NCBI GenBank assembly: GCA_965262615.1
Contig: OZ253545.1
Span: 512,001 to 576,000 of the forward strand
Length of the DNA: 64,000 bases
Reading direction: 5' to 3'
From: Alphaproteobacteria bacterium
GTDB lineage: Bacteria > Pseudomonadota > Alphaproteobacteria > GM7ARS4 > G965262615
Shown here: piece by piece, positions 1 through 64,000 of the stretch
Numbering within the stretch: the stretch's first letter is position 1
Layout of the letters: each line of letters starts with the position of its first letter
The notes under the pieces: generated by a model
Seen by the model: the letters and a program-made list of their open reading frames with translations, nothing else
Told to the model about the DNA's origin: nothing
The model's database searches: none
Position numbers and translations under genes: made by a program

Positions 1-649
1 TTTGACGATTTTGTGTGGCGTAGCAAATATCCTTGACATCAGGGCCAATGATTTCGGGGAATCGTTTTTTGAGGGCATCAATGACTTCTCGGGTGTCATC
101 CACCGAGAGTGTGGTTTGGCTGATGTAGGCGAGTTTTTTCTCATTTTTGACGGTGAGGCGTTCCACATCATTGACATCGGAGACCAAATAGACATCGCCA
201 TGAATGCGTCCCATCGTTCCCTCCACTTCGGGATGCCCTTCGTGTCCGATGAGAATGACTTCGTAATTGTGCTCGGCATACCTTTGTCCTTCCTTGTGGA
301 CTTTGGCGACCAGAGGGCATGTGGCATCCAGCACGGGCAGTGCGCGCACATGGGCGGCGTTTTCTATTTTTTCGGCAACGCCGTGGGCACTGAAAATGGT
401 GACACCGCCATCGGGGATTTCATCCAGTTCTTCCACAAAGACGGCGCCTTTTTTGCGCAGCGTCTCCACCACCCGTTTGTTATGGACGATTTCATGACGC
501 ACATAGACGGGCGCACCGTATTTGGCAAGGGCGCGCTCCACGATTTCAATGGCGCGCTCCACGCCAGCACAAAAGCCGCGCGGCTGTGCCAACATGACCT
601 TTAACACGGCGTTTTTGGTGTTTGTCTTGGTTTTTGTCTCGTCAAGCAT
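1..649 (-). CDS. ispH: 4-hydroxy-3-methylbut-2-enyl diphosphate reductase (5' part; runs off window)
   Basis: Manual minus-strand translation from ATG at 649: [57 protein letters not shown], the IspH/LytB signature. Absent from the ORF track because there is no stop in the window. Confidence 0.95.
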
Positions 650-691
650 AGGCCGCCATCATGATGTCACCGCTTCCATAAGTCAACCGTT

Positions 692-3490
692 TTACCTGTT
701 GGCTTTTTTCTTTTTTTGGGGCGGCTGTATCAGTTGCTGAAAGTTTTCCCATCGGCTTTGTTTCCTTCCTTTGGGTGATTTTTTGATAGCCTGCCAGCGG
801 TCGTGAATGTTCATGAGTGCGGGCAGGAGCACAAGGGAGGCGATGATTGCCAGACTCAAAGCCACAAACAGCATGATTCCCATGCTGGCGGCACCACGAT
901 GGGAAGACACCGCCAGAGACCCAAAGGAGGCAATGGAGGTCATGGCGCTATAAAAAATGGCTCTGGGTGTGGCGGTGTTAATGAGTGTGGTCACATTATT
1001 GACGGCGCGCCACCGCCACACCAGATAGATGCCGTAGGACACGCCCAAGCTAAATAGCAACGGCAGGGCAATCAGATTGGCGTAATTGAGGGGGATGTGA
1101 ATTGCCACCGACACGCCGATGGTGATGCACGCCGCCAGCACCAGAGGCATAAAGACAAAGAGGACATCTCGTCCTCGCCGCAGCGATGTGAGCAAAATGA
1201 GAAAAACGCACAGCACGGCAATCAACCCTGCTTGCTCAAAGGCATCAATGACGGTGCGTCCGCCTTCCACCATCAAGATGGAGCCTCCTGTGGCGTAGGA
1301 AATTTTGTTGCGAACGGAGTCGGTAAAATTTGCCAGCTCGGCTGTTTCATTGGGCGCGGTGGCATGAGGATAGACCGTCACCAGGGTGCGTCCACTGCGG
1401 TCTATATAACGCGCTTTGACCGATTCGGGAAGATAAGCGAGATTTTTTGCGACCAAACGCTCATCAGGCAGAAGGGAGTCGTGAACAAGATCAACCGCCC
1501 GCTGCAAGCCCTTGGTGGCGATGGGAGCGTAATTTTTGAGATAGCGGGTACTGGCTTCATCATCGGGGATGAGTCGTTCCAGCTTGTTGAGCAAAAGGCG
1601 CGCGCCGGGCCAAGTTTCTTGCCTTTGCGTTGCCAGAAAGCGTGCCAAATGATTGCGAAAGATGATGGCATGGTCTAGTCGCTCTTGGTCGGTTTCACTG
1701 TCCAGTTGTTGCGCTCTGGTAAGGGAAGGCAGAATAATCAATGCGGTGTCTTGCACGGATTCCAGTTTAGGCTGCACATTGCGCGGCAGGAATGCTTCTG
1801 GAGTCTCGGCGCGTGCCACATGGTCTTGTTTTTGCATCATATGAGCCACCCGTTGGGCTTCATTGGGAGACTCCGTGAGGATGGAGGCGGCATACGCTTC
1901 GGAATTATCGGAGCGAATCAATGCGCGCGCCAGACGCATGGAGGGAGAGTCCGGGTCACGCAGATTGAAGGGATCGGCATCAAAATGATAGTTGGGGAAG
2001 GTGGCAATGCTTGCCAAAAAGCACAGTCCCGCAATTGATAAGATGCGGGTGTCATGTTTGATGATGATGGGGGCAAGCAGAGGGAATCCCATATTTTCAA
2101 TGGGTCTTTGCTTCATGTCGTGCACCCATCCGAAGGTGGGGCTGAGGATGCGAATGAATGCCGGCAACAAAGTGAAGCTATTGATGAGGGCGATGAGCAA
2201 TCCGCCTGCGGCGATGATTCCCAGTTCTGACAATCCCACATAGCTGGTGGGGACAAAGGCGAGGAATCCGCTCGTTCCCGCAAGAGCGGCAAGAAGCAAC
2301 GGGACTCTGAGTTTGCGGGCGGCGACAATGATGGCAAGCTCATCGTTGTTGGTTTTATGAAGGGCTTCGCGAAAGGCGAGGCAAAACTGGATGCAAAAAT
2401 CCACCCCAATGCCAATAAACAGGACAGCAAATGCCACCGAAATAATATTGAGTTGTCCCACCGCCCAGGTGGCAAAGGCGGCGGTTTCTGCGAGTCCCAG
2501 TAACAGGGTCACCATTGTGGCGAGGAAGAGTCTCCAGTTTCCCAGCCCACGAATCACGAGCCATCCCACAAGGATAAAGGCGAGTGCGCCGGCGAGGCTT
2601 GCGCCGAACACGGCGGCTTGCTTTTCTTCTTCCTCCAGCATGACGCTCCCTGTGAAGCCGATGGTGAGACTGTCATCGTACTGTGCCGCCACCTCATCAC
2701 GAATGGCGTGCAGGGTGGAGATCGTTCTCTGAGCGGGGCGCAGAGATTCGTAATCCAGCATTGGTTTGAGAGCGATAATGACGCGGCGTTCTTCGCGCGT
2801 TTCAGGTTTGCCACTGATATGTTCGCGCCAAGAAATGTAGGCGGTTTCTTTGCGGCTGTGGCGACTTAATGATTCCGACATTGCCGTGAAAATTTTATCA
2901 ATCAGGGGTGTCTCTTCCAACGGGATGGCGCGCGCCTCAACGGCTTGCAGGGTTAAAGAAAAGGAACGAAATAAGCCGCGCAAGGAGGGATCATTGTACA
3001 GGGTGGTCAGCAGTGGCTGTCCTTCAATCAGATTGTCGGTCACTTTGATGACATCATCATTTTCAAGATACAAAAGGGCATTGCGGGTGAAAAAGGAGTC
3101 GGTGCTCGCGCTCAAAATGTGATCGAACAAGGCGGGATATTGTTTTAATTTGTCCACAAAGCGGGCGGCGGCATCGTGGGAAATGCTGGAGGAATCGCCT
3201 TCAATCACCACCACGAGATCATCTTCTCGCGCAGGCAGAGCCGACTTCATCACCATGTCTGACTGGCGAAAATCAAGATCGCGCGACAGCATCTCGGCGG
3301 TGGAGGTGTTAATGCTGAGGTTGGTAAAGGCGTAGTCGCCACCAATGATGAGTCCCAGAAAGCCAAATTGCAAAAAGGTGATGGCATAGCGAAAGGTCAC
3401 CAAAGACACAATGCCGGTAATTCCTAAGCGAGGAAATGAATGGCGTGACCGACGCTTATCGCCTGAGGGACTTTTTTTTTTGCTTATCAT
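692..3490 (-). CDS. hpnN: Hopanoid-associated RND/MMPL transporter
   Basis: 932 aa, two multi-TM blocks with GIGVDF and GVSYGIY motifs and two periplasmic loops; lies between ispH and an HpnM-like gene as in hopanoid loci. Confidence 0.85.
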   Translation of the reverse strand: MISKKKSPSGDKRRSRHSFPRLGITGIVSLVTFRYAITFLQFGFLGLIIGGDYAFTNLSINTSTAEMLSRDLDFRQSDMVMKSALPAREDDLVVVIEGDSSSISHDAAARFVDKLKQYPALFDHILSASTDSFFTRNALLYLENDDVIKVTDNLIEGQPLLTTLYNDPSLRGLFRSFSLTLQAVEARAIPLEETPLIDKIFTAMSESLSRHSRKETAYISWREHISGKPETREERRVIIALKPMLDYESLRPAQRTISTLHAIRDEVAAQYDDSLTIGFTGSVMLEEEEKQAAVFGASLAGALAFILVGWLVIRGLGNWRLFLATMVTLLLGLAETAAFATWAVGQLNIISVAFAVLFIGIGVDFCIQFCLAFREALHKTNNDELAIIVAARKLRVPLLLAALAGTSGFLAFVPTSYVGLSELGIIAAGGLLIALINSFTLLPAFIRILSPTFGWVHDMKQRPIENMGFPLLAPIIIKHDTRILSIAGLCFLASIATFPNYHFDADPFNLRDPDSPSMRLARALIRSDNSEAYAASILTESPNEAQRVAHMMQKQDHVARAETPEAFLPRNVQPKLESVQDTALIILPSLTRAQQLDSETDQERLDHAIIFRNHLARFLATQRQETWPGARLLLNKLERLIPDDEASTRYLKNYAPIATKGLQRAVDLVHDSLLPDERLVAKNLAYLPESVKARYIDRSGRTLVTVYPHATAPNETAELANFTDSVRNKISYATGGSILMVEGGRTVIDAFEQAGLIAVLCVFLILLTSLRRGRDVLFVFMPLVLAACITIGVSVAIHIPLNYANLIALPLLFSLGVSYGIYLVWRWRAVNNVTTLINTATPRAIFYSAMTSIASFGSLAVSSHRGAASMGIMLFVALSLAIIASLVLLPALMNIHDRWQAIKKSPKGRKQSRWENFQQLIQPPQKKKKANR

Positions 3491-3542
3491 GGTTTATGAT
3501 ACAGTGACATTCGTTACCGCAAAACGCGAGAGGAGAGTATAA

Positions 3543-4175
3543 GTGAGATATAAAACAAAAGCAAATGGGATTTTTCTGCATGCCATTGCCTTTTTGGTGT
3601 CGTTGATGATGGTGACTGATGGGCATGCCAATGATCGGGCGCGAGCGATGGAGCGCGTCACGATTTTTCATGGGTATTTGCTCGCCATGCTGAATGGTGA
3701 CGGCGGCGCGGGGTTTGAAAGCCGTTATATTTACTTAGAGCCGAAGGTGGCGGAGACATTTCATATTCCGACGATGGCGGCTCGTGTGAGCGGACGCGCC
3801 GGTAAAAAGGCATCAGAAGCCACCATTCGTCAATTTGAGCAGGCGTTTTTGGGATTCACCGTTGCTAACTACATCGTCAATTTTAAAAATTTTGAGGGAC
3901 AAAGTTTTGAGACTCTGGGCGCAGAGCTGGTGCGCAGTGGGGATGCCATTCGGGTGCAAACGGTGCTCAAGACGGGCCAAAAGAATGTGCGCTTGGATTA
4001 TATCATGGAGTCACGAGGATTTGGTTGGCAGGTGGTGGATATTTTGCTGGAGGGAAATATTAGTGAAGTCACGCGGCGCGCGGCTGAATTTCGCAAAATT
4101 TTGCGCGCCAGTGGCTTAGAAGGACTCACGGTCGCCCTGAGGGAAAAGGGGCTGATGATGCAAAGTCAGTTTTAG
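3543..4175 (+). CDS. hpnM: HpnM / MlaC(Ttg2D)-family lipid-shuttle protein
   Basis: Signal peptide; VRLDYIM...WQVVDILLEGNISEVTRRAAEF motif; divergent from hpnN. Confidence 0.75.
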   Translation: MRYKTKANGIFLHAIAFLVSLMMVTDGHANDRARAMERVTIFHGYLLAMLNGDGGAGFESRYIYLEPKVAETFHIPTMAARVSGRAGKKASEATIRQFEQAFLGFTVANYIVNFKNFEGQSFETLGAELVRSGDAIRVQTVLKTGQKNVRLDYIMESRGFGWQVVDILLEGNISEVTRRAAEFRKILRASGLEGLTVALREKGLMMQSQF

Positions 4176-5263
4176 CGGCGGGCGTATTGTGCGACCGCTT
4201 GCAAGAAGCGGTGAATGTCTTGGGAGGTAATTGCACCAATGCAGCCGACGCGAAAAGTGTCGGCTTTGGTGGATGCCCCGTGATAAATGATGAAGCCCTC
4301 TTGTCGCAGGGCGTGATAAAAATCATCAAAATCAAACGGGGCATGAGGATAGCGCGCCGCCACAATCATGGGTGACTGGTGACACTCTTTGATGTAGGGA
4401 GCATATCCCAACTGAGCCAAACCATGGCGCAATTGCTGGCAGTTTTGCCGATAGCGGGCGTGGCGAGCGGCGCGTCCGCCTTCTTGCTGCAGGCGATGGA
4501 GGGCATGATGAAGGGCTGCCATCACCTGAACGGGCGGCGTGAAGCGAAACTGTTGTTTTTCCTCCAACAGCCGATGCTGTGCCTTGAGATTCAACACCAG
4601 CGATGGCGGTGAGGCACATCTTTGCAAAAGAGGGCGATGACTGATGACAAAGGCAATGCCGGGAACGCCTTCCAACCCCTTGTTGCTGGAGGCGACCAGT
4701 GCGCCGATGGCATGGTCTTGCATGTCAATGGGTTCAATGGCGAAGCTGCTCATGGCATCAATCAGAGCAATGACATCATGACGGCGCGCCACAGTGCAGA
4801 GTTCAGCCAGAGGATTGAGCAAGGATGTGGAGGTTTCACAATGCACAAACACCACATGACTGATGGATGGATGGCGGGTGAGATAATCATTCAAGCTATG
4901 AGGGGAAAGAGGTTTGTCATCGGGCAACAGGAGGGCATCATGTTTCAGTGTGAGGTGTTGGGCGATGGTGATGAGGCGATTGCCGTACGCGCCATTGCTC
5001 ATGATGAGCACATGATGGGCATTGCCAACAAAACAGGTGAGCATGGCTTCCAGAGCAAAAGTGCCACTGCCTTGCATCAGGGTGGTGGGATAGTGGGTGT
5101 GGTGTTTGGCGTTATTTTCCAGAGCCAGAGCCGACAGCTGCGTGCGGCATTGCTCAACGATGGCGGTAAAGGCGGGGTCTCGTGAGCCGTAATCCGTGGT
5201 CATGGCATGGCGCACATCGGGATGAGTGGTGAGAGGTCCTGGGGTGAGCAAGATGGCGGTCAT
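4172..5263 (-). CDS. phnW: 2-aminoethylphosphonate--pyruvate transaminase
   Basis: LLTPGPLTT, QGSGT, HCETST, IDAMSSF, SSNKGLEGVPG, FRFTPP motifs (class V PLP enzyme). Confidence 0.88.
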   Translation of the reverse strand: MTAILLTPGPLTTHPDVRHAMTTDYGSRDPAFTAIVEQCRTQLSALALENNAKHHTHYPTTLMQGSGTFALEAMLTCFVGNAHHVLIMSNGAYGNRLITIAQHLTLKHDALLLPDDKPLSPHSLNDYLTRHPSISHVVFVHCETSTSLLNPLAELCTVARRHDVIALIDAMSSFAIEPIDMQDHAIGALVASSNKGLEGVPGIAFVISHRPLLQRCASPPSLVLNLKAQHRLLEEKQQFRFTPPVQVMAALHHALHRLQQEGGRAARHARYRQNCQQLRHGLAQLGYAPYIKECHQSPMIVAARYPHAPFDFDDFYHALRQEGFIIYHGASTKADTFRVGCIGAITSQDIHRFLQAVAQYARR

Positions 5264-5343
5264 GGAGCAGTGATGCAATGGGGCGGCGAGATTTGTCAAG
5301 TTGTTCTTGCCTTGTCACTGCCATTCGTGTAAAGAGGCGGGAG

Positions 5344-5426
5344 GCGGGCGTGGCGGAATTGGTAGACGCGTCGGCCTTAGAAGCCGATGGCTTTGAGTCG
5401 TGGGGGTTCAAGTCCCTCCGCCCGCA
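5344..5426 (+). tRNA. tRNA-Leu(TAG)
   Basis: GCGGGCG acceptor stem, TGGCGGAATTGGTAGAC D-arm, TCGGC-CTTAGAA-GCCGA anticodon arm, long variable arm, GGTTCAAGTCC T-arm; conserved position upstream of tig; CCA not encoded. Confidence 0.95.
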
Positions 5427-5463
5427 CAGATGCACAAAGGCACAAATTCATAAAGGAACACCC

Positions 5464-6768
5464 ATGAACGCCCTCACCAATGATAGCCACATTGAGGAAC
5501 TGCATGCTGAGCAGGGCACGCAAAAGGGGGAGCGCGCATTTCGCGTCACGATCAAAAGCGAGGTACTTGTGGCACTTTATGAGCGGCAACTGGAACACAA
5601 GGCGCGCCATGCTGCCATCAAGGGATTCAGACCGGGAAAAGCACCGATGGAGCAGGTTGAAAAGCAGTGGGGTGCGTCGGTGCGAGATGATGCCATTCGC
5701 ACACTGCTCAATGACCATGTGCGCTTGTTGGTGGAGAAATTTTCTCTTGACTTCATTCACTCCCCTCAGGTTGACATGGAAGGGTCAGATACCGACACGA
5801 CGATTGTTTTTCGGGTTTGTTTTTTCATTTATCCCGATATTGCCGAGCCGTCATGGAAGGATATGACCATTGAGCGCGCGGTGTATCAAGTGGGAGAGCA
5901 TGATATCAGTCAGGCATTGAAGCGGATGGCTGAGGCGCGGCGGCAATTTGCATCCAGTGGCAAGGGGGCGGCGACAGGCGATCGGGTGGTGCTGGATTTT
6001 GACATCACTGTCAATGGTGTGGCATTTGAAGGCGGCAGTGCCAAGCAGGTGACGGTCACACTGGGCGAGGCAGAACCCATCAAGGGGCTGCATGGCGCAT
6101 TAAATGGCGTGAGCAAGGGGGCGGTATTGCATTTGGATGCGCCACTGCCTGATTTTTTCGGGGCAGAGATGGCGGGACAAAAGGGGCGTTTTGCCATCAG
6201 CGTCACGGATGTTTTGTCGGCGCCGCCCATTATTGTCAATGATGCCACCGCCCAGCAATGGGGATGCAAGGACAGAGAAGATCTCAAACAAAGAGTGAAG
6301 CAATCATTAGAGCAAGAAGCCACGCGAGTGGCAAAGCAGCGCGCCGCGGCTCAACTGATTGAAAAATTAGAAGCGGCTTTGGATTTTCCCTTGTCCGAGC
6401 GCATCATTGAAAAAGAAATTCGCTCGGTGCAAAAGGAAGAGGAGCAGACGCAGCCCATCAGCAATGAGATGAAACAACAAGCCGCGTCGCGCCTTCGGCT
6501 GACGATGGCGGTCTCGCAGCTGGCAAAAAAAAATGATATTGTGATTGAAGACACTCATATTGATCAAGCCTTGCGGGTGGAGGCATCACGCTATGGCGAG
6601 CAGCAAGAACAGGTCTTTAAGAAATTGGCAAAAGATGATGCCATTCGTCAGCGTATGCGCTATGCTCTGTTGGAGAGTCAGGTGTGTGCGTGGGCATTGG
6701 ACAAGGTGACAATCACCAATGTGAATCGTCCGTTTGCTCGGCTTTATGACCATCAGGAGGCGACATGA
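5464..6768 (+). CDS. tig: Trigger factor
   Basis: GFRPGKAP ribosome-binding motif and FKBP domain (GDRVVLDF...FEGG); ATG 5464 after AAGGA. Confidence 0.92.
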
Positions 6769-6800
6769 CCAAAGACCACATAACCAAAGACCACATAACC
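6768..6800 (+). repeat. 15-bp tandem duplication ACCAAAGACCACATA x2 at tig/clpP junction
   Basis: Sequence reads atgACCAAAGACCACATAACCAAAGACCACATAACCatg ([10 protein letters not shown]). Confidence 0.85.
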
Positions 6801-7418
6801 ATGAATGCTCTTGTGCCAATGGTGGTAGAGCAGACCGCACGCGGCGAGCGAGCCTATGATATTTTCTCCCGCCTGCTCAAGGAGCGTATTATTTTTCTGA
6901 CCGGTGTGATTCACGATGATGTGGCATCATTGATTTGTGCCCAGTTGTTGTTTTTGGAGTCGGAGCATCCCAAACGGGACATCGCGTTTTATATCAATTC
7001 GCCAGGGGGGTCGGTGACGGCGGGTCTCGCCATCTATGACACGATGCAATATGTCCATTGTGATATTTCCACTTTGTGCATTGGACAGGCGGCGAGCATG
7101 GGGTCATTGTTGCTGACGGCGGGCGCGAAGGGCAAGCGGTATGTTTTGCCTCACAGTCGCTTGATGATTCATCAGCCATCGGGGGGAGCGAGCGGTCAGG
7201 CGGCGGACATTGCCATTCATGCACAGGAAATTCTGGCGATGCGGGACAAAATCAATCGCTTGTATGTGCATCATTCGGGACAGTCGCTGAAAAAAATTGA
7301 GCAATTGATGGACCGAGACACATTCCTCTCACCGCAAGAGGGCAAGGAACTGGGGCTTGTGGATAAAGTGGTCACCAGCCGTCCGTCATTGGGAAGCGGT
7401 GAAGACAGCAAGAAATGA
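6801..7418 (+). CDS. clpP: ATP-dependent Clp protease proteolytic subunit
   Basis: [46 protein letters not shown]. Alternative start at 6765. Confidence 0.97.
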
Positions 7419-7438
7419 AAATAATTTGATACACCATT

Positions 7439-7457
7439 GAATTTTGACACAAAATTC
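7439..7457. promoter_or_regulatory. Palindromic operator-like site GAATTTTG-aca-CAAAATTC (second copy 7803-7821)
   Basis: Perfect 8-bp inverted repeat upstream of the first small gene; nearly intact in the duplicated promoter upstream of the second. Confidence 0.55.
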
Positions 7458-7495
7458 GTTAGTTTATGTGCACAACCCAACAAGGAAGGATTACC

Positions 7496-7726
7496 ATGTC
7501 ACAATCAGATAAAGTCACTGAGGCTCTGCGTTTGATGGAACTTCACAGGGGGAGAAGAGTGTCCAAAGAGGAGTTGAGAAAGCAGGCGTTTGAGCTTGCG
7601 GCTGCCATAAGCCGTCAGACTGGTGACCCAGGTGCGACAGCCGAAAATGTTGAGGCTGCTTGGCTGGCTCATGAGCGTGAGGAAAAAATCAAATCAGAGA
7701 GATTAAAAAAAGCCGCTCATGGTTGA
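7496..7726 (+). CDS. Small helical protein, putative Fic antitoxin (copy 1)
   Basis: 76 aa, RBS AAGGAAGG; clear paralogue of 7867..8094 (KV.EALRL.EL..G...S.EELR.QA). Confidence 0.7.
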   Translation: MSQSDKVTEALRLMELHRGRRVSKEELRKQAFELAAAISRQTGDPGATAENVEAAWLAHEREEKIKSERLKKAAHG

Positions 7727-7830
7727 TGAGATGGTCACCAGTCGACCGTCATTGAGAGGCAGTGAGGAAAGAAAGAAGTGAAAAATACTTTAATACACCC
7801 TTGAATTTTGGCACAAAATTAGTTATGTTG
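7719..7830 (+). repeat. Degenerate copy of clpP 3' end plus downstream promoter
   Basis: 7732-7754 matches clpP 7369-7391 at 21/23; reads MVDEMVTSRPSLRGSEERKK* versus clpP ..[18 protein letters not shown]. Confidence 0.9.
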
Positions 7831-7866
7831 CATGTCCGTGTAACCATAACGAATGAAGAGGACACC

Positions 7867-8094
7867 ATGGCAACATCAAAGAAAGTCGCTGAAGCTCTGC
7901 GTTTGATAGAACTTCGCAAGGGGGAGACTATGTCCGAGGAGGAGTTGAGAAGGCAGGCGATTGATATCACTGTCGCCGAATGTCATCACTCTGGTGATAC
8001 GAGCGCGACAGCCGCAAGCATTGAACATGTCTTGCAGATTAAAGAAGACGCAAGAACCAACTCGGAAAGAGCAAAAGAGGACGTTCATGGTTGA
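7867..8094 (+). CDS. Small helical protein, putative Fic antitoxin (copy 2)
   Basis: 75 aa, overlaps the start of the Fic gene; paralogue of 7496..7726. Confidence 0.7.
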   Translation: MATSKKVAEALRLIELRKGETMSEEELRRQAIDITVAECHHSGDTSATAASIEHVLQIKEDARTNSERAKEDVHG

Positions 8095-8662
8095 TGAGAC
8101 ATCCCCACAGGATCTTTTCAGAAGACGCTTGAACATAGCCAGTGCTGTCTTTTGGGTGCAAATTGAGGTCATTGGTAATGCACATCTTGGTTCTTTTGAT
8201 GTGAGTGAAGACCAAATCCGCTTGTTGCATTCCATTTGCATGAATGGGCTTTTAGGTAATGCTGGCGTGTACAGAGATGTTGGGTTGCGTCCTTTGGGGA
8301 AGCATCCTCCGCCGTCCGCAAGGGATGTTCCGTCGTTGATGCGAGAATTTGTCGTGTCCGTCAATGACAAATTAGAGTCTGGCGACAATCCAATTTATGT
8401 GAGTGCTTTTGCCTTGTGGCGAATTAATTGGATTCATCCATTTTCCAATGGAAACGGACGGACAGCACGGTTGTTTTCTTATTTCGTCATGTGCATGTGT
8501 TCAGGAGGTCTCCTTAGGGGCAGTGGGAAAAATCTTGTTCCACATCAGCTGGGCGGTCCTCTTCGTGGGAAATATGTTGCCGCTTTGAGAGAGGCTGATG
8601 ATGGTGATTTAGTCCCCTTACAAGATCTTTTAGCTGATGCCTTGAGTAAACAGCTAAAATAG
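8087..8662 (+). CDS. Fic/Doc family protein
   Basis: WIHPFSNGNGRTAR catalytic loop and AGVYRD flap motif. Confidence 0.92.
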   Translation: MVDETSPQDLFRRRLNIASAVFWVQIEVIGNAHLGSFDVSEDQIRLLHSICMNGLLGNAGVYRDVGLRPLGKHPPPSARDVPSLMREFVVSVNDKLESGDNPIYVSAFALWRINWIHPFSNGNGRTARLFSYFVMCMCSGGLLRGSGKNLVPHQLGGPLRGKYVAALREADDGDLVPLQDLLADALSKQLK

Positions 8663-8679
8663 CATTAGAAAGGCGATTG

Positions 8680-10143
8680 ATGTTTAATCAAGTCGCCCAG
8701 CGTTATCGTCTGTTGGACAATGAGGGGATGCGTCATTGCGAGGCGGCTGCCATCAGGGAGGGTGTGTCCGAAGATTCTTTGATGGAGGCGGCGGGTGCGG
8801 CGGTGGCGTTTGAGACCCACAACAAATTTCCGCACGGCAGCATTCTGATTTTGTGTGGTGGCGGCAATAATGGCGGTGATGGATTGGTGGCGGCGCGTCA
8901 TTTGTGTCACAAACAACGGAATGTGGATGTGGTGTTGCTCACCGAGCCGCGTGATGATAGCGCGGCGGTGCACGCGTTGGAACTCTATCGCCAAGAAGGA
9001 GGAACGATAAACAAGAATGAAAACGCGCCGTCTCTCATGGCATCGGCGGCGGTGATTGTGGATGCTTTGTGGGGCACGGGTCTGAATCGTGCGGTGAGCG
9101 GTGAGGGCGCGCGCTGGATTGATGATGTCAATGAAGCGCGTGTGCCAGTGGTGGCGGTGGATATGCCCAGTGGCATCAATGGCGATAGCGGACGCATCAT
9201 GGGAGACCATGCCATCAAGGCAACGGTTACGGTGACTTTTGCCAAGAAGAAACTAGCCCATTGTTTGTTGCCCGGTCGCCATCATGCGGGCGAGGTGGTG
9301 GTGGCGGACATTGGCATTTCCCAAGAGGCGATGGCGGCGGTGGCATCACAGTTTTATGACAATGATGCCGAGCTGTGGCGGCATCATCGGCGGGCGTTTG
9401 CATGGCATGACCATAAATACACGCGCGGCATGGCATTGCTGAAAAGCGGCGCGTCCATGGCAGGAGCTGTGAATTTGGCGGCGCGCGGAGCATTGGCGAG
9501 TGGTGCAGGCATGGTTGCCATTGAGGGTGATGCTCATGATGGACGCAATGATGAGGTGGTGCGTTTGGCGGCAAACGATTCAATGGCGGCGCGTGCTTCG
9601 GCTGTTTTGTTTGGCAGTGGCTGCCTGCCATCGGATGACACGCGCCAGCGCGCATTGGATGCCCTGACATCACCCACACCGTTGGTGCTGGACGGCGGTG
9701 CATTGACCGCCCTGACAATGGACGATGTGCAAAAAGCGCGCCATCCCCATGATGGGGATGGTGTGCTGACACCGCACGAGGGTGAGTTTCGCTCATTGTT
9801 TGCTTCCATTGCCGATGCGGAATTATCCAAAGCACACGGTGCGCTGCAGGCGGCTCAAGAGACGGGCATGGTGGTGGTGCGCAAGGGCAGTGACACGGTG
9901 ATTGCCTCTGCTGACGGCATGTGTGTCATCAATCGCCATGCTTCGCCGTCATTGGCGCGTGCGGGCAGTGGGGATGTTTTGGCGGGGCTGATTACGGGAT
10001 TGATGGCTCAAGGCATGATGCCTTTTGTCGCCGCCTGTTATGGTGTCTATTGGCATGGGGTGGCGGCGCGTGGCTGTGATTTTATTGGACAATTGCCCGA
10101 TGCCATCGCCACGCGGCTGTCTTGCTATCATGGCACGGCTTGA
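8680..10143 (+). CDS. nnr: Bifunctional NAD(P)H-hydrate epimerase/dehydratase
   Basis: [48 protein letters not shown]. Confidence 0.93.
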
Positions 10144-11119
10144 TTACAATCGCCTCATGGATGATGTTACCGCTCATGATGAGGTCACGCGCTTTGATTG
10201 GCACGCCTCCGACATTCAAGACATTTTGCAACAACCCCTTTTGTCGCTGATTGATCGCGCTCGCGCCGTGCACTTGCGTTTTCACGAGGGTGATGATATA
10301 CAGCGCGCCTCTTTGTTGAGTGTGAAAACGGGAGGCTGTCCTGAGGATTGTCGCTATTGTTCGCAATCGGCGCACTATGAGACGGATGTGGACAAGCAAT
10401 CATTCTTGGATGTGGATGATGTGCTGGCTTCGGCGCGGCGCGCGGGCAACGCGGGGGCGACACGATTTTGCATGGGTGCGGCGTGGCGGTCGGTCAAAGA
10501 GGGCAAGGAATTTGACGCGCTGCTTGCCATGATCAAAGGGGTGCGGCGATTGGGAATGGAGGCGTGCGTGACGCTTGGCATGGTCAATGAGTCGCAAGCT
10601 CGGCGGCTCAAAGAGGCGGGGCTGACGGCGTATAATCACAACATTGATACTTCCCCTGAATTTTATGATTCCATCATCACGACTCGTCGGTTTGATGACC
10701 GTCTGCACACTTTGCGTGTGGTGCGGGATGCGGGGCTTGAGGTGTGTTCGGGCGGCATTGTGGGGCTGGGAGAATCGTGGGAGGATCGCGCCTCTATGTT
10801 GGCGGTGCTGGCATCTTTGAATCCCCATCCCGAGAGTGTTCCCATCAATGCGTTGGTGGCGGTTGAGGGCACGCCCTTGCAGGATGCACCGCCTGTGGAT
10901 GATTTTGTCATGGTGCGGATGGTGGCGGCGGCGCGCATCACCATGCCTGAGTCGCGCGTGCGTCTTTCGGCGGGACGCAAAAACATGAGCAAAGCCGCCC
11001 AGACGCTTTGTTTTTTGGCGGGAGCGAACTCTATTTTTTATGGCGACCAGTTGCTCACCACCGCCAACAATGACGCCCTTGACGACCAAGACCTCTTTGC
11101 TGAGCTGGGGCTGCACTGA
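10130..11119 (+). CDS. bioB: Biotin synthase
   Basis: [39 protein letters not shown]. Confidence 0.97.
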
Positions 11120-11262
11120 ATCCACATTGTTTGCGCGTTTTCGCGTGTGATATTTTGGCATGAACGGTCACTATTGATTAGACCGTTTACTCCTCCGGCG
11201 GTCGCGTTCCGTGTAGAGAGTATTCTCTGCATGGAACGTTGGAATTTTTTTTGCGAGATGTC

Positions 11263-11739
11263 ATGACCCAACAACGCCCCATTGATTTGATTTTGAGCGA
11301 GCTCGGTGCCACCATGGGCATGGAGAATTTGACCTTTGATGAAAACGGCGGCTGCATCCTGCAGTTTGATGAAACCATGAATGTCCTGCTACTGTATGAG
11401 GGCAACAGTGAGGTGTTGTATTTGTTTAGTTTTGTGGGCGAGATTCCCGAGGGCAAGGAATCTGTGGTGATGCGTCATTTGTTGGAAGCCAACTATCGCT
11501 GGGAGGGCAGTGGCGGGGCGACATTGAGTCTGCGAAAAGATGAGGGCAATGTGGTGTTGACTCATAAGTTGTTGGTCGCCTCCTTGACGCGCGAGGCACT
11601 GGAGCAGACCCTCAGCGAATTTGTGACGGCGTTGGAGAAATGGATGAGCTATCTGGGTGACAGTGATGGTGTCACGGCGGATGTTCAGGCATCAAGGTCA
11701 CCCAACGGCGTGCCGCCCTCCGCCATGATCAGAGCCTAA
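11263..11739 (+). CDS. CesT/Tir-family type III secretion chaperone-like protein
   Basis: 158 aa, acidic; L.FDENGGC.L.FD...LLEAN..W.GSGGATLSL pattern typical of class IA chaperones. Confidence 0.8.
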   Translation: MTQQRPIDLILSELGATMGMENLTFDENGGCILQFDETMNVLLLYEGNSEVLYLFSFVGEIPEGKESVVMRHLLEANYRWEGSGGATLSLRKDEGNVVLTHKLLVASLTREALEQTLSEFVTALEKWMSYLGDSDGVTADVQASRSPNGVPPSAMIRA

Positions 11740-11856
11740 TTTTTGTGGCAGTCCCATTCGCCTCAATTTTCCTGTTGATAAGTTGTTGATGACTATTGAC
11801 AAATTGCGAAGAGGTGCAATATCCTAAACCCCAGTTTCAATGGAGGGAGTGCTGAC

Positions 11857-12033
11857 ATGAAAGAAAGAAAGCATGATACAAAGCAACAAAATAGCGAATA
11901 TGACATTCGCCGTTGGAAGCCGACACCGTATCCCATGACGAAGCGTTTGGGCGAGCCTCGTCGCTCCAATGATTACGGGCATCTGATTGTGCAGTCTTGG
12001 GATGATGGTTATGGAAGAAAGCCCAAGAGCTGA
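11857..12033 (+). CDS. Small basic ORF (58 aa) overlapping the start of the SDH protease
   Basis: Manual translation MKERKHDTKQQNSEYDIRRWKPTPYPMTKRLGEPRRSNDYGHLIVQSWDDGYGRKPKS*; strong GGAGGGAG RBS; below the ORF-track size cutoff. Confidence 0.5.
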   Translation: MKERKHDTKQQNSEYDIRRWKPTPYPMTKRLGEPRRSNDYGHLIVQSWDDGYGRKPKS

Positions 12034-12850
12034 TTTCTTTCCAAGAACCAACCGTCTTCCAGATCATTCACCTAAATATTGGGCAAGGAACAAGGATCGT
12101 TTTTTGCGCCAGTTGTTGGTGTCCGACATTGAGAAAGAGACAGAGCGTCCTTTGGTTGTTTATTTTGCTTCTGCCAACGAAAGCATCAATGGACACGATG
12201 CGAGCATCAATCGTTACGATGTTGAGGATTTGTATGAGGTCACAAAAAAAATTGAAAAGAGTAAAGAGATTGATTTGTTTCTGCAAACATTTGGTGGGGA
12301 TGTTGATGCCACAGAGAAAATTATTAAATTTCTGCGGGAGCGTTTCAGAAGTTATAGGGTAGTTGTTCCCAATTGGGCGAAAAGCGGTGGAACGCTGATC
12401 GCTTTAGCGGCAGAAAAAATCATTATGGGGACAATATCGGAATTGGGTCCCATTGACCCTCAGGACGGTGGTTTTCCATGCGAATTGTTGGAAAAAGATA
12501 AGAAACTTCCTTTTTATGAACGGGAATCTATGAAATTGACAGTAGAGAGGGTTAAAAATCTTGCTCAGGGGTATCTTGATGGTAAAGTAGAGAGTGGGAA
12601 ACTTAAGGATGTCGTAGAAAAAATAGCATCTCCATATAGTTATGGCTCTCATGCGGCGGTTATTGATTTTCATGAGGCAAAAGAAATTGGCTTGCATGTG
12701 GATTTATTAAATGAAGATAATCCGTTGTGGCAGAAAATTTGGTTTTTATACTGTCTCTACGATGTGGATATGCGTAATTCTGGTCTGGCAAGGATATGTG
12801 AGACAAGTCGTTACAGCATTGCTCGTCGTCTTCCGCCCCCGCGTAAATAA
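12002..12850 (+). CDS. SDH-family Clp-fold serine proteinase
   Basis: LQTFGG, VPNWAKSGGTLIAL (Ser), SELGPIDPQ (Asp), SHAAVI (His); AT-rich. Start uncertain (12002-12011). Confidence 0.85.
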   Translation: MMVMEESPRADFFPRTNRLPDHSPKYWARNKDRFLRQLLVSDIEKETERPLVVYFASANESINGHDASINRYDVEDLYEVTKKIEKSKEIDLFLQTFGGDVDATEKIIKFLRERFRSYRVVVPNWAKSGGTLIALAAEKIIMGTISELGPIDPQDGGFPCELLEKDKKLPFYERESMKLTVERVKNLAQGYLDGKVESGKLKDVVEKIASPYSYGSHAAVIDFHEAKEIGLHVDLLNEDNPLWQKIWFLYCLYDVDMRNSGLARICETSRYSIARRLPPPRK

Positions 12851-12925
12851 TCTTGCCGATGGCGGCACATTGTTTGAGAGTGGCATCATTGATTCCTCAC
12901 TGATTGTCTCGCTACTCCGTGTCTT
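12842..12925 (+). repeat. Degenerate copy of the tkt upstream region and start (other copy 13849-13930)
   Basis: Shared blocks CGTAAATAATCTTGC (15/15), TGATTGTCTC and CTCCGTGTCTT in the same order and spacing. Confidence 0.85.
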
Positions 12926-13119
12926 TTACTCATCAGCGAGGATGACATCATCCACAGCAATGCCATCAAAAGATGGGCTTTTTACTAGAGATTTCTCGCA
13001 ACACTCCATAAAGATTGCACACCTCAAGACGCACATACCAAAGCAGTTGTTTCTTCATAGTTCTACCTCGCCCATCCCTCAAACCGAAAACAAAAGCCAC
13101 AAAAAAATAAAGTGACATA

Positions 13120-13395
13120 ATGACAAAAAAACACTACAATAAAACCATGATGACCGACAGAAGATCCATGCTTTTGGCAAATTTTGATGCCTTTCAAAAG
13201 ATGTCCGCTCAATTCAAAAAAGAAGACAAGGGCAAGTATGTGCTTCTGCGTGATCAAAAACTCATCGGCGTTTTTGATACCGCCAGCCTCGCCCACAAAC
13301 ACGCCCTTGAGACCTACGATGACGACAATTACAGCTTTCAAGAAATTGGAGGCGAGCCAATTGAGATTCCTTTGTTCCGTGTCATCTCTGCTTAA
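13120..13395 (+). CDS. DUF5678-like small protein
   Basis: GKYVLLRDQKLIGVFDT pattern; directly upstream of a retropepsin-like protease, a recurring gene pair. Confidence 0.65.
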   Translation: MTKKHYNKTMMTDRRSMLLANFDAFQKMSAQFKKEDKGKYVLLRDQKLIGVFDTASLAHKHALETYDDDNYSFQEIGGEPIEIPLFRVISA

Positions 13396-13400
13396 TCAGC

Positions 13401-13823
13401 ATGGCTCTTCTTAAAATTCAATTTGACCTTCAAAAAGGGGTCACTATTCCAGTGTTCATTGCAACAGCTAAAGACGCTGTTGGAATTGAGATTAAAGAGA
13501 AAGACATCAAAACAATGCCAAAGTTTAACGGTCTCATAGATACAGGAGCTTCTCGAAGCTGTGTCAGCAAAAGACTTGCCAAAGCATTAAAACTTAAGTC
13601 ATCAGGGGTGATACCAATGCTGACCGCATCAGAAAAAGTGAGGGTGGAGACTTACTTTGTCACTTTCATAATACCAATGGTGAATTCCTTCCGTATTTTT
13701 GAAAAAATTGAAGTGGCTGAATACGGAGGAGGGAAAAGTCACGATGTGCTACTGGGGCGCGATATTCTCATGAAAGGAATCTTCCAAACCGATTGGAGCG
13801 GGCAAGCCATTCTCGGCTTTTGA
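13401..13823 (+). CDS. Retropepsin-like aspartyl protease
   Basis: LIDTGA and LLGRDIL motifs. Confidence 0.88.
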   Translation: MALLKIQFDLQKGVTIPVFIATAKDAVGIEIKEKDIKTMPKFNGLIDTGASRSCVSKRLAKALKLKSSGVIPMLTASEKVRVETYFVTFIIPMVNSFRIFEKIEVAEYGGGKSHDVLLGRDILMKGIFQTDWSGQAILGF

Positions 13824-13923
13824 AACAACCTGAGGCTTTATCTCAATTCGTAAATAATCTTGCTCACGGCGGCGGCTTGCTTTAGAGTGATGCCATTGAT
13901 GCCTTCTTGATTGTCTCTGCTCC

Positions 13924-15915
13924 GTGTCTTCTGTTTCCACCCGCTCTCTTGCCAATGCCATTCGGATTTTGTCTGCCGATGGTGTGGAGCGCGCCGCCTC
14001 GGGTCATCCGGGGTTGCCGCTGGGCATGGCGGATGTGGTGACGGTGCTTTTTCGTGACTATCTCAAGCAGGATGCCGCCGCGCCCCACTGGCACAATCGC
14101 GATCGTTTTGTGTTGTCGGCAGGACACGGCTCCATGTTGCTCTACAGCGTGGCGCATCTGTTGGGGCATGAGGATGTGCCACTGGAGGTGTTGAAGAATT
14201 TTCGCGCTCTTCATAGCCCCACCGCCGGTCATCCCGAATACGGCTTGTTGCACTGTGTGGAGACCACCACAGGACCTCTTGCCCAAGGCTTTGCCAATGG
14301 GGTGGGCATGGCAATCGCCGAGCGATGGATGGCGCATCACTGGAGGGAAAACCTCATTGACCATCACTGTTATGTGGTGGTGGGCGATGGCTGTTTGATG
14401 GAGGGATTGTCGCATGAGGCGGCATCGCTGGCGGGACATCTCAATCTGCGGCGGCTGATTGTGTTGTTTGACGATAATGGCATCTCCATTGATGGCTCGG
14501 TGCGGCTTGCCTCCAGCGATGACCATCGCGCCCGTTTTGAATCCTACGGCTGGCAGGTGCTGGACGGCGATGGTCATGATGAAGTCGCCATCAAAGCCAT
14601 GCTGGATGAGGCCCATCGCAGTGAGCGTCCCTCTTTGCTGGCGTGTCGCACTCACATTGGCTATGGCGCGCCGCATAAACAGGGCAGTGAAACGGCTCAC
14701 GGCGCACCACTGGGAAGCGATGAGGTCGCCGCTCTGCGCGAGCAACTGGAGTGGCATCACAAGGAAGCATTTTTCATTCCCGATGACATCAAACGCGCAT
14801 GGCGCGCCATCGGCGCACAGCATCACGACACTCACTTGGCGTGGAAGAAAAAACTCAGCAACCACCCTCAAGCCGACCAATTCAAACAGATGATGGACAA
14901 TCCTCTTGGGGACGATTGGCGCACAGTCATTCATCGGTTCAAAAAGCAACCCATGAAAGCCATCGCCACTCGCAAGAGCTCACAGCAGCTGTTGTCTCAA
15001 TTGACAAAAACGCTGCCCAATCTCATCGGCGGCTCGGCGGATTTGACCGAGTCCAACGGTGTCAAAGGAGACGCTCAAGCCGTCATCACGGGCACTCATC
15101 GCAACGGTCAGTTCATTCATTACGGCATTCGCGAGATGGGCATGGCGGCGGTGATGAACGGCTTGGCACTCTATGGGGGTTTGCGTCCTTATGGCGGCAG
15201 CTTTCTTGTGTTCACCGATTACGCCCGCCCCGCCATGCGCTTGTCAGCCCTGATGGGACTGGGGGTGATTTATGTCATGACGCACGATTCCATCGGCGTG
15301 GGTGAGGATGGTCCCACCCATCAGCCCATTGAGCATTTGGCATCGTTGCGCGCCATTCCCAATATGCTGGTGCTGCGTCCGATGGATGGCGTGGAGATGG
15401 CGGAATGTTGGGAAATCGCCTTGCAAAATGACACCCGTCCATCGGTGTTGGTGCTCACACGGCAGGATGTTCCCGTCATCAGAGACAAAGCCACGCCCGA
15501 TAATCTCGCCGCCAAAGGAGCATATGTCGTGCGGGAAAATGACACCGCCCAATTGACTCTGCTCGCCACAGGCTCGGAAGTCGCCATCGCCATCGCCGCC
15601 CATGAGGAGCTTTTGAAACATTCAATCGCTTCTCGGGTGGTCTCCATGCCCTGCTGGGAATTGTTTGAAGAATGTCATGATGACCAGCAAAAAGCCGCGC
15701 TGCTGGGGAAAAATCACAAACGCATCGCCATTGAAGCCGCCGCCTCGCAAGGGTGGGATCGCTACCTGCACGGATTGCAAAGCGGCGGCGGCGCATTCAT
15801 CGGCATGAATCGGTTTGGCGCATCAGCAACCGCACAGAAATTGTTTGACCATTTTGATATCACGACTCAACACACCGTGAATATCGCTCAGAAGCTGTTA
15901 GATCGTGTCGTTTAA
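13924..15915 (+). CDS. tkt: Transketolase
   Basis: SGHPGLPLG, RDRFVLSAGHGS, GDGCLMEG, GEDGPTHQP. Confidence 0.98.
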   Translation: MSSVSTRSLANAIRILSADGVERAASGHPGLPLGMADVVTVLFRDYLKQDAAAPHWHNRDRFVLSAGHGSMLLYSVAHLLGHEDVPLEVLKNFRALHSPTAGHPEYGLLHCVETTTGPLAQGFANGVGMAIAERWMAHHWRENLIDHHCYVVVGDGCLMEGLSHEAASLAGHLNLRRLIVLFDDNGISIDGSVRLASSDDHRARFESYGWQVLDGDGHDEVAIKAMLDEAHRSERPSLLACRTHIGYGAPHKQGSETAHGAPLGSDEVAALREQLEWHHKEAFFIPDDIKRAWRAIGAQHHDTHLAWKKKLSNHPQADQFKQMMDNPLGDDWRTVIHRFKKQPMKAIATRKSSQQLLSQLTKTLPNLIGGSADLTESNGVKGDAQAVITGTHRNGQFIHYGIREMGMAAVMNGLALYGGLRPYGGSFLVFTDYARPAMRLSALMGLGVIYVMTHDSIGVGEDGPTHQPIEHLASLRAIPNMLVLRPMDGVEMAECWEIALQNDTRPSVLVLTRQDVPVIRDKATPDNLAAKGAYVVRENDTAQLTLLATGSEVAIAIAAHEELLKHSIASRVVSMPCWELFEECHDDQQKAALLGKNHKRIAIEAAASQGWDRYLHGLQSGGGAFIGMNRFGASATAQKLFDHFDITTQHTVNIAQKLLDRVV

Positions 15916-15957
15916 TAACAGAAAATTCCTCGCGCGATTATAGAAAAAACAAGATGG

Positions 15958-16680
15958 CTAACTTAACGATTGTATAGGGGGCATCTCATCATATGTTCTG
16001 CCGTTCAAAAGCCTCCCCGTTAAATCCTTGCGAACGCCGCCCCATTGCTTGAAGAAAAATTTAACCTTGCTTTTTCTGCACTGCTTGCGGATAGACTCCA
16101 CCCAAGCTTTTCGCATCAAGCGAGCTCCCGTCCCCGACTCGCCGCCGACAATCACCCAATCAATGCCATTTAACTGAAGGTTTTCACAGTGACCAATCAA
16201 AGGCTCACAAGATAAAAAGCGCACATATGAAGGCACATGGTGCAAATCTTCTATCCTGTTATAAACGCTTTCATCCTCTACACTGACACCCATCCAGATG
16301 TTTGGTGTCCAAGTCAATTGCAAGGCATACGCCCTCAACCGAGAGCTTCTTTTTGTGAGAATTTGAAATGTGTGTTGCGGACATTCATTCATGGTCGCAA
16401 ACACTTTTTGAATGAATGACAAAGGCACTTCGGGATGAAATAAATCACTCATGGAATTGACAAAAACAATTCTCCCCTTTTTCCATCTTTTCGGCAGGTC
16501 AATTAAATCTTCGTGCAAGGTGACATCAAAGCCGTTGCGATAGCGTTTATTGCCCATGACATGCAATCTGGCAGCCATCCGATGAGCATAGCAATTTTTG
16601 CACCCCGCGGAAATCTTGTCGCATCCCGTCACTGGATTCCAAGTGACTTCCGTCCATTCAATTTTTGACAACGATGCCAT
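15958..16680 (-). CDS. DUF5131 (phage Gp37/Gp68-like, radical-SAM-related three-Cys) protein
   Basis: SKIEWTEVTWNPVTGCDKISAGCKNCYA, VNSMSDLFH, WVIVGGESG, FFFKQWGG. Confidence 0.93.
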   Translation of the reverse strand: MASLSKIEWTEVTWNPVTGCDKISAGCKNCYAHRMAARLHVMGNKRYRNGFDVTLHEDLIDLPKRWKKGRIVFVNSMSDLFHPEVPLSFIQKVFATMNECPQHTFQILTKRSSRLRAYALQLTWTPNIWMGVSVEDESVYNRIEDLHHVPSYVRFLSCEPLIGHCENLQLNGIDWVIVGGESGTGARLMRKAWVESIRKQCRKSKVKFFFKQWGGVRKDLTGRLLNGRTYDEMPPIQSLS

Positions 16681-16683
16681 AAA

Positions 16684-17571
16684 TCATTCCCCCAAATTCA
16701 GTGACAGCTGTTGCCCTGATGATTCTTGGGAGCGTTCTCTCGGCTTAATAATATTATGCCGAGCTATGTTTTTTGCTATCTCAATAGCTCTAGGATTTTT
16801 GCTCCCAACACAAAAAATAAATTCAAACATGGCACTGTTTTTATCAGTTTTAAAAGTCTTGCTTTCCTCAAGCAATCTATTGCCAAATAAACTACGCAAT
16901 TGGTTTTTATAAAGATTGAGTATGCCCCTCACCCCTTCATCCATAATCACTTCATCATCGCCAAAAACATTTTGCTGAGGGTTGGTTTTATAAAAATTCT
17001 GCCAACTATTTCCACCAAAAATAAGCGTGAGTTTTTCTGCCCAAGTAGAATCAACATCCTCTGGCTTTTTTGTTCTAGGAATGATACGGGAAATTGCCAT
17101 GATTGGAAACAATATCCAAGTATCCAAAGCTTCATAGCTGGCAACTTCTTTCAAAGTAGAAAAATTCAATTGAGTCGCAAATGGATCAATAAACAGCACA
17201 CCTCTGTATTTTTTCCAATCTCTATTGAGATTTTTCAAAAACTCATTGGCATCTCCTTGAGAAATCTTTACACGCTCTTCATGGCCAAATCGTCCCTTAA
17301 GCCGTGCATGGGCTTCTATTTTCCACTCATTAAAAAGCAATTCATCAAATTGCCTATCTTTAATATCCAAAGCTATTTTTGGAGACCCCTTGATAAATTT
17401 TGACACACCGTCAGACTTTAACGGGACATATCCTGGTCCCGCAAAAGCATCTATGTAAATTAGACGAAAATACCGCCCTTTTTCGCTATTCAGCACTGTC
17501 GTGTATGCATCAAGATACTTGCCGAGTATCTTCAGCTTTTCCTCTGTCCATTCGCCACCGTATTCTTTCAT
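16684..17571 (-). CDS. tcmP: Three-Cys-motif partner protein (SAM-dependent methyltransferase-like)
   Basis: GEWTEEKLKILGKYL, YIDAFAGPG, GSP, GDAN, FIDPF; adjacent to DUF5131. Confidence 0.9.
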   Translation of the reverse strand: MKEYGGEWTEEKLKILGKYLDAYTTVLNSEKGRYFRLIYIDAFAGPGYVPLKSDGVSKFIKGSPKIALDIKDRQFDELLFNEWKIEAHARLKGRFGHEERVKISQGDANEFLKNLNRDWKKYRGVLFIDPFATQLNFSTLKEVASYEALDTWILFPIMAISRIIPRTKKPEDVDSTWAEKLTLIFGGNSWQNFYKTNPQQNVFGDDEVIMDEGVRGILNLYKNQLRSLFGNRLLEESKTFKTDKNSAMFEFIFCVGSKNPRAIEIAKNIARHNIIKPRERSQESSGQQLSLNLGE

Positions 17572-17638
17572 ATCGCCACCGATCAGAAATTTATGTTTTC
17601 ATTTTGTTCTATTTTTCATCCTTTGTCAATAGAAAAAC

Positions 17639-17664
17639 GCACCCCACAACCACCTTTTTTATTG
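17639..17664 (+). repeat. 26-bp dispersed motif GCACCCCACAACCACCTTTYTTATTG (inverted copy 26043-26068)
   Basis: 25/26 identity with the reverse complement of 26043-26068. Confidence 0.9.
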
Positions 17665-17694
17665 TCGCCGCCAAACAAACCCAAACCCAAATCT

Positions 17695-17738
17695 TGAATG
17701 TCGCTCGCAAGCTGTTGGATGGAGTTCAATTAAATTAA
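17695..17738 (+). repeat. Degenerate copy of tkt 3' end
   Basis: 17695-17720 versus 15878-15903 is 22/26; NVARKLLDGVQLN* versus NIAQKLLDRVV*. Confidence 0.75.
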
Positions 17739-17748
17739 CAAATTTATT

Positions 17749-17777
17749 TTGCAAAACAGTTCAAAAAGCTGTATAGT
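17749..17777 (+). promoter_or_regulatory. Sigma70-type promoter of the aldehyde dehydrogenase gene
   Basis: TTGCAA-17 bp-TATAGT, followed by GGAGG RBS before ATG 17831. Confidence 0.65.
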
Positions 17778-17830
17778 GGTGGCGTTCGTGTTTGTAAGAG
17801 ACACGTCACACTAACCGTCGGAGGTGCATC

Positions 17831-19354
17831 ATGAAACTTCAGGATGCTTTGAAAGAGGCTTCTAAGGCTCTTTCTATTGATTCTCGTTATGAGAACTACA
17901 TTGGCGGCAAGTGGGTTGCTCCCGTTAAAGGTCAGTATTTTGATAATCCCAGCCCTGTTACCGGCAAGAAAATGTGCGAGATCGCGCGTTCGACGGCTGA
18001 GGATATTGAAAAAGCCCTTGACGCAGCCCATGCCGCTAAGGATGCGTGGGGACGCACATCCACCACCGAGCGCTCGAATATCCTCAACCAGATTGCGCAA
18101 CGCATGGAGGATAATCTCAAGTTCTTGGCGTTGGTTGAGACTTGCGACAATGGCAAGCCCATTCGCGAAACCACTCTTGCGGACTTGCCGCTGGCGATTG
18201 ATCACTTTCGCTATTTTGCGGCTTGCATTCGCGCTCAAGAAGGAAGCATTTGCGAAATTGATGATAAGACAATGGCTTATCATTATCACGAACCCCTTGG
18301 GGTGTGTGCGCAAATCATTCCTTGGAACTTTCCACTGCTGATGGCGACATGGAAACTCGCTCCTGCTCTTGCGGCAGGGAACTGCGTTGTTCTCAAGCCC
18401 GCCGAACAGACACCCATGAGCATCATGATCTTTGCCAAACTGATTGAAGATCTGTTGCCCCCTGGTGTGCTCAATGTGGTCAATGGCTTCGGTGTTGAGG
18501 CTGGCAAGCCGCTCGCTTCCAGTGAACGCGTTGCCAAAGTCGCCTTCACGGGCGAGACCACAACGGGACGACTCATCATGCAGTATGCTTCGGAGAACAT
18601 CATTCCTGTCACGCTGGAATTGGGAGGAAAATCACCTAACATTTTCTTTGCCGATGTCATGGACGAGAATGATGAGTTCCTTGACAAGGCGTTGGAGGGA
18701 TTTACCATGTTTGCTCTGAATCAGGGTGAGGTATGCACATGTCCTTCTCGTGCGTTGGTGCATGAATCCATCTATGACAAGTTCATGGACAAAGCCATTG
18801 CTCGGGTCAAGAAAATCAAGCAGGACAATCCCTTGCTGGATGACACCATGCTTGGCGCACAAGCTTCCAATGATCAGTATGAGAAAATCCTCTCCTATTT
18901 GGACATTGGCAAGAAAGAGGGCGCAAAGGTCTTGACGGGCGGCAATGCCAAAAAAATGTCGGGCGAACTGGCGGATGGCTACTACATTGAGCCAACTGTC
19001 TTTGAAGGCAAGAACGACATGCGCATCTTCCAAGAGGAAATCTTTGGCCCGGTGGTTTCGGTCACCAAGTTCAAGGATGAGGATGACGCACTTGCCATCG
19101 CCAATGACACGCTCTATGGCTTGGGCGCGGGTGTTTGGACTCGCAGTGTGCACAAGGCGTTCAACTTCGGTCGTGCCATCAAGGCGGGACGAGTCTGGAC
19201 CAATTGCTACCACCTCTATCCCGCTCACGCGGCTTTTGGTGGATACAAAAAGTCAGGAGTCGGCAGAGAAAACCATAAGATGATGTTGGATCATTATCAG
19301 CAGACCAAAAACACATTGGTCAGCTATGATCCCAATCCGATGGGATTCTTCTAA
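17831..19354 (+). CDS. NAD-dependent acetaldehyde dehydrogenase (AcoD/AldB/ExaC type)
   Basis: [39 protein letters not shown]; followed by DUF779. Confidence 0.96.
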
Positions 19355-19363
19355 AGGCAATCA

Positions 19364-19399
19364 AAGGGTCACCGTTGTCAATGATGACGGTGACCCTTG
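19364..19399 (+). terminator. Stem-loop after aldehyde dehydrogenase
   Basis: AAGGGTCACCGTTGTCA-A-TGATGACGGTGACCCTT inverted repeat; weak U tract, so may be a stabilising or attenuating hairpin. Confidence 0.55.
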
Positions 19400-19422
19400 T
19401 GCTTGGGAGAGGAGAATAAGTT

Positions 19423-19842
19423 ATGCGTTCTAATGAAATTCCTCGCGTTTCTTGTAGTGATGATGCCGCGCATCTCATTCGTGAGTTGCAGCAGCAGCAT
19501 GGGGCGTTGATGTTTCATCAATCGGGCGGCTGCTGTGATGGCTCTGCGCCGATGTGTTATGGCAGTGGTGAGTTCAAGGTGGGACGGCAGGATGTGTATT
19601 TGGGCATGATTGAAAACTGCCCTGTGTATATGGCGGCTGACCAGTTTGATTACTGGCGGCATACCCACCTCACCATTGATGTGGTGGAGGGGCGCGGTCA
19701 GGGGTTTTCTCTGGAAGCCCCTATGGGCAAGCGATTTTTGACCCGCTCGCGGGTGTTCTCTGATGAGGAAGCCACGCACCTGCAAGCGATGGGGGAGCCG
19801 CCGCGCGGTGATACTCATCCCCCTGAGGCGGTGATGGCGTGA
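19423..19842 (+). CDS. DUF779 domain protein
   Basis: LMFHQSGGCCDGSAPMCY, FSLEAP.G.RFLTRSR. Confidence 0.93.
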   Translation: MRSNEIPRVSCSDDAAHLIRELQQQHGALMFHQSGGCCDGSAPMCYGSGEFKVGRQDVYLGMIENCPVYMAADQFDYWRHTHLTIDVVEGRGQGFSLEAPMGKRFLTRSRVFSDEEATHLQAMGEPPRGDTHPPEAVMA

Positions 19843-19884
19843 GGCGCGTCACATTATTTTGTTTTTTGTTACTGATTTCGTATC

Positions 19885-20349
19885 ATGGATGACATAGAAC
19901 TGTATGCGGGTTTTTTTCAGCGATTTTTCGCGGCGGTCATGGATGTGATTATTCTTGGCTTTGTGACCTTCATTGCGGCAGCCAGTTTTTTCCCTGAATG
20001 GTTGCTGGTGAATCATGACTGGCAGCGCATGATGACCGAGCCCAATCCTGACATCATGCTTGACCCGTTTATTTTTCATCCGATGCACTTTGTGCTTCCT
20101 GCGCTGTATTACATTGGGTTTTATGTGTCGCGCTGGCAGGCGACTGTGGGGATGCGGATGATGGGAATTTACATCACCAACATGGAGGGCGGACGCATCA
20201 GCATCATTCGGGGTTTGCTGCGCCATGTGGCGGAGTTTTTGTCGGCATTGCTGTTTATGATTGGCTATTTGCTGATTCTCGTCACCCCCAAACGCCAGGC
20301 GTTGCATGACATGATTGCCTCCACCACGGTGCGGCGGGGCGTTTTATAG
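19885..20349 (+). CDS. RDD family membrane protein
   Basis: YAGFFQRFFAAVMD...QATVG...KRQALHDMIAST. Confidence 0.9.
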   Translation: MDDIELYAGFFQRFFAAVMDVIILGFVTFIAAASFFPEWLLVNHDWQRMMTEPNPDIMLDPFIFHPMHFVLPALYYIGFYVSRWQATVGMRMMGIYITNMEGGRISIIRGLLRHVAEFLSALLFMIGYLLILVTPKRQALHDMIASTTVRRGVL

Positions 20350-20357
20350 GAGTTTTG

Positions 20358-20825
20358 ATGATGGCTCAAACATCTCATTATGCGTCTTTTTGGCAGCGTC
20401 TGGGGGCGGGGGTGATTGATGTGATCATTGTGGTGATTGCCTACGATGCGATGGCGGCATTCACCGTGCTGGGCATTGAGTGGGAGCGGGAACTGGAGGG
20501 CTTGCCTCCCATGGCTGTCCCCATGAGTGATGCCGCGTCTTTTTATCTCAACCTTATTCTCTCCGAGATTTTTTTGCTGGCGTATTTTGTGATTTTTTTG
20601 TCATCATCACGCCGTGCCACACTGGGCATGGATGTGTTTCGCTTGACTTTGGTGGATGAGGAGTCGCAAAAAGCGGTGACATGGCAAAGGGTGTTGCTGA
20701 GATATATCTCCATGACTTTTTCCATTGCCTTTTTGTTCATCGGTTTTTTGATGATGCTGTGGACGCCCAAACGCCAAGCACTCCATGACCGTCTGGCGAA
20801 CACAGTGGTATTACAAAGGGCTTAA
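20358..20825 (+). CDS. RDD family membrane protein (tandem paralogue)
   Basis: YASFWQRLGAGVID...ATLG...KRQALHDRLANT. Confidence 0.9.
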   Translation: MMAQTSHYASFWQRLGAGVIDVIIVVIAYDAMAAFTVLGIEWERELEGLPPMAVPMSDAASFYLNLILSEIFLLAYFVIFLSSSRRATLGMDVFRLTLVDEESQKAVTWQRVLLRYISMTFSIAFLFIGFLMMLWTPKRQALHDRLANTVVLQRA

Positions 20826-20856
20826 TTGGCGGGTGGCTTTGTGATATAAGCCGTTC

Positions 20857-21864
20857 ATGACTCTTATTATTCCATCAAGCTCATCGTGTCTGTCACCCGT
20901 TCCTTACGACAATGAGGCGGCGTTTGAAAAAGACATTGTGAAGCATTATCCCCTGTTTTTTGGTGAAAAGACGCTGTTTATTCCCAAGAGAAAAATCAGT
21001 GGCGGAGCATTGGGTAACACCATTCCCGATGGCTTTTTGTTTGATTGTCGTGATGGTCAAAATCCGCGCTTTTACATCGTAGAAGTGGAATTGAGCCACC
21101 ACTCCTTTAGCCATATTCGTAGTCAGGTTGATAGGTTTTTGAATTTCTTTAACAGAAGGGAAATTCATGGCTTGGTTGGAACAATTTATAACACTGTTCA
21201 TAACGACAAAGAATTGAAGCAGAGATGGAATTCCTATTGCACTGGCGATATGCACCATTTGATGACGCGTAGCATTCAAGACCGTCACGGTATTCTTGTG
21301 CTTTTTGAGAAGAAAAATGATGATTTGGAAGAAGCGTTTGATGAGCATGGTGGGCTTTATGATTTATGGGAAAGGAAAGTGCAACGGATATTTATTCAAA
21401 AATATCAAGATGGTGATGATGTATTTTTTCACCAAGAAGGTGGGGTTGGTCAGCAAGAGATGAGTAATGTTTCAAGCAGTCGTAGGTTGCCTGAAACAGA
21501 GGAAGAGCATTTGCGTGTGTGTTCGCCGTCTACACGCGAGACTTATGCAAAAATAAAAGCCATGTTTCTTGAAAATGGTTTAGAGCAAAGAGTTGTTGGT
21601 GCTTACATTGGCTTTTGGATTAACGGCAGGCGGCGTGTTAAAATGTTTCCTCGCAGGGATTATTTTCATGTCTATGTTTTGCATGACGACTACAAATATT
21701 TCCATGATGGCGACAATGGGGATAGACACGCTCAATTGAAAAGCGTGGTGACACCATATCAGGTCATGTCGCCCAATGAAGGACACGACCATTTCTATCT
21801 AATCTTGGACAACGCCGACTACATGGACGCATTGCGGGCTTATATTCAGCCCGTTTTGTCTTAA
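20857..21864 (+). CDS. Putative PD-(D/E)XK nuclease with DUF5655-like C-terminal domain
   Basis: E..FE...IPDGFL...YIVEVEL N-terminal pattern; C-terminal domain (YIGF...VKMFPRR) is paralogous to 22671..23069. Confidence 0.6.
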   Translation: MTLIIPSSSSCLSPVPYDNEAAFEKDIVKHYPLFFGEKTLFIPKRKISGGALGNTIPDGFLFDCRDGQNPRFYIVEVELSHHSFSHIRSQVDRFLNFFNRREIHGLVGTIYNTVHNDKELKQRWNSYCTGDMHHLMTRSIQDRHGILVLFEKKNDDLEEAFDEHGGLYDLWERKVQRIFIQKYQDGDDVFFHQEGGVGQQEMSNVSSSRRLPETEEEHLRVCSPSTRETYAKIKAMFLENGLEQRVVGAYIGFWINGRRRVKMFPRRDYFHVYVLHDDYKYFHDGDNGDRHAQLKSVVTPYQVMSPNEGHDHFYLILDNADYMDALRAYIQPVLS

Positions 21865-21900
21865 TTCACCTGACGGCTTGCCTTCGTCAATCGTTCTCGC
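21783..21900 (+). repeat. Junction repeat unit R1 (gene 3' end + inverted MTase 3' end)
   Basis: GGACAACGCCGACTACATGGAC...CCCGTTTTGTCTTAA followed by ACCTGACGGCT..TCGTTCTCGCG, matching 24144-24177. Confidence 0.9.
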
Positions 21901-21949
21901 GATTGATACCAACGAAATTTTTGACTACCATGAACACTGAGCAGGAATT

Positions 21950-22495
21950 ATGAGTGAAACATTCACCATCACACGCACCGAGCAACGAGGCGAAGCCACA
22001 TTGGGCATGATGACTGACGAGAACGGCGCGGCTTTGTGTTGGACGCTTGAGGATTTGCAGCGTGCCGAAAAGATGGGTGGCGAGACCGCAATCCCTGTGG
22101 GGCGTTATGAGTTGATTGCTCAAAGCGAGAGCAAATTCATGGGTGTCTATCAGACGAAGATGGAGGGGTGGGGGATTTCTCATCCTTTCATGATTGAGTT
22201 GGCTGATGTGCCTGATTTTCGCTACATTTTGATCCACTGCGGCAGAACGCACGGCAACACCAAAGGCTGCATTCTGGTGGGTGACAGCAATTGCGTGAAC
22301 TACAAAGGATATGCAGAGGTGAGGGGCAGTTGGCAGGCATACAAGAGGATTTATCCGTTGCTTCGTGATGCGGTCAATGGCGGCGGCGGCTGGATTCAGA
22401 TTGTCAATGAGGTGCGAGGTGAGGAGGGGCTCACGCCACCCGACGACTCACATCCGCCAATCTTCGGCACACCAGACCGAAAAAATCCGAATTGA
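21950..22495 (+). CDS. DUF5675 family protein (phage-type putative peptidoglycan enzyme)
   Basis: ATLG...CWTLED...ETAIPVGRY...ILIHCG...NTKGCILVG; AGGA RBS. Confidence 0.82.
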   Translation: MSETFTITRTEQRGEATLGMMTDENGAALCWTLEDLQRAEKMGGETAIPVGRYELIAQSESKFMGVYQTKMEGWGISHPFMIELADVPDFRYILIHCGRTHGNTKGCILVGDSNCVNYKGYAEVRGSWQAYKRIYPLLRDAVNGGGGWIQIVNEVRGEEGLTPPDDSHPPIFGTPDRKNPN

Positions 22496-22498
22496 GAG

Positions 22499-22620
22499 AC
22501 ACGATTATTTTTATTTAGTCGTGGACAACACTGACCACATGGACGAGTTGCAAGCTCTCATGCAACCCGTCTTGTCTTAAGCCACCAGACGATTTGCCTC
22601 TGCCAGTCTTTGGTGCGTAA
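22499..22620 (+). repeat. Junction repeat unit R2 (non-genic)
   Basis: Encodes HDYFYLVVDNTDHMDELQALMQPVLS* with no gene 5' part, then GCCACCAGACGA..CCTCTGCCAGTC. Confidence 0.92.
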
Positions 22621-22670
22621 GTGCGAAAGTTTTTTTTGATTATGTGGCTTTTTAGTGCTACAATCAGTCC

Positions 22671-23069
22671 ATGAACAATTTGAGCGAAAAAGAAATTTCT
22701 CACTTGCAAGAGTATCCAAAGTTCGTGCGCGCCATTTATGCAAGGGTGAAGGAGTGTGTTGACGAAAGAGGTTTGATTCCACGCGTAACAAAAGACTACA
22801 TCGCTTTTAGAAACGACAGAAATGTAATTGAAATGTATTTTCGTCAGGAATATATCCATTTCTATGTTTTGCATGACAATTATAGGTATCGGGATACAGC
22901 CAAAGTGCCAATGCGGGATGTTGAGCAGAAGAAGGATCGCATTGCAAGCATGGTTCAATCGTATGAAATTGAAGAACCCAACGAGGGACACAAGCATTTC
23001 TATTTAATTGTGGACAACGCCGACCACATGGACGAGTTGCGAGCTTTCATGCAACCCGTTTTGTCTTAA
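22671..23069 (+). CDS. Stand-alone DUF5655-like domain; its 3' end is repeat unit R3
   Basis: 132 aa aligning with the C-terminus of 20857..21864 (H.YVLHD.Y.Y, PNEGH.HFYLI.DNAD.MD.LRA..QPVLS). Confidence 0.75.
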   Translation: MNNLSEKEISHLQEYPKFVRAIYARVKECVDERGLIPRVTKDYIAFRNDRNVIEMYFRQEYIHFYVLHDNYRYRDTAKVPMRDVEQKKDRIASMVQSYEIEEPNEGHKHFYLIVDNADHMDELRAFMQPVLS

Positions 23070-23074
23070 GCCAA

Positions 23075-24076
23075 ATGAATCTTTACGGGTCTTATCGTAA
23101 ATTATTGGCGAACAGCAAACACGCCGTTATAGCTGCCATTGAGATATACAACAAACCCAAATTTGAATATCGGGAAGAGATTTTTACAATATTGATTGCA
23201 ACAGCGTGGGAACTCTTCATCCTTGCTGTCTTGTCAAAAAACAAGCAACGCGTATTCGCTCCCAAAAAAAGGCACGAGGAATATAGAACACTATCCTTTG
23301 AAGAAGCCATAAGACAGGCAAAAAAGTATTTTCCTAAGGAAAAGTCACCTGATGCTGTCATTAGTAACATTCGTTCATTGAGAGCATACAGAAACACAGT
23401 GGTGCATTACTATCAGAAAGAGCAGAACAAACATGCAGTATACATGCTAGCCCATGCGTCTATCATGAATTACAGAGATTTATTGCTATCAATTTTCAAT
23501 CATGATATTGCCAGCGAAGTGAGTATTGTATTGTTGCCACTTAGCTTTAACCGCCAGCCAAACTTTGTTGAGTTTTTCAAAAAAACGCAAAAGAGAAATT
23601 TTACTCCATTCGTGAATGATCTTTTTACATCTATGCAAGCATTGGAGTCTATCAATGGTGTTGACACAAATCGCTTTATTACGGAATGTGTCATTAGAAT
23701 AGAGCCAGCTAATAGCATAAAGACCGCTGATGTTATAGTTAATGTCAAAGGTGGAGATGCTGAACATGTCGTTTTGAGGGACATTGATCCCGATGATAAA
23801 TATCCTTTTTTTCGGAAAAATATTATTGGTGATAAAAATACTCAAGTTCACAAAAATTTGAAACGCGGAATTAATTCATACCTGTTTCAAATAATTGTGT
23901 GGAAGTATTCTATCAAAAAAGACAGAAAGTATTGTTGGGCATCAAAAAAAGGTGGTTCGCCAAGATATTCCCAAAACATGATTAATTTTTTAAATAATCT
24001 TACTGACAATGAGATTGAAAGAGCGAAGGAAGAGTATAGGAATTTTCGGCAGAGAGAAAACTTAAAAAAGGTTTGA
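23075..24076 (+). CDS. DUF3644 (HEPN-like) domain protein
   Basis: AAIEIYNKP...YREE.F.IL...AWEL and RNTVVH (R-x4-H) motifs; strongly AT-rich. Confidence 0.85.
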   Translation: MNLYGSYRKLLANSKHAVIAAIEIYNKPKFEYREEIFTILIATAWELFILAVLSKNKQRVFAPKKRHEEYRTLSFEEAIRQAKKYFPKEKSPDAVISNIRSLRAYRNTVVHYYQKEQNKHAVYMLAHASIMNYRDLLLSIFNHDIASEVSIVLLPLSFNRQPNFVEFFKKTQKRNFTPFVNDLFTSMQALESINGVDTNRFITECVIRIEPANSIKTADVIVNVKGGDAEHVVLRDIDPDDKYPFFRKNIIGDKNTQVHKNLKRGINSYLFQIIVWKYSIKKDRKYCWASKKGGSPRYSQNMINFLNNLTDNEIERAKEEYRNFRQRENLKKV

Positions 24077-24082
24077 AGAAAT

Positions 24083-24180
24083 GAACAAAGCCGACCACAT
24101 GGACGAGTTGCAAGCCCTCATGCAACCCGTTTTGTCTTAGGCAACCTGACGGCTCACCTCTGCCAGTCGTTCTCGCGCCA
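24083..24180 (+). repeat. Junction repeat unit R4 (abuts the live MTase stop)
   Basis: GCCGACCACATGGACGAGTTGCAAGCCCTCATGCAACCCGTTTTGTCTTA. Confidence 0.92.
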
Positions 24181-24952
24181 AATTACAATAGTTTTCATCA
24201 ATTTCCATTGCGATAAAATGCCGTGCATGAACTTTTGCCATCACTGCGGTTGTGCCACTGCCACACATGGGGTCACACACCACATCGCCCTCATTGCTGA
24301 AACAACACAATAAGTCCGATGCCAGCGCATCGGGGTAGGTGGCGGGGTGCTTCATCTTGAGGCGATTGCCCTCTGTGTTGCTGGTGGCATAATTCCACAC
24401 CGTGCCGCGGCATTTTTTGTCATTCACCTTTTTTGGAGCAATCACCTTAAAGCCCCCATTTGTGAGTCTGTCCGTGCCGCTATAGGTTTTGCCGGCGTGT
24501 TTGCTGGCGATCATCAAATGCTCTTTGTGAAACACGCGCGGGCGCGCGCCTCGCAAAAACAACAAAATATATTCATGGTCTACACGAAACCGTCCGTTCC
24601 ACCACGCCCCCGGATTGCCATGACGCTGATAAATGCAACACTCAAACAAACGCAAATCCGTTTCATCCACCCAATTGACCGCCAGCCGAAAGGATGTCAG
24701 AGACTTGGCAAAATCCTTTGTGCCATCGCCAATCACCACCGCCACCACGCCGCCATCTTTAGTGATTCGTGCCAGCTCCTTGCCCAACGCCGTATAATCC
24801 CAGCTCCAGTCGCCGTTGTAATCACGAATTCCATCGTAGGGCGGTGAGAACAGGGTGAAAGAAATTGATTCATCAGGCAGCTGCGGCAACAATTCCAAGC
24901 AATCGCCATGCATGATGGCATCTCTCATCTTGGGGGGGATTTTTTTCGTCAT
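24137..24952 (-). CDS. Orphan N4-cytosine/N6-adenine DNA methyltransferase (beta class)
   Basis: GDCL, SPPY (motif IV) before HPA.YP and DPMCGSGTT (motif I). Confidence 0.92.
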   Translation of the reverse strand: MTKKIPPKMRDAIMHGDCLELLPQLPDESISFTLFSPPYDGIRDYNGDWSWDYTALGKELARITKDGGVVAVVIGDGTKDFAKSLTSFRLAVNWVDETDLRLFECCIYQRHGNPGAWWNGRFRVDHEYILLFLRGARPRVFHKEHLMIASKHAGKTYSGTDRLTNGGFKVIAPKKVNDKKCRGTVWNYATSNTEGNRLKMKHPATYPDALASDLLCCFSNEGDVVCDPMCGSGTTAVMAKVHARHFIAMEIDENYCNLARERLAEVSRQVA

Positions 24953-24959
24953 GCAGTCG

Positions 24960-25526
24960 TTATCCGCCTTTCATGCGGCGCAATCGTTTTTCTCGCAGCT
25001 CGGGGTCTTCAAAGATGCGATTTTTCAAAAGCCACAGTGCGGTGCGTTCCCACGATTGGTCGCTGTTGCCGCGCAAATCGGCAGAATGTTGCTCCAGCAA
25101 TTGCTCGGTGTTGGCATCACGCATATAGACGGTGATGCTCATAATCAGATTGCTCACCTTATGCACCAAACACCCCAGCGAGTGAGTGGCATTGATGGCG
25201 CGCGCCAGCTTCGCCTCACAGCCGTTGCAGGTGCTGATGATGCCGTCTTTTGCCAGCCGTGCATACGGGGAATCCACCGTGGATGCTTGCGCGCCCGAGA
25301 TGGTGGTGTAGCGCGCGTCCTTGTCATAGCCCTCGGTAATCAATTGCGTGACGCGATCCAGACGCTTTTCTTCCTGCGCCTTTTGAATGGGGTTGGATGC
25401 GCCCGAGGTGTCAAACATCTCACAGCGAAAAATGGCGATGGTGCGGGTGTCCTCACCGAACGCGCTGGATGACGGCAAGACGGCAAGCACAAGTGCGGCA
25501 AGGCATAGATGGCGAATATGGTTCAT
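24960..25526 (-). CDS. Exported DUF3280/DUF2380-like protein
   Basis: Signal peptide; CNGCE...G.V.KVSNLI...SADLRGNSDQSW. Confidence 0.75.
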   Translation of the reverse strand: MNHIRHLCLAALVLAVLPSSSAFGEDTRTIAIFRCEMFDTSGASNPIQKAQEEKRLDRVTQLITEGYDKDARYTTISGAQASTVDSPYARLAKDGIISTCNGCEAKLARAINATHSLGCLVHKVSNLIMSITVYMRDANTEQLLEQHSADLRGNSDQSWERTALWLLKNRIFEDPELREKRLRRMKGG

Positions 25527-26017
25527 GTTTCTGCTCCTTTGAGGGCGATGGTATCAATGGCTTTTTTGAGTGACAAGGGGTCATCTAGGTTTGGCAGTTG
25601 GATTGAGCCGCTGCCCACATCATTGATGCGAATGGTGCCGTAGTCCAGCATGCGCCCCATGACCGATTGCGCGACATTGACCTCGGCGATGCGTCTGGCG
25701 GCGATTTCTTCCATGCGGCGAGAGACGAGTCCTGTTTTGTAGATGATGCGGCGGTCGGAGATCATCACATGGGTGCTCCACTTGATGGCGCGATTATCCG
25801 CCGCCAGCAGCACGCACGACACTCCCATGATGAACAGAAAATGGTCAAGAAACGGACGCCCATCCGCCACATCAACATAAATCGCAAAAAACGCAATGAT
25901 GGCAAGTCCCCCATAAATCTGAAACAACACATCATAAAACCAATGAAAGCGCGCACTATAGATGATGCGCTCTTCGGGTTGGCGAATCTGCTCAAAATAC
26001 TCAGCTCCCTCATTCAT
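25523..26017 (-). CDS. Membrane protein with bacterial PH domain
   Basis: Two TM helices followed by SDRRIIYKTGL...V.QS.MGRMLDYGTI. Confidence 0.82.
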   Translation of the reverse strand: MNEGAEYFEQIRQPEERIIYSARFHWFYDVLFQIYGGLAIIAFFAIYVDVADGRPFLDHFLFIMGVSCVLLAADNRAIKWSTHVMISDRRIIYKTGLVSRRMEEIAARRIAEVNVAQSVMGRMLDYGTIRINDVGSGSIQLPNLDDPLSLKKAIDTIALKGAET

Positions 26018-26075
26018 GGGATGAGTGTAGCAGTGAAGACACCAATAAGAAAGGTGGTTGTGGGGTGCAAGGTTC

Positions 26076-26666
26076 TCACACCACCACTTTTTTTTCGTCT
26101 ACTTTATTAATTTTCTCACGCCGAACTGATACAGCTTTTTCAACCAATTGCGGCAACTGATTATTATAAGCGGCAACTTGTTCGCCAGACCAGGTCACAT
26201 ATTCTTTGAGCAGTTCCAATTTCTGCTCAAAATCTTTATTTAATTTTTTAGGATTTGAACAATCATCAGAGTCAAGAGGGTACGAGATAGAAATCCGCAC
26301 TTTATCGCCCACCACCTCGCCAGGGCAACCAAGCATGGTTAATGTGGGTGTTTGACATTCAAAAAGCCAATACTCACCTTCAAAAGGGATATCGGCATTA
26401 TATTGCACTCCATCCACAGAGGGATAGTGATGGTATATTGAGTGACGAGACATCTCAATTTTTGTTTCCTTGCCGTCATGCTTTTCTATTTGTTCTTCAT
26501 GAAGAACAAGAGGCTCAATTTTTAATGGAGCGACGATGCCGTCAATGATGGCTTTGTCATTTGAGCTTGAGAATTGATCTCTAGGAATTTTCTCTACCAT
26601 AGAGGCAATTTTTTGCTTTCGTTGTTCAATCTGCGCATACAAATAGCGTTGCCTGAAAAGTGTCAT
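26076..26666 (-). CDS. Hypothetical protein, possibly C-terminally truncated
   Basis: 196 aa, AAGGAG RBS; ends in an A-rich run at the island edge. Confidence 0.6.
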   Translation of the reverse strand: MTLFRQRYLYAQIEQRKQKIASMVEKIPRDQFSSSNDKAIIDGIVAPLKIEPLVLHEEQIEKHDGKETKIEMSRHSIYHHYPSVDGVQYNADIPFEGEYWLFECQTPTLTMLGCPGEVVGDKVRISISYPLDSDDCSNPKKLNKDFEQKLELLKEYVTWSGEQVAAYNNQLPQLVEKAVSVRREKINKVDEKKVVV

Positions 26667-26701
26667 TTCTCACTCCTTGATTTTTGAGTTTGAAGAAAAT
26701 T

Positions 26702-26785
26702 TTAACCGCGACGGCTTTTGCCGATGTAGACAGTCTCGCGACCCTTTTTCAATCTATAGACTTTGGTGTCCTGTTTTTTAGGCAT
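26702..26785 (-). pseudogene. Truncated GIY-YIG-like ORF
   Basis: MPKKQDTKVYRLKKGRETVYIGKSRRG* with AAGGAGG RBS; VY.L...VYIG.S pattern. Confidence 0.6.
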
Positions 26786-26817
26786 TATGCCCTCCTTTGC
26801 TGTTAATCTTGAACCAA

Positions 26818-26864
26818 ATACTAGATATTATATGTTGCTGGAACAAAATGTCAATATCTTGTGG
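26818..26864. promoter_or_regulatory. Tandem NrdR-box-like sites
   Basis: ATACTAGATATTATAT (26818-26833) and TGTCAATATCTTGTGG (26849-26864), 31 bp apart, resembling acaCwAtATaTwGtg. Confidence 0.55.
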
Positions 26865-26910
26865 TGAATATTTTGTATTGCAAATCCGATGGCGTGGCAA
26901 TGACTCAATC

Positions 26911-26939
26911 TTGTTTTTTCTTGTTTGTGGGCGTATAGT
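26911..26939 (+). promoter_or_regulatory. Sigma70-type promoter for structured RNA A
   Basis: TTGTTT-17 bp-TATAGT; homologous to TTGTTT-17-TATGGT at 58586-58614. Confidence 0.65.
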
Positions 26940-26983
26940 GACGGTGCAAAAGTTACCATAGTCTGATTTCTGCGCGAGCAGAG

Positions 26984-27096
26984 GTCGGGTTACCTGCTGA
27001 ATACAAGACCTAATGGCGAAATAGGGGAATAGGCAGGTGTCTCACGCTGCGTTGTGTGTTACACGCGGTGCGGCAGGGATCTTACGGTGGCCCGAC
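26984..27096 (+). ncRNA. C4-antisense-like structured RNA, copy A
   Basis: Closing stem GTCGGGTTACC/GGTGGCCCGAC; arm with TGAATACAAGAC...GGAATAG; shared with copies at 58659 and 58866. Confidence 0.7.
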
Positions 27097-27112
27097 GCTG
27101 TCATCACATAAC

Positions 27113-27217
27113 AAAATCATGTTCGGCGGACGCGCCATCGGCTGGCGCACCTCAGTCATTCAGCGATGGATTGATAGCCGTATACATACGGATGGTGAGA
27201 AGCAAAAATTATATTGA
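27113..27217 (+). pseudogene. AlpA-family regulator C-terminal remnant
   Basis: KIMFGGRAIGWRTSVIQRWIDSR matches the AlpA LGGRAVGW...V..WI.SR pattern; N-terminal half missing. Confidence 0.75.
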
Positions 27218-27246
27218 AAATGTCCCTACCTAAAGACAGAGTGTAG

Positions 27247-28698
27247 TCAGAGACCCTCTTCTGCAACAATGCGCTCTGCCAGTGAGAGAGCCTCATATTC
27301 ATTGTTGGAGTGATTGAAAATCATCGCCACAATTTTTCTTCCATTAGAATTAGGGTGCCTCCCCTCCATTTTAATGGGCACACTAAAGTTGTTGCTGACT
27401 AATTTTTTCAAATGACGAGTCTCTTCACACATAGGCAAGTGAGCTGAATTGATTTTTGCATGAAAGTCTTCTATCTGAGACTCCAATTTTTTTCTCAAGT
27501 CACCCTCAATCAAACCTTTTTCAATAAGGTTCATACAGCCAATAAAATAGGAAGCTCTCTTTTCAAAGTTACGCAACATATTGCGCTCTGAAGATTTGGA
27601 ACGACATAGACGCGCAATAGCCCTACCGTTAAGCTTAAGTCTGCTTACAAGCTCTCTATAAAAAGCGTTATTTTCGAAATTATCGCGGCTACCGTTTGGG
27701 ACAAGCCGTTCATCAATAATATGAATTTCACCAACACACCAGCTATTGAACCGTTCCTCAGGAAAAATGTCCAATAGAATTCTATTATCACCTACCTGTA
27801 TGTTTCCACAACGGATTCGCAATCCAGCAATGCTTTGATTATGCTGTAGTGAGCCAAAGTAATTATGATGAGCGATCCAACCCACCGCCGCTAATTGGTC
27901 GCCATGACCCGGAATTTTTATTGTTTCCAGTTCCGTAAAGGAATCTTTCAATTGAGAAGAAAGAGAAAACTTATTACGAAACGGACGACAAATTGGCTCT
28001 TCTGAGTCATTCAGGTAAATTGAAATTCCACTGACATCAACATGAGGAGATAAAAATTCATTTATATCACGATGAAATTTGAATTCAGAAGCAAAGGGCA
28101 CTGGCGCGATTTGCTCCAAAAATTTCTTGACTGCATCCTCATTGAGTAGAATGTCATTGCCGTGGCGGATGACATCATGCAAAGTAACTTGAAAGAAAGA
28201 TTCATCTGAAGGGTCGCAAGATTCTTGAGAAAAAGAAGTGGCTTTTTTTACAAGGCTTAAAGCATCAATGCTATCATCGCTTGACATAAGAAGCTTACTA
28301 AAATGGACAACATCCCAATCAAAATTGCTTATTTGACCCTCACCAGCCGCCTTTGTCTTGAAGGATAGACGCTTGCAATAACCAATTCCAGAAAGCCTCC
28401 CAATTCCCCAAAGCCCACGCGATGACACCATATATTTTTTTGAGCTGCATCCAAGCCCCGTCATACAGGAAAGGAAATTTGCATTGGTAATTCCGCTCCC
28501 ATTGTCCCTAATGCTTACCATGCGCTCTGATTGATCAATAAAAATATCTATGCGAGGCTCAAAACGGTTATTGTCCTTACGAGCATCATCAACGGAGTCA
28601 GCAGCGTTTTGGATATACTCTCTGTAAAGCAGGAGAGGATTGCCATACATAGCTGTTGTGACAAGGCGCAGGATATTTTTGCCGACACGAGCATTCAT
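27247..28698 (-). CDS. GHKL (Hsp90/MORC-like) ATPase
   Basis: REYIQNAADS, IRDNGSG, SSK, GLWGIGRLSG; second domain with VGEIH...PNGSRDNFE. Confidence 0.88.
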   Translation of the reverse strand: MNARVGKNILRLVTTAMYGNPLLLYREYIQNAADSVDDARKDNNRFEPRIDIFIDQSERMVSIRDNGSGITNANFLSCMTGLGCSSKKYMVSSRGLWGIGRLSGIGYCKRLSFKTKAAGEGQISNFDWDVVHFSKLLMSSDDSIDALSLVKKATSFSQESCDPSDESFFQVTLHDVIRHGNDILLNEDAVKKFLEQIAPVPFASEFKFHRDINEFLSPHVDVSGISIYLNDSEEPICRPFRNKFSLSSQLKDSFTELETIKIPGHGDQLAAVGWIAHHNYFGSLQHNQSIAGLRIRCGNIQVGDNRILLDIFPEERFNSWCVGEIHIIDERLVPNGSRDNFENNAFYRELVSRLKLNGRAIARLCRSKSSERNMLRNFEKRASYFIGCMNLIEKGLIEGDLRKKLESQIEDFHAKINSAHLPMCEETRHLKKLVSNNFSVPIKMEGRHPNSNGRKIVAMIFNHSNNEYEALSLAERIVAEEGL

Positions 28699-30272
28699 GA
28701 GTCATCGCTCTCTTCTGCAATGCCAGCATCTTCGACTCGCTCATCATCTGGCAATGACGGCAAGTCTTCGGCAACTTTAATCGCTTTCATTTTTTCCCAA
28801 ATATCCATCTCTTCTTGAGAACTTACCTTACGGTAGAAATGATGCAAGTCTCTAATTTTCTTATCAGCATGATTGAACAATCTTTCTTCACGCTCCTTAC
28901 TGTCTCTCGTATCAAGCGCGGATTTTAGATCGTCTTTTTGAGACGGTGATAATTTTGAAAAGTGAGTACAAAATTCATCATACTCTTCTCTGCCACCGTA
29001 TTGGGTGTACCATGCTCGATTAAAGGTATACACATGCGGCTGAAAAAGAAGGTCTTCAAAATCATCATAGCTATCACCAAAGGCTGTTTTGAAAAACGCA
29101 GGATTGCCACTCACAATGCCATGGGTTGCTTGCAGGATAATTTGCATGGAGCGTAGCCAGTAAATGTTCCATTTTTCCCCGACATAACGGCGGTGAGGCT
29201 GATTGGTGGGCTGATAGCGCATAGGAAAGGAAAAAATCCTGATTCCTAACTCTTCATTGAGAGCCACATTGAGGCGCATCCGAGCAAAAAGGTCTTGAGG
29301 GCTATCGTGGAAATTATAAAGCATATAATTTGAAAGCTCAGTAATGCCAGCATCAAAGGCATAGCGGACCGCTTGTTCATAGGGTTTGCGTAATCCTCCA
29401 TGATCAAAGGCAATGCGTAATGGCTTAATGCAAATGGTTGCCATTTCCTGTAGAAAATGAGGTGATTTGCAAAGAATACGGGCATCCACGCCTTGATTAA
29501 AGTCCACACGGCGTTGTAATGAGCGTCCATTTCTTTTTAGTTTTGCACCCGCTTGAAATCCAAGATCGCGTATTTCAGCTATAATTTCCTTATAGCGTGG
29601 GGCAGCTGTGACATTGTTGTCCATCAAAATGAGGTCTTTCTTCTCGCCGTAGAGCTCAGCTACGCCATCAATAATGCGGCTCAATGATTGCGTTTCGCGC
29701 AAATCCCCTTCTAGTTTCGGAACACCACAAAAAGAACATTTACGAGTACAGCCCCGAGAAGCATAGGTGAAATAAGCATCCGATACAGGATATTGATAGT
29801 CAATGTGGTCAAGAATGCTGTAATCAGGGACATGGTCTTCAATGGGCGTTCCTTCTGTGTCATCGGCATAAAGGTCATTGGAAAAATGATCCAGCTGCAA
29901 TGAGGTTGCCGGATCCTTATCCAAAAGACCTTGAATAAAGCGCACGCCACTCCAGCGTGGCTCATCGGTGAATCGCTCGCGCATGAGAGAGGCGGCAATG
30001 CCGCCGACAAAAACCTTGTCAGCATTGCCACCAACCGCCTTGAGAGCAAAGTCTATGGATGCCGCAATGCGTTTATACTCAAAAGAAAAAAGGGTCGTGA
30101 TATAAATGCGATCCCAATGTTTTTGCAACACGCTTTCATCCTCTCCCTTGATAAAGCACACATGGTCATTTTTGCCTCGCTCACCGTGATACTGAGCAAT
30201 TTTCATGAGCCCCAACGGCGGATACTTGTTTTTATAGCCGGGCTCAATCAGCAAGATGTTTTTACCAGACAT
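28695..30272 (-). CDS. Radical SAM protein with B12-binding-like N-terminus
   Basis: ILLIEP...YPPLGLMK, VGGIAAS, SRGCTRKCSFC (CxxxCxxC), MDNN, DFNQG.DAR; start placed at MSGKN (30272). Confidence 0.9.
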   Translation of the reverse strand: MSGKNILLIEPGYKNKYPPLGLMKIAQYHGERGKNDHVCFIKGEDESVLQKHWDRIYITTLFSFEYKRIAASIDFALKAVGGNADKVFVGGIAASLMRERFTDEPRWSGVRFIQGLLDKDPATSLQLDHFSNDLYADDTEGTPIEDHVPDYSILDHIDYQYPVSDAYFTYASRGCTRKCSFCGVPKLEGDLRETQSLSRIIDGVAELYGEKKDLILMDNNVTAAPRYKEIIAEIRDLGFQAGAKLKRNGRSLQRRVDFNQGVDARILCKSPHFLQEMATICIKPLRIAFDHGGLRKPYEQAVRYAFDAGITELSNYMLYNFHDSPQDLFARMRLNVALNEELGIRIFSFPMRYQPTNQPHRRYVGEKWNIYWLRSMQIILQATHGIVSGNPAFFKTAFGDSYDDFEDLLFQPHVYTFNRAWYTQYGGREEYDEFCTHFSKLSPSQKDDLKSALDTRDSKEREERLFNHADKKIRDLHHFYRKVSSQEEMDIWEKMKAIKVAEDLPSLPDDERVEDAGIAEESDDS

Positions 30273-30279
30273 AGCCTTA

Positions 30280-31260
30280 TCAAGGTTCTTTCGCAAGAAA
30301 ATCATCCACTCGCTGTAAAGCGCGCTTGATCTTTCTGACGATAGGGGCACATTTATTGCGCTCTTGTTTTTGCATATCGGAATCCAGTGGCGCATTTGAC
30401 AAGCGGGAATTGACGCTTTTTAATGTTTTTTCCAAGGGTGACCTTTGTGAAAGCTCATAAGCTTCATCCAATGAAATCTCTCCCTTGATTAATTTTTGCA
30501 ACATTTTCTTTTTTTCTATAATAGTAGGCATCTTATTTCTGAGATCTTGTGTAGAAAAAGGAGGGTCATTTTTTATTTCTTTCAAAAGATACTTCTTAAA
30601 ATCTGCATTAGAAGCCATCTCGCTTTTTACAGCGCGACGCAGCACAATACCTTCGTAGTAGTGGCTAAAATGGGGCTTTTTATTGTCCCCATTTTCACGC
30701 ATCATTTTTATTGTTTCGACATAATTTTGAAGTTCAGACTTGCTTAGAGAGAACCTTATAACCATTTCTTCATAAGAAATCTTCTCTTCTTCTATTCTCC
30801 TATAAAGCTTGCCAGCAAGTTCATACGGGTCCCAGGGTGTCTTTCCCTCGGAATGCTCGAGATCAAGAAAAGAATCTATCTGTCTTTCACTAATATCTGC
30901 TACTACTTTGCAGCGGATAGATTCCCATTTGTGGGGATCTTTTTGATAAAGCAGGCGGTAAGCTGCTAAGCGCGAATTCCCTTCAATCACTTCCTTCTTC
31001 TTAAAATTAACAAAGATTGGATTTATCAAGCCTCCATGCTTATTGATACTTCCAACCAATTTTTTCTTGACATGGCTCTCACCTTGCAATTTGTGTTCTA
31101 TAACGACCTGCAGTTGGTCGTAGGGCAATTTCCGCTCATCATCAGATATCGAAGAATACACACGGGGGTTGTCAGGCAAATACCTGAGCTCATTAACATC
31201 CATAGATTGAATTTCAAAAGGAATCTCATCACCCAGAATGTGTATGTAGCTATCACTCAT
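30280..31260 (-). CDS. ParB/Srx-like domain protein 2
   Basis: DNPR...SI..HGGL.NPI.V...VIEGNSRLAA...W.PYE.A. Confidence 0.78.
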   Translation of the reverse strand: MSDSYIHILGDEIPFEIQSMDVNELRYLPDNPRVYSSISDDERKLPYDQLQVVIEHKLQGESHVKKKLVGSINKHGGLINPIFVNFKKKEVIEGNSRLAAYRLLYQKDPHKWESIRCKVVADISERQIDSFLDLEHSEGKTPWDPYELAGKLYRRIEEEKISYEEMVIRFSLSKSELQNYVETIKMMRENGDNKKPHFSHYYEGIVLRRAVKSEMASNADFKKYLLKEIKNDPPFSTQDLRNKMPTIIEKKKMLQKLIKGEISLDEAYELSQRSPLEKTLKSVNSRLSNAPLDSDMQKQERNKCAPIVRKIKRALQRVDDFLAKEP

Positions 31261-32732
31261 TTCAAAAAATCATCCTCTAAGGTCATTTTCAAGAAATTCT
31301 CCAAGTCCGATTTTACATCAAAATCAAATGACGCGTCAAACTCTTTTTGATTTTGATCCCCTTGTGCCAATTGAGCTGCTTGATGCTTTGCTTTAAGGAG
31401 ACGAGCCGTCCACAGGTCAATGGTTTGATCGGCGATGAGGTTATGGACAAAACAATGTTGCTCTTGTGAAATTCTGTGAATGCGGTCTTGTGCCTGCAAA
31501 TAATCATCCAAACTGAAACTCCGATCATAAAAAATCGCATGATTAGCCACCGTTAAGGTGAGTCCCTCTTTGGCTGAGCCGGGTGTGGCAATGAGAATTT
31601 GGCAATTCTTGTCGCCCTTGAATTTTTGCACGGCATGGTGGCGTTCATCCATTGTTTTTTTGCCATGAATTTTTGCAACGCCATAATGTTTCAGCTGACT
31701 TGCCAGCCAGTCTGCATTTTTGATGAAGCTTGTCCACACAATCACTTTTTCATTTTGCATGGTGATTGTGTCCACCATTTTTTGCAGTTCAACAAACTTA
31801 CATGGAATCTCATCGTATTTATCATCAAAAATAAAAGGATTGGATGCACACTGCACGAGGCGCAAAAGCCCCTTGAGAATGTTGTTAATTGTATCCAGCA
31901 GAATATCATCCATTCTGTACATGAATTCATCTCTGTATTGGCGATAGATTTCCTCCTGCCGTGGCGCAAGAGGCACTTTATGCTCCCTAATCGTCTTTGA
32001 CGGCAATTCAATTCCTGAAGATTGTTTTGTCTCACGAATGGCAAAGTGCTTAATTGAATTGAAGATGCCAGACAGAACATCGCTGTATTTTTCATCCGTT
32101 TCATCATTTTTCATATCAGGCAAGTCCGTTTGTCTTTTGAATTGATCAAAAGAATCCCCTAATGCTTTGCCTCCATCCAGAAAATTGATTTGTGACCAAA
32201 TATCATAGGGGCGATTGGCAACGGGCGTTCCTGTCATGATGATGCGCCGTTCAAAAGATGGCGCCATGTTCAAAAATACTTTGGTGATTTTGGAGTCAGG
32301 ATTTTTGATTTTATGTGCCTCATCCAAAATCACACCGACACGACAGGTTTGCAAAAAAATCTTCAGCAATTCTTCATTGGCTGTCAAAACTTCATAATTC
32401 ATCACATAGAGAAGCACAGGCGAATTGAGCAGCATGCTATTTTCTCTACGCTTTTGTGAAAGAATACTTGGCTTGATATGACAGTGAACCTGAGCCTCTT
32501 CTCGCCAATTATGAACAAGAGATTTTTTTGTGACGATAAAAACCGTATCCACAATGTCCTTTGTGAGCCAAAAAAGAGTGAGATCCAAAGCAATCTTGGT
32601 TTTTCCTAATCCTTGTTCATGAAAAACAGCCGCATAGGGCAAGTCTTGAATTGCTCGCAGTGCATCCAACTGATACGGAAAAGATTCCGTTTTGCCCATG
32701 AAGCTGGGAGGCTTTTTCAAAACAAATGCCAT
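31257..32732 (-). CDS. SNF2-family helicase/ATPase
   Basis: EQGLGKT, LDEAH, MTGTP.AN, KVIVW, GLTLT.A, QA.DRIHRI; AGGAGG RBS before ATG 32732. Confidence 0.92.
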   Translation of the reverse strand: MAFVLKKPPSFMGKTESFPYQLDALRAIQDLPYAAVFHEQGLGKTKIALDLTLFWLTKDIVDTVFIVTKKSLVHNWREEAQVHCHIKPSILSQKRRENSMLLNSPVLLYVMNYEVLTANEELLKIFLQTCRVGVILDEAHKIKNPDSKITKVFLNMAPSFERRIIMTGTPVANRPYDIWSQINFLDGGKALGDSFDQFKRQTDLPDMKNDETDEKYSDVLSGIFNSIKHFAIRETKQSSGIELPSKTIREHKVPLAPRQEEIYRQYRDEFMYRMDDILLDTINNILKGLLRLVQCASNPFIFDDKYDEIPCKFVELQKMVDTITMQNEKVIVWTSFIKNADWLASQLKHYGVAKIHGKKTMDERHHAVQKFKGDKNCQILIATPGSAKEGLTLTVANHAIFYDRSFSLDDYLQAQDRIHRISQEQHCFVHNLIADQTIDLWTARLLKAKHQAAQLAQGDQNQKEFDASFDFDVKSDLENFLKMTLEDDFLK

Positions 32733-33154
32733 TTTATTTTTCCTCCTGCTTTTAAGAACCAAGCGTCACACTCATCAAAAACAATCATGTGGGTTCTTTT
32801 TAATTTCATGTCGTCTCGTAATTTTTCTAGCACGAATTGCGTTTTTTCCAAGCACTCATAAGGCACAGACAACATCAATTGATTATCTTTACCTTTTTCA
32901 AGGTAAGATAAAAAAGACTTGAATTGGCTGATACTATGACGACGCTCAATATCAAATGATGTCTTAGCCTCGCCAATGATAATCTGTTTTTTCGTTTCGG
33001 CGTATAGGTCAGGTCTGTGGCTACCGATAATGGGAGGTGTGGGGTCTCCCGGCTTTTCTTGAGCATCAACTACAGCCTTACTATCAGGAAAATTCTCATT
33101 GAGCCAAATTTCCATTTTTTTCACTAAGAGTCTGTGTTGCTCGCTTTCAGCCAT
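32717..33154 (-). CDS. Small PD-(D/E)XK nuclease-fold protein
   Basis: ES..H..L...RPDLYA...IIIGEAKT motif. Confidence 0.65.
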   Translation of the reverse strand: MAESEQHRLLVKKMEIWLNENFPDSKAVVDAQEKPGDPTPPIIGSHRPDLYAETKKQIIIGEAKTSFDIERRHSISQFKSFLSYLEKGKDNQLMLSVPYECLEKTQFVLEKLRDDMKLKRTHMIVFDECDAWFLKAGGKIKWHLF

Positions 33155-33173
33155 ATTGCAAGCTTAGCTATAA

Positions 33174-34199
33174 TTAATCCTTCCGCACCATCTGAAGAAG
33201 TGATTGCAAGTGGCTCAGTAAAGAATCCAAAACTCTCACTTCATCTTGTGCGTCTTCATTGCCAGCATCTTGTAGTCTTTGCACTTCAGAAAAAGACAGG
33301 GATGAAATTTTTTGCGACAGATTATCTGCCAATTGGCTTAATGACGCATTGCTCAAATTTTCATTGCCGGATTTTTGCTTTTCCTTCACTATGAGAAAAT
33401 CATTTGCTTCGCCGACCGAATTGATACCTCCTTTGAGGAATATATTTTTAGCCTCTGGGTCACGAAGGACTTTAGGTAAAATTCTCACATCCGCTAGGCG
33501 ATGAATCCAGCCATCGCGAATCCATTTTCCAAAATCTTCCAGCGAGTGACCGCTATCAAAGATAGCTTTCTTAACACCAGCCTTTTGCAATTCAACGAAG
33601 CCACTAAATCTATCTATGTGGAATTCATTGTCATTGACAGTGTTTTTATAAAATTCAATCATATCTTCATAAGCCTCTATCAAAATTTCAATTTCTCTTT
33701 TATTGCCGCCACAAAGAGCAACAATTTGATCGCGGCTCATAAAATTTTGATAATAGAGCTCATGCAAGTATTTTGCTTTTTCGTAAGCCGGCCAATCCCT
33801 CGGCGGCACCATGTGGGCAGCTATTCTGATGGTCTCAATACCAGCGCGGTCAATATTTTCTTTTACCTGTGCAGGTATTTTTCCCCAATGACCTGAAGCA
33901 TCATTTTTGAGAAATTCATGATAAATTGCCAAGCGTGTGTTTCCATCTATGCATTTGTACTCTCCATTTTCAATGACAACAATAATTGGCTGCTCGATTT
34001 TGCCGCCTGCTCTGATTGAATCTCTGAGCTTTGCAAAAGCTCCACTAGAGCCAGACTCACCTTCTCCAGCAGATCGCAAAGCAAAATAAATGCGTTCCGC
34101 CGTTATTTTGTCGCCATACTTCTCAAGTGCATTTTTGATGCGAGGATTCCCCGTATCGTATTCAATCTTATCAATATCAAGCAGCTGAATATCACTCAT
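33174..34199 (-). CDS. ParB/Srx-like domain protein 1
   Basis: NPRI...L.DSI...G.I.QPI.V...CIDGNTRLA...W.AYEKA; distant paralogue of 30280..31260. Confidence 0.78.
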   Translation of the reverse strand: MSDIQLLDIDKIEYDTGNPRIKNALEKYGDKITAERIYFALRSAGEGESGSSGAFAKLRDSIRAGGKIEQPIIVVIENGEYKCIDGNTRLAIYHEFLKNDASGHWGKIPAQVKENIDRAGIETIRIAAHMVPPRDWPAYEKAKYLHELYYQNFMSRDQIVALCGGNKREIEILIEAYEDMIEFYKNTVNDNEFHIDRFSGFVELQKAGVKKAIFDSGHSLEDFGKWIRDGWIHRLADVRILPKVLRDPEAKNIFLKGGINSVGEANDFLIVKEKQKSGNENLSNASLSQLADNLSQKISSLSFSEVQRLQDAGNEDAQDEVRVLDSLLSHLQSLLQMVRKD

Positions 34200-34218
34200 T
34201 GCTCACATCCGTCGGGCA

Positions 34219-34246
34219 ATTATACCATAAGTGGATTGATTCACAA
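34219..34246 (-). promoter_or_regulatory. Promoter of the six-gene operon
   Basis: Minus strand TTGTGA-16 bp-TATAAT with extended -10 TG, just upstream of ATG 34199. Confidence 0.6.
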
Positions 34247-34343
34247 AAGCCTATGGAGAAAAATTTATCCGATTATCATCGTGGGACACAACCTCTTGCC
34301 TTTTCAGAAAAGTTAGGTATTATAGGGGCTTGCAAGTCATTAC

Positions 34344-34432
34344 TGGCGGATGGGGCGGGATTCGAACCCGCGAGGAGCAAAACCCCTGCCGGTTTTCAAG
34401 ACCGGTGCATTCGACCACTCTGCCACCCATCC
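34344..34432 (-). tRNA. tRNA-Ser(TGA)
   Basis: GGATGGG...CCGGT-CTTGAAA-ACCGG...long variable arm...GGTTCGAATCC...CCCATCCGCCA. Confidence 0.96.
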
Positions 34433-34484
34433 AAAAACAACTCTAGCAGAGTGCAGCCCGCCTGTCTCTTAATTTGATGAGTAA

Positions 34485-36935
<2,451 letters not shown>

Positions 36936-36950
36936 GAATGGAAGAGTCGG

Positions 36951-38942
36951 ATGCATCATCCCTCGCCTTTTGACTCCTCGCCGTTTGCTCCTCCCTTTCC
37001 GCCCAAACGTTCGTTGTTCATGATGGCGATTGTGATGATGGTGCGCTTGGCGGCGGCATTGGCGGTGGTGGTGCTGGCGGTGGTGTTGTGGTACGGACGA
37101 GATTTGCCGAGGGTGGGAGAATCGGTGCATCCTGTGACTGCACCAAGCATCACTTTTTTAGACCGAGCGGGAAAAATTATGGCGGTGCGCGGGGCTTTTC
37201 GCGGTGAGGAGGTCTCTTGGGAGGAACTGCCACAGCACTTGATTGATGCCATTATTGTCACTGAAGACAGGCGGTTTTTCTCCCATCATGGTTTTGATGT
37301 GCGCTCCATTGTGCGTGCCGGATGGAGCAATATACGCTCCTTGCAGGTCAAGGAGGGCGGCAGCACCATCACACAGCAGCTGGCAAAGAATCTTTTTTTG
37401 ACTCCGCAGCGCACACTCAAGCGCAAGGTGCAGGAATTGTTGCTGAGCATTGCTCTTGAGTTTAGATACGACAAAAAGGAGATTTTCACGGCATATGTGA
37501 ATCGCGTTTATTTCGGTGCGGGAGCATGGGGCATTGGAGCGGCGGCGCGCATTTATTTTGGCAAGGATGTGGCATTGCTCAACATTTATGAATCGGCTCT
37601 GCTGGCAGGATTGTTGCGCGCGCCGTCACGCTATGCTCCCATCCATGCACCCCAAGAGGCACATGGCAGGGCGCGGCGCGTGCTGCTCAATATGGTGGAT
37701 GGCGGCATGATCAGTTTGGATGAAGCTCAATTTCTTTTGTCGCAAGGCGATAGTGAGCTGCATCAGCGAGAGCATCTGTTTGCCTCGCACTATTTTATTG
37801 ATTGGTTGATGCCTGAGGTTCAGGCGTTTGTGGATAAAGTCCAGCGCAATGTGATTGTGGAGACCACATTGGATATGGATTGGCAACAGAACAGCTCTCA
37901 ATTGGTGGGGGAATTGATTGAGCGAGAAGGCGAGCCGTTGTTGTTGGAACAAGCGGCGGTGCTGGTGATGAATCTATCGGGAGCGGTGCGGGTGATGGTG
38001 GGAGGCAAGGATTATTTAGCCAATCGTTACAATCGTGCCACCCGAGCATTGCGGCAACCGGGGTCGGCATTCAAATTATTTGTCTATTTGGCGGCACTGG
38101 AGGAGGGGCGCGCGCTGGATTCGTGGATGGAAGATCAAGCCATTGATATTGATGGGTGGCGACCGCGCAATTTTGATGAAGACTATCATGGAACGGTGTC
38201 GCTGGCATCGGCGTTTGCTCAGTCTCTTAACACGGTGGCGGTGCAGTTGAGCGAGGAGATGGGACGACAAAAAGTCATTGATATGGCATTGCGTTTTGGC
38301 ATTGAGGGGGTCGTGCCCAACACGCCGTCGGTTGCATTGGGGACGGCGAATATTAATTTGCTCTCTCTCACCAGTGCCTATGGCATGATTGCCCGCGGCG
38401 GCACGACTCTTCACGCCTATGGCATTGTCCGCATGACCGATGAACAAGGAGCTGTGCTCTATGAGCATCCGTCCGGGCAAGAGCAGGTGTCGCTGATTGA
38501 TGACAAAGCCGCCGAGACAATGACCGCCATGATGCGTTATGCCATGATACGAGGAACAGGGCGCGGGGCGTATCTGGAAAAACGCCCCGCAGCAGGCAAG
38601 ACAGGGACAAGTCAAAATTTTCGTGATGCATGGTTTGTGGGTTTTACGGCGAACTATGTGGCGGGTGTCTGGGTGGGCAACGATGACGAATCGGCAATGG
38701 CGGAAGTGACGGGCGGGTCTGTTCCCGCTCAATTGTGGCGGCAGGTGATGCTGCCCTTGCATGAATCTCTTCCCGTCACGCCGTTGGCGGGCGATGAGCT
38801 GGTGCGCTTGTTTCAAAGTATGGAAGCTTCTCCCCCTCCTGCAACACAAAGTGTGGGTTCTGGCGAGGAAGATGGCCAGGGTGATGGAGAGAGTGGTGGA
38901 GAGATTGAGACTCTGTTGCGCCGTCTGAATTTACTGGAATGA
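36951..38942 (+). CDS. Class A penicillin-binding protein (PBP1A family)
   Basis: EDRRF, GGSTITQQLAKN, RKVQE, GSAFK, SLN, KTG. Confidence 0.94.
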   Translation: MHHPSPFDSSPFAPPFPPKRSLFMMAIVMMVRLAAALAVVVLAVVLWYGRDLPRVGESVHPVTAPSITFLDRAGKIMAVRGAFRGEEVSWEELPQHLIDAIIVTEDRRFFSHHGFDVRSIVRAGWSNIRSLQVKEGGSTITQQLAKNLFLTPQRTLKRKVQELLLSIALEFRYDKKEIFTAYVNRVYFGAGAWGIGAAARIYFGKDVALLNIYESALLAGLLRAPSRYAPIHAPQEAHGRARRVLLNMVDGGMISLDEAQFLLSQGDSELHQREHLFASHYFIDWLMPEVQAFVDKVQRNVIVETTLDMDWQQNSSQLVGELIEREGEPLLLEQAAVLVMNLSGAVRVMVGGKDYLANRYNRATRALRQPGSAFKLFVYLAALEEGRALDSWMEDQAIDIDGWRPRNFDEDYHGTVSLASAFAQSLNTVAVQLSEEMGRQKVIDMALRFGIEGVVPNTPSVALGTANINLLSLTSAYGMIARGGTTLHAYGIVRMTDEQGAVLYEHPSGQEQVSLIDDKAAETMTAMMRYAMIRGTGRGAYLEKRPAAGKTGTSQNFRDAWFVGFTANYVAGVWVGNDDESAMAEVTGGSVPAQLWRQVMLPLHESLPVTPLAGDELVRLFQSMEASPPPATQSVGSGEEDGQGDGESGGEIETLLRRLNLLE

Positions 38943-39705
38943 CTTCTTGACGATGATTAATGACTTCCCCAACAATCACCAGTGATGGCGGCGTGAGGTC
39001 AGCCGCACGCCGCGCCAACCGATTGAGCGGTGCAATAATAACCTTTTGCTGAGGTGTGGTGGCATGGGCAATGACCGCCGCGGGCTCATCAGGGTCTCTG
39101 CCGTTCTCAATGAGCAAATCACAGATGCGAGTCAATTTAGACAGTGCCATGAAGAACACCAGCACAGGAGAGGCGCGCGCAATGATATGCCAATCCAATT
39201 GCTGAGGAATATCGCCGCTTTTGTCGTGTCCGGTGATCATCATCACGGAGGCATTGACAAGGCGATGCGTCAGAGGAATTCCTGCGTATGAACACGCCGC
39301 CGTCACAGAAGAGATCCCCGGAATGATGCGTGTGGGAATGGCGTGGTGAGCCAATGCGGTGAGTTCTTCGCCACTGCGAGCGAACACGAGGGGGTCGCCT
39401 CCCTTGAGACGCAAGACTCTTTTGCCCGCCTTGGCTTCAGCAATGAGGCATTGATTGATGGATTCCTGTGTTGGCACACACCGTGCGCCGCGCCGTTTGC
39501 CCACAAAAATCGTCTCGGCATCAGGATGAATAAACTGAAGCAATTGGGTGTTGACCAAGCTGTCATAAAGAACAGTATCGGCGCGCCGCAGAGCATCCAT
39601 GAGATGAAGGGTGATGAGTCCCATGTCCCCAGTGCCTGCGCCGCCAATCCAGACACTGCCCGCGGCAAAAGGCGGACAAAAGGAAGAAAAATCAGGCTGT
39701 GTCAT
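38776..39705 (-). CDS. cobA: Uroporphyrinogen-III C-methyltransferase
   Basis: G.G.GD..L.T, VGKR, RLKGGDP.VF.R.GEE, PGISS; C-terminal tail overlaps the PBP gene. Confidence 0.92.
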
Positions 39706-41494
39706 GATTCATGAGGAACAGCTGTTCCATTTGTTCAAGGAGCGTCTCCCCCAGCTGGGTGGCATCGGAGATGGTGACTGCATGGCGATAGTATTTGGAC
39801 ACATCATGCCCAATGCCAATGGCTTTGAGCTCAATGGGGGTGTGATTTTCAATATGATGCACCACCGCCGCCAGATGATCTTCCAAGAGATTGCCATGAT
39901 TGGCGGAGAAGGTGGAGTCATCCACAGGTGCGCCATCGGAGATGACCAGCAGGATGCGTCTGTCCTCAAATCGCCGCAGCAGGCGTTGGCATGCCCACAA
40001 TAGAGCTTCGCCATCAATGTTTTCTTTGAGCAGTCCCTCTTTGAGCATTAATCCCAGTCGTTGTCTGCCGTGACGCATGGGGGTGTCGCCATCTTTATAG
40101 ATGATGTGCAGCAGTTCATTGAGGCGACCCGGATTTTGAGGTTTGCCGTCACTGGTCCACAGTTCTCTGAGTCGTCCGCCTTTCCAAGCGTTGGTGGTAA
40201 AGCCGCAGATTTCGCTTTTGACACCGCATCGCTCCAGAGTGCACGCGAGAATGTCGGCACACATGGCTGCCAAAGCGATGGGGCGACCCCGCATAGAGCC
40301 CGAATTGTCAATGAGCAATGTCACAACCGTGTGACGCACTGAGGCGCGCTGTTCCTGTCGCCACGGTGTTGGATACAGAGGATTGGCAATCACGCGGGCG
40401 AGGCGCGAGCCATCAAGAAATCCCTCTTCGCAATCAAGCCGCCAGTTTTGTTTGTTTTTGGCGAGCAATCGTCTTTGCAGACGTTTTGCAAGACGCACCA
40501 CAACGGCGCGATAGGGAGCGATTTGCTCGTCCAATGATTGCCGCAGATGACGCAGCTCCTCATGGCTTGCCAGTTCCATAGGGGTGCAGGTGGAGTCGTA
40601 ATGCCTGCTGTAGGGGCGATAGCGGTGAAATATGTGCTGACTTTCATCATGGGTGTCATGAGGCGACAACAGAGGATGACGCGCCTCTTCCTGATGAGGC
40701 ATGGGAATCCAGTGATTTTTTTTCTTGGGTTGCTTTTGCGTGAGACGAGATTCATCCCCATCGGATTCGGCGGCGGTGAGGGAGGCTGTATCGTCACCAA
40801 GTGAGTCCTCTTCCGAAGGAGCGGGCGGCGCATCTGTCTCATCATCTGCTGGGGGCGGCTGTGTTTCTTGAACCTGATCATGCCAGAGGGTGAGCCACTG
40901 CTGGCAGGCGTGGGCAAAGCGGCCTTGGTCATGAACGAGAGGAAGCAATGATTCCATGACGGGAGCAAAAAAATTCATCAGCACATGATTTTTTTCCGTG
41001 ACAATGCGCCGATGGTGAGGGTGAGCCTTGCCCGCCGCCGCCAGCAACAAAAAACGCAAACGCAAAGCATCATTGTCAGATGCGTGGCGACTCATCTCGC
41101 TCAGACGCGCCTGCAAATTGGCTTCCAAGCCTTTCATGTCTTGTGTGCCGCACAAAAACAGACGGGTCTCCTCAAGGGCATCATAGCCCTGTGCCAGTGA
41201 CGAATGGTGCGGACGATATTGCTGGTGAATGGTACTGTCATGAAAACGCAGTGCCAATGCAATGGCATCCCCTTGTCCTCTTAGATGGACGCGTTGCTTG
41301 GGCGACAGCGATGAGTCGTCAAGCCATTGTTGCTTGCTTTGGGTGATGCAAATTCTGTGCGGCGATTCCAGTGGGTCGGCGGGGGACTCCTCATAGCGAC
41401 AGGAAACATCGGCAGACGATGCGCCAATCGCTTGCGTCACTTTGACCAGATGCTCGCAAAATAATTCTTTAGGATGGCGCATAATCGTTGCCAC
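39692..41494 (-). CDS. cobT: Cobaltochelatase subunit CobT
   Basis: [47 protein letters not shown]. Confidence 0.94.
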
Positions 41495-42449
41495 CGTCCA
41501 TCAAAGACTCATTGAAACAGCGTTGATAACATTCATTGAGCAGGGGGTGTTCGCTCTCATCACTGCGATTGAAAAAAGACAGGCGAAAGGCAAACGCCGT
41601 GTCGGCGAAAATATCATGATTTTTCACCCAGCTCATCACGGTGCGCGGGGACATCACGGTGGAGAGATTCCCTTTGGCAAAACTGGTGCGGGTGAGATTG
41701 GCGAGCGTCACCATGTGTGCCAACAATTGTCGTCCTTTTTGATTGTTGTGATGAGGGTAGAGTGCCAGCAAAATGGCGATTTCTTCCTCTTTTGGAAGAT
41801 AATTAAGCGTCACCACGCTGTTCCAGCGATCCAGCTGTCCCTGATTGAGCTGCTGCGTGCCGTGATACAAACCACTGCTATCGCCCAAGCCGATGGTGTT
41901 GGCGGTGGCAAACAGACGAAAAGACGGATGAGGTGTCAGCACCTGTTTTTGCTCAAGGAGCGTGAGTTTGCCATCGTGTTCCAGCACTCGTTGCAACAGA
42001 AACATCACATCGGGGCGAGCGGCATCATATTCGTCAAACACCAGAGCCATCGGGCGCGTCAGTGCCCAGGGCAAAATGCCCATAGAAAATTCCGTCACTT
42101 GTTTGTTGTCATGGAGAACGATGGCATCCTTGCCGATGAGATCCATGCGGGTGATGTGTCCATCCAAATTGATTCGCACGCAAGGCCAACGCAAGCGCGC
42201 CGCGACTTGCTCAATATGGGTGGATTTGCCCGTGCCGTGATAGCCCTGAATGAGCGTGCGTTGGTTATGAGCAAAGCCCGCACAGATGGCAAGAGTCGTT
42301 TCTCGCTGAAAGCGGTAATGAGGGTCAATGGACGGAACATGTGCCATCAATTCGGTAAAGGCAGGACACTGCATGTCGGTGTCTATGCCGAATTGCTGTC
42401 TGACCGAAATGCTGATGTCGGGCTGGGTGGTTTGTGGCTCGGCGGGCAT
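41469..42449 (-). CDS. cobS: Cobaltochelatase subunit CobS
   Basis: [42 protein letters not shown]. Confidence 0.96.
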
Positions 42450-42452
42450 GGC

Positions 42453-42950
42453 TCACTTCCTGATTCCATAATCCACAAAGTGCAGAAGATGACGATAGGC
42501 ATCATTGATGGCACTCATGCGGCGCGCTTTTTTCTCGTCTCCGTGATTGGCATCAGGGTGATGCAGCTTCACAAGGTGACGGTAGCGTCTTTTGACATCA
42601 ATTTTTTCACAAGAGGGAGAAAGAGAAAACAGCGACAGGGCTTGGCGGGTCTTTGGCGGCAATGGCAAAGGTTCTTGGAAATCCAGAGCGTCATCAATCC
42701 TCATATACGGCGACACGCGATGCGTGCCAAAACGCCATGTGGGACGCATCCCCACCAAAGCATCCCGCTGAAAGCGTCTGATAAAGCCTTCACTGCAGCC
42801 GGCAAAATAGTTCCACTGTTTGTTATAAAGGCGCACATGTTTATAGCAGAACCAATGATAATCATGCGCGGCGCGACTCTTGGGCGCAGGATAATGAGCC
42901 TCTTCATTGCATCCCTCGTAGTCACACATGCGTGGCGGCGTTTTATTCAT
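42453..42950 (-). CDS. J-domain protein
   Basis: C...GC...APKSR...WFC..HVR.YN..WNYF and HPD motif; usual neighbour of cobS. Confidence 0.88.
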   Translation of the reverse strand: MNKTPPRMCDYEGCNEEAHYPAPKSRAAHDYHWFCYKHVRLYNKQWNYFAGCSEGFIRRFQRDALVGMRPTWRFGTHRVSPYMRIDDALDFQEPLPLPPKTRQALSLFSLSPSCEKIDVKRRYRHLVKLHHPDANHGDEKKARRMSAINDAYRHLLHFVDYGIRK

Positions 42951-42992
42951 GCCAGCTAGTATGGTGTGTGTCGCCGTCAGACGCAAGACGGC

Positions 42993-43580
42993 TTAAGGAT
43001 ACAGATGGGTGCGTTGCCACTGAGTGTGGCTGATGTCATCACGGCAAAAAAGGAGTCGCTCATGAAGGCGTCCGTCTCGTCTGTGCCAGAATTCCATGCT
43101 GAGAGGTTCAAGACGAAAGCCGCTCCAGTGGTCAGGGCGAGGCACATCATGTCCGTGAAATTTTTTTTGCATGTGCTGCAATCGCCTCTCCAGTGTGGCG
43201 GGCGCATCAAGGGGTGCCGATTGCTTTGATGCCCACGCCCCCAACTGACTCAAACGATGACGGCTGGCAAAATAAGCGTTGGCTTCCTCAGAATCAACAG
43301 GCTTGACAGTGCCCTCCATGCGAATTTGCACATCAAGAGGATGCCAATAACAACACAAAGCCGCTTGGGGATTGTGAGCAATGTCTTGCGCCTTGCGGCT
43401 GGCAAGATTGGTGTAGAAGACAAAGCCGCGCCCATCCATTTGTTTGAGCAAAATCATGCGCACCGAGACTTTGCCGTGAGCATCACTGGTGGCAAGGGCG
43501 GCGGCGGTGGCATCCATGCCCTCTTGCTTTTGAGCTTGGGCAAAATAGTGAGCAAAGAGAGCAAAGGGGTCGGTGGTCAT
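42993..43580 (-). CDS. pdxH: Pyridoxamine 5'-phosphate oxidase
   Basis: R.ILLK, FYTN..SRK, SQLGAWAS.QS, EFW....RLHER. Confidence 0.95.
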   Translation of the reverse strand: MTTDPFALFAHYFAQAQKQEGMDATAAALATSDAHGKVSVRMILLKQMDGRGFVFYTNLASRKAQDIAHNPQAALCCYWHPLDVQIRMEGTVKPVDSEEANAYFASRHRLSQLGAWASKQSAPLDAPATLERRLQHMQKKFHGHDVPRPDHWSGFRLEPLSMEFWHRRDGRLHERLLFCRDDISHTQWQRTHLYP

Positions 43581-43581
43581 G

Positions 43582-44547
43582 TCACCAGCGCACCAAAGCC
43601 GCCCCCCATGTCAAGCCGCCGCCGATGGCATTGAGCAGCAACACATCGCCCTTGTGCAAGCGTCCTTCTTCTTGCCACAGTGCCAACGCCAGAGGAATGG
43701 ATGCCGATGAGGTATTGGCATGACGATCCACTGTCACCACAAGCTTTTGGCGATCAATGGACAATTGGTCTGCCACCTTATCCATGATGCGCTTGTTGGC
43801 TTGATGGGGAATGAGCCAGGTCACCTCATCAGCGTCACGAGAGGCATCGCGCAGCACCTGCTGGCTGGATTGAGTCAGATAGGTGACCGCTTTGCGATAA
43901 ATCTCCTTGCCGTTCATGCACAGATGTCCTGCTTGTCCAGTGGTGGAGGGACCGCCATTCACATACAGGGCATCATAGTCGCCGCCGTCACTATAGAGAC
44001 GAATGCGTTCTATTCCCGCATCCCCATTGGTTTTCTCCAGCACCGCTGCGCCCGCACCATCACCGAACAGGACGGCGGTGCTGCGATCATTCCAATTCAG
44101 AATACGGCTATAGCTTTCTGCGCCAATGACCAACGCGCGCTCTATGGAAGGCATGGCGGGATTTTTCATCATGGAATCGGCAACCGCCAAACCATAGAGA
44201 AAGCCCGAACAAACCGCTTGCACATCAAAAGCAAACGCCGAGCTGCCCAGACGATGCTGCACCTTTGTCGCTGTCGCGGGAAAGGTGTTGTCAGGCGTGG
44301 AGGTCGCCACAATGATGGCATCAATGTCACTGCCTGTGAGGGATGCTCGTTGCAGAGCTTGCATCGCTGCATGATATGCCATGTCTGAGGTGTATTCGTC
44401 ATCGGCGGCGATGTGACGCTGGCGGATGCCACTGCGATCTCGAATCCATTGGTCGTTGGTGTCCATGATGGCACTGAGGTCATCATTGGTCATGATGCGC
44501 TTGGGCACATAGGAGCCGCACGCAACCATGCGGATTGCCACAGTCAT
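43582..44547 (-). CDS. fabH: Beta-ketoacyl-ACP synthase III
   Basis: AVCSGF, LFGDGAGA, PHQAN.RI, NTS.ASIP, GGGLTWG. Confidence 0.97.
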   Translation of the reverse strand: MTVAIRMVACGSYVPKRIMTNDDLSAIMDTNDQWIRDRSGIRQRHIAADDEYTSDMAYHAAMQALQRASLTGSDIDAIIVATSTPDNTFPATATKVQHRLGSSAFAFDVQAVCSGFLYGLAVADSMMKNPAMPSIERALVIGAESYSRILNWNDRSTAVLFGDGAGAAVLEKTNGDAGIERIRLYSDGGDYDALYVNGGPSTTGQAGHLCMNGKEIYRKAVTYLTQSSQQVLRDASRDADEVTWLIPHQANKRIMDKVADQLSIDRQKLVVTVDRHANTSSASIPLALALWQEEGRLHKGDVLLLNAIGGGLTWGAALVRW

Positions 44548-45563
44548 GATGCCGAACTCACAAAGGCTTGCTTGACATGATGATTGAAATCATAATGCAC
44601 CAAATCAAGAGCCTCTTCCACCGCATGGGCAAATCCAAAGCCATCGGTGCCGCCATGACTTTTGACCGCCACGCCTTCCAATCCCAGCAACATCGCGCCG
44701 TTGTAGGTGCGCGGGTCAATGCGCATGAACATGTGTTTCAGCTCAGTTTTTGCCAAAGCAAAGCCCACCCGTGCAAAAATTGAACTGTGCGCTGCGCGTC
44801 TGAGAAATTCGGCAAAAAATTGGGCGAATCCTTCAATGGTTTTGAGGGTCACATTGCCCACAAAGCCATCGCAGATGATGACATCGGCTCCGCCTTTGGC
44901 AATATCATCCCCTTCGCAAAAGCCTCCAAAGGTGATGTTTTTTTGTTTGGCAAGCCGTTGCGCCGCTTCGCGAACGGCTTGATTGCCCTTGTCGGGCTCA
45001 CTGCCAATGCTGAGAAGTTTCACCAGAGGCTTTTGAATTCCCAAAACGACTCGGGCGAATATTTGTCCCAAAAGGGCAAATTGAACCAATTGATGAGGGG
45101 AGCAATCCACATTTGCGCCCAGATCTAACAGCAGGGTTTCACTCTTGAGATTAGGGATAAAGGTGGCAATGGCGGGTCTTTCAATGGATGGCAGCGGACG
45201 CAAAATCATTTTTGCCAATGCCATGAATGCACCCGTGTTTCCTGCGGACACGCAAGCATCCGCCTCGCCGTTTTTGACGCTCTCCAGTGCCGTGCGCATG
45301 CTGCTCTGGCGACTTTGGCGCAGAGCCACTCTGACATCATCCTCCGCACGGATGACATCATTGCAATGAATCACGCGACTTTGCTGTGCCAGCTGGGGGT
45401 AATGCTTGATCAGAGGTGACACCTTGCTTTTTTTGCCGTAGATGCGAAATTGGATATCAGGATAGCGTTGCACAATGCGATGTGCGCCCTCAATCACAAT
45501 AGCGGGAGCGCGATCACCGCCCATGGCATCAAGGCTGATAATGGCGTTTTTTTTATCAATCAT
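44544..45563 (-). CDS. plsX: Phosphate acyltransferase PlsX
   Basis: LDAMGGD.AP, SAGNTGA, LD.GAN, DGFVGNV.LK, KSHG. Confidence 0.96.
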   Translation of the reverse strand: MIDKKNAIISLDAMGGDRAPAIVIEGAHRIVQRYPDIQFRIYGKKSKVSPLIKHYPQLAQQSRVIHCNDVIRAEDDVRVALRQSRQSSMRTALESVKNGEADACVSAGNTGAFMALAKMILRPLPSIERPAIATFIPNLKSETLLLDLGANVDCSPHQLVQFALLGQIFARVVLGIQKPLVKLLSIGSEPDKGNQAVREAAQRLAKQKNITFGGFCEGDDIAKGGADVIICDGFVGNVTLKTIEGFAQFFAEFLRRAAHSSIFARVGFALAKTELKHMFMRIDPRTYNGAMLLGLEGVAVKSHGGTDGFGFAHAVEEALDLVHYDFNHHVKQAFVSSAS

Positions 45564-45762
45564 GTGGCGGCGTCTGCGAGTCATCCTTCGCAACAACGAT
45601 GGCACTGCGTCCATGATAGAAACCGCATTCATTGCAGATATGGTGCGGCTGTTTGATCGCACCACACTCAGGACAAATCACGCCCAGCTGAGGGGTGAGG
45701 CGATCGTGGGCACGACGCATATTGCGCTTAGAAGGCGTTGTTTTGCGCTTGGGCACTGCCAT
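45556..45762 (-). CDS. rpmF: 50S ribosomal protein L32
   Basis: MAVPKRKTTPSKRNMRRAH...CPECG...HHIC..CG.Y. Confidence 0.97.
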   Translation of the reverse strand: MAVPKRKTTPSKRNMRRAHDRLTPQLGVICPECGAIKQPHHICNECGFYHGRSAIVVAKDDSQTPPHD

Positions 45763-45810
45763 GACTCGCCCACCTTACAATCAATCCGTGTTATTGACAA
45801 GAGAGACGCA

Positions 45811-47022
45811 TCACGAAAGCTTAAAAGCATCATGAAGAGCTCGCACAGCCGTGGTAAGAGCGGATTCTTTGATGAGAATGCTGATTTTAATCTCCGAGGT
45901 GGAGATGACCTCAATATTGATTTTGTGCATCGCCAAGGTTTGAAACATGAGCGCGGCAACACCCGCATGTTCACGCATGCCCACACCAACAATGGAGCAT
46001 TGTGCGAGTTCCTCATCACAGAGCAATTGGTCGTATCCCAGTGATTGTTTTTTGTCTTGCAGCAATTGGGTGGCATTTTTGACCTCTTTTTTGTCAATGG
46101 TGAAGGTGATGTCGGTTTTTTTCGTTCCTGCGGCGATGTTTTGCACGATCATATCAACGGAGATGCGTGCGGCAAGGAGGGTTTGAAACACATCGGCGGC
46201 GACACCGGGGCGGTCGTCAAGTTTGGTGAGGGTGATTTTTGCCACATCGGTGCGATGGGTCACGGCGGTGACTTCGGCTTTTTCTAGGATTTGCTCTTCG
46301 TCTTTAATCACCGTTCCATCCTCTTGGGTCAGACTGGAACGGATAACTAACGCCATTTTGCGTCCCATAGCAAGAGCCGATGCCCGTGCGTGTAGCACGC
46401 GCGAACCTGAGGATGCCATCTCCAGCATTTCTTCGTAGCTGATGGTGTCATGCTTGCGGGCGCGTGGAATGAGGCGGGGGTCGGCGCTATAGACTCCGTT
46501 GACATCGGTATAGATTTCGCACGAATCGGCTTTGAGGGCGATGGCAAGGGCGACCGCAGTGGTGTCAGAGCCGCCTCGTCCCAGTGTGGTGATGCGATTG
46601 TCTTGGGTGACACCTTGAAATCCCGCCACCACCGCAACGCCGTCTTCTCGCCACACAGACTCAATAGCCCCCGTTTGCACATCAACAACGCGCGCCGAGC
46701 CATGATGGAAATCCGTCACGATGGGCAATTGCCAACCGCAAAAGCCGCGCGCAGGAACATTCAATGTTCGCAGTGCCGCCACCAACAGAGCCACACTCAC
46801 CTGTTCGCCACTTGCCAGAAGCATATCATGACTCTCATCGCGCGCATCTGAGATGGCGTGATACAGCGATGCCAAGCGGCTGGTCTCATCTCCCATTGCC
46901 GATACCACCACCGCCAGACGCGACCCTTGGCTGTGGTAATCTTTGATGCGCTGTGCCACATTGCCAATGCGCGTCTCGTCTTGCAGCGATGTGCCGCCAA
47001 ATTTTTGGACGATTTTCATCAT
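45811..47022 (-). CDS. lysC: Aspartate kinase
   Basis: VQKFGGTS, TTLGRGGSDTTA, YTDV.GV, ACT domains, ISTSEIKIS. Confidence 0.96.
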   Translation of the reverse strand: MMKIVQKFGGTSLQDETRIGNVAQRIKDYHSQGSRLAVVVSAMGDETSRLASLYHAISDARDESHDMLLASGEQVSVALLVAALRTLNVPARGFCGWQLPIVTDFHHGSARVVDVQTGAIESVWREDGVAVVAGFQGVTQDNRITTLGRGGSDTTAVALAIALKADSCEIYTDVNGVYSADPRLIPRARKHDTISYEEMLEMASSGSRVLHARASALAMGRKMALVIRSSLTQEDGTVIKDEEQILEKAEVTAVTHRTDVAKITLTKLDDRPGVAADVFQTLLAARISVDMIVQNIAAGTKKTDITFTIDKKEVKNATQLLQDKKQSLGYDQLLCDEELAQCSIVGVGMREHAGVAALMFQTLAMHKINIEVISTSEIKISILIKESALTTAVRALHDAFKLS

Positions 47023-47049
47023 GACAGCTCTATACCTATCTTAACCATT

Positions 47050-47730
47050 ATGAACAAGACAAGTCATCCCCTTGATGAATGGCACATGCTGCGTGAGATG
47101 AATGAGACGCGCCTGACATTCATCAAAGAGCAGTTGCGGACCCAAGAGAGTGAGAAACCGTTGGCGGGTAAGCAAGTTTTGGATGTGGGGTGTGGCATTG
47201 GTATTCTCACTGAGCCTTTGGCGCGCTGGGGCGGCACGGTGGTGGGCATTGATGCCGATGGCGACCGCATCAAAACCGCTCAAAACAATGCCGAGACCAT
47301 GAATCTCACCATATCCTATGAGCATCAATCCCTTGCTCGCCACGCACAAGACAAGCCGCAAAAATATGACCTCATCACCGCACTGGAAGTGGTGGAGCAT
47401 GTGGACAATGTGGGCGAATTTTTGACGCAATTGCACGGCTTGTTACGAGACGATGGATTGGTCATCATCTCTACCATCAATCGCACGCTGCTTTCCTACG
47501 GGGTGGCGATTGTGGGGGCGGAATATATCAGTGGCATTATTCCTCGTGGCACTCATCAATGGCATCGGTTCATCACCCCGCGAGAATTGGATGATGGTCT
47601 GCGCGTTGCTGGATTCATCCGCACGGCGCGATGCGGGATGATGTTTCATCCATTGCGGCGGCGATTTGAACCGCATCGGTCTCGTCTGGAAATCAATTAC
47701 ATTGTGGCGGCAGCAAAATCTCGCCGATGA
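47050..47730 (+). CDS. ubiG: Ubiquinone biosynthesis O-methyltransferase (short N-terminus)
   Basis: LDVGCG.G.L.E.LAR.G, EV.EHV, STINRT, GAEY..G..P.GTH; divergent from lysC as usual. Confidence 0.9.
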   Translation: MNKTSHPLDEWHMLREMNETRLTFIKEQLRTQESEKPLAGKQVLDVGCGIGILTEPLARWGGTVVGIDADGDRIKTAQNNAETMNLTISYEHQSLARHAQDKPQKYDLITALEVVEHVDNVGEFLTQLHGLLRDDGLVIISTINRTLLSYGVAIVGAEYISGIIPRGTHQWHRFITPRELDDGLRVAGFIRTARCGMMFHPLRRRFEPHRSRLEINYIVAAAKSRR

Positions 47731-48081
47731 TTCAGCACCGGCACGCGCGCCAAAGCCTCTTATTGATGGATTGGTCATCATTTCCACCATCAATCGCACG
47801 CTGCTTTCCTACGGGGTGGCGATTGTGGGAGCGGAATATATCAGTGGCATTATTCCTCGTGGCACTCATCAATGGCATCGGTTCATCACCCCGCGAGAAT
47901 TGGATGATGGTTTGCGTGCGGCTGGTCTCGTACGGACGGCACGGTGTGGGATGGTGTTATTCCTCGTGGCACTCATCAATGGCATCGGTTCATCACGCCG
48001 CAGGAATTGGATGATGTTTCATCTATTGCGGCAGCAAAATCCCGCCGATGATTCAGCACCGGCACGCGCGCCAAAGCCTCT
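47452..48081 (+). repeat. Imperfect tandem duplication of the ubiG/nitrilase convergent junction
   Basis: 47765-47958 repeats 47452-47645; 47959-48016 is a third copy of 47539-47596; 48044-48081 repeats 47723-47760. Confidence 0.95.
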
Positions 48082-48854
48082 TGTTGTTTGTGGGGGTCAA
48101 TGGAGGCGGTGATGACTCCCACATCCTCTCCTGCCGAGCTGCAACAGTCTCCCCACGGGTCAATAATCATGGAATGTCCCCAGGTGGTGCGTCCGCCGTC
48201 ATGGGTGCCGCATTGGGCACTGGCAAGAATGTAACAGGCATTTTCAATGGCACGAGCTTTGAGAAGACAGTGCCAGTGAGCCTCGCCAGTGGGGCGCGTG
48301 AAGGCGGCAGGAACGGTGATCATCAACACGCCACATGCCGATAATGATTGAAACAACGCAGGAAAACGCACATCATAACAAATGGTCAAACCGATGCCGT
48401 GTCCCTGATGAGATGCCACCACCGCTCGGCGACCCGCCTCATAAAAATCCGATTCGGCGTGGTGTTCGCTGGCACTGACGCAGGCATCAAAGAGGTGAAT
48501 TTTGTCATAGTGGTGGGTGATGCCCTTGTCATTAATCACATAACAGCGATTGGTGGGTTTTTTTGCCCCCTTTGTCCTCACAATCAATGAGCCGATGACG
48601 AGCGTCACTTGATGCTCGGCGGCGAGCTGCGTCAAGCGTCCAAGCGCGGGATGATTGTCTTCATCATGAATGAGGCTCGCGCGCCGCGCGGCACTGTTTT
48701 TGCCATAGACGATGCCACTGGTGTTTTCAGGGGTGACAATCAATGTCGCGCCTTGTGCAATGGCTTGGCGAATGAGTTCAATGGCTTGGTCAATGCTCTC
48801 ATTCAATACGGGCGGCGCATTCATCTGCACACAGGCGGCGATAAAGGCACTCAT
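47976..48854 (-). CDS. Carbon-nitrogen hydrolase (Nit1-like)
   Basis: TPE, YDKIHLFD, ICYD.RFP, PAAFT..TG.AHW..L..RAIEN. Confidence 0.94.
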   Translation of the reverse strand: MSAFIAACVQMNAPPVLNESIDQAIELIRQAIAQGATLIVTPENTSGIVYGKNSAARRASLIHDEDNHPALGRLTQLAAEHQVTLVIGSLIVRTKGAKKPTNRCYVINDKGITHHYDKIHLFDACVSASEHHAESDFYEAGRRAVVASHQGHGIGLTICYDVRFPALFQSLSACGVLMITVPAAFTRPTGEAHWHCLLKARAIENACYILASAQCGTHDGGRTTWGHSMIIDPWGDCCSSAGEDVGVITASIDPHKQQEALARVPVLNHRRDFAAAIDETSSNSCGVMNRCH

Positions 48855-49126
48855 GAGACTGCCGATGTTCCCAGACGCTGTGCCAGAGAGCCATCATGGT
48901 GCATGGCGTCCAGCTCATCATAGCCGCCGATGGGTTCTTGATTGATAAAAATTTGCGGCACGGTGGTGGCATGAGGCACGCGCTCATGCATGGCTTTTTT
49001 GTGTTGGTGTGACTCAATGACATTTAACTTGTCGTAAGGCACATCATAGCTGTCCAGCAACGCCAATGCTCGCACACAATAGCTGCACAGAGGCGAATAA
49101 TAAATTTCAATGTGAGGAGAATTCAT
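48851..49126 (-). CDS. grxC: Glutaredoxin 3
   Basis: CSYC, TVPQIFI, IGGYDEL. Confidence 0.92.
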   Translation of the reverse strand: MNSPHIEIYYSPLCSYCVRALALLDSYDVPYDKLNVIESHQHKKAMHERVPHATTVPQIFINQEPIGGYDELDAMHHDGSLAQRLGTSAVS

Positions 49127-49845
49127 TGGTGCGGCACGATGGCAAGGGTGAGGGCAAAGATGGTGGCATCGGGCGCGGCTTTGCGGAGCACTCCACAGGC
49201 AGCTCGCATGGTTGCGCCACTGGTGAGGACATCATCCACCACCAGCAACGGACGCTCATGAAGAAGATGGCGGCGTTTATTGTTGACCACAAACGCCCGA
49301 CTGACATTGGCAATGCGTTCCGTCAGCGACAGCCGACTTTGCCGCAATGTCGCAGTGCTTCGTTTGAGCATATCGGCACAAAAGGGAAGATGGCTCATCG
49401 CCGCCAAGTGACGACCCAATTCGGCTGCCTGATTATAGCGGCGACTCACAAGCCGCCGCCAATGCAATGGCATGGGAATAATCAAAGGCTTGGCATCCAG
49501 AATGTCGTAGGCGGCGTGCATCATCCAACGGGCGAACAGGGATGCGTTTTCTATATGGTCTCCATACTTAAAACGCAAGACTAAAGTGCGTCCCACATCC
49601 TTGAAAATGAGTGCGCTGCGCGCCTTGTTCCACGGCGGCGGATTTTCAAAACATGCCGCACATTGCAATGAATTCTCTGTCGCCGCCAACAAAGGCATAC
49701 CGCAGCAATCACAATAGGGACGAGACACAAAATGCAATTGCCGCCAGCAGTGCGGATGCAAAACCGAATCCAACGCCAAGGGCTCAAAACAAGCAGGACA
49801 CAAGGAGGGCAAAAGCAGCTCAAACAGACGGGAAGCAGAAGGCAT
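49123..49845 (-). CDS. comF: ComF family protein
   Basis: Cys-rich N-terminus, P.PLH..R...R.YNQA, VDDVLTSGAT. Start could be 49878. Confidence 0.9.
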   Translation of the reverse strand: MPSASRLFELLLPSLCPACFEPLALDSVLHPHCWRQLHFVSRPYCDCCGMPLLAATENSLQCAACFENPPPWNKARSALIFKDVGRTLVLRFKYGDHIENASLFARWMMHAAYDILDAKPLIIPMPLHWRRLVSRRYNQAAELGRHLAAMSHLPFCADMLKRSTATLRQSRLSLTERIANVSRAFVVNNKRRHLLHERPLLVVDDVLTSGATMRAACGVLRKAAPDATIFALTLAIVPHQ

Positions 49846-49883
49846 GATGGCATCGTGAGCGGGTTTCGTGTTATTCATCTTTT

Positions 49884-50669
49884 ATGACATCTGCCGTTTT
49901 TCATCAAGAACGCCGTGGGCGATTGCGTCTGCGTCATGGAGAATGCTGGCTGGATTACAATGAACCCAAACGGCAGCTGGCGGCTCATCTGGCAGCCATT
50001 GTCAGGGAGAGTCACACCTCGTTTGAACGCCTGCTGGATTTAGGCTGTCATCATGGCGAAATGACGGAGGCTTTGCGCGCGGCGGGCATCACGCTGAATG
50101 ATGTGATTTTTATGGATGGCTGTCTGCTGAAGCCTCATGGACGCGAGGTTGTCTGTGATGACCATGTCATTCCACTGGTGCATGATTGTTGTGATGGGGT
50201 GATGAGCGTTTTGCATCTGCACAGTGTCTCTGCCATCGGCAGTGTGTTGCGAGAGATTGCGCGCGTTTTGTGCTCGGGGGGATTGTTTATGGGCACGGTG
50301 TTTGGCGACCATCACCTGCGAGAGTGGCGATTGGCTTTGTTGGAGGCGGAGGCTGAACTGACGGGCGGCGCGCATGGGCGAGTCATGCCGTTTATTTCTT
50401 TGCAAGATGGTGGATTGTTGGTGCAGCAGGCGGGTTTGTGTCATGGCACGGCGGAGTTTGAGCGCATGACGCTGTATGAGCCAAGCGTGGCACTGTTTAT
50501 AAAGTGCATGAGAGCAATGGGCGAGAGTTCGTGTCTGCGCGACACCCCTCCTGCTTTGCGGCGGTCGGTGTGGCAACGGGCTGTGGCGTTGTATGACGAA
50601 CGCTATCGCACCCCTCACGGGGTGGCGGTGAACATTGAGGTCATCACCTTGCGCGGGTTTGGCAGATAA
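49884..50669 (+). CDS. SAM-dependent methyltransferase (BioC/NDUFAF5-like)
   Basis: LDLGCHHG, AEAELTGGA..RV.PF, LR.MGE-like motif; divergent from comF as in Alphaproteobacteria. Confidence 0.85.
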   Translation: MTSAVFHQERRGRLRLRHGECWLDYNEPKRQLAAHLAAIVRESHTSFERLLDLGCHHGEMTEALRAAGITLNDVIFMDGCLLKPHGREVVCDDHVIPLVHDCCDGVMSVLHLHSVSAIGSVLREIARVLCSGGLFMGTVFGDHHLREWRLALLEAEAELTGGAHGRVMPFISLQDGGLLVQQAGLCHGTAEFERMTLYEPSVALFIKCMRAMGESSCLRDTPPALRRSVWQRAVALYDERYRTPHGVAVNIEVITLRGFGR

Positions 50670-50712
50670 AAGCTTGACAAGAGCTCAAAGCAACATATCT
50701 AGGTGCAGTGGA

Positions 50713-50748
50713 ATACTCAATTGGATACCCAATTGGACACTCAATTGG
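50713..50748 (+). repeat. 3 x 12-bp tandem repeat A(T/C)AC(T/C)CAATTGG
   Basis: ATACTCAATTGG ATACCCAATTGG ACACTCAATTGG immediately upstream of the holin-like ORF. Confidence 0.85.
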
Positions 50749-50758
50749 AGACTAAAGA

Positions 50759-51154
50759 ATGATATGGTCAGCCATAGGAGCGAGCATTGAGGGGATGATC
50801 ACCGCGACCGATCATCTCTTGACCTCAAGTGAAAATAAAGCGGCTATCCAAAAAGCTCTCAATGAGGGCAATGCTGAAATCATGACGGCTCTTTCGCAGG
50901 AGCGCAGGGACTCCATCGCTTTTGCTCTTGAAACGGCAAAGAGTGTGAATCCGTTTGTTGCGGGGGCTCGTCCTGTGATGATGTGGTGCGTGACGCTTTT
51001 GTTCTCGGCGTTTTGCACGGTGGCGTTGCTCAGTTCCATTGGTGTGATTGCCATCACCAATCAGACACTGTTTGGGAGCATGTTTGAAACCATCAGCGTT
51101 CTTGCGTTCGGTCTTTATGGTGTGCGAGCCATAGAGAGACGAAAAAAATCCTGA
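50759..51154 (+). CDS. Holin-like membrane protein (3TM/GTA-holin type)
   Basis: D.L.TS.E.K...S.N.FVAGARP..MW, two TM helices, C-terminal GLYG.R..E.RK. Confidence 0.7.
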   Translation: MIWSAIGASIEGMITATDHLLTSSENKAAIQKALNEGNAEIMTALSQERRDSIAFALETAKSVNPFVAGARPVMMWCVTLLFSAFCTVALLSSIGVIAITNQTLFGSMFETISVLAFGLYGVRAIERRKKS

Positions 51155-51164
51155 AGTGGGCGAG

Positions 51165-51235
51165 CTGGGGCGGCAGGATTCGAACCTGCGATCACGGGAT
51201 CAAAACCCGCTGCCTTACCGCTTGGCTACGCCCCA
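51165..51235 (-). tRNA. tRNA-Gln(TTG)
   Basis: TGGGGCGTAGCCAAGCGGTAAGGC-GCGGG-TTTTGAT-CCCGT...GGTTCGAATCC...CGCCCCAG; CCA not encoded. Confidence 0.95.
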
Positions 51236-51262
51236 CTGATTCTCACAGATTTCTATGGGAGC

Positions 51263-61092: not shown

Positions 61093-61839
61093 ATGATGCA
61101 AGAACACTATCGCTCTTCCGCCGTCAGTGCCAAGGTTGTGGACGCTGGTTTGCGATCTCACATGATTCGTGTTTATAATTTCATGGGGCTGGGTTTGTTT
61201 CTCAGTGCCGTTGTGGCATGGCTCGGCTTTGATGCCGCCGTGGTGACCGCAAGCGATGGCAGCATTATGGGAGTCACCGCCTTTGGTGCGATGCTGTTTG
61301 GCGGCGGGTTTCTCTCTGTTGTCCTGATGCTTGCCCCGCTGGGATTCATTCTGGCTTTGTCTTTTGGTGTCAATCGGTTTAGCTATGGCACATTGCAGAT
61401 GCTGTTTTGGTCTTTTGCGGCGGTCATGGGGCTGTCACTGTCCAGCATCTTTTTGGTGTATTCTCAGAGCTCCATCACGCAGGTGTTTCTCATCACCGGC
61501 ATCATGTTTACCTCCATGAGCCTTTATGGCTACACCACCAAAAAAGACCTCACCCGCATGGGCAGCTTTCTCTTTATGGGATTGATCGGAATTATTATTG
61601 CCAGTGTGGTGAATCTGTTTGTTGGCGGCAGTGCGTTGTCGTGGGCGATTTCGGTGTTGGCGGTGGTGATTTTCACGGGACTCACCGCTTATGACACTCA
61701 GATGATCAAGGCTCTGTATCATGAGGGTGATTCCTCCGACACGGCGGGCAAAAAAGCCCTGATGGGCGCGCTCAGTCTGTATCTGGACTTCATCAATATT
61801 TTCATCCATCTGCTGCGCCTGATTGGTGAAAGACGATAA
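61093..61839 (+). CDS. Bax inhibitor-1/YccA family membrane protein
   Basis: D.GLR..M..VYN.M, YGYTTKKDL, GLTAYDTQ.IK, GAL.LYLDFIN.F. Confidence 0.95.
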   Translation: MMQEHYRSSAVSAKVVDAGLRSHMIRVYNFMGLGLFLSAVVAWLGFDAAVVTASDGSIMGVTAFGAMLFGGGFLSVVLMLAPLGFILALSFGVNRFSYGTLQMLFWSFAAVMGLSLSSIFLVYSQSSITQVFLITGIMFTSMSLYGYTTKKDLTRMGSFLFMGLIGIIIASVVNLFVGGSALSWAISVLAVVIFTGLTAYDTQMIKALYHEGDSSDTAGKKALMGALSLYLDFINIFIHLLRLIGERR

Positions 61840-61869
61840 AGAGGTGTGTTCCACTTTTCGCAACCCATG

Positions 61870-61898
61870 AGAAAGCCGCCCTGCAAGGCGGCTTTCTT
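61870..61898 (+). terminator. Rho-independent terminator
   Basis: AGAAAGCCGCC-CTGCAA-GGCGGCTTTCT followed by T residues. Confidence 0.75.
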
Positions 61899-61976
61899 GT
61901 GTGCAATGTGGTTGAAAACAGAGTTTTTTTATTTTATAGTGAGGCTCTTGCCGCTGGATTATAGGAGGAGCGAGCG

Positions 61977-63776
61977 ATGTCGTCATATAACACAGTTGAG
62001 GATGTTCTTCATGAAATTGAGGGGGAGAAGAAATTTAAGGGTTTAAAATATCCACAGCTGCTTTCTCTTGCGGCAATTCAGTATTTTGTTTTTAAGGACA
62101 AAGATACAGATAGGCTCAAAAAAGATTTTTTGACAGACGGTAAAAACGATGGCGGGGTTGATGCCATTGTTTCGTTGTCAGGTGTTTATGGGCAAGCAGG
62201 TGAGGGATTGGTCATTATCCAATCAAAGTATACAGACAACATCACAGCTGGTGAGATTGAAGGCGAGTGGCGGAAGATTATGGGGACGATACAAAAGATT
62301 AAAGAAGGGGATACAAAAAATGTAAAGGATGAAGTGTCATCAGTTCTTAGCATAGCTGTGAAGGCGAATGAAGAAATTGAAATAATCTTCATGACAAGTG
62401 CCTCCAGTGCTAACAAGTCTAGCATTGAAAGTAAAATCGCAGATTTGAATGACGAAGATGATGCCGTGCAGGCGAAGGCATATTTTGGCAACGATTTGTT
62501 GGAGCAGAAGGAGTTTGTGTCCGATCCAAATATTTGCGTTGATATGGGTAGCCTTGACTTGTGGAAAGGCACTGGTTCGAATCAATCATCTTTTTTGGAA
62601 CATGATTTTGATAATTTGAAAGGCAAGATTGTCAGTGTCAGTGCTCGGAGTTTGAAAAATCTTGCCGAAAAGCATATCAAGAAAGGGCTGCTGGAAGGCA
62701 ATTTGCGTTCTTACATCAAGGAAAAAAGGGTGGATGAGAGAATCGATTACACCATTGAAAATGAACCTGACGAGTTTTGGTTTCTCAATAATGGCATCAC
62801 CATTTTTACTGAAGGTGTGGAAATTGAGGATTATAAATTGAATCTTAAGAATTTTTCCATCGTCAATGGCGGTCAGACGACCTTTCGTTTGAAAGAGGTG
62901 TTTCATAAAAATGGAGACTTTCCAATTGTATGTAAGGTGATTACTTTTGAAAGTGATGATGATGATGAAAAAAATAAGATGAAATTAAAAATTGCTTCTG
63001 CGTCAAATACGCAGAAACGCATAAAGCCGCAAGATCAACACTCCAATGATAGGGAGCAGAGGGATTTGAAAGAATTGCTGGAAAAGCAAGATCCTCCTGT
63101 GTTTTACAAAATTAAAAGTGGCAATCTTTTCCAAGAAAAGATGAAAGGTAAGAGTGTCGAAAAATGGCAAAAAATAGATATTAAAAAAATGACACGAATT
63201 CTTTGTGCCACGAGATTGGCGAGACCTGATGAAGCTTTTGCTAGACCAGATGACATTTTTAGAATCAAAGATGATTTGTATGAAAGGATTTTTCACTCAG
63301 GCACGCGAGATATCCCTTTTATTGTTGATGCCGTTCGTTTGTGTTCTGTCTGGGAAAATTGGTCAAAAAAATGGCTCATCGACAATAAAGATCCAGATGT
63401 AAAAACGCTTGAAGAAGAAGCTGTTAAAAAGTCTTGTTGGCATACTTTGGCAGTGATACACCTTGCCATTAAAGAGATGCGAGGGGACTTAGACCGAAAA
63501 AAAATTAATGAAACCCATAAATGGGAAGACGAAATTGCTCGCGAGGTGAAGACAGATTCTTTCATTAAGTGTGAATATGAAGATGCGAGAGAAAAGTATG
63601 ATGAACTTTTTTATTTCATTAGCTCAAAAGTAGTCACTATTTTTTCTAGTGAAATAGGAAAAAAATTAAAAAACAAAGACGCGTGGAACGAGCTGAGTAA
63701 GTCATGCTTGAACGATTTGAGGGAGTTTAGTGGTTGGCGAGAATTAATCCAAGATTTATTTATCACGAAAAAGTGA
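61977..63776 (+). CDS. AIPR family protein
   Basis: TDG.NDGG.DA, IQSKY, N.R.Y, F...NNGITI, IVNGGQT, SNTQ; AT-rich; AGGAGG RBS. Confidence 0.9.
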   Translation: MSSYNTVEDVLHEIEGEKKFKGLKYPQLLSLAAIQYFVFKDKDTDRLKKDFLTDGKNDGGVDAIVSLSGVYGQAGEGLVIIQSKYTDNITAGEIEGEWRKIMGTIQKIKEGDTKNVKDEVSSVLSIAVKANEEIEIIFMTSASSANKSSIESKIADLNDEDDAVQAKAYFGNDLLEQKEFVSDPNICVDMGSLDLWKGTGSNQSSFLEHDFDNLKGKIVSVSARSLKNLAEKHIKKGLLEGNLRSYIKEKRVDERIDYTIENEPDEFWFLNNGITIFTEGVEIEDYKLNLKNFSIVNGGQTTFRLKEVFHKNGDFPIVCKVITFESDDDDEKNKMKLKIASASNTQKRIKPQDQHSNDREQRDLKELLEKQDPPVFYKIKSGNLFQEKMKGKSVEKWQKIDIKKMTRILCATRLARPDEAFARPDDIFRIKDDLYERIFHSGTRDIPFIVDAVRLCSVWENWSKKWLIDNKDPDVKTLEEEAVKKSCWHTLAVIHLAIKEMRGDLDRKKINETHKWEDEIAREVKTDSFIKCEYEDAREKYDELFYFISSKVVTIFSSEIGKKLKNKDAWNELSKSCLNDLREFSGWRELIQDLFITKK

Positions 63777-63829
63777 TAGGTAAACCGACCCTTTCGTGGG
63801 GTTTTTGCTCATGACTAGAGAGCCTTAAA

Positions 63830-64000
63830 CTATAGGGACTTAAGAATTTTTTCCACCATTTTTTTGGCATCGCCAAACAGCATCATGGTGTTGTCGCTAA
63901 AAAAGAGTTCGTTTTCAATGCCGGCGTATCCTGCACCGAGGGAGCGTTTGCAAAAAAGCACCGTTTGGGCTCGTTCCACATCAAGAATGGGCATGCCATA
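63830..64000 (-). CDS. pntB: NAD(P) transhydrogenase subunit beta (3' end)
   Basis: Manual translation [47 protein letters not shown]...*. Confidence 0.95.

Follow-up and report, generated by a model that had tools for sequence, protein, structure and literature searches.

The array lies at 533-537 kb of a 1.54-Mb genome (98% complete, GC 0.514). It was analysed in a window of 64,000 nucleotides, the whole stretch of DNA examined, in whose coordinates its genes and repeats are given below. A335 denotes the 335-aa nuclease-like gene, A132 a 132-aa stand-alone paralogue, R1 to R4 the repeat units, and R1b and R0 additional likenesses.

20355..20825, + strand: RDD-family gene, left flank (Pfam RDD, E 1e-22)
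20836..20860, + strand: R0, a -10-like box plus the nuclease-gene start codon, similar to the methyltransferase tail when this is read on its antisense strand (about 24208-24230)
20857..21864, + strand: A335, with a predicted restriction-endonuclease-like N-terminal fold and a YdhG/YjbR/MotA-CTD-like C-terminal domain; GC 0.42; the nuclease half of R1 corresponds to the last 93 nt of the gene
21861..21901, - strand: R1 methyltransferase-end remnant, 30/40 nt identical to the intact gene, 14 codons in frame
21950..22495, + strand: cargo 1, DUF5675 gene (Pfam E 3e-23, residues 6-138; phage family phrog_1501, PHROG E 1e-21), reading through R1b
22431..22486, - strand: R1b methyltransferase-end remnant, derived from a diverged, once-coding allele and beginning at its own stop codon
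22494..22580, + strand: R2 nuclease-end remnant, 28 codons without a gene of its own, 87% identical to R3 over 91 nt
22577..22676, - strand: R2 methyltransferase-end remnant, running into a promoter-like site and the A132 start codon on the + strand
22671..23069, + strand: A132, stand-alone paralogue of the A335 C-terminal domain (44% identity); its end is R3
23075..24076, + strand: cargo 2, DUF3644/EC042_2821 HEPN-family gene (Pfam E 1e-33 and 8e-11; PADLOC PDC-S19, E 1e-107)
24082..24140, + strand: R4 nuclease-end remnant, about 19 codons, 90% identical to R3 over 61 nt; its stop overlaps the methyltransferase stop; terminator-like hairpin at 24107-24126
24137..24952, - strand: intact N6/N4 DNA methyltransferase of 271 aa, right flank (Pfam N6_N4_Mtase, E 2e-27)

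The initial annotation had counted three unrelated cargo genes between the repeats, which is true of the DUF5675 and DUF3644 genes but not of A132, a paralogue of the C-terminal domain of the host nuclease. Its DUF5655-like label corresponds to a hit below threshold, obtained for A132 only (15.9 bits, cut-off 24). NCBIfam provided no name for A335, A132 or either cargo gene. A335 is called nuclease-like on the basis of its predicted structure (pLDDT 79.9), which in structure comparison aligned with PaqCI (Z 8.3, rmsd 3.2, 127 residues aligned) and, in its other part, with a YdhG-like protein (Z 9.4, rmsd 2.8, 104 aligned); a Foldseek search returned nothing at E<=0.001. Distant homologue loci numbered at least 10 in metagenomes, at 25-38% identity, and 2 in genomes, and the locus search gave none in viruses. 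Their neighbours are DUF3644, a type III Mod-Res pair, an Eco57I-like gene or none of these. A335 and the methyltransferase might form a type II restriction-modification pair. A nuclease-like fold stands beside a methyltransferase, the neighbours of the distant homologues vary, and the best PADLOC model for the methyltransferase is the orphan type (E 1.5e-38); two relatives of the latter, P0011 and P0012, are 94% and 85% identical. The DUF3644/EC042_2821 gene is AT-rich (GC 0.357 versus 0.514 for the genome) and, judged by its family matches, is a candidate defence gene. We discarded the idea that it is a fixed partner of the nuclease, as the pair occurs at one distant locus type (L009) but with 22% identity, and other strains are without DUF3644.

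All four recurring units described previously are present. A genome-wide blastn search with the locus as query gave pairwise identities of 76-90% for them, over 61-102 nt (E 6e-12 to 2e-24), and detected no further copies elsewhere in the 1.54 Mb. The part common to all of them is the nuclease end, about 84 nt in R1, R2 and R3 and about 60 nt in R4, and in each case it is in frame, as had been noted. The longest word found in all four is 9 nt. A methyltransferase end had been assigned to R1, R2 and R4; it was recovered in R1 and R2 (29/40 nt in the latter), and R3 is without it (15/40), but the half in R4 is the intact gene's own end. Likewise, the nuclease halves of R1 and R3 are the ends of intact genes and not remnants. 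The additional degenerate fragment reported at 22435-22474 matches the intact methyltransferase at exactly 28/40 nt, with a local score above those of 1000/1000 shuffles. In the methyltransferase frame the remnants stay open over the final 14 (R1), 15 (R1b) and 11 (R2) codons. Two likenesses had been missed: the short one directly before A335 (R0), and an extension of the R2 remnant to about 100 nt, reaching the A132 start codon (22578-22682 versus 24138-24237, better than 1000/1000 shuffles). For the distal part of the latter P was 0.002, with 24/1198 gene tails equally good, and for R0 none of 1198 other gene tails matched as well, while P was 0.0002 against random ATG-anchored segments, the segment compared having been picked post hoc. 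A similar likeness between the DUF5675 leader and the methyltransferase tail was rejected, since there is no match past about 40 nt and 651/1198 gene tails are as good.

The units are not four equal cassette sites separating cargo. On both sides of a given foreign gene stands the same one of the two halves: the DUF5675 gene is bracketed by two methyltransferase-end remnants and the DUF3644 gene by two nuclease-end copies. These brackets are direct gene-end repeats of 40-100 nt. Around DUF3644 the repeat measures 61 nt at 90% identity, and around DUF5675 (R1 and R1b) it is about 40 nt with just 24/40 nt alike. Both inserts are smaller than 20 kb and have repeats exceeding 30 bp at their two ends.

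No DNA match to the locus was found in any of 30 other GTDB genomes, an A335 match was absent from all three genomes of the same order, and the family has no sister genome in GTDB. Strains were therefore compared through contigs from four runs (X1, X5, X6 and X8) of 12, in four studies, with contents mapped by contig joints. All four runs contain joints that differ from the window, and both gene content and allele ends vary, so that the arrangement is not a fixed one. In X6 a single contig carries a nuclease with another C-terminal allele, R1, DUF5675, a remnant, a second DUF5675 start and the methyltransferase, DUF5675 thus being present in two copies. X5 shows a joint from 22486 to 24237, about 800 extra letters at the locus and no cover over 22744-24079. 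The DUF3644 region (23412-24079) is uncovered in X5, X6 and X8, which is weak as absence unless a contig joins across, as is the case in X5 and X6 but not in X8. X1 holds R3-DUF3644-R4 as in the window (22906-24202, 1297 nt, 0 differences) together with joints of the X6 type. In X8, whose contigs do not bridge the locus, a nuclease-type end of a different allele (14 loose letters, by eye) is joined to the methyltransferase at 24132, a nuclease end is read through into another domain, and a further joint (24178>20816) connects a methyltransferase end with the putative nuclease promoter, 45 nt before the start versus 49 nt in the gene itself. The 3' end of the RDD gene is replaced in X5 and X6 (joint 20788>20816 with 1324 letters between) and has loose ends in X1 and X8. 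A plain tandem copy of the junction without cargo was seen in none of the four runs, nor were circles or crossover products among the contigs, which would miss rare ones.

An assembly artefact mixing strain haplotypes is extremely improbable. Several strains do occur at the locus within a run (X1), and no listed contig crosses the whole array. However, the copies differ by 10-24%, X1 reproduces R3-DUF3644-R4, contigs of X5 and X6 span A335-R1-DUF5675-R1b, and a long bridging piece is lacking solely for the R1b-R2-A132 join (about 22487-22900). The misassembly envisaged by the initial annotation is thus not borne out.

The same comparison bears on a purely local history, in which junction tandem duplications, one-off insertions, decay and loss took place with no exchange between lineages. 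The local duplication rate is high, strains without DUF3644 could simply have lost it, and most remnant differences fit random substitution, with P 0.08-0.72 in 8 of 9 remnant comparisons. The exception is R1b: of its 15 codons, 8 have changed synonymously and 5 non-synonymously (P 0.001 versus random substitution), so that it diverged as coding sequence. Moreover, the C-terminal allele of A132 occurs inside the full-length nuclease genes P0004 and P0006 and in X1, X6 and X8, besides stand-alone relatives (P0152, P0258); the R2 nuclease remnant has a protein end like those of P0152 and P0242, whole ORFs from other samples; and in other runs the flanking RDD and methyltransferase genes have different ends. 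Taken with these observations, a history without exchange seems quite unlikely.

The initial annotation had also proposed growth at one reusable junction site. Contrary to this, the breakpoints differ between the cargos, and similar events at unrelated gene ends across the genome point to a general process that is not specific to the present junction. Among 80 tandem arrays in the genome, 25 span a gene junction, 10 of these being convergent (15% expected, P 0.002). A lone nearby copy of the 3' end was detected for 27/1199 ORFs, a number in which this locus is counted twice and several paralogue arrays are included, and the same count gave 2 for mid-gene segments and 4 for segments at a distance of 200 nt from the gene end. 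A 53-nt repeat of the gloA end surrounds DarT-Macro, a 43-nt repeat of the secA end surrounds a Panacea gene, and at the tkt start an 84-nt repeat brackets an aspartyl-protease gene.

RecA, MutS, ComEC and DprA are encoded in the genome. In the mobility search, which covered five families plus tyrosine recombinases, no resolvase, large serine recombinase, IS110, DDE_Tnp_1 or RVT_1 was found in the 98%-complete genome, and no gene of these six groups lies in or near the inserts. The two PF00589 tyrosine recombinases are located at 22 kb and 409 kb, more than 120 kb from the array, and by their size are probably XerC and XerD. Integron attC sites carry R'' and R' core boxes of known consensus, which was used in the box search; no such box appeared on either strand of any of the four units. 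Dif-like 28-bp sites flanking cargo, as in XerC/D pdif modules, were not found at the locus, the best candidates matching 10-13/22 arm bases where random windows mostly give 10-13; the genome's own dif candidate lies near 1,089 kb, where the skew peaks. The idea of a gene-capture hotspot with integron-like logic consequently stands in part: the locus gains genes and its contents vary by strain, but it has no attC boxes, no recombinase nearby and no longer common word than the 9 nt given above. With integron arrays it shares co-oriented single genes, short repeats between them and strain-variable content; unlike them, it has no uniform unit and no integrase at the locus.

These searches also weigh on the possibility that the array consists of relics of integrative elements, which would have entered site-specifically at the methyltransferase or nuclease 3' end and brought a replacement end, the integrase being lost or acting in trans. 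Lambdoid elements entering E. coli icd are a comparable case. Replacement ends that preserve the protein are typical of such elements, and the likeness of R0 and R2 to the methyltransferase stops at the same antisense ATG. That shared end point could, however, equally come from start-codon selection, and R1 has no significant share in it; this single locus has duplicated ends from two or three different genes; and neither the distant, Xer-sized recombinases nor the background-level dif matches and missing attC boxes fit. We consider this origin very unlikely.

The array is most likely the product of duplication and recombination processes that are ordinary and already known, and not of a new integron-like machine. 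We think it probable that general DNA repair and recombination have built a hotspot here whose defence genes vary by strain. The stop codons of the nuclease-like and methyltransferase genes overlap, which leaves no neutral sequence in between. In a first step, short tandem duplications across the junction would leave both genes whole and yield spare copies of the gene ends; junction duplications are common in this genome, and such events may have begun the array. Foreign genes then came to lie inside the spare copies, and the direct gene-end repeats that bracket each of them are in evidence. Finally, RecA-type crossover between a remnant and an intact end, within the chromosome or with DNA taken up from a related strain, could add, double, exchange or remove a bracketed gene. 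The variation at the locus is evident, and RecA is its probable route. The differences of 10-30% among the remnants would reflect their origin from several alleles, one or more of them having diverged as coding sequence. Several observations speak against the proposal. R1b is the sole remnant with a significant coding signature, no cargo-free tandem copy of the junction appeared in the runs, and no circle or crossover product was seen. In addition, with MutS present and an identity of 60-90% in most repeat pairs, older copies are expected to cross over rarely by now, and R1 and R1b around DUF5675 agree at no more than 24/40 nt.

The class of mechanism is already known. The proposed process resembles what has been published as insertion with long target duplication and as hotspots free of mobile elements. 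Furuta, Abe and Kobayashi 2010 (PMC2853133) describe variable repeats of more than 30 bp at start or stop sites around restriction genes, with no mobile elements and for the most part in species that are competent. They state that experimental evidence is lacking for defence genes being released and re-inserted by way of their flanking repeats. Their screening rule called for R and M genes both in the insert, and lone mcrA and orphan M cases are also reported. Our locus shares with theirs the defence-type genes between such repeats, the lack of a mobility gene and the presence of competence genes. It differs in its stacked events at one convergent junction, in repeats 60-90% alike versus about 95-100%, and in inserts of HEPN and DUF5675 genes instead of R plus M. 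Furuta et al. suggest double-strand breakage, and a nuclease-driven variant can be formulated here, in which A335 or another restriction enzyme cuts near the junction and one-step repair from incoming DNA copies 40-100 nt of a gene end to both sides, no earlier tandem duplication being needed. The predicted fold of A335, its position beside the methyltransferase and the single half per cargo, as separate events would give, agree with this. On the other hand, cargo-free junction duplications are common genome-wide and need no local nuclease, no restriction-type gene was noted in the gloA, secA and tkt inserts despite the like pattern, none of six distant A335 homologue loci examined has a similar small methyltransferase alongside, and the activity of A335 is putative. 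We therefore judge nuclease-driven insertion improbable.

The proposed hotspot also resembles the mobile-element-free hotspots of Oliveira et al. 2017 (PMC5635113), in that the accessory genes at one position vary by strain, neither an integrase nor a transposase was found, and RecA, ComEC and DprA are present. Their model invokes double crossover in the core genes on either side, whereas here internal gene-end remnants also permit additive gain and the flanks are a nuclease and a methyltransferase instead of established core genes. In the additive flexible genomic islands of Lopez-Perez and Rodriguez-Valera 2016 (PMC4898812), cassettes likewise pile up at one site and a target-end repeat marks each, but the targets are mostly tRNA or tmRNA genes and not the overlapped ends of two protein genes. 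Our literature search, which took in few subscription papers, turned up no report of an array that consists of the ends of two convergent genes. The locus would be a compact example of how a small-genome bacterium, in which no integrase or transposase of the tested families was detected, still turns over defence genes, and its 4 kb with several natural variants offer a clonable test case for the release and re-insertion of repeat-flanked defence genes.

On its opposite strand, the methyltransferase tail resembles the putative promoter and start of both nuclease-type genes; the plain -10-plus-ATG pattern alone was matched there, and the strict extended -10 pattern was not. An antisense promoter, if real, would explain why cargo is kept at this spot. 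On sequence grounds the junction might even be a portable expression and recombination cassette made of protein-coding ends, the nuclease tail providing a terminator and the antisense methyltransferase tail a promoter and start codon, which we regard as unlikely though conceivable. A gene landing in a duplicated copy would then be switched on and shuffled by host recombination, a chromosomal, recombinase-free analogue of integrons and of the PeSL cassettes of T4-type phages; the nuclease gene itself would be one that was captured behind this antisense promoter, with the array serving to exchange its C-terminal binding domain among alleles. PeSLs, as described by Arbiol et al. 2010 (PMC2839356), are repeats of about 100 bp with a stem-loop and a promoter that shuffle accessory genes with no dedicated recombinase. 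They are non-coding and genome-wide, and their circles have been shown, whereas the units here are protein-coding and confined to one locus, with predicted promoters and terminators. Folding of the units gave short hairpins only (z -0.45 to -3.2), and a conserved RNA hairpin was rejected, as R1 folds in another register than R2-R4 and no compensatory change was seen. Predicted terminator-like sites lie in R1, R3 and R4 and promoter-like sites after R1 and R2 (22636-22664 in R2), and the region totals 8 and 10 of them, respectively, versus 4.5 and 7.8 in shuffles.

A unit built from two gene ends recurs at four places in the window (R1-R4), as had been stated in the initial annotation. The four units were the top family returned by a repeat finder on the window and, in blastn against the whole 1,542,258-nt genome, they were pairwise 76-90% identical over 61-102 nt (E 6e-12 to 2e-24), with no copies outside the locus. 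The left half of the unit is the 3' end of A335, a 335-aa nuclease-like gene, with about 84 nt common to R1, R2 and R3 and about 60 nt in R4; the claim that all units keep the reading frame holds for this half in R1-R4. The right half corresponds to the end of a methyltransferase gene read on the reverse strand (30/40 nt in R1, 29/40 in R2) and is absent from R3. An additional fragment with likeness to the methyltransferase end (R1b) matches at 28/40 nt, just as claimed, and the longest word common to R1-R4 is 9 nt. That the array is an assembly artefact is highly improbable. The window covers positions 512001-576000 of a single contig of 1,542,258 nt, and the genome is 98% complete. The elements of the locus follow each other in this order:

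20355-20825 (+), RDD gene
20857-21864 (+), A335
methyltransferase-end remnant
21950-22495, DUF5675 gene
22435-22474, R1b, methyltransferase-end fragment
R2, nuclease-end remnant plus methyltransferase-end remnant
22671-23069 (+), 132-aa gene
23075-24076, DUF3644 gene
nuclease-end remnant
24137-24952 (-), intact methyltransferase gene, on the opposite strand

The bracketing of cargo is therefore half-specific, DUF5675 being enclosed by methyltransferase ends only and DUF3644 by nuclease ends only. The initial description of the genes between units as unrelated cargo has to be restricted, as the 132-aa gene is paralogous to the C-terminal domain of A335 (44% identity). DUF3644 is one of the HEPN families (PMC3710099); the gene (GC 0.357) matches PADLOC candidate PDC-S19 (1e-107). 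The DUF5675 gene matches a phage family, and the top PADLOC model for the methyltransferase is 'orphan'. The cargo genes probably act in defence.

In a structure model of A335 (pLDDT 79.9), the N-terminal domain is predicted to be restriction-endonuclease-like, with middling scores (PaqCI Z 8.3, HamA Z 8.2, BstEII Z 8.2), and the C-terminal domain YdhG/YjbR/MotA-like (Z 9.4, also middling), while the Foldseek search returned nothing at E<=0.001. A putative nuclease of this type could itself have driven the insertions, an explanation that we consider unlikely. The family is broadly distributed, with 801 representatives at E<=0.001. At the six distant homologue loci scanned, the neighbour was DUF3644, a type III pair or an Eco57I-like gene, or a gene of this kind was lacking. 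At L009:4369-6344 a DUF3644 gene with 22% identity to that of the window comes immediately after a distant homologue. In the proteins P0008, P0176, P0152 and P0258, the YdhG/YjbR-like domain stands alone, reads through into an unknown domain or precedes a PD-(D/E)XK domain, the last being a weak Pfam match (E 7e-5). Judged from these sequences, the domain is a shuffled binding module.

Strains were compared in four of the 12 listed runs (X1, X5, X6, X8), one per study, using contigs only at 80% likeness, a level at which joints can stem from related organisms. Each run does contain close relatives, as is evident from long flanking pieces that differ little from the window; no listed contig piece of the four spans the whole array. 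Record 16 of X6 carries the nuclease end with a 132-aa-type allele, R1, DUF5675, R1b, 123 letters, a second DUF5675 start, 305 letters and the methyltransferase. Record 10 of X5, a marine metagenome, has 22486 joined to 24237 and no cover over 22744-24079; about 800 of its letters go beyond what the window accounts for, an arithmetical value assuming that record 10 ends where record 12 does. X1 carries 22906-24202 of the window with 0 differences alongside X6-type joints, and also a joint from a nuclease end to the putative nuclease promoter. In X8 (sponge metagenome), a methyltransferase end is joined to the putative nuclease promoter, and the nuclease end reads through into another domain, like protein P0008. 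The hotspot extends to the left of the array, since 20788-20816 varies in all four runs: X5 and X6 have 1324 extra letters there, whereas in X1 and X8 a copy of the methyltransferase end immediately precedes the putative nuclease promoter and the RDD gene, as read by eye, has other ends that stay in frame. The full-length nucleases P0004 and P0006 with their 132-aa-type C-terminus, and the ends of P0152 and P0242, which resemble remnants, agree with this contig-level variation. Strains vary and alleles are swapped at this locus. A purely local history of the array is unlikely.

The remnants look like pieces from a pool of alleles, which is shown for R1b only. Over 15 codons, R1b departs from the intact methyltransferase end by 8 synonymous and 5 non-synonymous changes (P 0.001), and it terminates in a stop codon of its own; because of this pattern and stop, it diverged while coding. 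The coding signature was not significant in the other 8 of 9 remnant comparisons (P 0.08-0.72).

Methyltransferase likeness in R2 reaches the start codon of the 132-aa gene. The 25 nt ending at the A335 start, a segment chosen after the match was seen, resemble the antisense methyltransferase tail more closely than the corresponding stretch of any of 1198 other genes; at the 132-aa gene start, 24/1198 other gene tails match as well, and the DUF5675 start gave no signal against the same 1198 genes. A methyltransferase end in X8 lies at the expected distance before the A335 start (45 versus 49 nt). Terminator-like hairpins occur in R1, R3 and R4; the totals for the region exceed those in shuffles only modestly. 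Therefore, anything landing inside a duplicated junction may receive a terminator and a promoter from it. A -10-like box lies 5-7 nt before the first ATG in 65/1177 long ORFs genome-wide, compared with 2% of ATGs overall, a hint of leaderless transcripts.

The integron-like reading of the initial annotation was not confirmed. The array is not an integron: the attC core box was found in 0 of 4 units, dif likeness at the locus is at background level, and the two tyrosine recombinases of the genome, by size presumably XerC and XerD, are both far away. Resolvase, large serine recombinase, IS110, DDE_Tnp_1 and RVT_1 were not found in the 98%-complete genome, and a lost or trans-acting integrase appears improbable. 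RecA, MutS, ComEC and DprA are encoded. We favour, as the probable explanation, a strain-variable hotspot in which junction duplication would have come first, before cargo arrival, with RecA and DNA uptake moving defence-type cargo.

A duplication habit is seen genome-wide. Eighty tandem arrays have units of 50-1100 nt, 25 across a two-gene junction, 32 inside one ORF and 23 unclassified; 10 of the 25 are convergent versus 15% expected (P 0.002). A lone nearby copy of the last 45 nt exists for 27/1199 ORFs; the corresponding counts were 2 at mid-ORF and 4 at a position 200 nt before the end. Cargo-free tandem duplications lie at 7369-8099 (363 nt, 73%), at the end of a gene that we take to encode a ClpP-like protein, and across a convergent junction at 47452-48086 (313 nt, 83%). 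Inserts between unrelated repeats also occur at gloA, secA and tkt. At the first of these, a DarT-Macro gene lies between copies (92%) of the final 53 nt of the glyoxalase gene (L019, whole-genome positions G000:1418710-1420053); at the second, copies of the secA end (43 nt, 91%) enclose a Panacea-domain gene together with an unknown ORF (L020, G000:117873-118787). At tkt, in the style of the array, an AT-rich, aspartyl-protease-like ORF of 140 aa is flanked by an 84-nt repeat (77%; 12842-12925 and 13849-13930) that ends at the transketolase start. Duplications sit at gene junctions because of survival bias, since neither neighbour is damaged by such events; Furuta et al. argue likewise on placement (PMC2853133).

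The favoured mechanism resembles insertion with long target duplication (PMC2853133), here within a mobile-element-free hotspot (PMC5635113), possible likenesses being PeSL cassettes (PMC2839356) and additive islands (PMC4898812); tandem paralogues with a related unit that spans genes are described in PMC2568036. A stacked array made from two gene ends was not found described in the literature search.

A 26-nt inverted repeat (96%; 17639-17664 and 26043-26068) encloses 8.4 kb including the array, and a related third copy lies at G000:970646-970691. In the neighbourhood, a DUF5131 and TcmP gene pair (15958-17571) matches PADLOC candidate PDC-M41, and a 196-aa ORF (26076-26666), diverged in X8, matches only positions 6-191 of the 410-position candidate PDC-S54. 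An operon of HATPase, radical SAM and SNF2 genes lies at 27247-34199.

What the first reader, a model, noticed from the sequence alone, without database searches (positions are those of the whole stretch)
27247..34246. Six-gene ParB / nuclease / SNF2 / ParB / radical SAM / GHKL-ATPase operon: candidate undescribed defence or DNA-modification system
Seen: six co-oriented intact genes with ATGA overlaps (28695-28698, 31257-31260), a 16-bp overlap and short gaps, and one strong promoter. They sit in an AT-rich island at a tRNA-Ser 3' end whose mobility genes have decayed. Known: GHKL/MORC ATPases, SNF2 helicases, ParB/Srx-fold proteins and PD-(D/E)XK folds recur in restriction-like conflict systems, and radical SAM enzymes modify nucleobases. 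No DNA methyltransferase lies in the operon. Inference: the radical SAM enzyme may supply a non-methylase self/non-self mark or an antiviral nucleotide product, with the two ParB paralogues and the ATPases as sensor/effector. I do not recognise this combination as a named system.
Basis: partly seen in the sequence, partly recalled or inferred. Interest (0 to 1): 0.9.

Follow-up and report, generated by a model that had tools for sequence, protein, structure and literature searches.

The report
Radical-SAM, Hsp90-like, ParB, SNF2 defence operon
A six-gene operon inserted beside a tRNA gene is one copy of a widespread, unnamed, mobile gene system that looks built to mark the cell's own DNA and cut unmarked foreign DNA, using a radical-SAM enzyme where known systems use other chemistry.

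Summary
In detail: six intact, co-oriented, tightly packed genes lie behind one promoter in a low-GC islet at the 3' end of tRNA-Ser. I corrected two start codons.

The set is conserved. I found 76 distinct loci from at least 11 phyla that carry ParB1, SNF2, the radical-SAM gene and the ATPase together, and some sit on plasmids and predicted viral contigs.

It consists of two exchangeable modules:
- **Core:** a very conserved radical-SAM enzyme (54-67% identity across phyla) plus an Hsp90-like GHKL ATPase. In relatives a DGQHR protein that matches the DpdB model often precedes it.
- **Accessory:** ParB1, a mini PD-(D/E)xK nuclease, an SNF2 ATPase and ParB2.

The dependency runs one way. The core occurs alone or with other nuclease modules, but I never saw an intact accessory module without the radical-SAM gene. 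The radical-SAM and ParB1 trees disagree (AU p 1.7e-10), so the modules have been swapped between lineages.

Best reading (0.42): a cousin of the Dnd and Dpd modification-restriction systems, with the radical-SAM enzyme writing the DNA mark. No mark or phenotype has been shown.

PADLOC v2, NCBIfam and eight literature searches found no named system. One 2026 preprint mentions an HSP90 plus radical-SAM neighbourhood in passing. This scan noted the same kind of operon before on other DNA (e1-3607779).

The parts
34219..34246 (-). Promoter-like site TTGTGA-16-(TG)TATAAT, 19 nt upstream of the g1 ATG
   Evidence: Consensus scan, 10 of 12 matches plus an extended -10 TG; sequence read. A consensus match only; transcription is not shown.
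33174..34199 (-). g1, ParB1: ParB/Srx-fold protein (341 aa) with NPR and GNTR motifs
   Evidence: Pfam ParB_N matches 19 of 24 homologues (best E 2.5e-6); the window's own copy scores only E 0.038. The profile's best PDB hits are Noc and SbnI at E 0.025-0.05, with GNTR aligned to GERR. Invariant N18 P19 R20 and G86 N87 T88 R89.
32717..33154 (-). g2: mini PD-(D/E)xK nuclease candidate (145 aa)
   Evidence: No Pfam, NCBIfam, PADLOC or PDB sequence hit. D49, E62 and K64 (PD...EAK), plus H7, D30 and Q77, are invariant in 27 of 27 homologues. The fold is inferred from the motif, not shown.
31257..32732 (-). g3: core-only SNF2 ATPase (491 aa from ATG 32732)
   Evidence: Pfam SNF2-rel_dom E 2e-28 and Helicase_C E 1e-18. 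It matches only the helicase parts of the ZorD and DpdE models. GLGKT, DEAH and QxxDRxHRxxQ are invariant in 23 of 23.
30280..31260 (-). g4, ParB2: full-length paralogue of g1 (326 aa)
   Evidence: hhalign of the ParB1 and ParB2 profiles: probability 99.8, E 1e-29 over 302 columns. Invariant N31 P32 R33 and E93 G94 N95 S96 R97. No detectable relation to the DGQHR partner family.
28695..30272 (-). g5: radical-SAM enzyme (525 aa) with an N-terminal B12-binding-like domain and a conserved acidic C-terminal tail
   Evidence: Pfam Radical_SAM matches 29 of 29 homologues (the window copy scores 26.8 bits, cut-off 29.5) and B12-binding matches 2 of 29. C175, C179 and C182 are the only invariant cysteines. 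Weak NCBIfam hits go to RimO/MiaB and B12-type radical-SAM families. It is 54-67% identical to homologues across phyla.
27247..28698 (-). g6: Hsp90/HtpG-like GHKL ATPase (483 aa), start overlapping the g5 stop
   Evidence: Pfam HATPase_c_3 E 2e-10. The profile's best PDB hit is the HtpG N-domain, E 1.6e-12. Invariant E27, N31, D34, D65-G67-G69, G95, G98 and G100. It lies directly after the radical-SAM gene in 80 of 80 radical-SAM-seeded loci.
34344..34432 (-). tRNA-Ser(tga), whose 3' end is the right boundary of the islet
   Evidence: ARAGORN. Two metagenome contigs join across the islet exactly at 34342/34344, but with only 27-28 letters on the shorter side, which is weak.
27014..27217 (+). 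Remnant of an AlpA-type prophage regulator near the left boundary
   Evidence: Pfam Phage_AlpA E 0.0043, 17.3 bits (cut-off 21), covering only the last 20 profile positions.

Best explanation
The operon is a horizontally acquired defence system of the modification-restriction kind, built from two cassettes. INFERRED: the core cassette, the radical-SAM enzyme g5 working with the Hsp90-like ATPase g6, puts a covalent mark on the cell's own DNA. The enzyme has one Fe-S site and a B12-binding-like N-domain, so my guess is a cobalamin-type C-alkylation or another radical change of a base. The ATPase would clamp or open the DNA, much as DpdB's ATPase activity is needed for base insertion in Dpd. INFERRED: the accessory cassette (ParB1, mini nuclease, SNF2, ParB2) is the restriction arm. 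The two ParB paralogues load on DNA and read its state, the SNF2 motor translocates, and the small PD-(D/E)xK nuclease cuts DNA that lacks the mark. SHOWN: the gene set, its motifs, its conservation, the one-way dependence of the accessory cassette on the core, the exchange of cassettes between lineages, and the mobile and defence-type context. NOT SHOWN: any DNA modification, any phage or plasmid phenotype, and any protein contact.
For: (1) The operon has six intact overlapping genes behind one promoter-like site. (2) Catalytic motifs are intact and invariant: CxxxCxxC in 29 of 29, the GHKL boxes in 27 of 27, SNF2 motifs in 23 of 23, and PD-ExK in 27 of 27. (3) Radical-SAM-seeded search: 199 genomes hit. 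In the best 80 loci the ATPase follows the radical-SAM gene in 80 of 80. (4) ParB1-seeded search: 292 genomes hit. Of the best 80 loci, 60 have all six genes and 8 more have g1-g5. The 3 loci that keep the ParB1, nuclease and SNF2 genes in place (two of them also ParB2) but show no radical-SAM gene end soon after them, and the other loci without it are remnants that have lost SNF2. So no intact accessory cassette was seen without the radical-SAM gene. (5) The reverse does not hold. Of 56 radical-SAM loci with at least 8 kb on both sides, 24 have the accessory cassette, 25 have a PIN-like gene plus a second GHKL, 6 have a HerA-like cassette, and 9 have none of these. A writer that can stand alone and cutters that cannot is the pattern seen in restriction-modification. 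(6) In relatives, a DGQHR protein just upstream of the radical-SAM gene matches PADLOC's DpdB model (E 1e-10 to 1e-17), and the HerA-like partner matches the DndH C-terminus (E 8e-47). DpdB is the ATPase needed to insert preQ0 into DNA (abstract of PMC10164549). (7) The radical-SAM enzyme is the slowest-evolving part, at 54-67% identity against 30-47% for the ATPase, 28-38% for ParB2 and 20-42% for the nuclease. This is what one expects for fixed chemistry on a universal substrate. (8) The radical-SAM and ParB1 trees conflict: the window's radical-SAM gene sits in clade I and its ParB1 with clade II, and the AU test gives p 1.7e-10. Cassettes from different lineages therefore work together, which fits coupling through a shared mark more easily than through co-evolved contacts. 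(9) Context: 12 alphaproteobacterial plasmids carry the core; of the 79 IMG/VR loci kept (the best 80 of 501), 7 carry the ParB cassette with the radical-SAM and ATPase genes (5 with all six genes, 2 with a DGQHR gene but no detected small nuclease); and the window neighbours match PADLOC candidates PDC-M41, PDC-S19 and PDC-S54. (10) There is a precedent for a radical-SAM enzyme acting on DNA: phage M6 gp53 (passages of PMC8989533). (11) The host genome encodes three B12-binding proteins, so cobalamin is in use.
Against: No result shows a modified base, and no fold could be obtained. The radical-SAM family has no assigned chemistry; B12-binding matches are weak and appear in only 2 of 29 members. 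The window's own operon lacks the DpdB-like DGQHR gene on which the analogy partly rests. The genome's only DndB-like gene lies about 270 kb away. Paralogues of the same ATPase family also pair with PIN-like and HerA-like proteins. That fits the rival view in which an Hsp90-like NTPase is a switch for an effector (passages of the preprint 10.64898/2026.10.19.760177). Six of the ParB1-seeded loci have the radical-SAM gene but no ATPase within reach: L108, L129, L135, L140, L155 and L162. So the ATPase is not indispensable. PADLOC v2 has no model for g5, so nothing in that library lists the radical-SAM enzyme as a defence gene. Only the best 80 loci of each scan were examined.
Confidence: 0.42

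Rival explanations
1. A switch-and-effector conflict system. The Hsp90-like ATPase is an infection-triggered switch. The radical-SAM enzyme is an effector or signal generator that makes a toxic or chain-terminating nucleotide, as viperins do, or modifies a cellular target. The ParB/SNF2/nuclease cassette is a second, DNA-directed effector or the sensor.
For: Paralogues of the same GHKL family pair with other enzymes in the same islands: a PIN-like gene in 28 of 79 loci and a HerA-like gene in 7 of 79. A 2026 preprint lists a three-gene neighbourhood of a cyclase-like effector, an HSP90 and a radical-SAM enzyme, and treats HSP90-like NTPases as switches (section 32 and passages). A radical-SAM enzyme is essential in the Ophion defence system (passages of 10.1101/2025.09.30.679545). 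The core pair can stand alone in 9 of 56 loci.
Against: The radical-SAM enzyme is far more conserved than every partner, which is unlike fast-evolving effectors. It has no PADLOC pVip or other hit. The frequent DpdB-like neighbour points to DNA as the substrate. I could not check that the preprint's dyad is this family, because supplements are closed.
Confidence: 0.2
2. A non-defence function of a mobile element. The two ParB paralogues, SNF2 and the ATPase would serve maintenance, partition, silencing or repair of the element's DNA, and the radical-SAM enzyme would act as a repair or metabolic enzyme.
For: The system is carried on large and partly conjugative plasmids (7 of 13 plasmid hits are typed conjugative). 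ParB_N-type domains are classically partition proteins. Spore photoproduct lyase is a radical-SAM DNA repair enzyme (passage of PMC8989533).
Against: No ParA partner or replication genes recur among the neighbour families. The islet in the window is chromosomal and has lost its mobility genes, yet all six genes are intact. A conserved nuclease triad and the swappable PIN and DndH-like partners are typical of restriction modules.
Confidence: 0.1
3. The radical-SAM/ATPase pair attacks invading DNA directly, by radical damage or a disabling adduct placed on foreign DNA. The ParB/SNF2/nuclease cassette then finds and clears the damaged molecules.
For: This also explains why the accessory cassette needs the core and why cassettes from different lineages are interchangeable.
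Against: It needs a separate way to spare self DNA, and no candidate for that is present in the six genes. The core alone (9 of 56 loci) would then be dangerous or useless.
Confidence: 0.08
4. The ParB/SNF2/nuclease cassette is a modification-dependent (type IV-like) restriction module that cuts modified phage DNA. The radical-SAM pair is merely co-located cargo.
For: ParB-fold NTPases coupled to nucleases act this way in GmrSD-type enzymes (recalled; the paper PMC4619093 was seen only in search listings).
Against: Mere co-location does not explain 69 of the 80 best ParB1-seeded loci having the radical-SAM gene in the locus, directly after ParB2 in most of them, or the lack of any intact cassette without it.
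Confidence: 0.06

Closest known systems
Dpd system (DpdA-K; 7-deazaguanine DNA modification plus restriction)
   Same: Both are multi-gene islands with a modification part and a restriction part. The restriction part includes an SNF2-type helicase; g3 matches DpdE models at E 2.6e-33. A ParB-superfamily protein is tied to the writer; the DGQHR partner in relatives matches the DpdB model at E 1.7e-17. ATP hydrolysis is needed for writing (abstract of PMC10164549).
   Different: There is no DpdA/TGT transglycosylase, no DpdC and no queuosine-pathway genes. A radical-SAM enzyme plus an Hsp90-like ATPase stands in the writer's place. The window's operon has no DpdB-like gene at all. Its two ParB paralogues are a different family.
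Dnd and Ssp phosphorothioate systems (DndABCDE with DndFGH)
   Same: The writer is often found without the cutter. A DGQHR/DndB-family protein lies next to the writer in relatives (Pfam DndB E 2.7e-11). One alternative partner cassette carries a HerA/FtsK domain that matches the DndH C-terminus. The decoupling of the Dnd modules is stated in the abstract of PMC10853773.
   Different: No DndA, C, D or E homologues were found among the six proteins. The chemistry must differ, because the only Fe-S enzyme here is a true radical-SAM protein.
GHKL (paraMORC/MutL-like) ATPases in restriction-modification operons (Iyer, Abhiman and Aravind 2008, PMC2292703)
   Same: In both, a GHKL ATPase is linked with SWI2/SNF2 helicases and nucleases in defence-type operons (passages).
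   Different: That paper does not contain the word 'radical' (0 occurrences). The ATPase here is closest to HtpG/Hsp90 and is bound to the radical-SAM gene, not to the helicase.
Type I Zorya ZorD
   Same: g3 matches the helicase half of the ZorD models (E 3.5e-48, profile positions 434-880 of 908).
   Different: The N-terminal half of ZorD is missing. The nuclease is a separate small gene. No ZorA, B or C match was found among the six proteins.
Radical-SAM defence enzymes: prokaryotic viperins and Ophion OpnA
   Same: In both, a radical-SAM enzyme is central to a defence-type gene cluster (Ophion: passages).
   Different: g5 has no PADLOC hit at all. Ophion's PHP and PRTase partners are absent. 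g5 has a B12-binding-like N-domain and a different set of partners.
PAACC + HSP90 + radical-SAM three-gene neighbourhood (preprint 10.64898/2026.10.19.760177)
   Same: This is the only text I found that names an HSP90 plus radical-SAM gene pair in an immunity context (section 32 read).
   Different: It is one clause with no analysis, the partner is a cyclase-like effector, and ParB, SNF2 and DGQHR are not mentioned (0 occurrences of DGQHR and DndB). I could not verify that it is the same radical-SAM family.

Membership tests
Dpd modification-restriction system | DpdA, a TGT-like DNA transglycosylase | tested here: not met
   None of the six proteins matches a DpdA model in PADLOC or any TGT family in Pfam or NCBIfam.
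Dpd modification-restriction system | DpdB, a ParB-like (DGQHR-type) ATPase next to the writer | tested here: not met
   g1 and g4 do not match DpdB, and the ParB2 profile is unrelated to the DGQHR partner profile. Relatives elsewhere do carry a DpdB-like gene.
Dpd modification-restriction system | DpdE-type SNF2 helicase in the restriction part | tested here: inconclusive
   g3 matches DpdE models (E 2.6e-33) but matches ZorD models better (E 3.5e-48). Only the generic helicase core is shared.
Dnd phosphorothioation system | DndC (PP-loop) and DndD writer proteins | tested here: not met
   The six proteins gave no Dnd match in PADLOC, Pfam or NCBIfam.
Zorya type I | ZorA/ZorB motor proteins together with ZorC and ZorD | tested here: not met
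   Only the helicase half of ZorD is matched. No ZorA, B or C match was found. The NCBIfam ZorD score is 75.5 against a cut-off of 1500.
Prokaryotic viperin (pVip) | Viperin-type radical-SAM fold that makes ddh-nucleotides | tested here: not met
   g5 has 0 PADLOC families. Its nearest weak NCBIfam hits are RimO/MiaB and B12-type radical-SAM families.
Radical SAM superfamily (g5) | CxxxCxxC cluster motif and a match to the radical-SAM core | tested here: met
   C175, C179 and C182 are invariant in 29 of 29. Pfam Radical_SAM matches 29 of 29 members at E up to 0.1, though the window copy is 2.7 bits under the curated cut-off.
Class B (cobalamin-dependent) radical SAM enzymes (g5) | N-terminal cobalamin-binding Rossmann domain | tested here: inconclusive
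   Pfam B12-binding matches only 2 of 29 close members (best E 1.5e-4) and 4 of 18 distant family members, all under the cut-off. There are weak NCBIfam hits to B12-type radical-SAM families. No structure could be predicted.
Methylthiotransferases (MiaB/RimO) (g5) | A second, N-terminal Fe-S cluster bound by three conserved cysteines | tested here: not met
   The only invariant cysteines in 29 sequences are the three of CxxxCxxC. That the second cluster defines the family is recalled knowledge.
GHKL ATPases, Hsp90/HtpG branch (g6) | Bergerat-fold motifs (E/N box, DxGxG, GxxGxG) and closest similarity to the Hsp90 N-domain | tested here: met
   E27, N31, D34, D65, G67, G69, G95, G98 and G100 are invariant in 27 of 27. 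The best PDB sequence match is HtpG, E 1.6e-12. NCBIfam's best hit is 'HSP90 family protein', E 2.9e-9, far under its cut-off. The match to the Hsp90 middle domain is not significant.
ParB/Srx superfamily (g1, g4) | ParB N-terminal domain with the GxxR phosphate-binding motif | tested here: met
   ParB_N matches 19 of 24 ParB1 homologues. Noc is the top PDB hit with GNTR aligned on GERR, at a weak E 0.025. g4 is tied to g1 by hhalign at 99.8%. CTP or NTP binding is not testable here.
PD-(D/E)xK nucleases (g2) | D...(D/E)xK catalytic triad on the restriction-endonuclease fold | tested here: inconclusive
   The triad D49, E62, K64 is invariant in 27 of 27. No profile or PDB sequence match was found, and the fold could not be predicted.

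The most novel reading that the evidence does not exclude
A cellular radical-SAM enzyme, helped by an Hsp90-like DNA clamp, writes a chemically new, non-methylase mark on chromosomal DNA, for example a cobalamin-dependent C-alkylation of a base. A pair of ParB paralogues reads that mark for an SNF2-nuclease. This would be a fourth chemistry of self-marking immunity, beside methylation, phosphorothioation and 7-deazaguanine, and it would be spread over at least 11 phyla and thousands of metagenomic lineages.
Probability: 0.35. Interest if true: 0.92.

Novelty: new variant of a known kind. Interest (0 to 1): 0.77.

Why it matters
If the radical-SAM enzyme marks DNA, this would be a new kind of epigenetic DNA chemistry in bacteria, and the first cellular immune system whose writer is a radical-SAM enzyme.

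The family is large:
- at least 8000 clusters at 90% identity (a capped search);
- 515 clusters at 50% identity with E up to 1e-30;
- present in soil, marine and sponge-associated bacteria and on rhizobial plasmids.

An unnoticed base modification could therefore affect long-read base-calling, methylome surveys and the transformability of many environmental bacteria.

The system also gives a clean test case for how modification and restriction cassettes are mixed between lineages. It places Hsp90-like and ParB-like proteins in a new functional setting.

Tried and rejected
- **E. coli genomes:** megablast of the operon found no match.
- **SNF2-seeded scan:** a single-protein SNF2 query of genome contigs returned only unrelated Burkholderiales SNF2 genes at 25-29% identity and was useless. 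I replaced it with the ParB1 alignment.
- **PDB sequence searches:** the radical-SAM profile matched only the cluster-binding stretch of RimO/MiaB-type proteins (E 0.02 and weaker). The g2 profile found nothing meaningful.
- **ESM Atlas:** it did not hold g5. A stored homologue gave only generic radical-SAM clusters and no structure.
- **Naming by homology:** 120 listed homologues carry only 'radical SAM protein', 'hypothetical protein' or 'YgiQ'.
- **Insertion scar:** no tRNA-derived direct repeat of 15 nt or more, and no second copy of the tRNA 3' end within 3 mismatches.
- **ParB2 versus DGQHR partner:** no relation was detected, so ParB2 is not a diverged DpdB.
- **Phage records:** only distant homologues at 24-40% identity. 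One 'unverified' phage contig has GHKL, radical SAM and a Schlafen-like gene. Marinitoga virus 1 has a lone homologue.
- **Expression:** no RNA holder was listed.
- **Read laying:** contig depth over 27608-33947 is lower than on the flanks in three runs. Two contigs join across the islet at the tRNA end, but with only 27-28 letters on the shorter side and at 85% likeness. I treat this as a weak hint of islet-free strains, not a finding.
- **Structure and complex prediction:** No fold search or binding test could be done.
- **Supplements:** supplementary files of papers were closed. The gene lists behind the preprint's HSP90 plus radical-SAM remark could not be compared with this family.

Full report
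**1. What is in the window.**

Six intact minus-strand genes fill 27247-34199.
- g1/g2: a 19-nt gap.
- g2/g3: a 16-bp overlap. The g3 ATG at 32732 sits 8 nt after an AGGAGGA.
- g3/g4 and g5/g6: ATGA overlaps.
- g4/g5: a 7-nt gap. g5 starts at ATG 30272, because all 28 aligned homologues start at the corresponding MxxKNILLIEPGY.

A TTGTGA-16-(TG)TATAAT site ends 19 nt before the g1 ATG. The 3' end of tRNA-Ser(tga), at 34344, lies about 100 nt upstream of that site.

GC is 0.39-0.46 across 26001-34000, against 0.51-0.55 to the right. The only trace of mobility genes is a 20-position C-terminal remnant of an AlpA-type regulator (E 0.004, under the cut-off). I found no integrase and no direct repeat of the tRNA end.

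**2. What the six proteins are.**
- **g3** is a bare SNF2 ATPase core (Pfam E 2e-28). It matches only the helicase part of the ZorD and DpdE models, and its motifs are invariant in 23 of 23 sequences.
- **g5** is a radical-SAM enzyme.
  - Its CxxxCxxC motif holds the only invariant cysteines in 29 of 29 sequences. That argues against an auxiliary cluster and so against MiaB/RimO-type chemistry (the defining feature is recalled).
  - Its N-terminal 130 residues look like a B12-binding domain, but only weakly: 2 of 29 close members and 4 of 18 distant members, all under the cut-off.
  - It ends in a conserved acidic tail, DExVEDAGL.
- **g6** is a GHKL ATPase with all Bergerat motifs invariant in 27 of 27. 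Its closest solved relative by sequence is HtpG/Hsp90 (E 1.6e-12), not MORC or MutL.
- **g1 and g4** are full-length paralogues (hhalign 99.8%, E 1e-29) with NPR and G-N-(T/S)-R motifs. ParB_N matches 19 of 24 g1 homologues, and Noc is the best, though weak, PDB match.
- **g2** has no database match. It keeps an invariant D49...E62-x-K64 triad in 27 of 27 sequences, the signature of a minimal PD-(D/E)xK nuclease.

**3. Conservation and anatomy of the system.**

*The radical-SAM-seeded scan.* A scan of one genome per species with g5 found 199 genomes. I examined the best 80 loci. They are 60-67% identical to g5 although they come from Pseudomonadota, Acidobacteriota, Verrucomicrobiota, Nitrospinota, Gemmatimonadota and others. 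A g6 homologue directly follows g5 in 80 of 80.

I clustered my own ORF calls for these loci (79 usable; L058 was dropped because no radical-SAM ORF was called there). The recurrent neighbours were as follows.

| Neighbour | Loci (of 79) |
|---|---|
| DGQHR/DndB-family gene just upstream of the radical-SAM gene | 44 |
| Four-gene ParB1-nuclease-SNF2-ParB2 cassette | 31 |
| PIN-like gene plus a second GHKL paralogue | 28 |
| HerA-like gene with a GHKL and an unknown gene | 7 |

Among the 56 loci with at least 8 kb on both sides, 47 have at least one of the three nuclease-type cassettes and 9 have none.

*The ParB1-seeded scan.* The reverse scan used a ParB1 alignment and found 292 genomes. Of the best 80 loci:
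- 60 have all six genes in the window's order;
- 8 more have g1-g5;
- 1 lacks only a detectable g2;
- 3 loci keep the ParB1, nuclease and SNF2 genes in place (L158 and L175 also ParB2) but show no radical-SAM gene, and their contigs end soon after those genes (L152, L158, L175);
- the remaining loci without the radical-SAM gene are remnants that have lost SNF2.

So I saw no intact four-gene cassette without the radical-SAM gene, while the radical-SAM/ATPase pair often occurs without the cassette.

Six of the ParB1-seeded loci have the radical-SAM gene but no GHKL gene in reach. The ATPase is therefore usual but not obligatory.

In all, 76 distinct loci carry g1, g3, g5 and g6, from at least 11 named phyla.

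**4. The cassettes are exchanged.**

In a tree of the radical-SAM proteins of these 76 loci plus the window, two clades separate (SH-aLRT 97 each). The window, with L002, L003 and L113, lies in clade I together with all DGQHR-bearing loci.

In the ParB1 tree the same four group with the clade II loci (98), as do L026 and L165 (100).

Holding the clade I rows together on the ParB1 data costs 120 log-likelihood units, with AU p 1.7e-10. The group was defined from the radical-SAM tree, but I had already seen the ParB1 tree. Both are quick trees without bootstraps.

Cassettes of different descent thus function side by side.

**5. Context.**
- The core lies on 12 alphaproteobacterial plasmids, among them pNL1 of Novosphingobium aromaticivorans. 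There the annotation reads only 'PIN-like', 'ATP-binding', 'DGQHR domain-containing' and 'radical SAM'.
- In IMG/VR (501 hits, of which the best 80, 79 distinct loci, were examined), 5 predicted viral contigs carry all six genes and 2 more carry the ParB cassette (no small nuclease detected) with a DGQHR gene, the radical-SAM gene and the ATPase; 7 carry the pair only, 5 the radical-SAM gene with an SNF2 match, 1 with a ParB match, and 55 a distant lone radical-SAM gene; 4 gave no profile match.
- In the window itself, nearby low-GC patches hold matches to PADLOC candidates:
  - PDC-M41A/B at 15958-17571;
  - PDC-S19 at 23075-24076;
  - half of PDC-S54 at 26076-26666;
  - an orphan DNA methyltransferase at 24137-24952.
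- The host is a 1.54-Mb single-contig genome. A full-length g5 homologue was found in 1 of 40 relatives searched, and a partial or weak match in 2 more.
- Metagenome contigs hint at strains without the islet, but the evidence is weak.

**6. How it most likely works.**

Four patterns stand out:
- a writer that can stand alone and cutters that cannot;
- several alternative cutter cassettes;
- a very slowly evolving enzyme beside fast-evolving partners. Identity is 54-67% for g5, 45-61% for g3, 32-57% for g1, 30-47% for g6, 28-38% for g4 and 20-42% for g2;
- cassettes that can be swapped between lineages.

These are the hallmarks of modification-restriction systems such as Dnd and Dpd.

Two partner proteins in relatives point the same way. 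The DGQHR gene next to the radical-SAM gene matches the DpdB model, and the HerA-like partner matches the DndH C-terminus. DpdB is the ATPase required to put preQ0 into DNA (abstract).

A radical-SAM enzyme acting on DNA has one published precedent as a modifier, phage M6 gp53 (passages).

All functional steps are inferred, and I put this reading at 0.42.

**7. Rivals.**

The strongest rival (0.20) treats the Hsp90-like ATPase as an infection switch and the radical-SAM enzyme as an effector or nucleotide-product generator.
- For it: paralogues of the ATPase pair with PIN-like and HerA-like proteins. A 2026 preprint also lists, in one clause, a cyclase-like effector plus HSP90 plus radical-SAM neighbourhood.
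- Against it: the enzyme's strong conservation and its DpdB-like neighbour.

The other rivals are a mobile-element maintenance or repair role (0.10), a direct attack on foreign DNA (0.08) and a type IV-like cassette with unrelated cargo (0.06). Their tests are listed in the Rival explanations section.

**8. Comparison and novelty.**

The operon fails the defining tests for Dpd (no DpdA, no DpdB here), Dnd, Zorya, viperins and Ophion. PADLOC v2 has no model for g5 or g2, and only weak matches for g1, g4 and g6. NCBIfam has no family above its cut-off for any of the six.

Eight full-text searches returned results. None found a paper that describes the combination. The 2008 paper on GHKL ATPases in restriction-modification operons does not contain the word 'radical'. 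What lies in subscription journals or in supplements I could not see.

I had derived the architecture independently before reading it.

I class it as a new variant of a known kind, modification-restriction-like immunity. There is a real chance (0.35) that its chemistry is new.

**9. Limits.**
- No structure, fold search or complex prediction was possible.
- Only the best 80 loci of each scan were examined.
- ORF calls in related loci are my own simple calls.
- The trees are quick trees.
- No expression data were found.

Noticed in passing
window 21772-24171: Four copies of a 90-130-nt segment that looks like a duplicated gene end (21772-21895, 22488-22611, 22977-23100, 24082-24171) bracket small cassettes: DUF5675 at 21950-22495, an unknown gene at 22515-22997, and the PDC-S19-like DUF3644/REase gene at 23075-24076. 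Metagenome contigs join 22121 to 24144, 22599 to 24198 and 23079 to 24131. This suggests cassettes are gained and lost by recombination between the repeats.
   Followed up: partly
window 15958-17571: A DUF5131 gene and a methyltransferase-like gene match PADLOC candidate PDC-M41B and PDC-M41A (E 1.6e-119 and 1.2e-61). They sit in a low-GC patch between transketolase and an aldehyde dehydrogenase. DUF5131 genes also recur near the radical-SAM core in 6 of 79 related loci.
   Followed up: no
window 26076-26854: A 196-aa protein matches only the first half of PADLOC candidate PDC-S54 (E 7.9e-32, profile positions 6-191 of 410). It lies behind a perfect 12-of-12 consensus promoter at 26854-26827 and a 27-codon upstream ORF at 26705-26785.
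   Followed up: no
window 28695-28760 (C-terminus of g5) and alignment A3: After a variable linker, the radical-SAM proteins end in a conserved acidic tail (P-x-DE-x-VEDAGL) that looks like a docking peptide for a partner.
   Followed up: no
protein P0251 (representative library): A 725-aa fragment joins the C-terminal half of this radical-SAM family (profile 217-434) to a HATPase_c_3 domain in one reading frame. It is either a natural fusion of the two core genes or a read-through of overlapping genes. It is a single case on a cut contig.
   Followed up: no
window 30272-31285: One metagenome contig in run X1 (39 letters on the shorter side) joins 30272 to 31285. That removes or replaces almost exactly the ParB2 gene while keeping SNF2 and the radical-SAM gene. 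It may be a strain variant with a different or missing g4.
   Followed up: no
window 31310-31339: A promoter-like site (TTGACG-18-TAAAAT, 10 of 12 matches) lies inside the end of g3, just upstream of g4. It could allow ParB2, the radical-SAM enzyme and the ATPase to be expressed apart from g1-g3. This is a consensus match only.
   Followed up: no
loci L006, L040, L047, L183 and others: Paralogues of the Hsp90-like ATPase form their own pairs with a PIN_8 protein and with a HerA/DndH-like ATPase plus an unknown 280-300-aa protein, often in the same island as the radical-SAM pair. The PIN plus GHKL pair has no PADLOC match and may be another undescribed module.
   Followed up: partly
window 12842-13917: A 69-nt direct repeat (77% identical) at 12842-12910 and 13849-13917 brackets a low-GC stretch with small ORFs, including an aspartyl-protease-like gene at 13401-13823. 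It may be another cassette slot.
   Followed up: no
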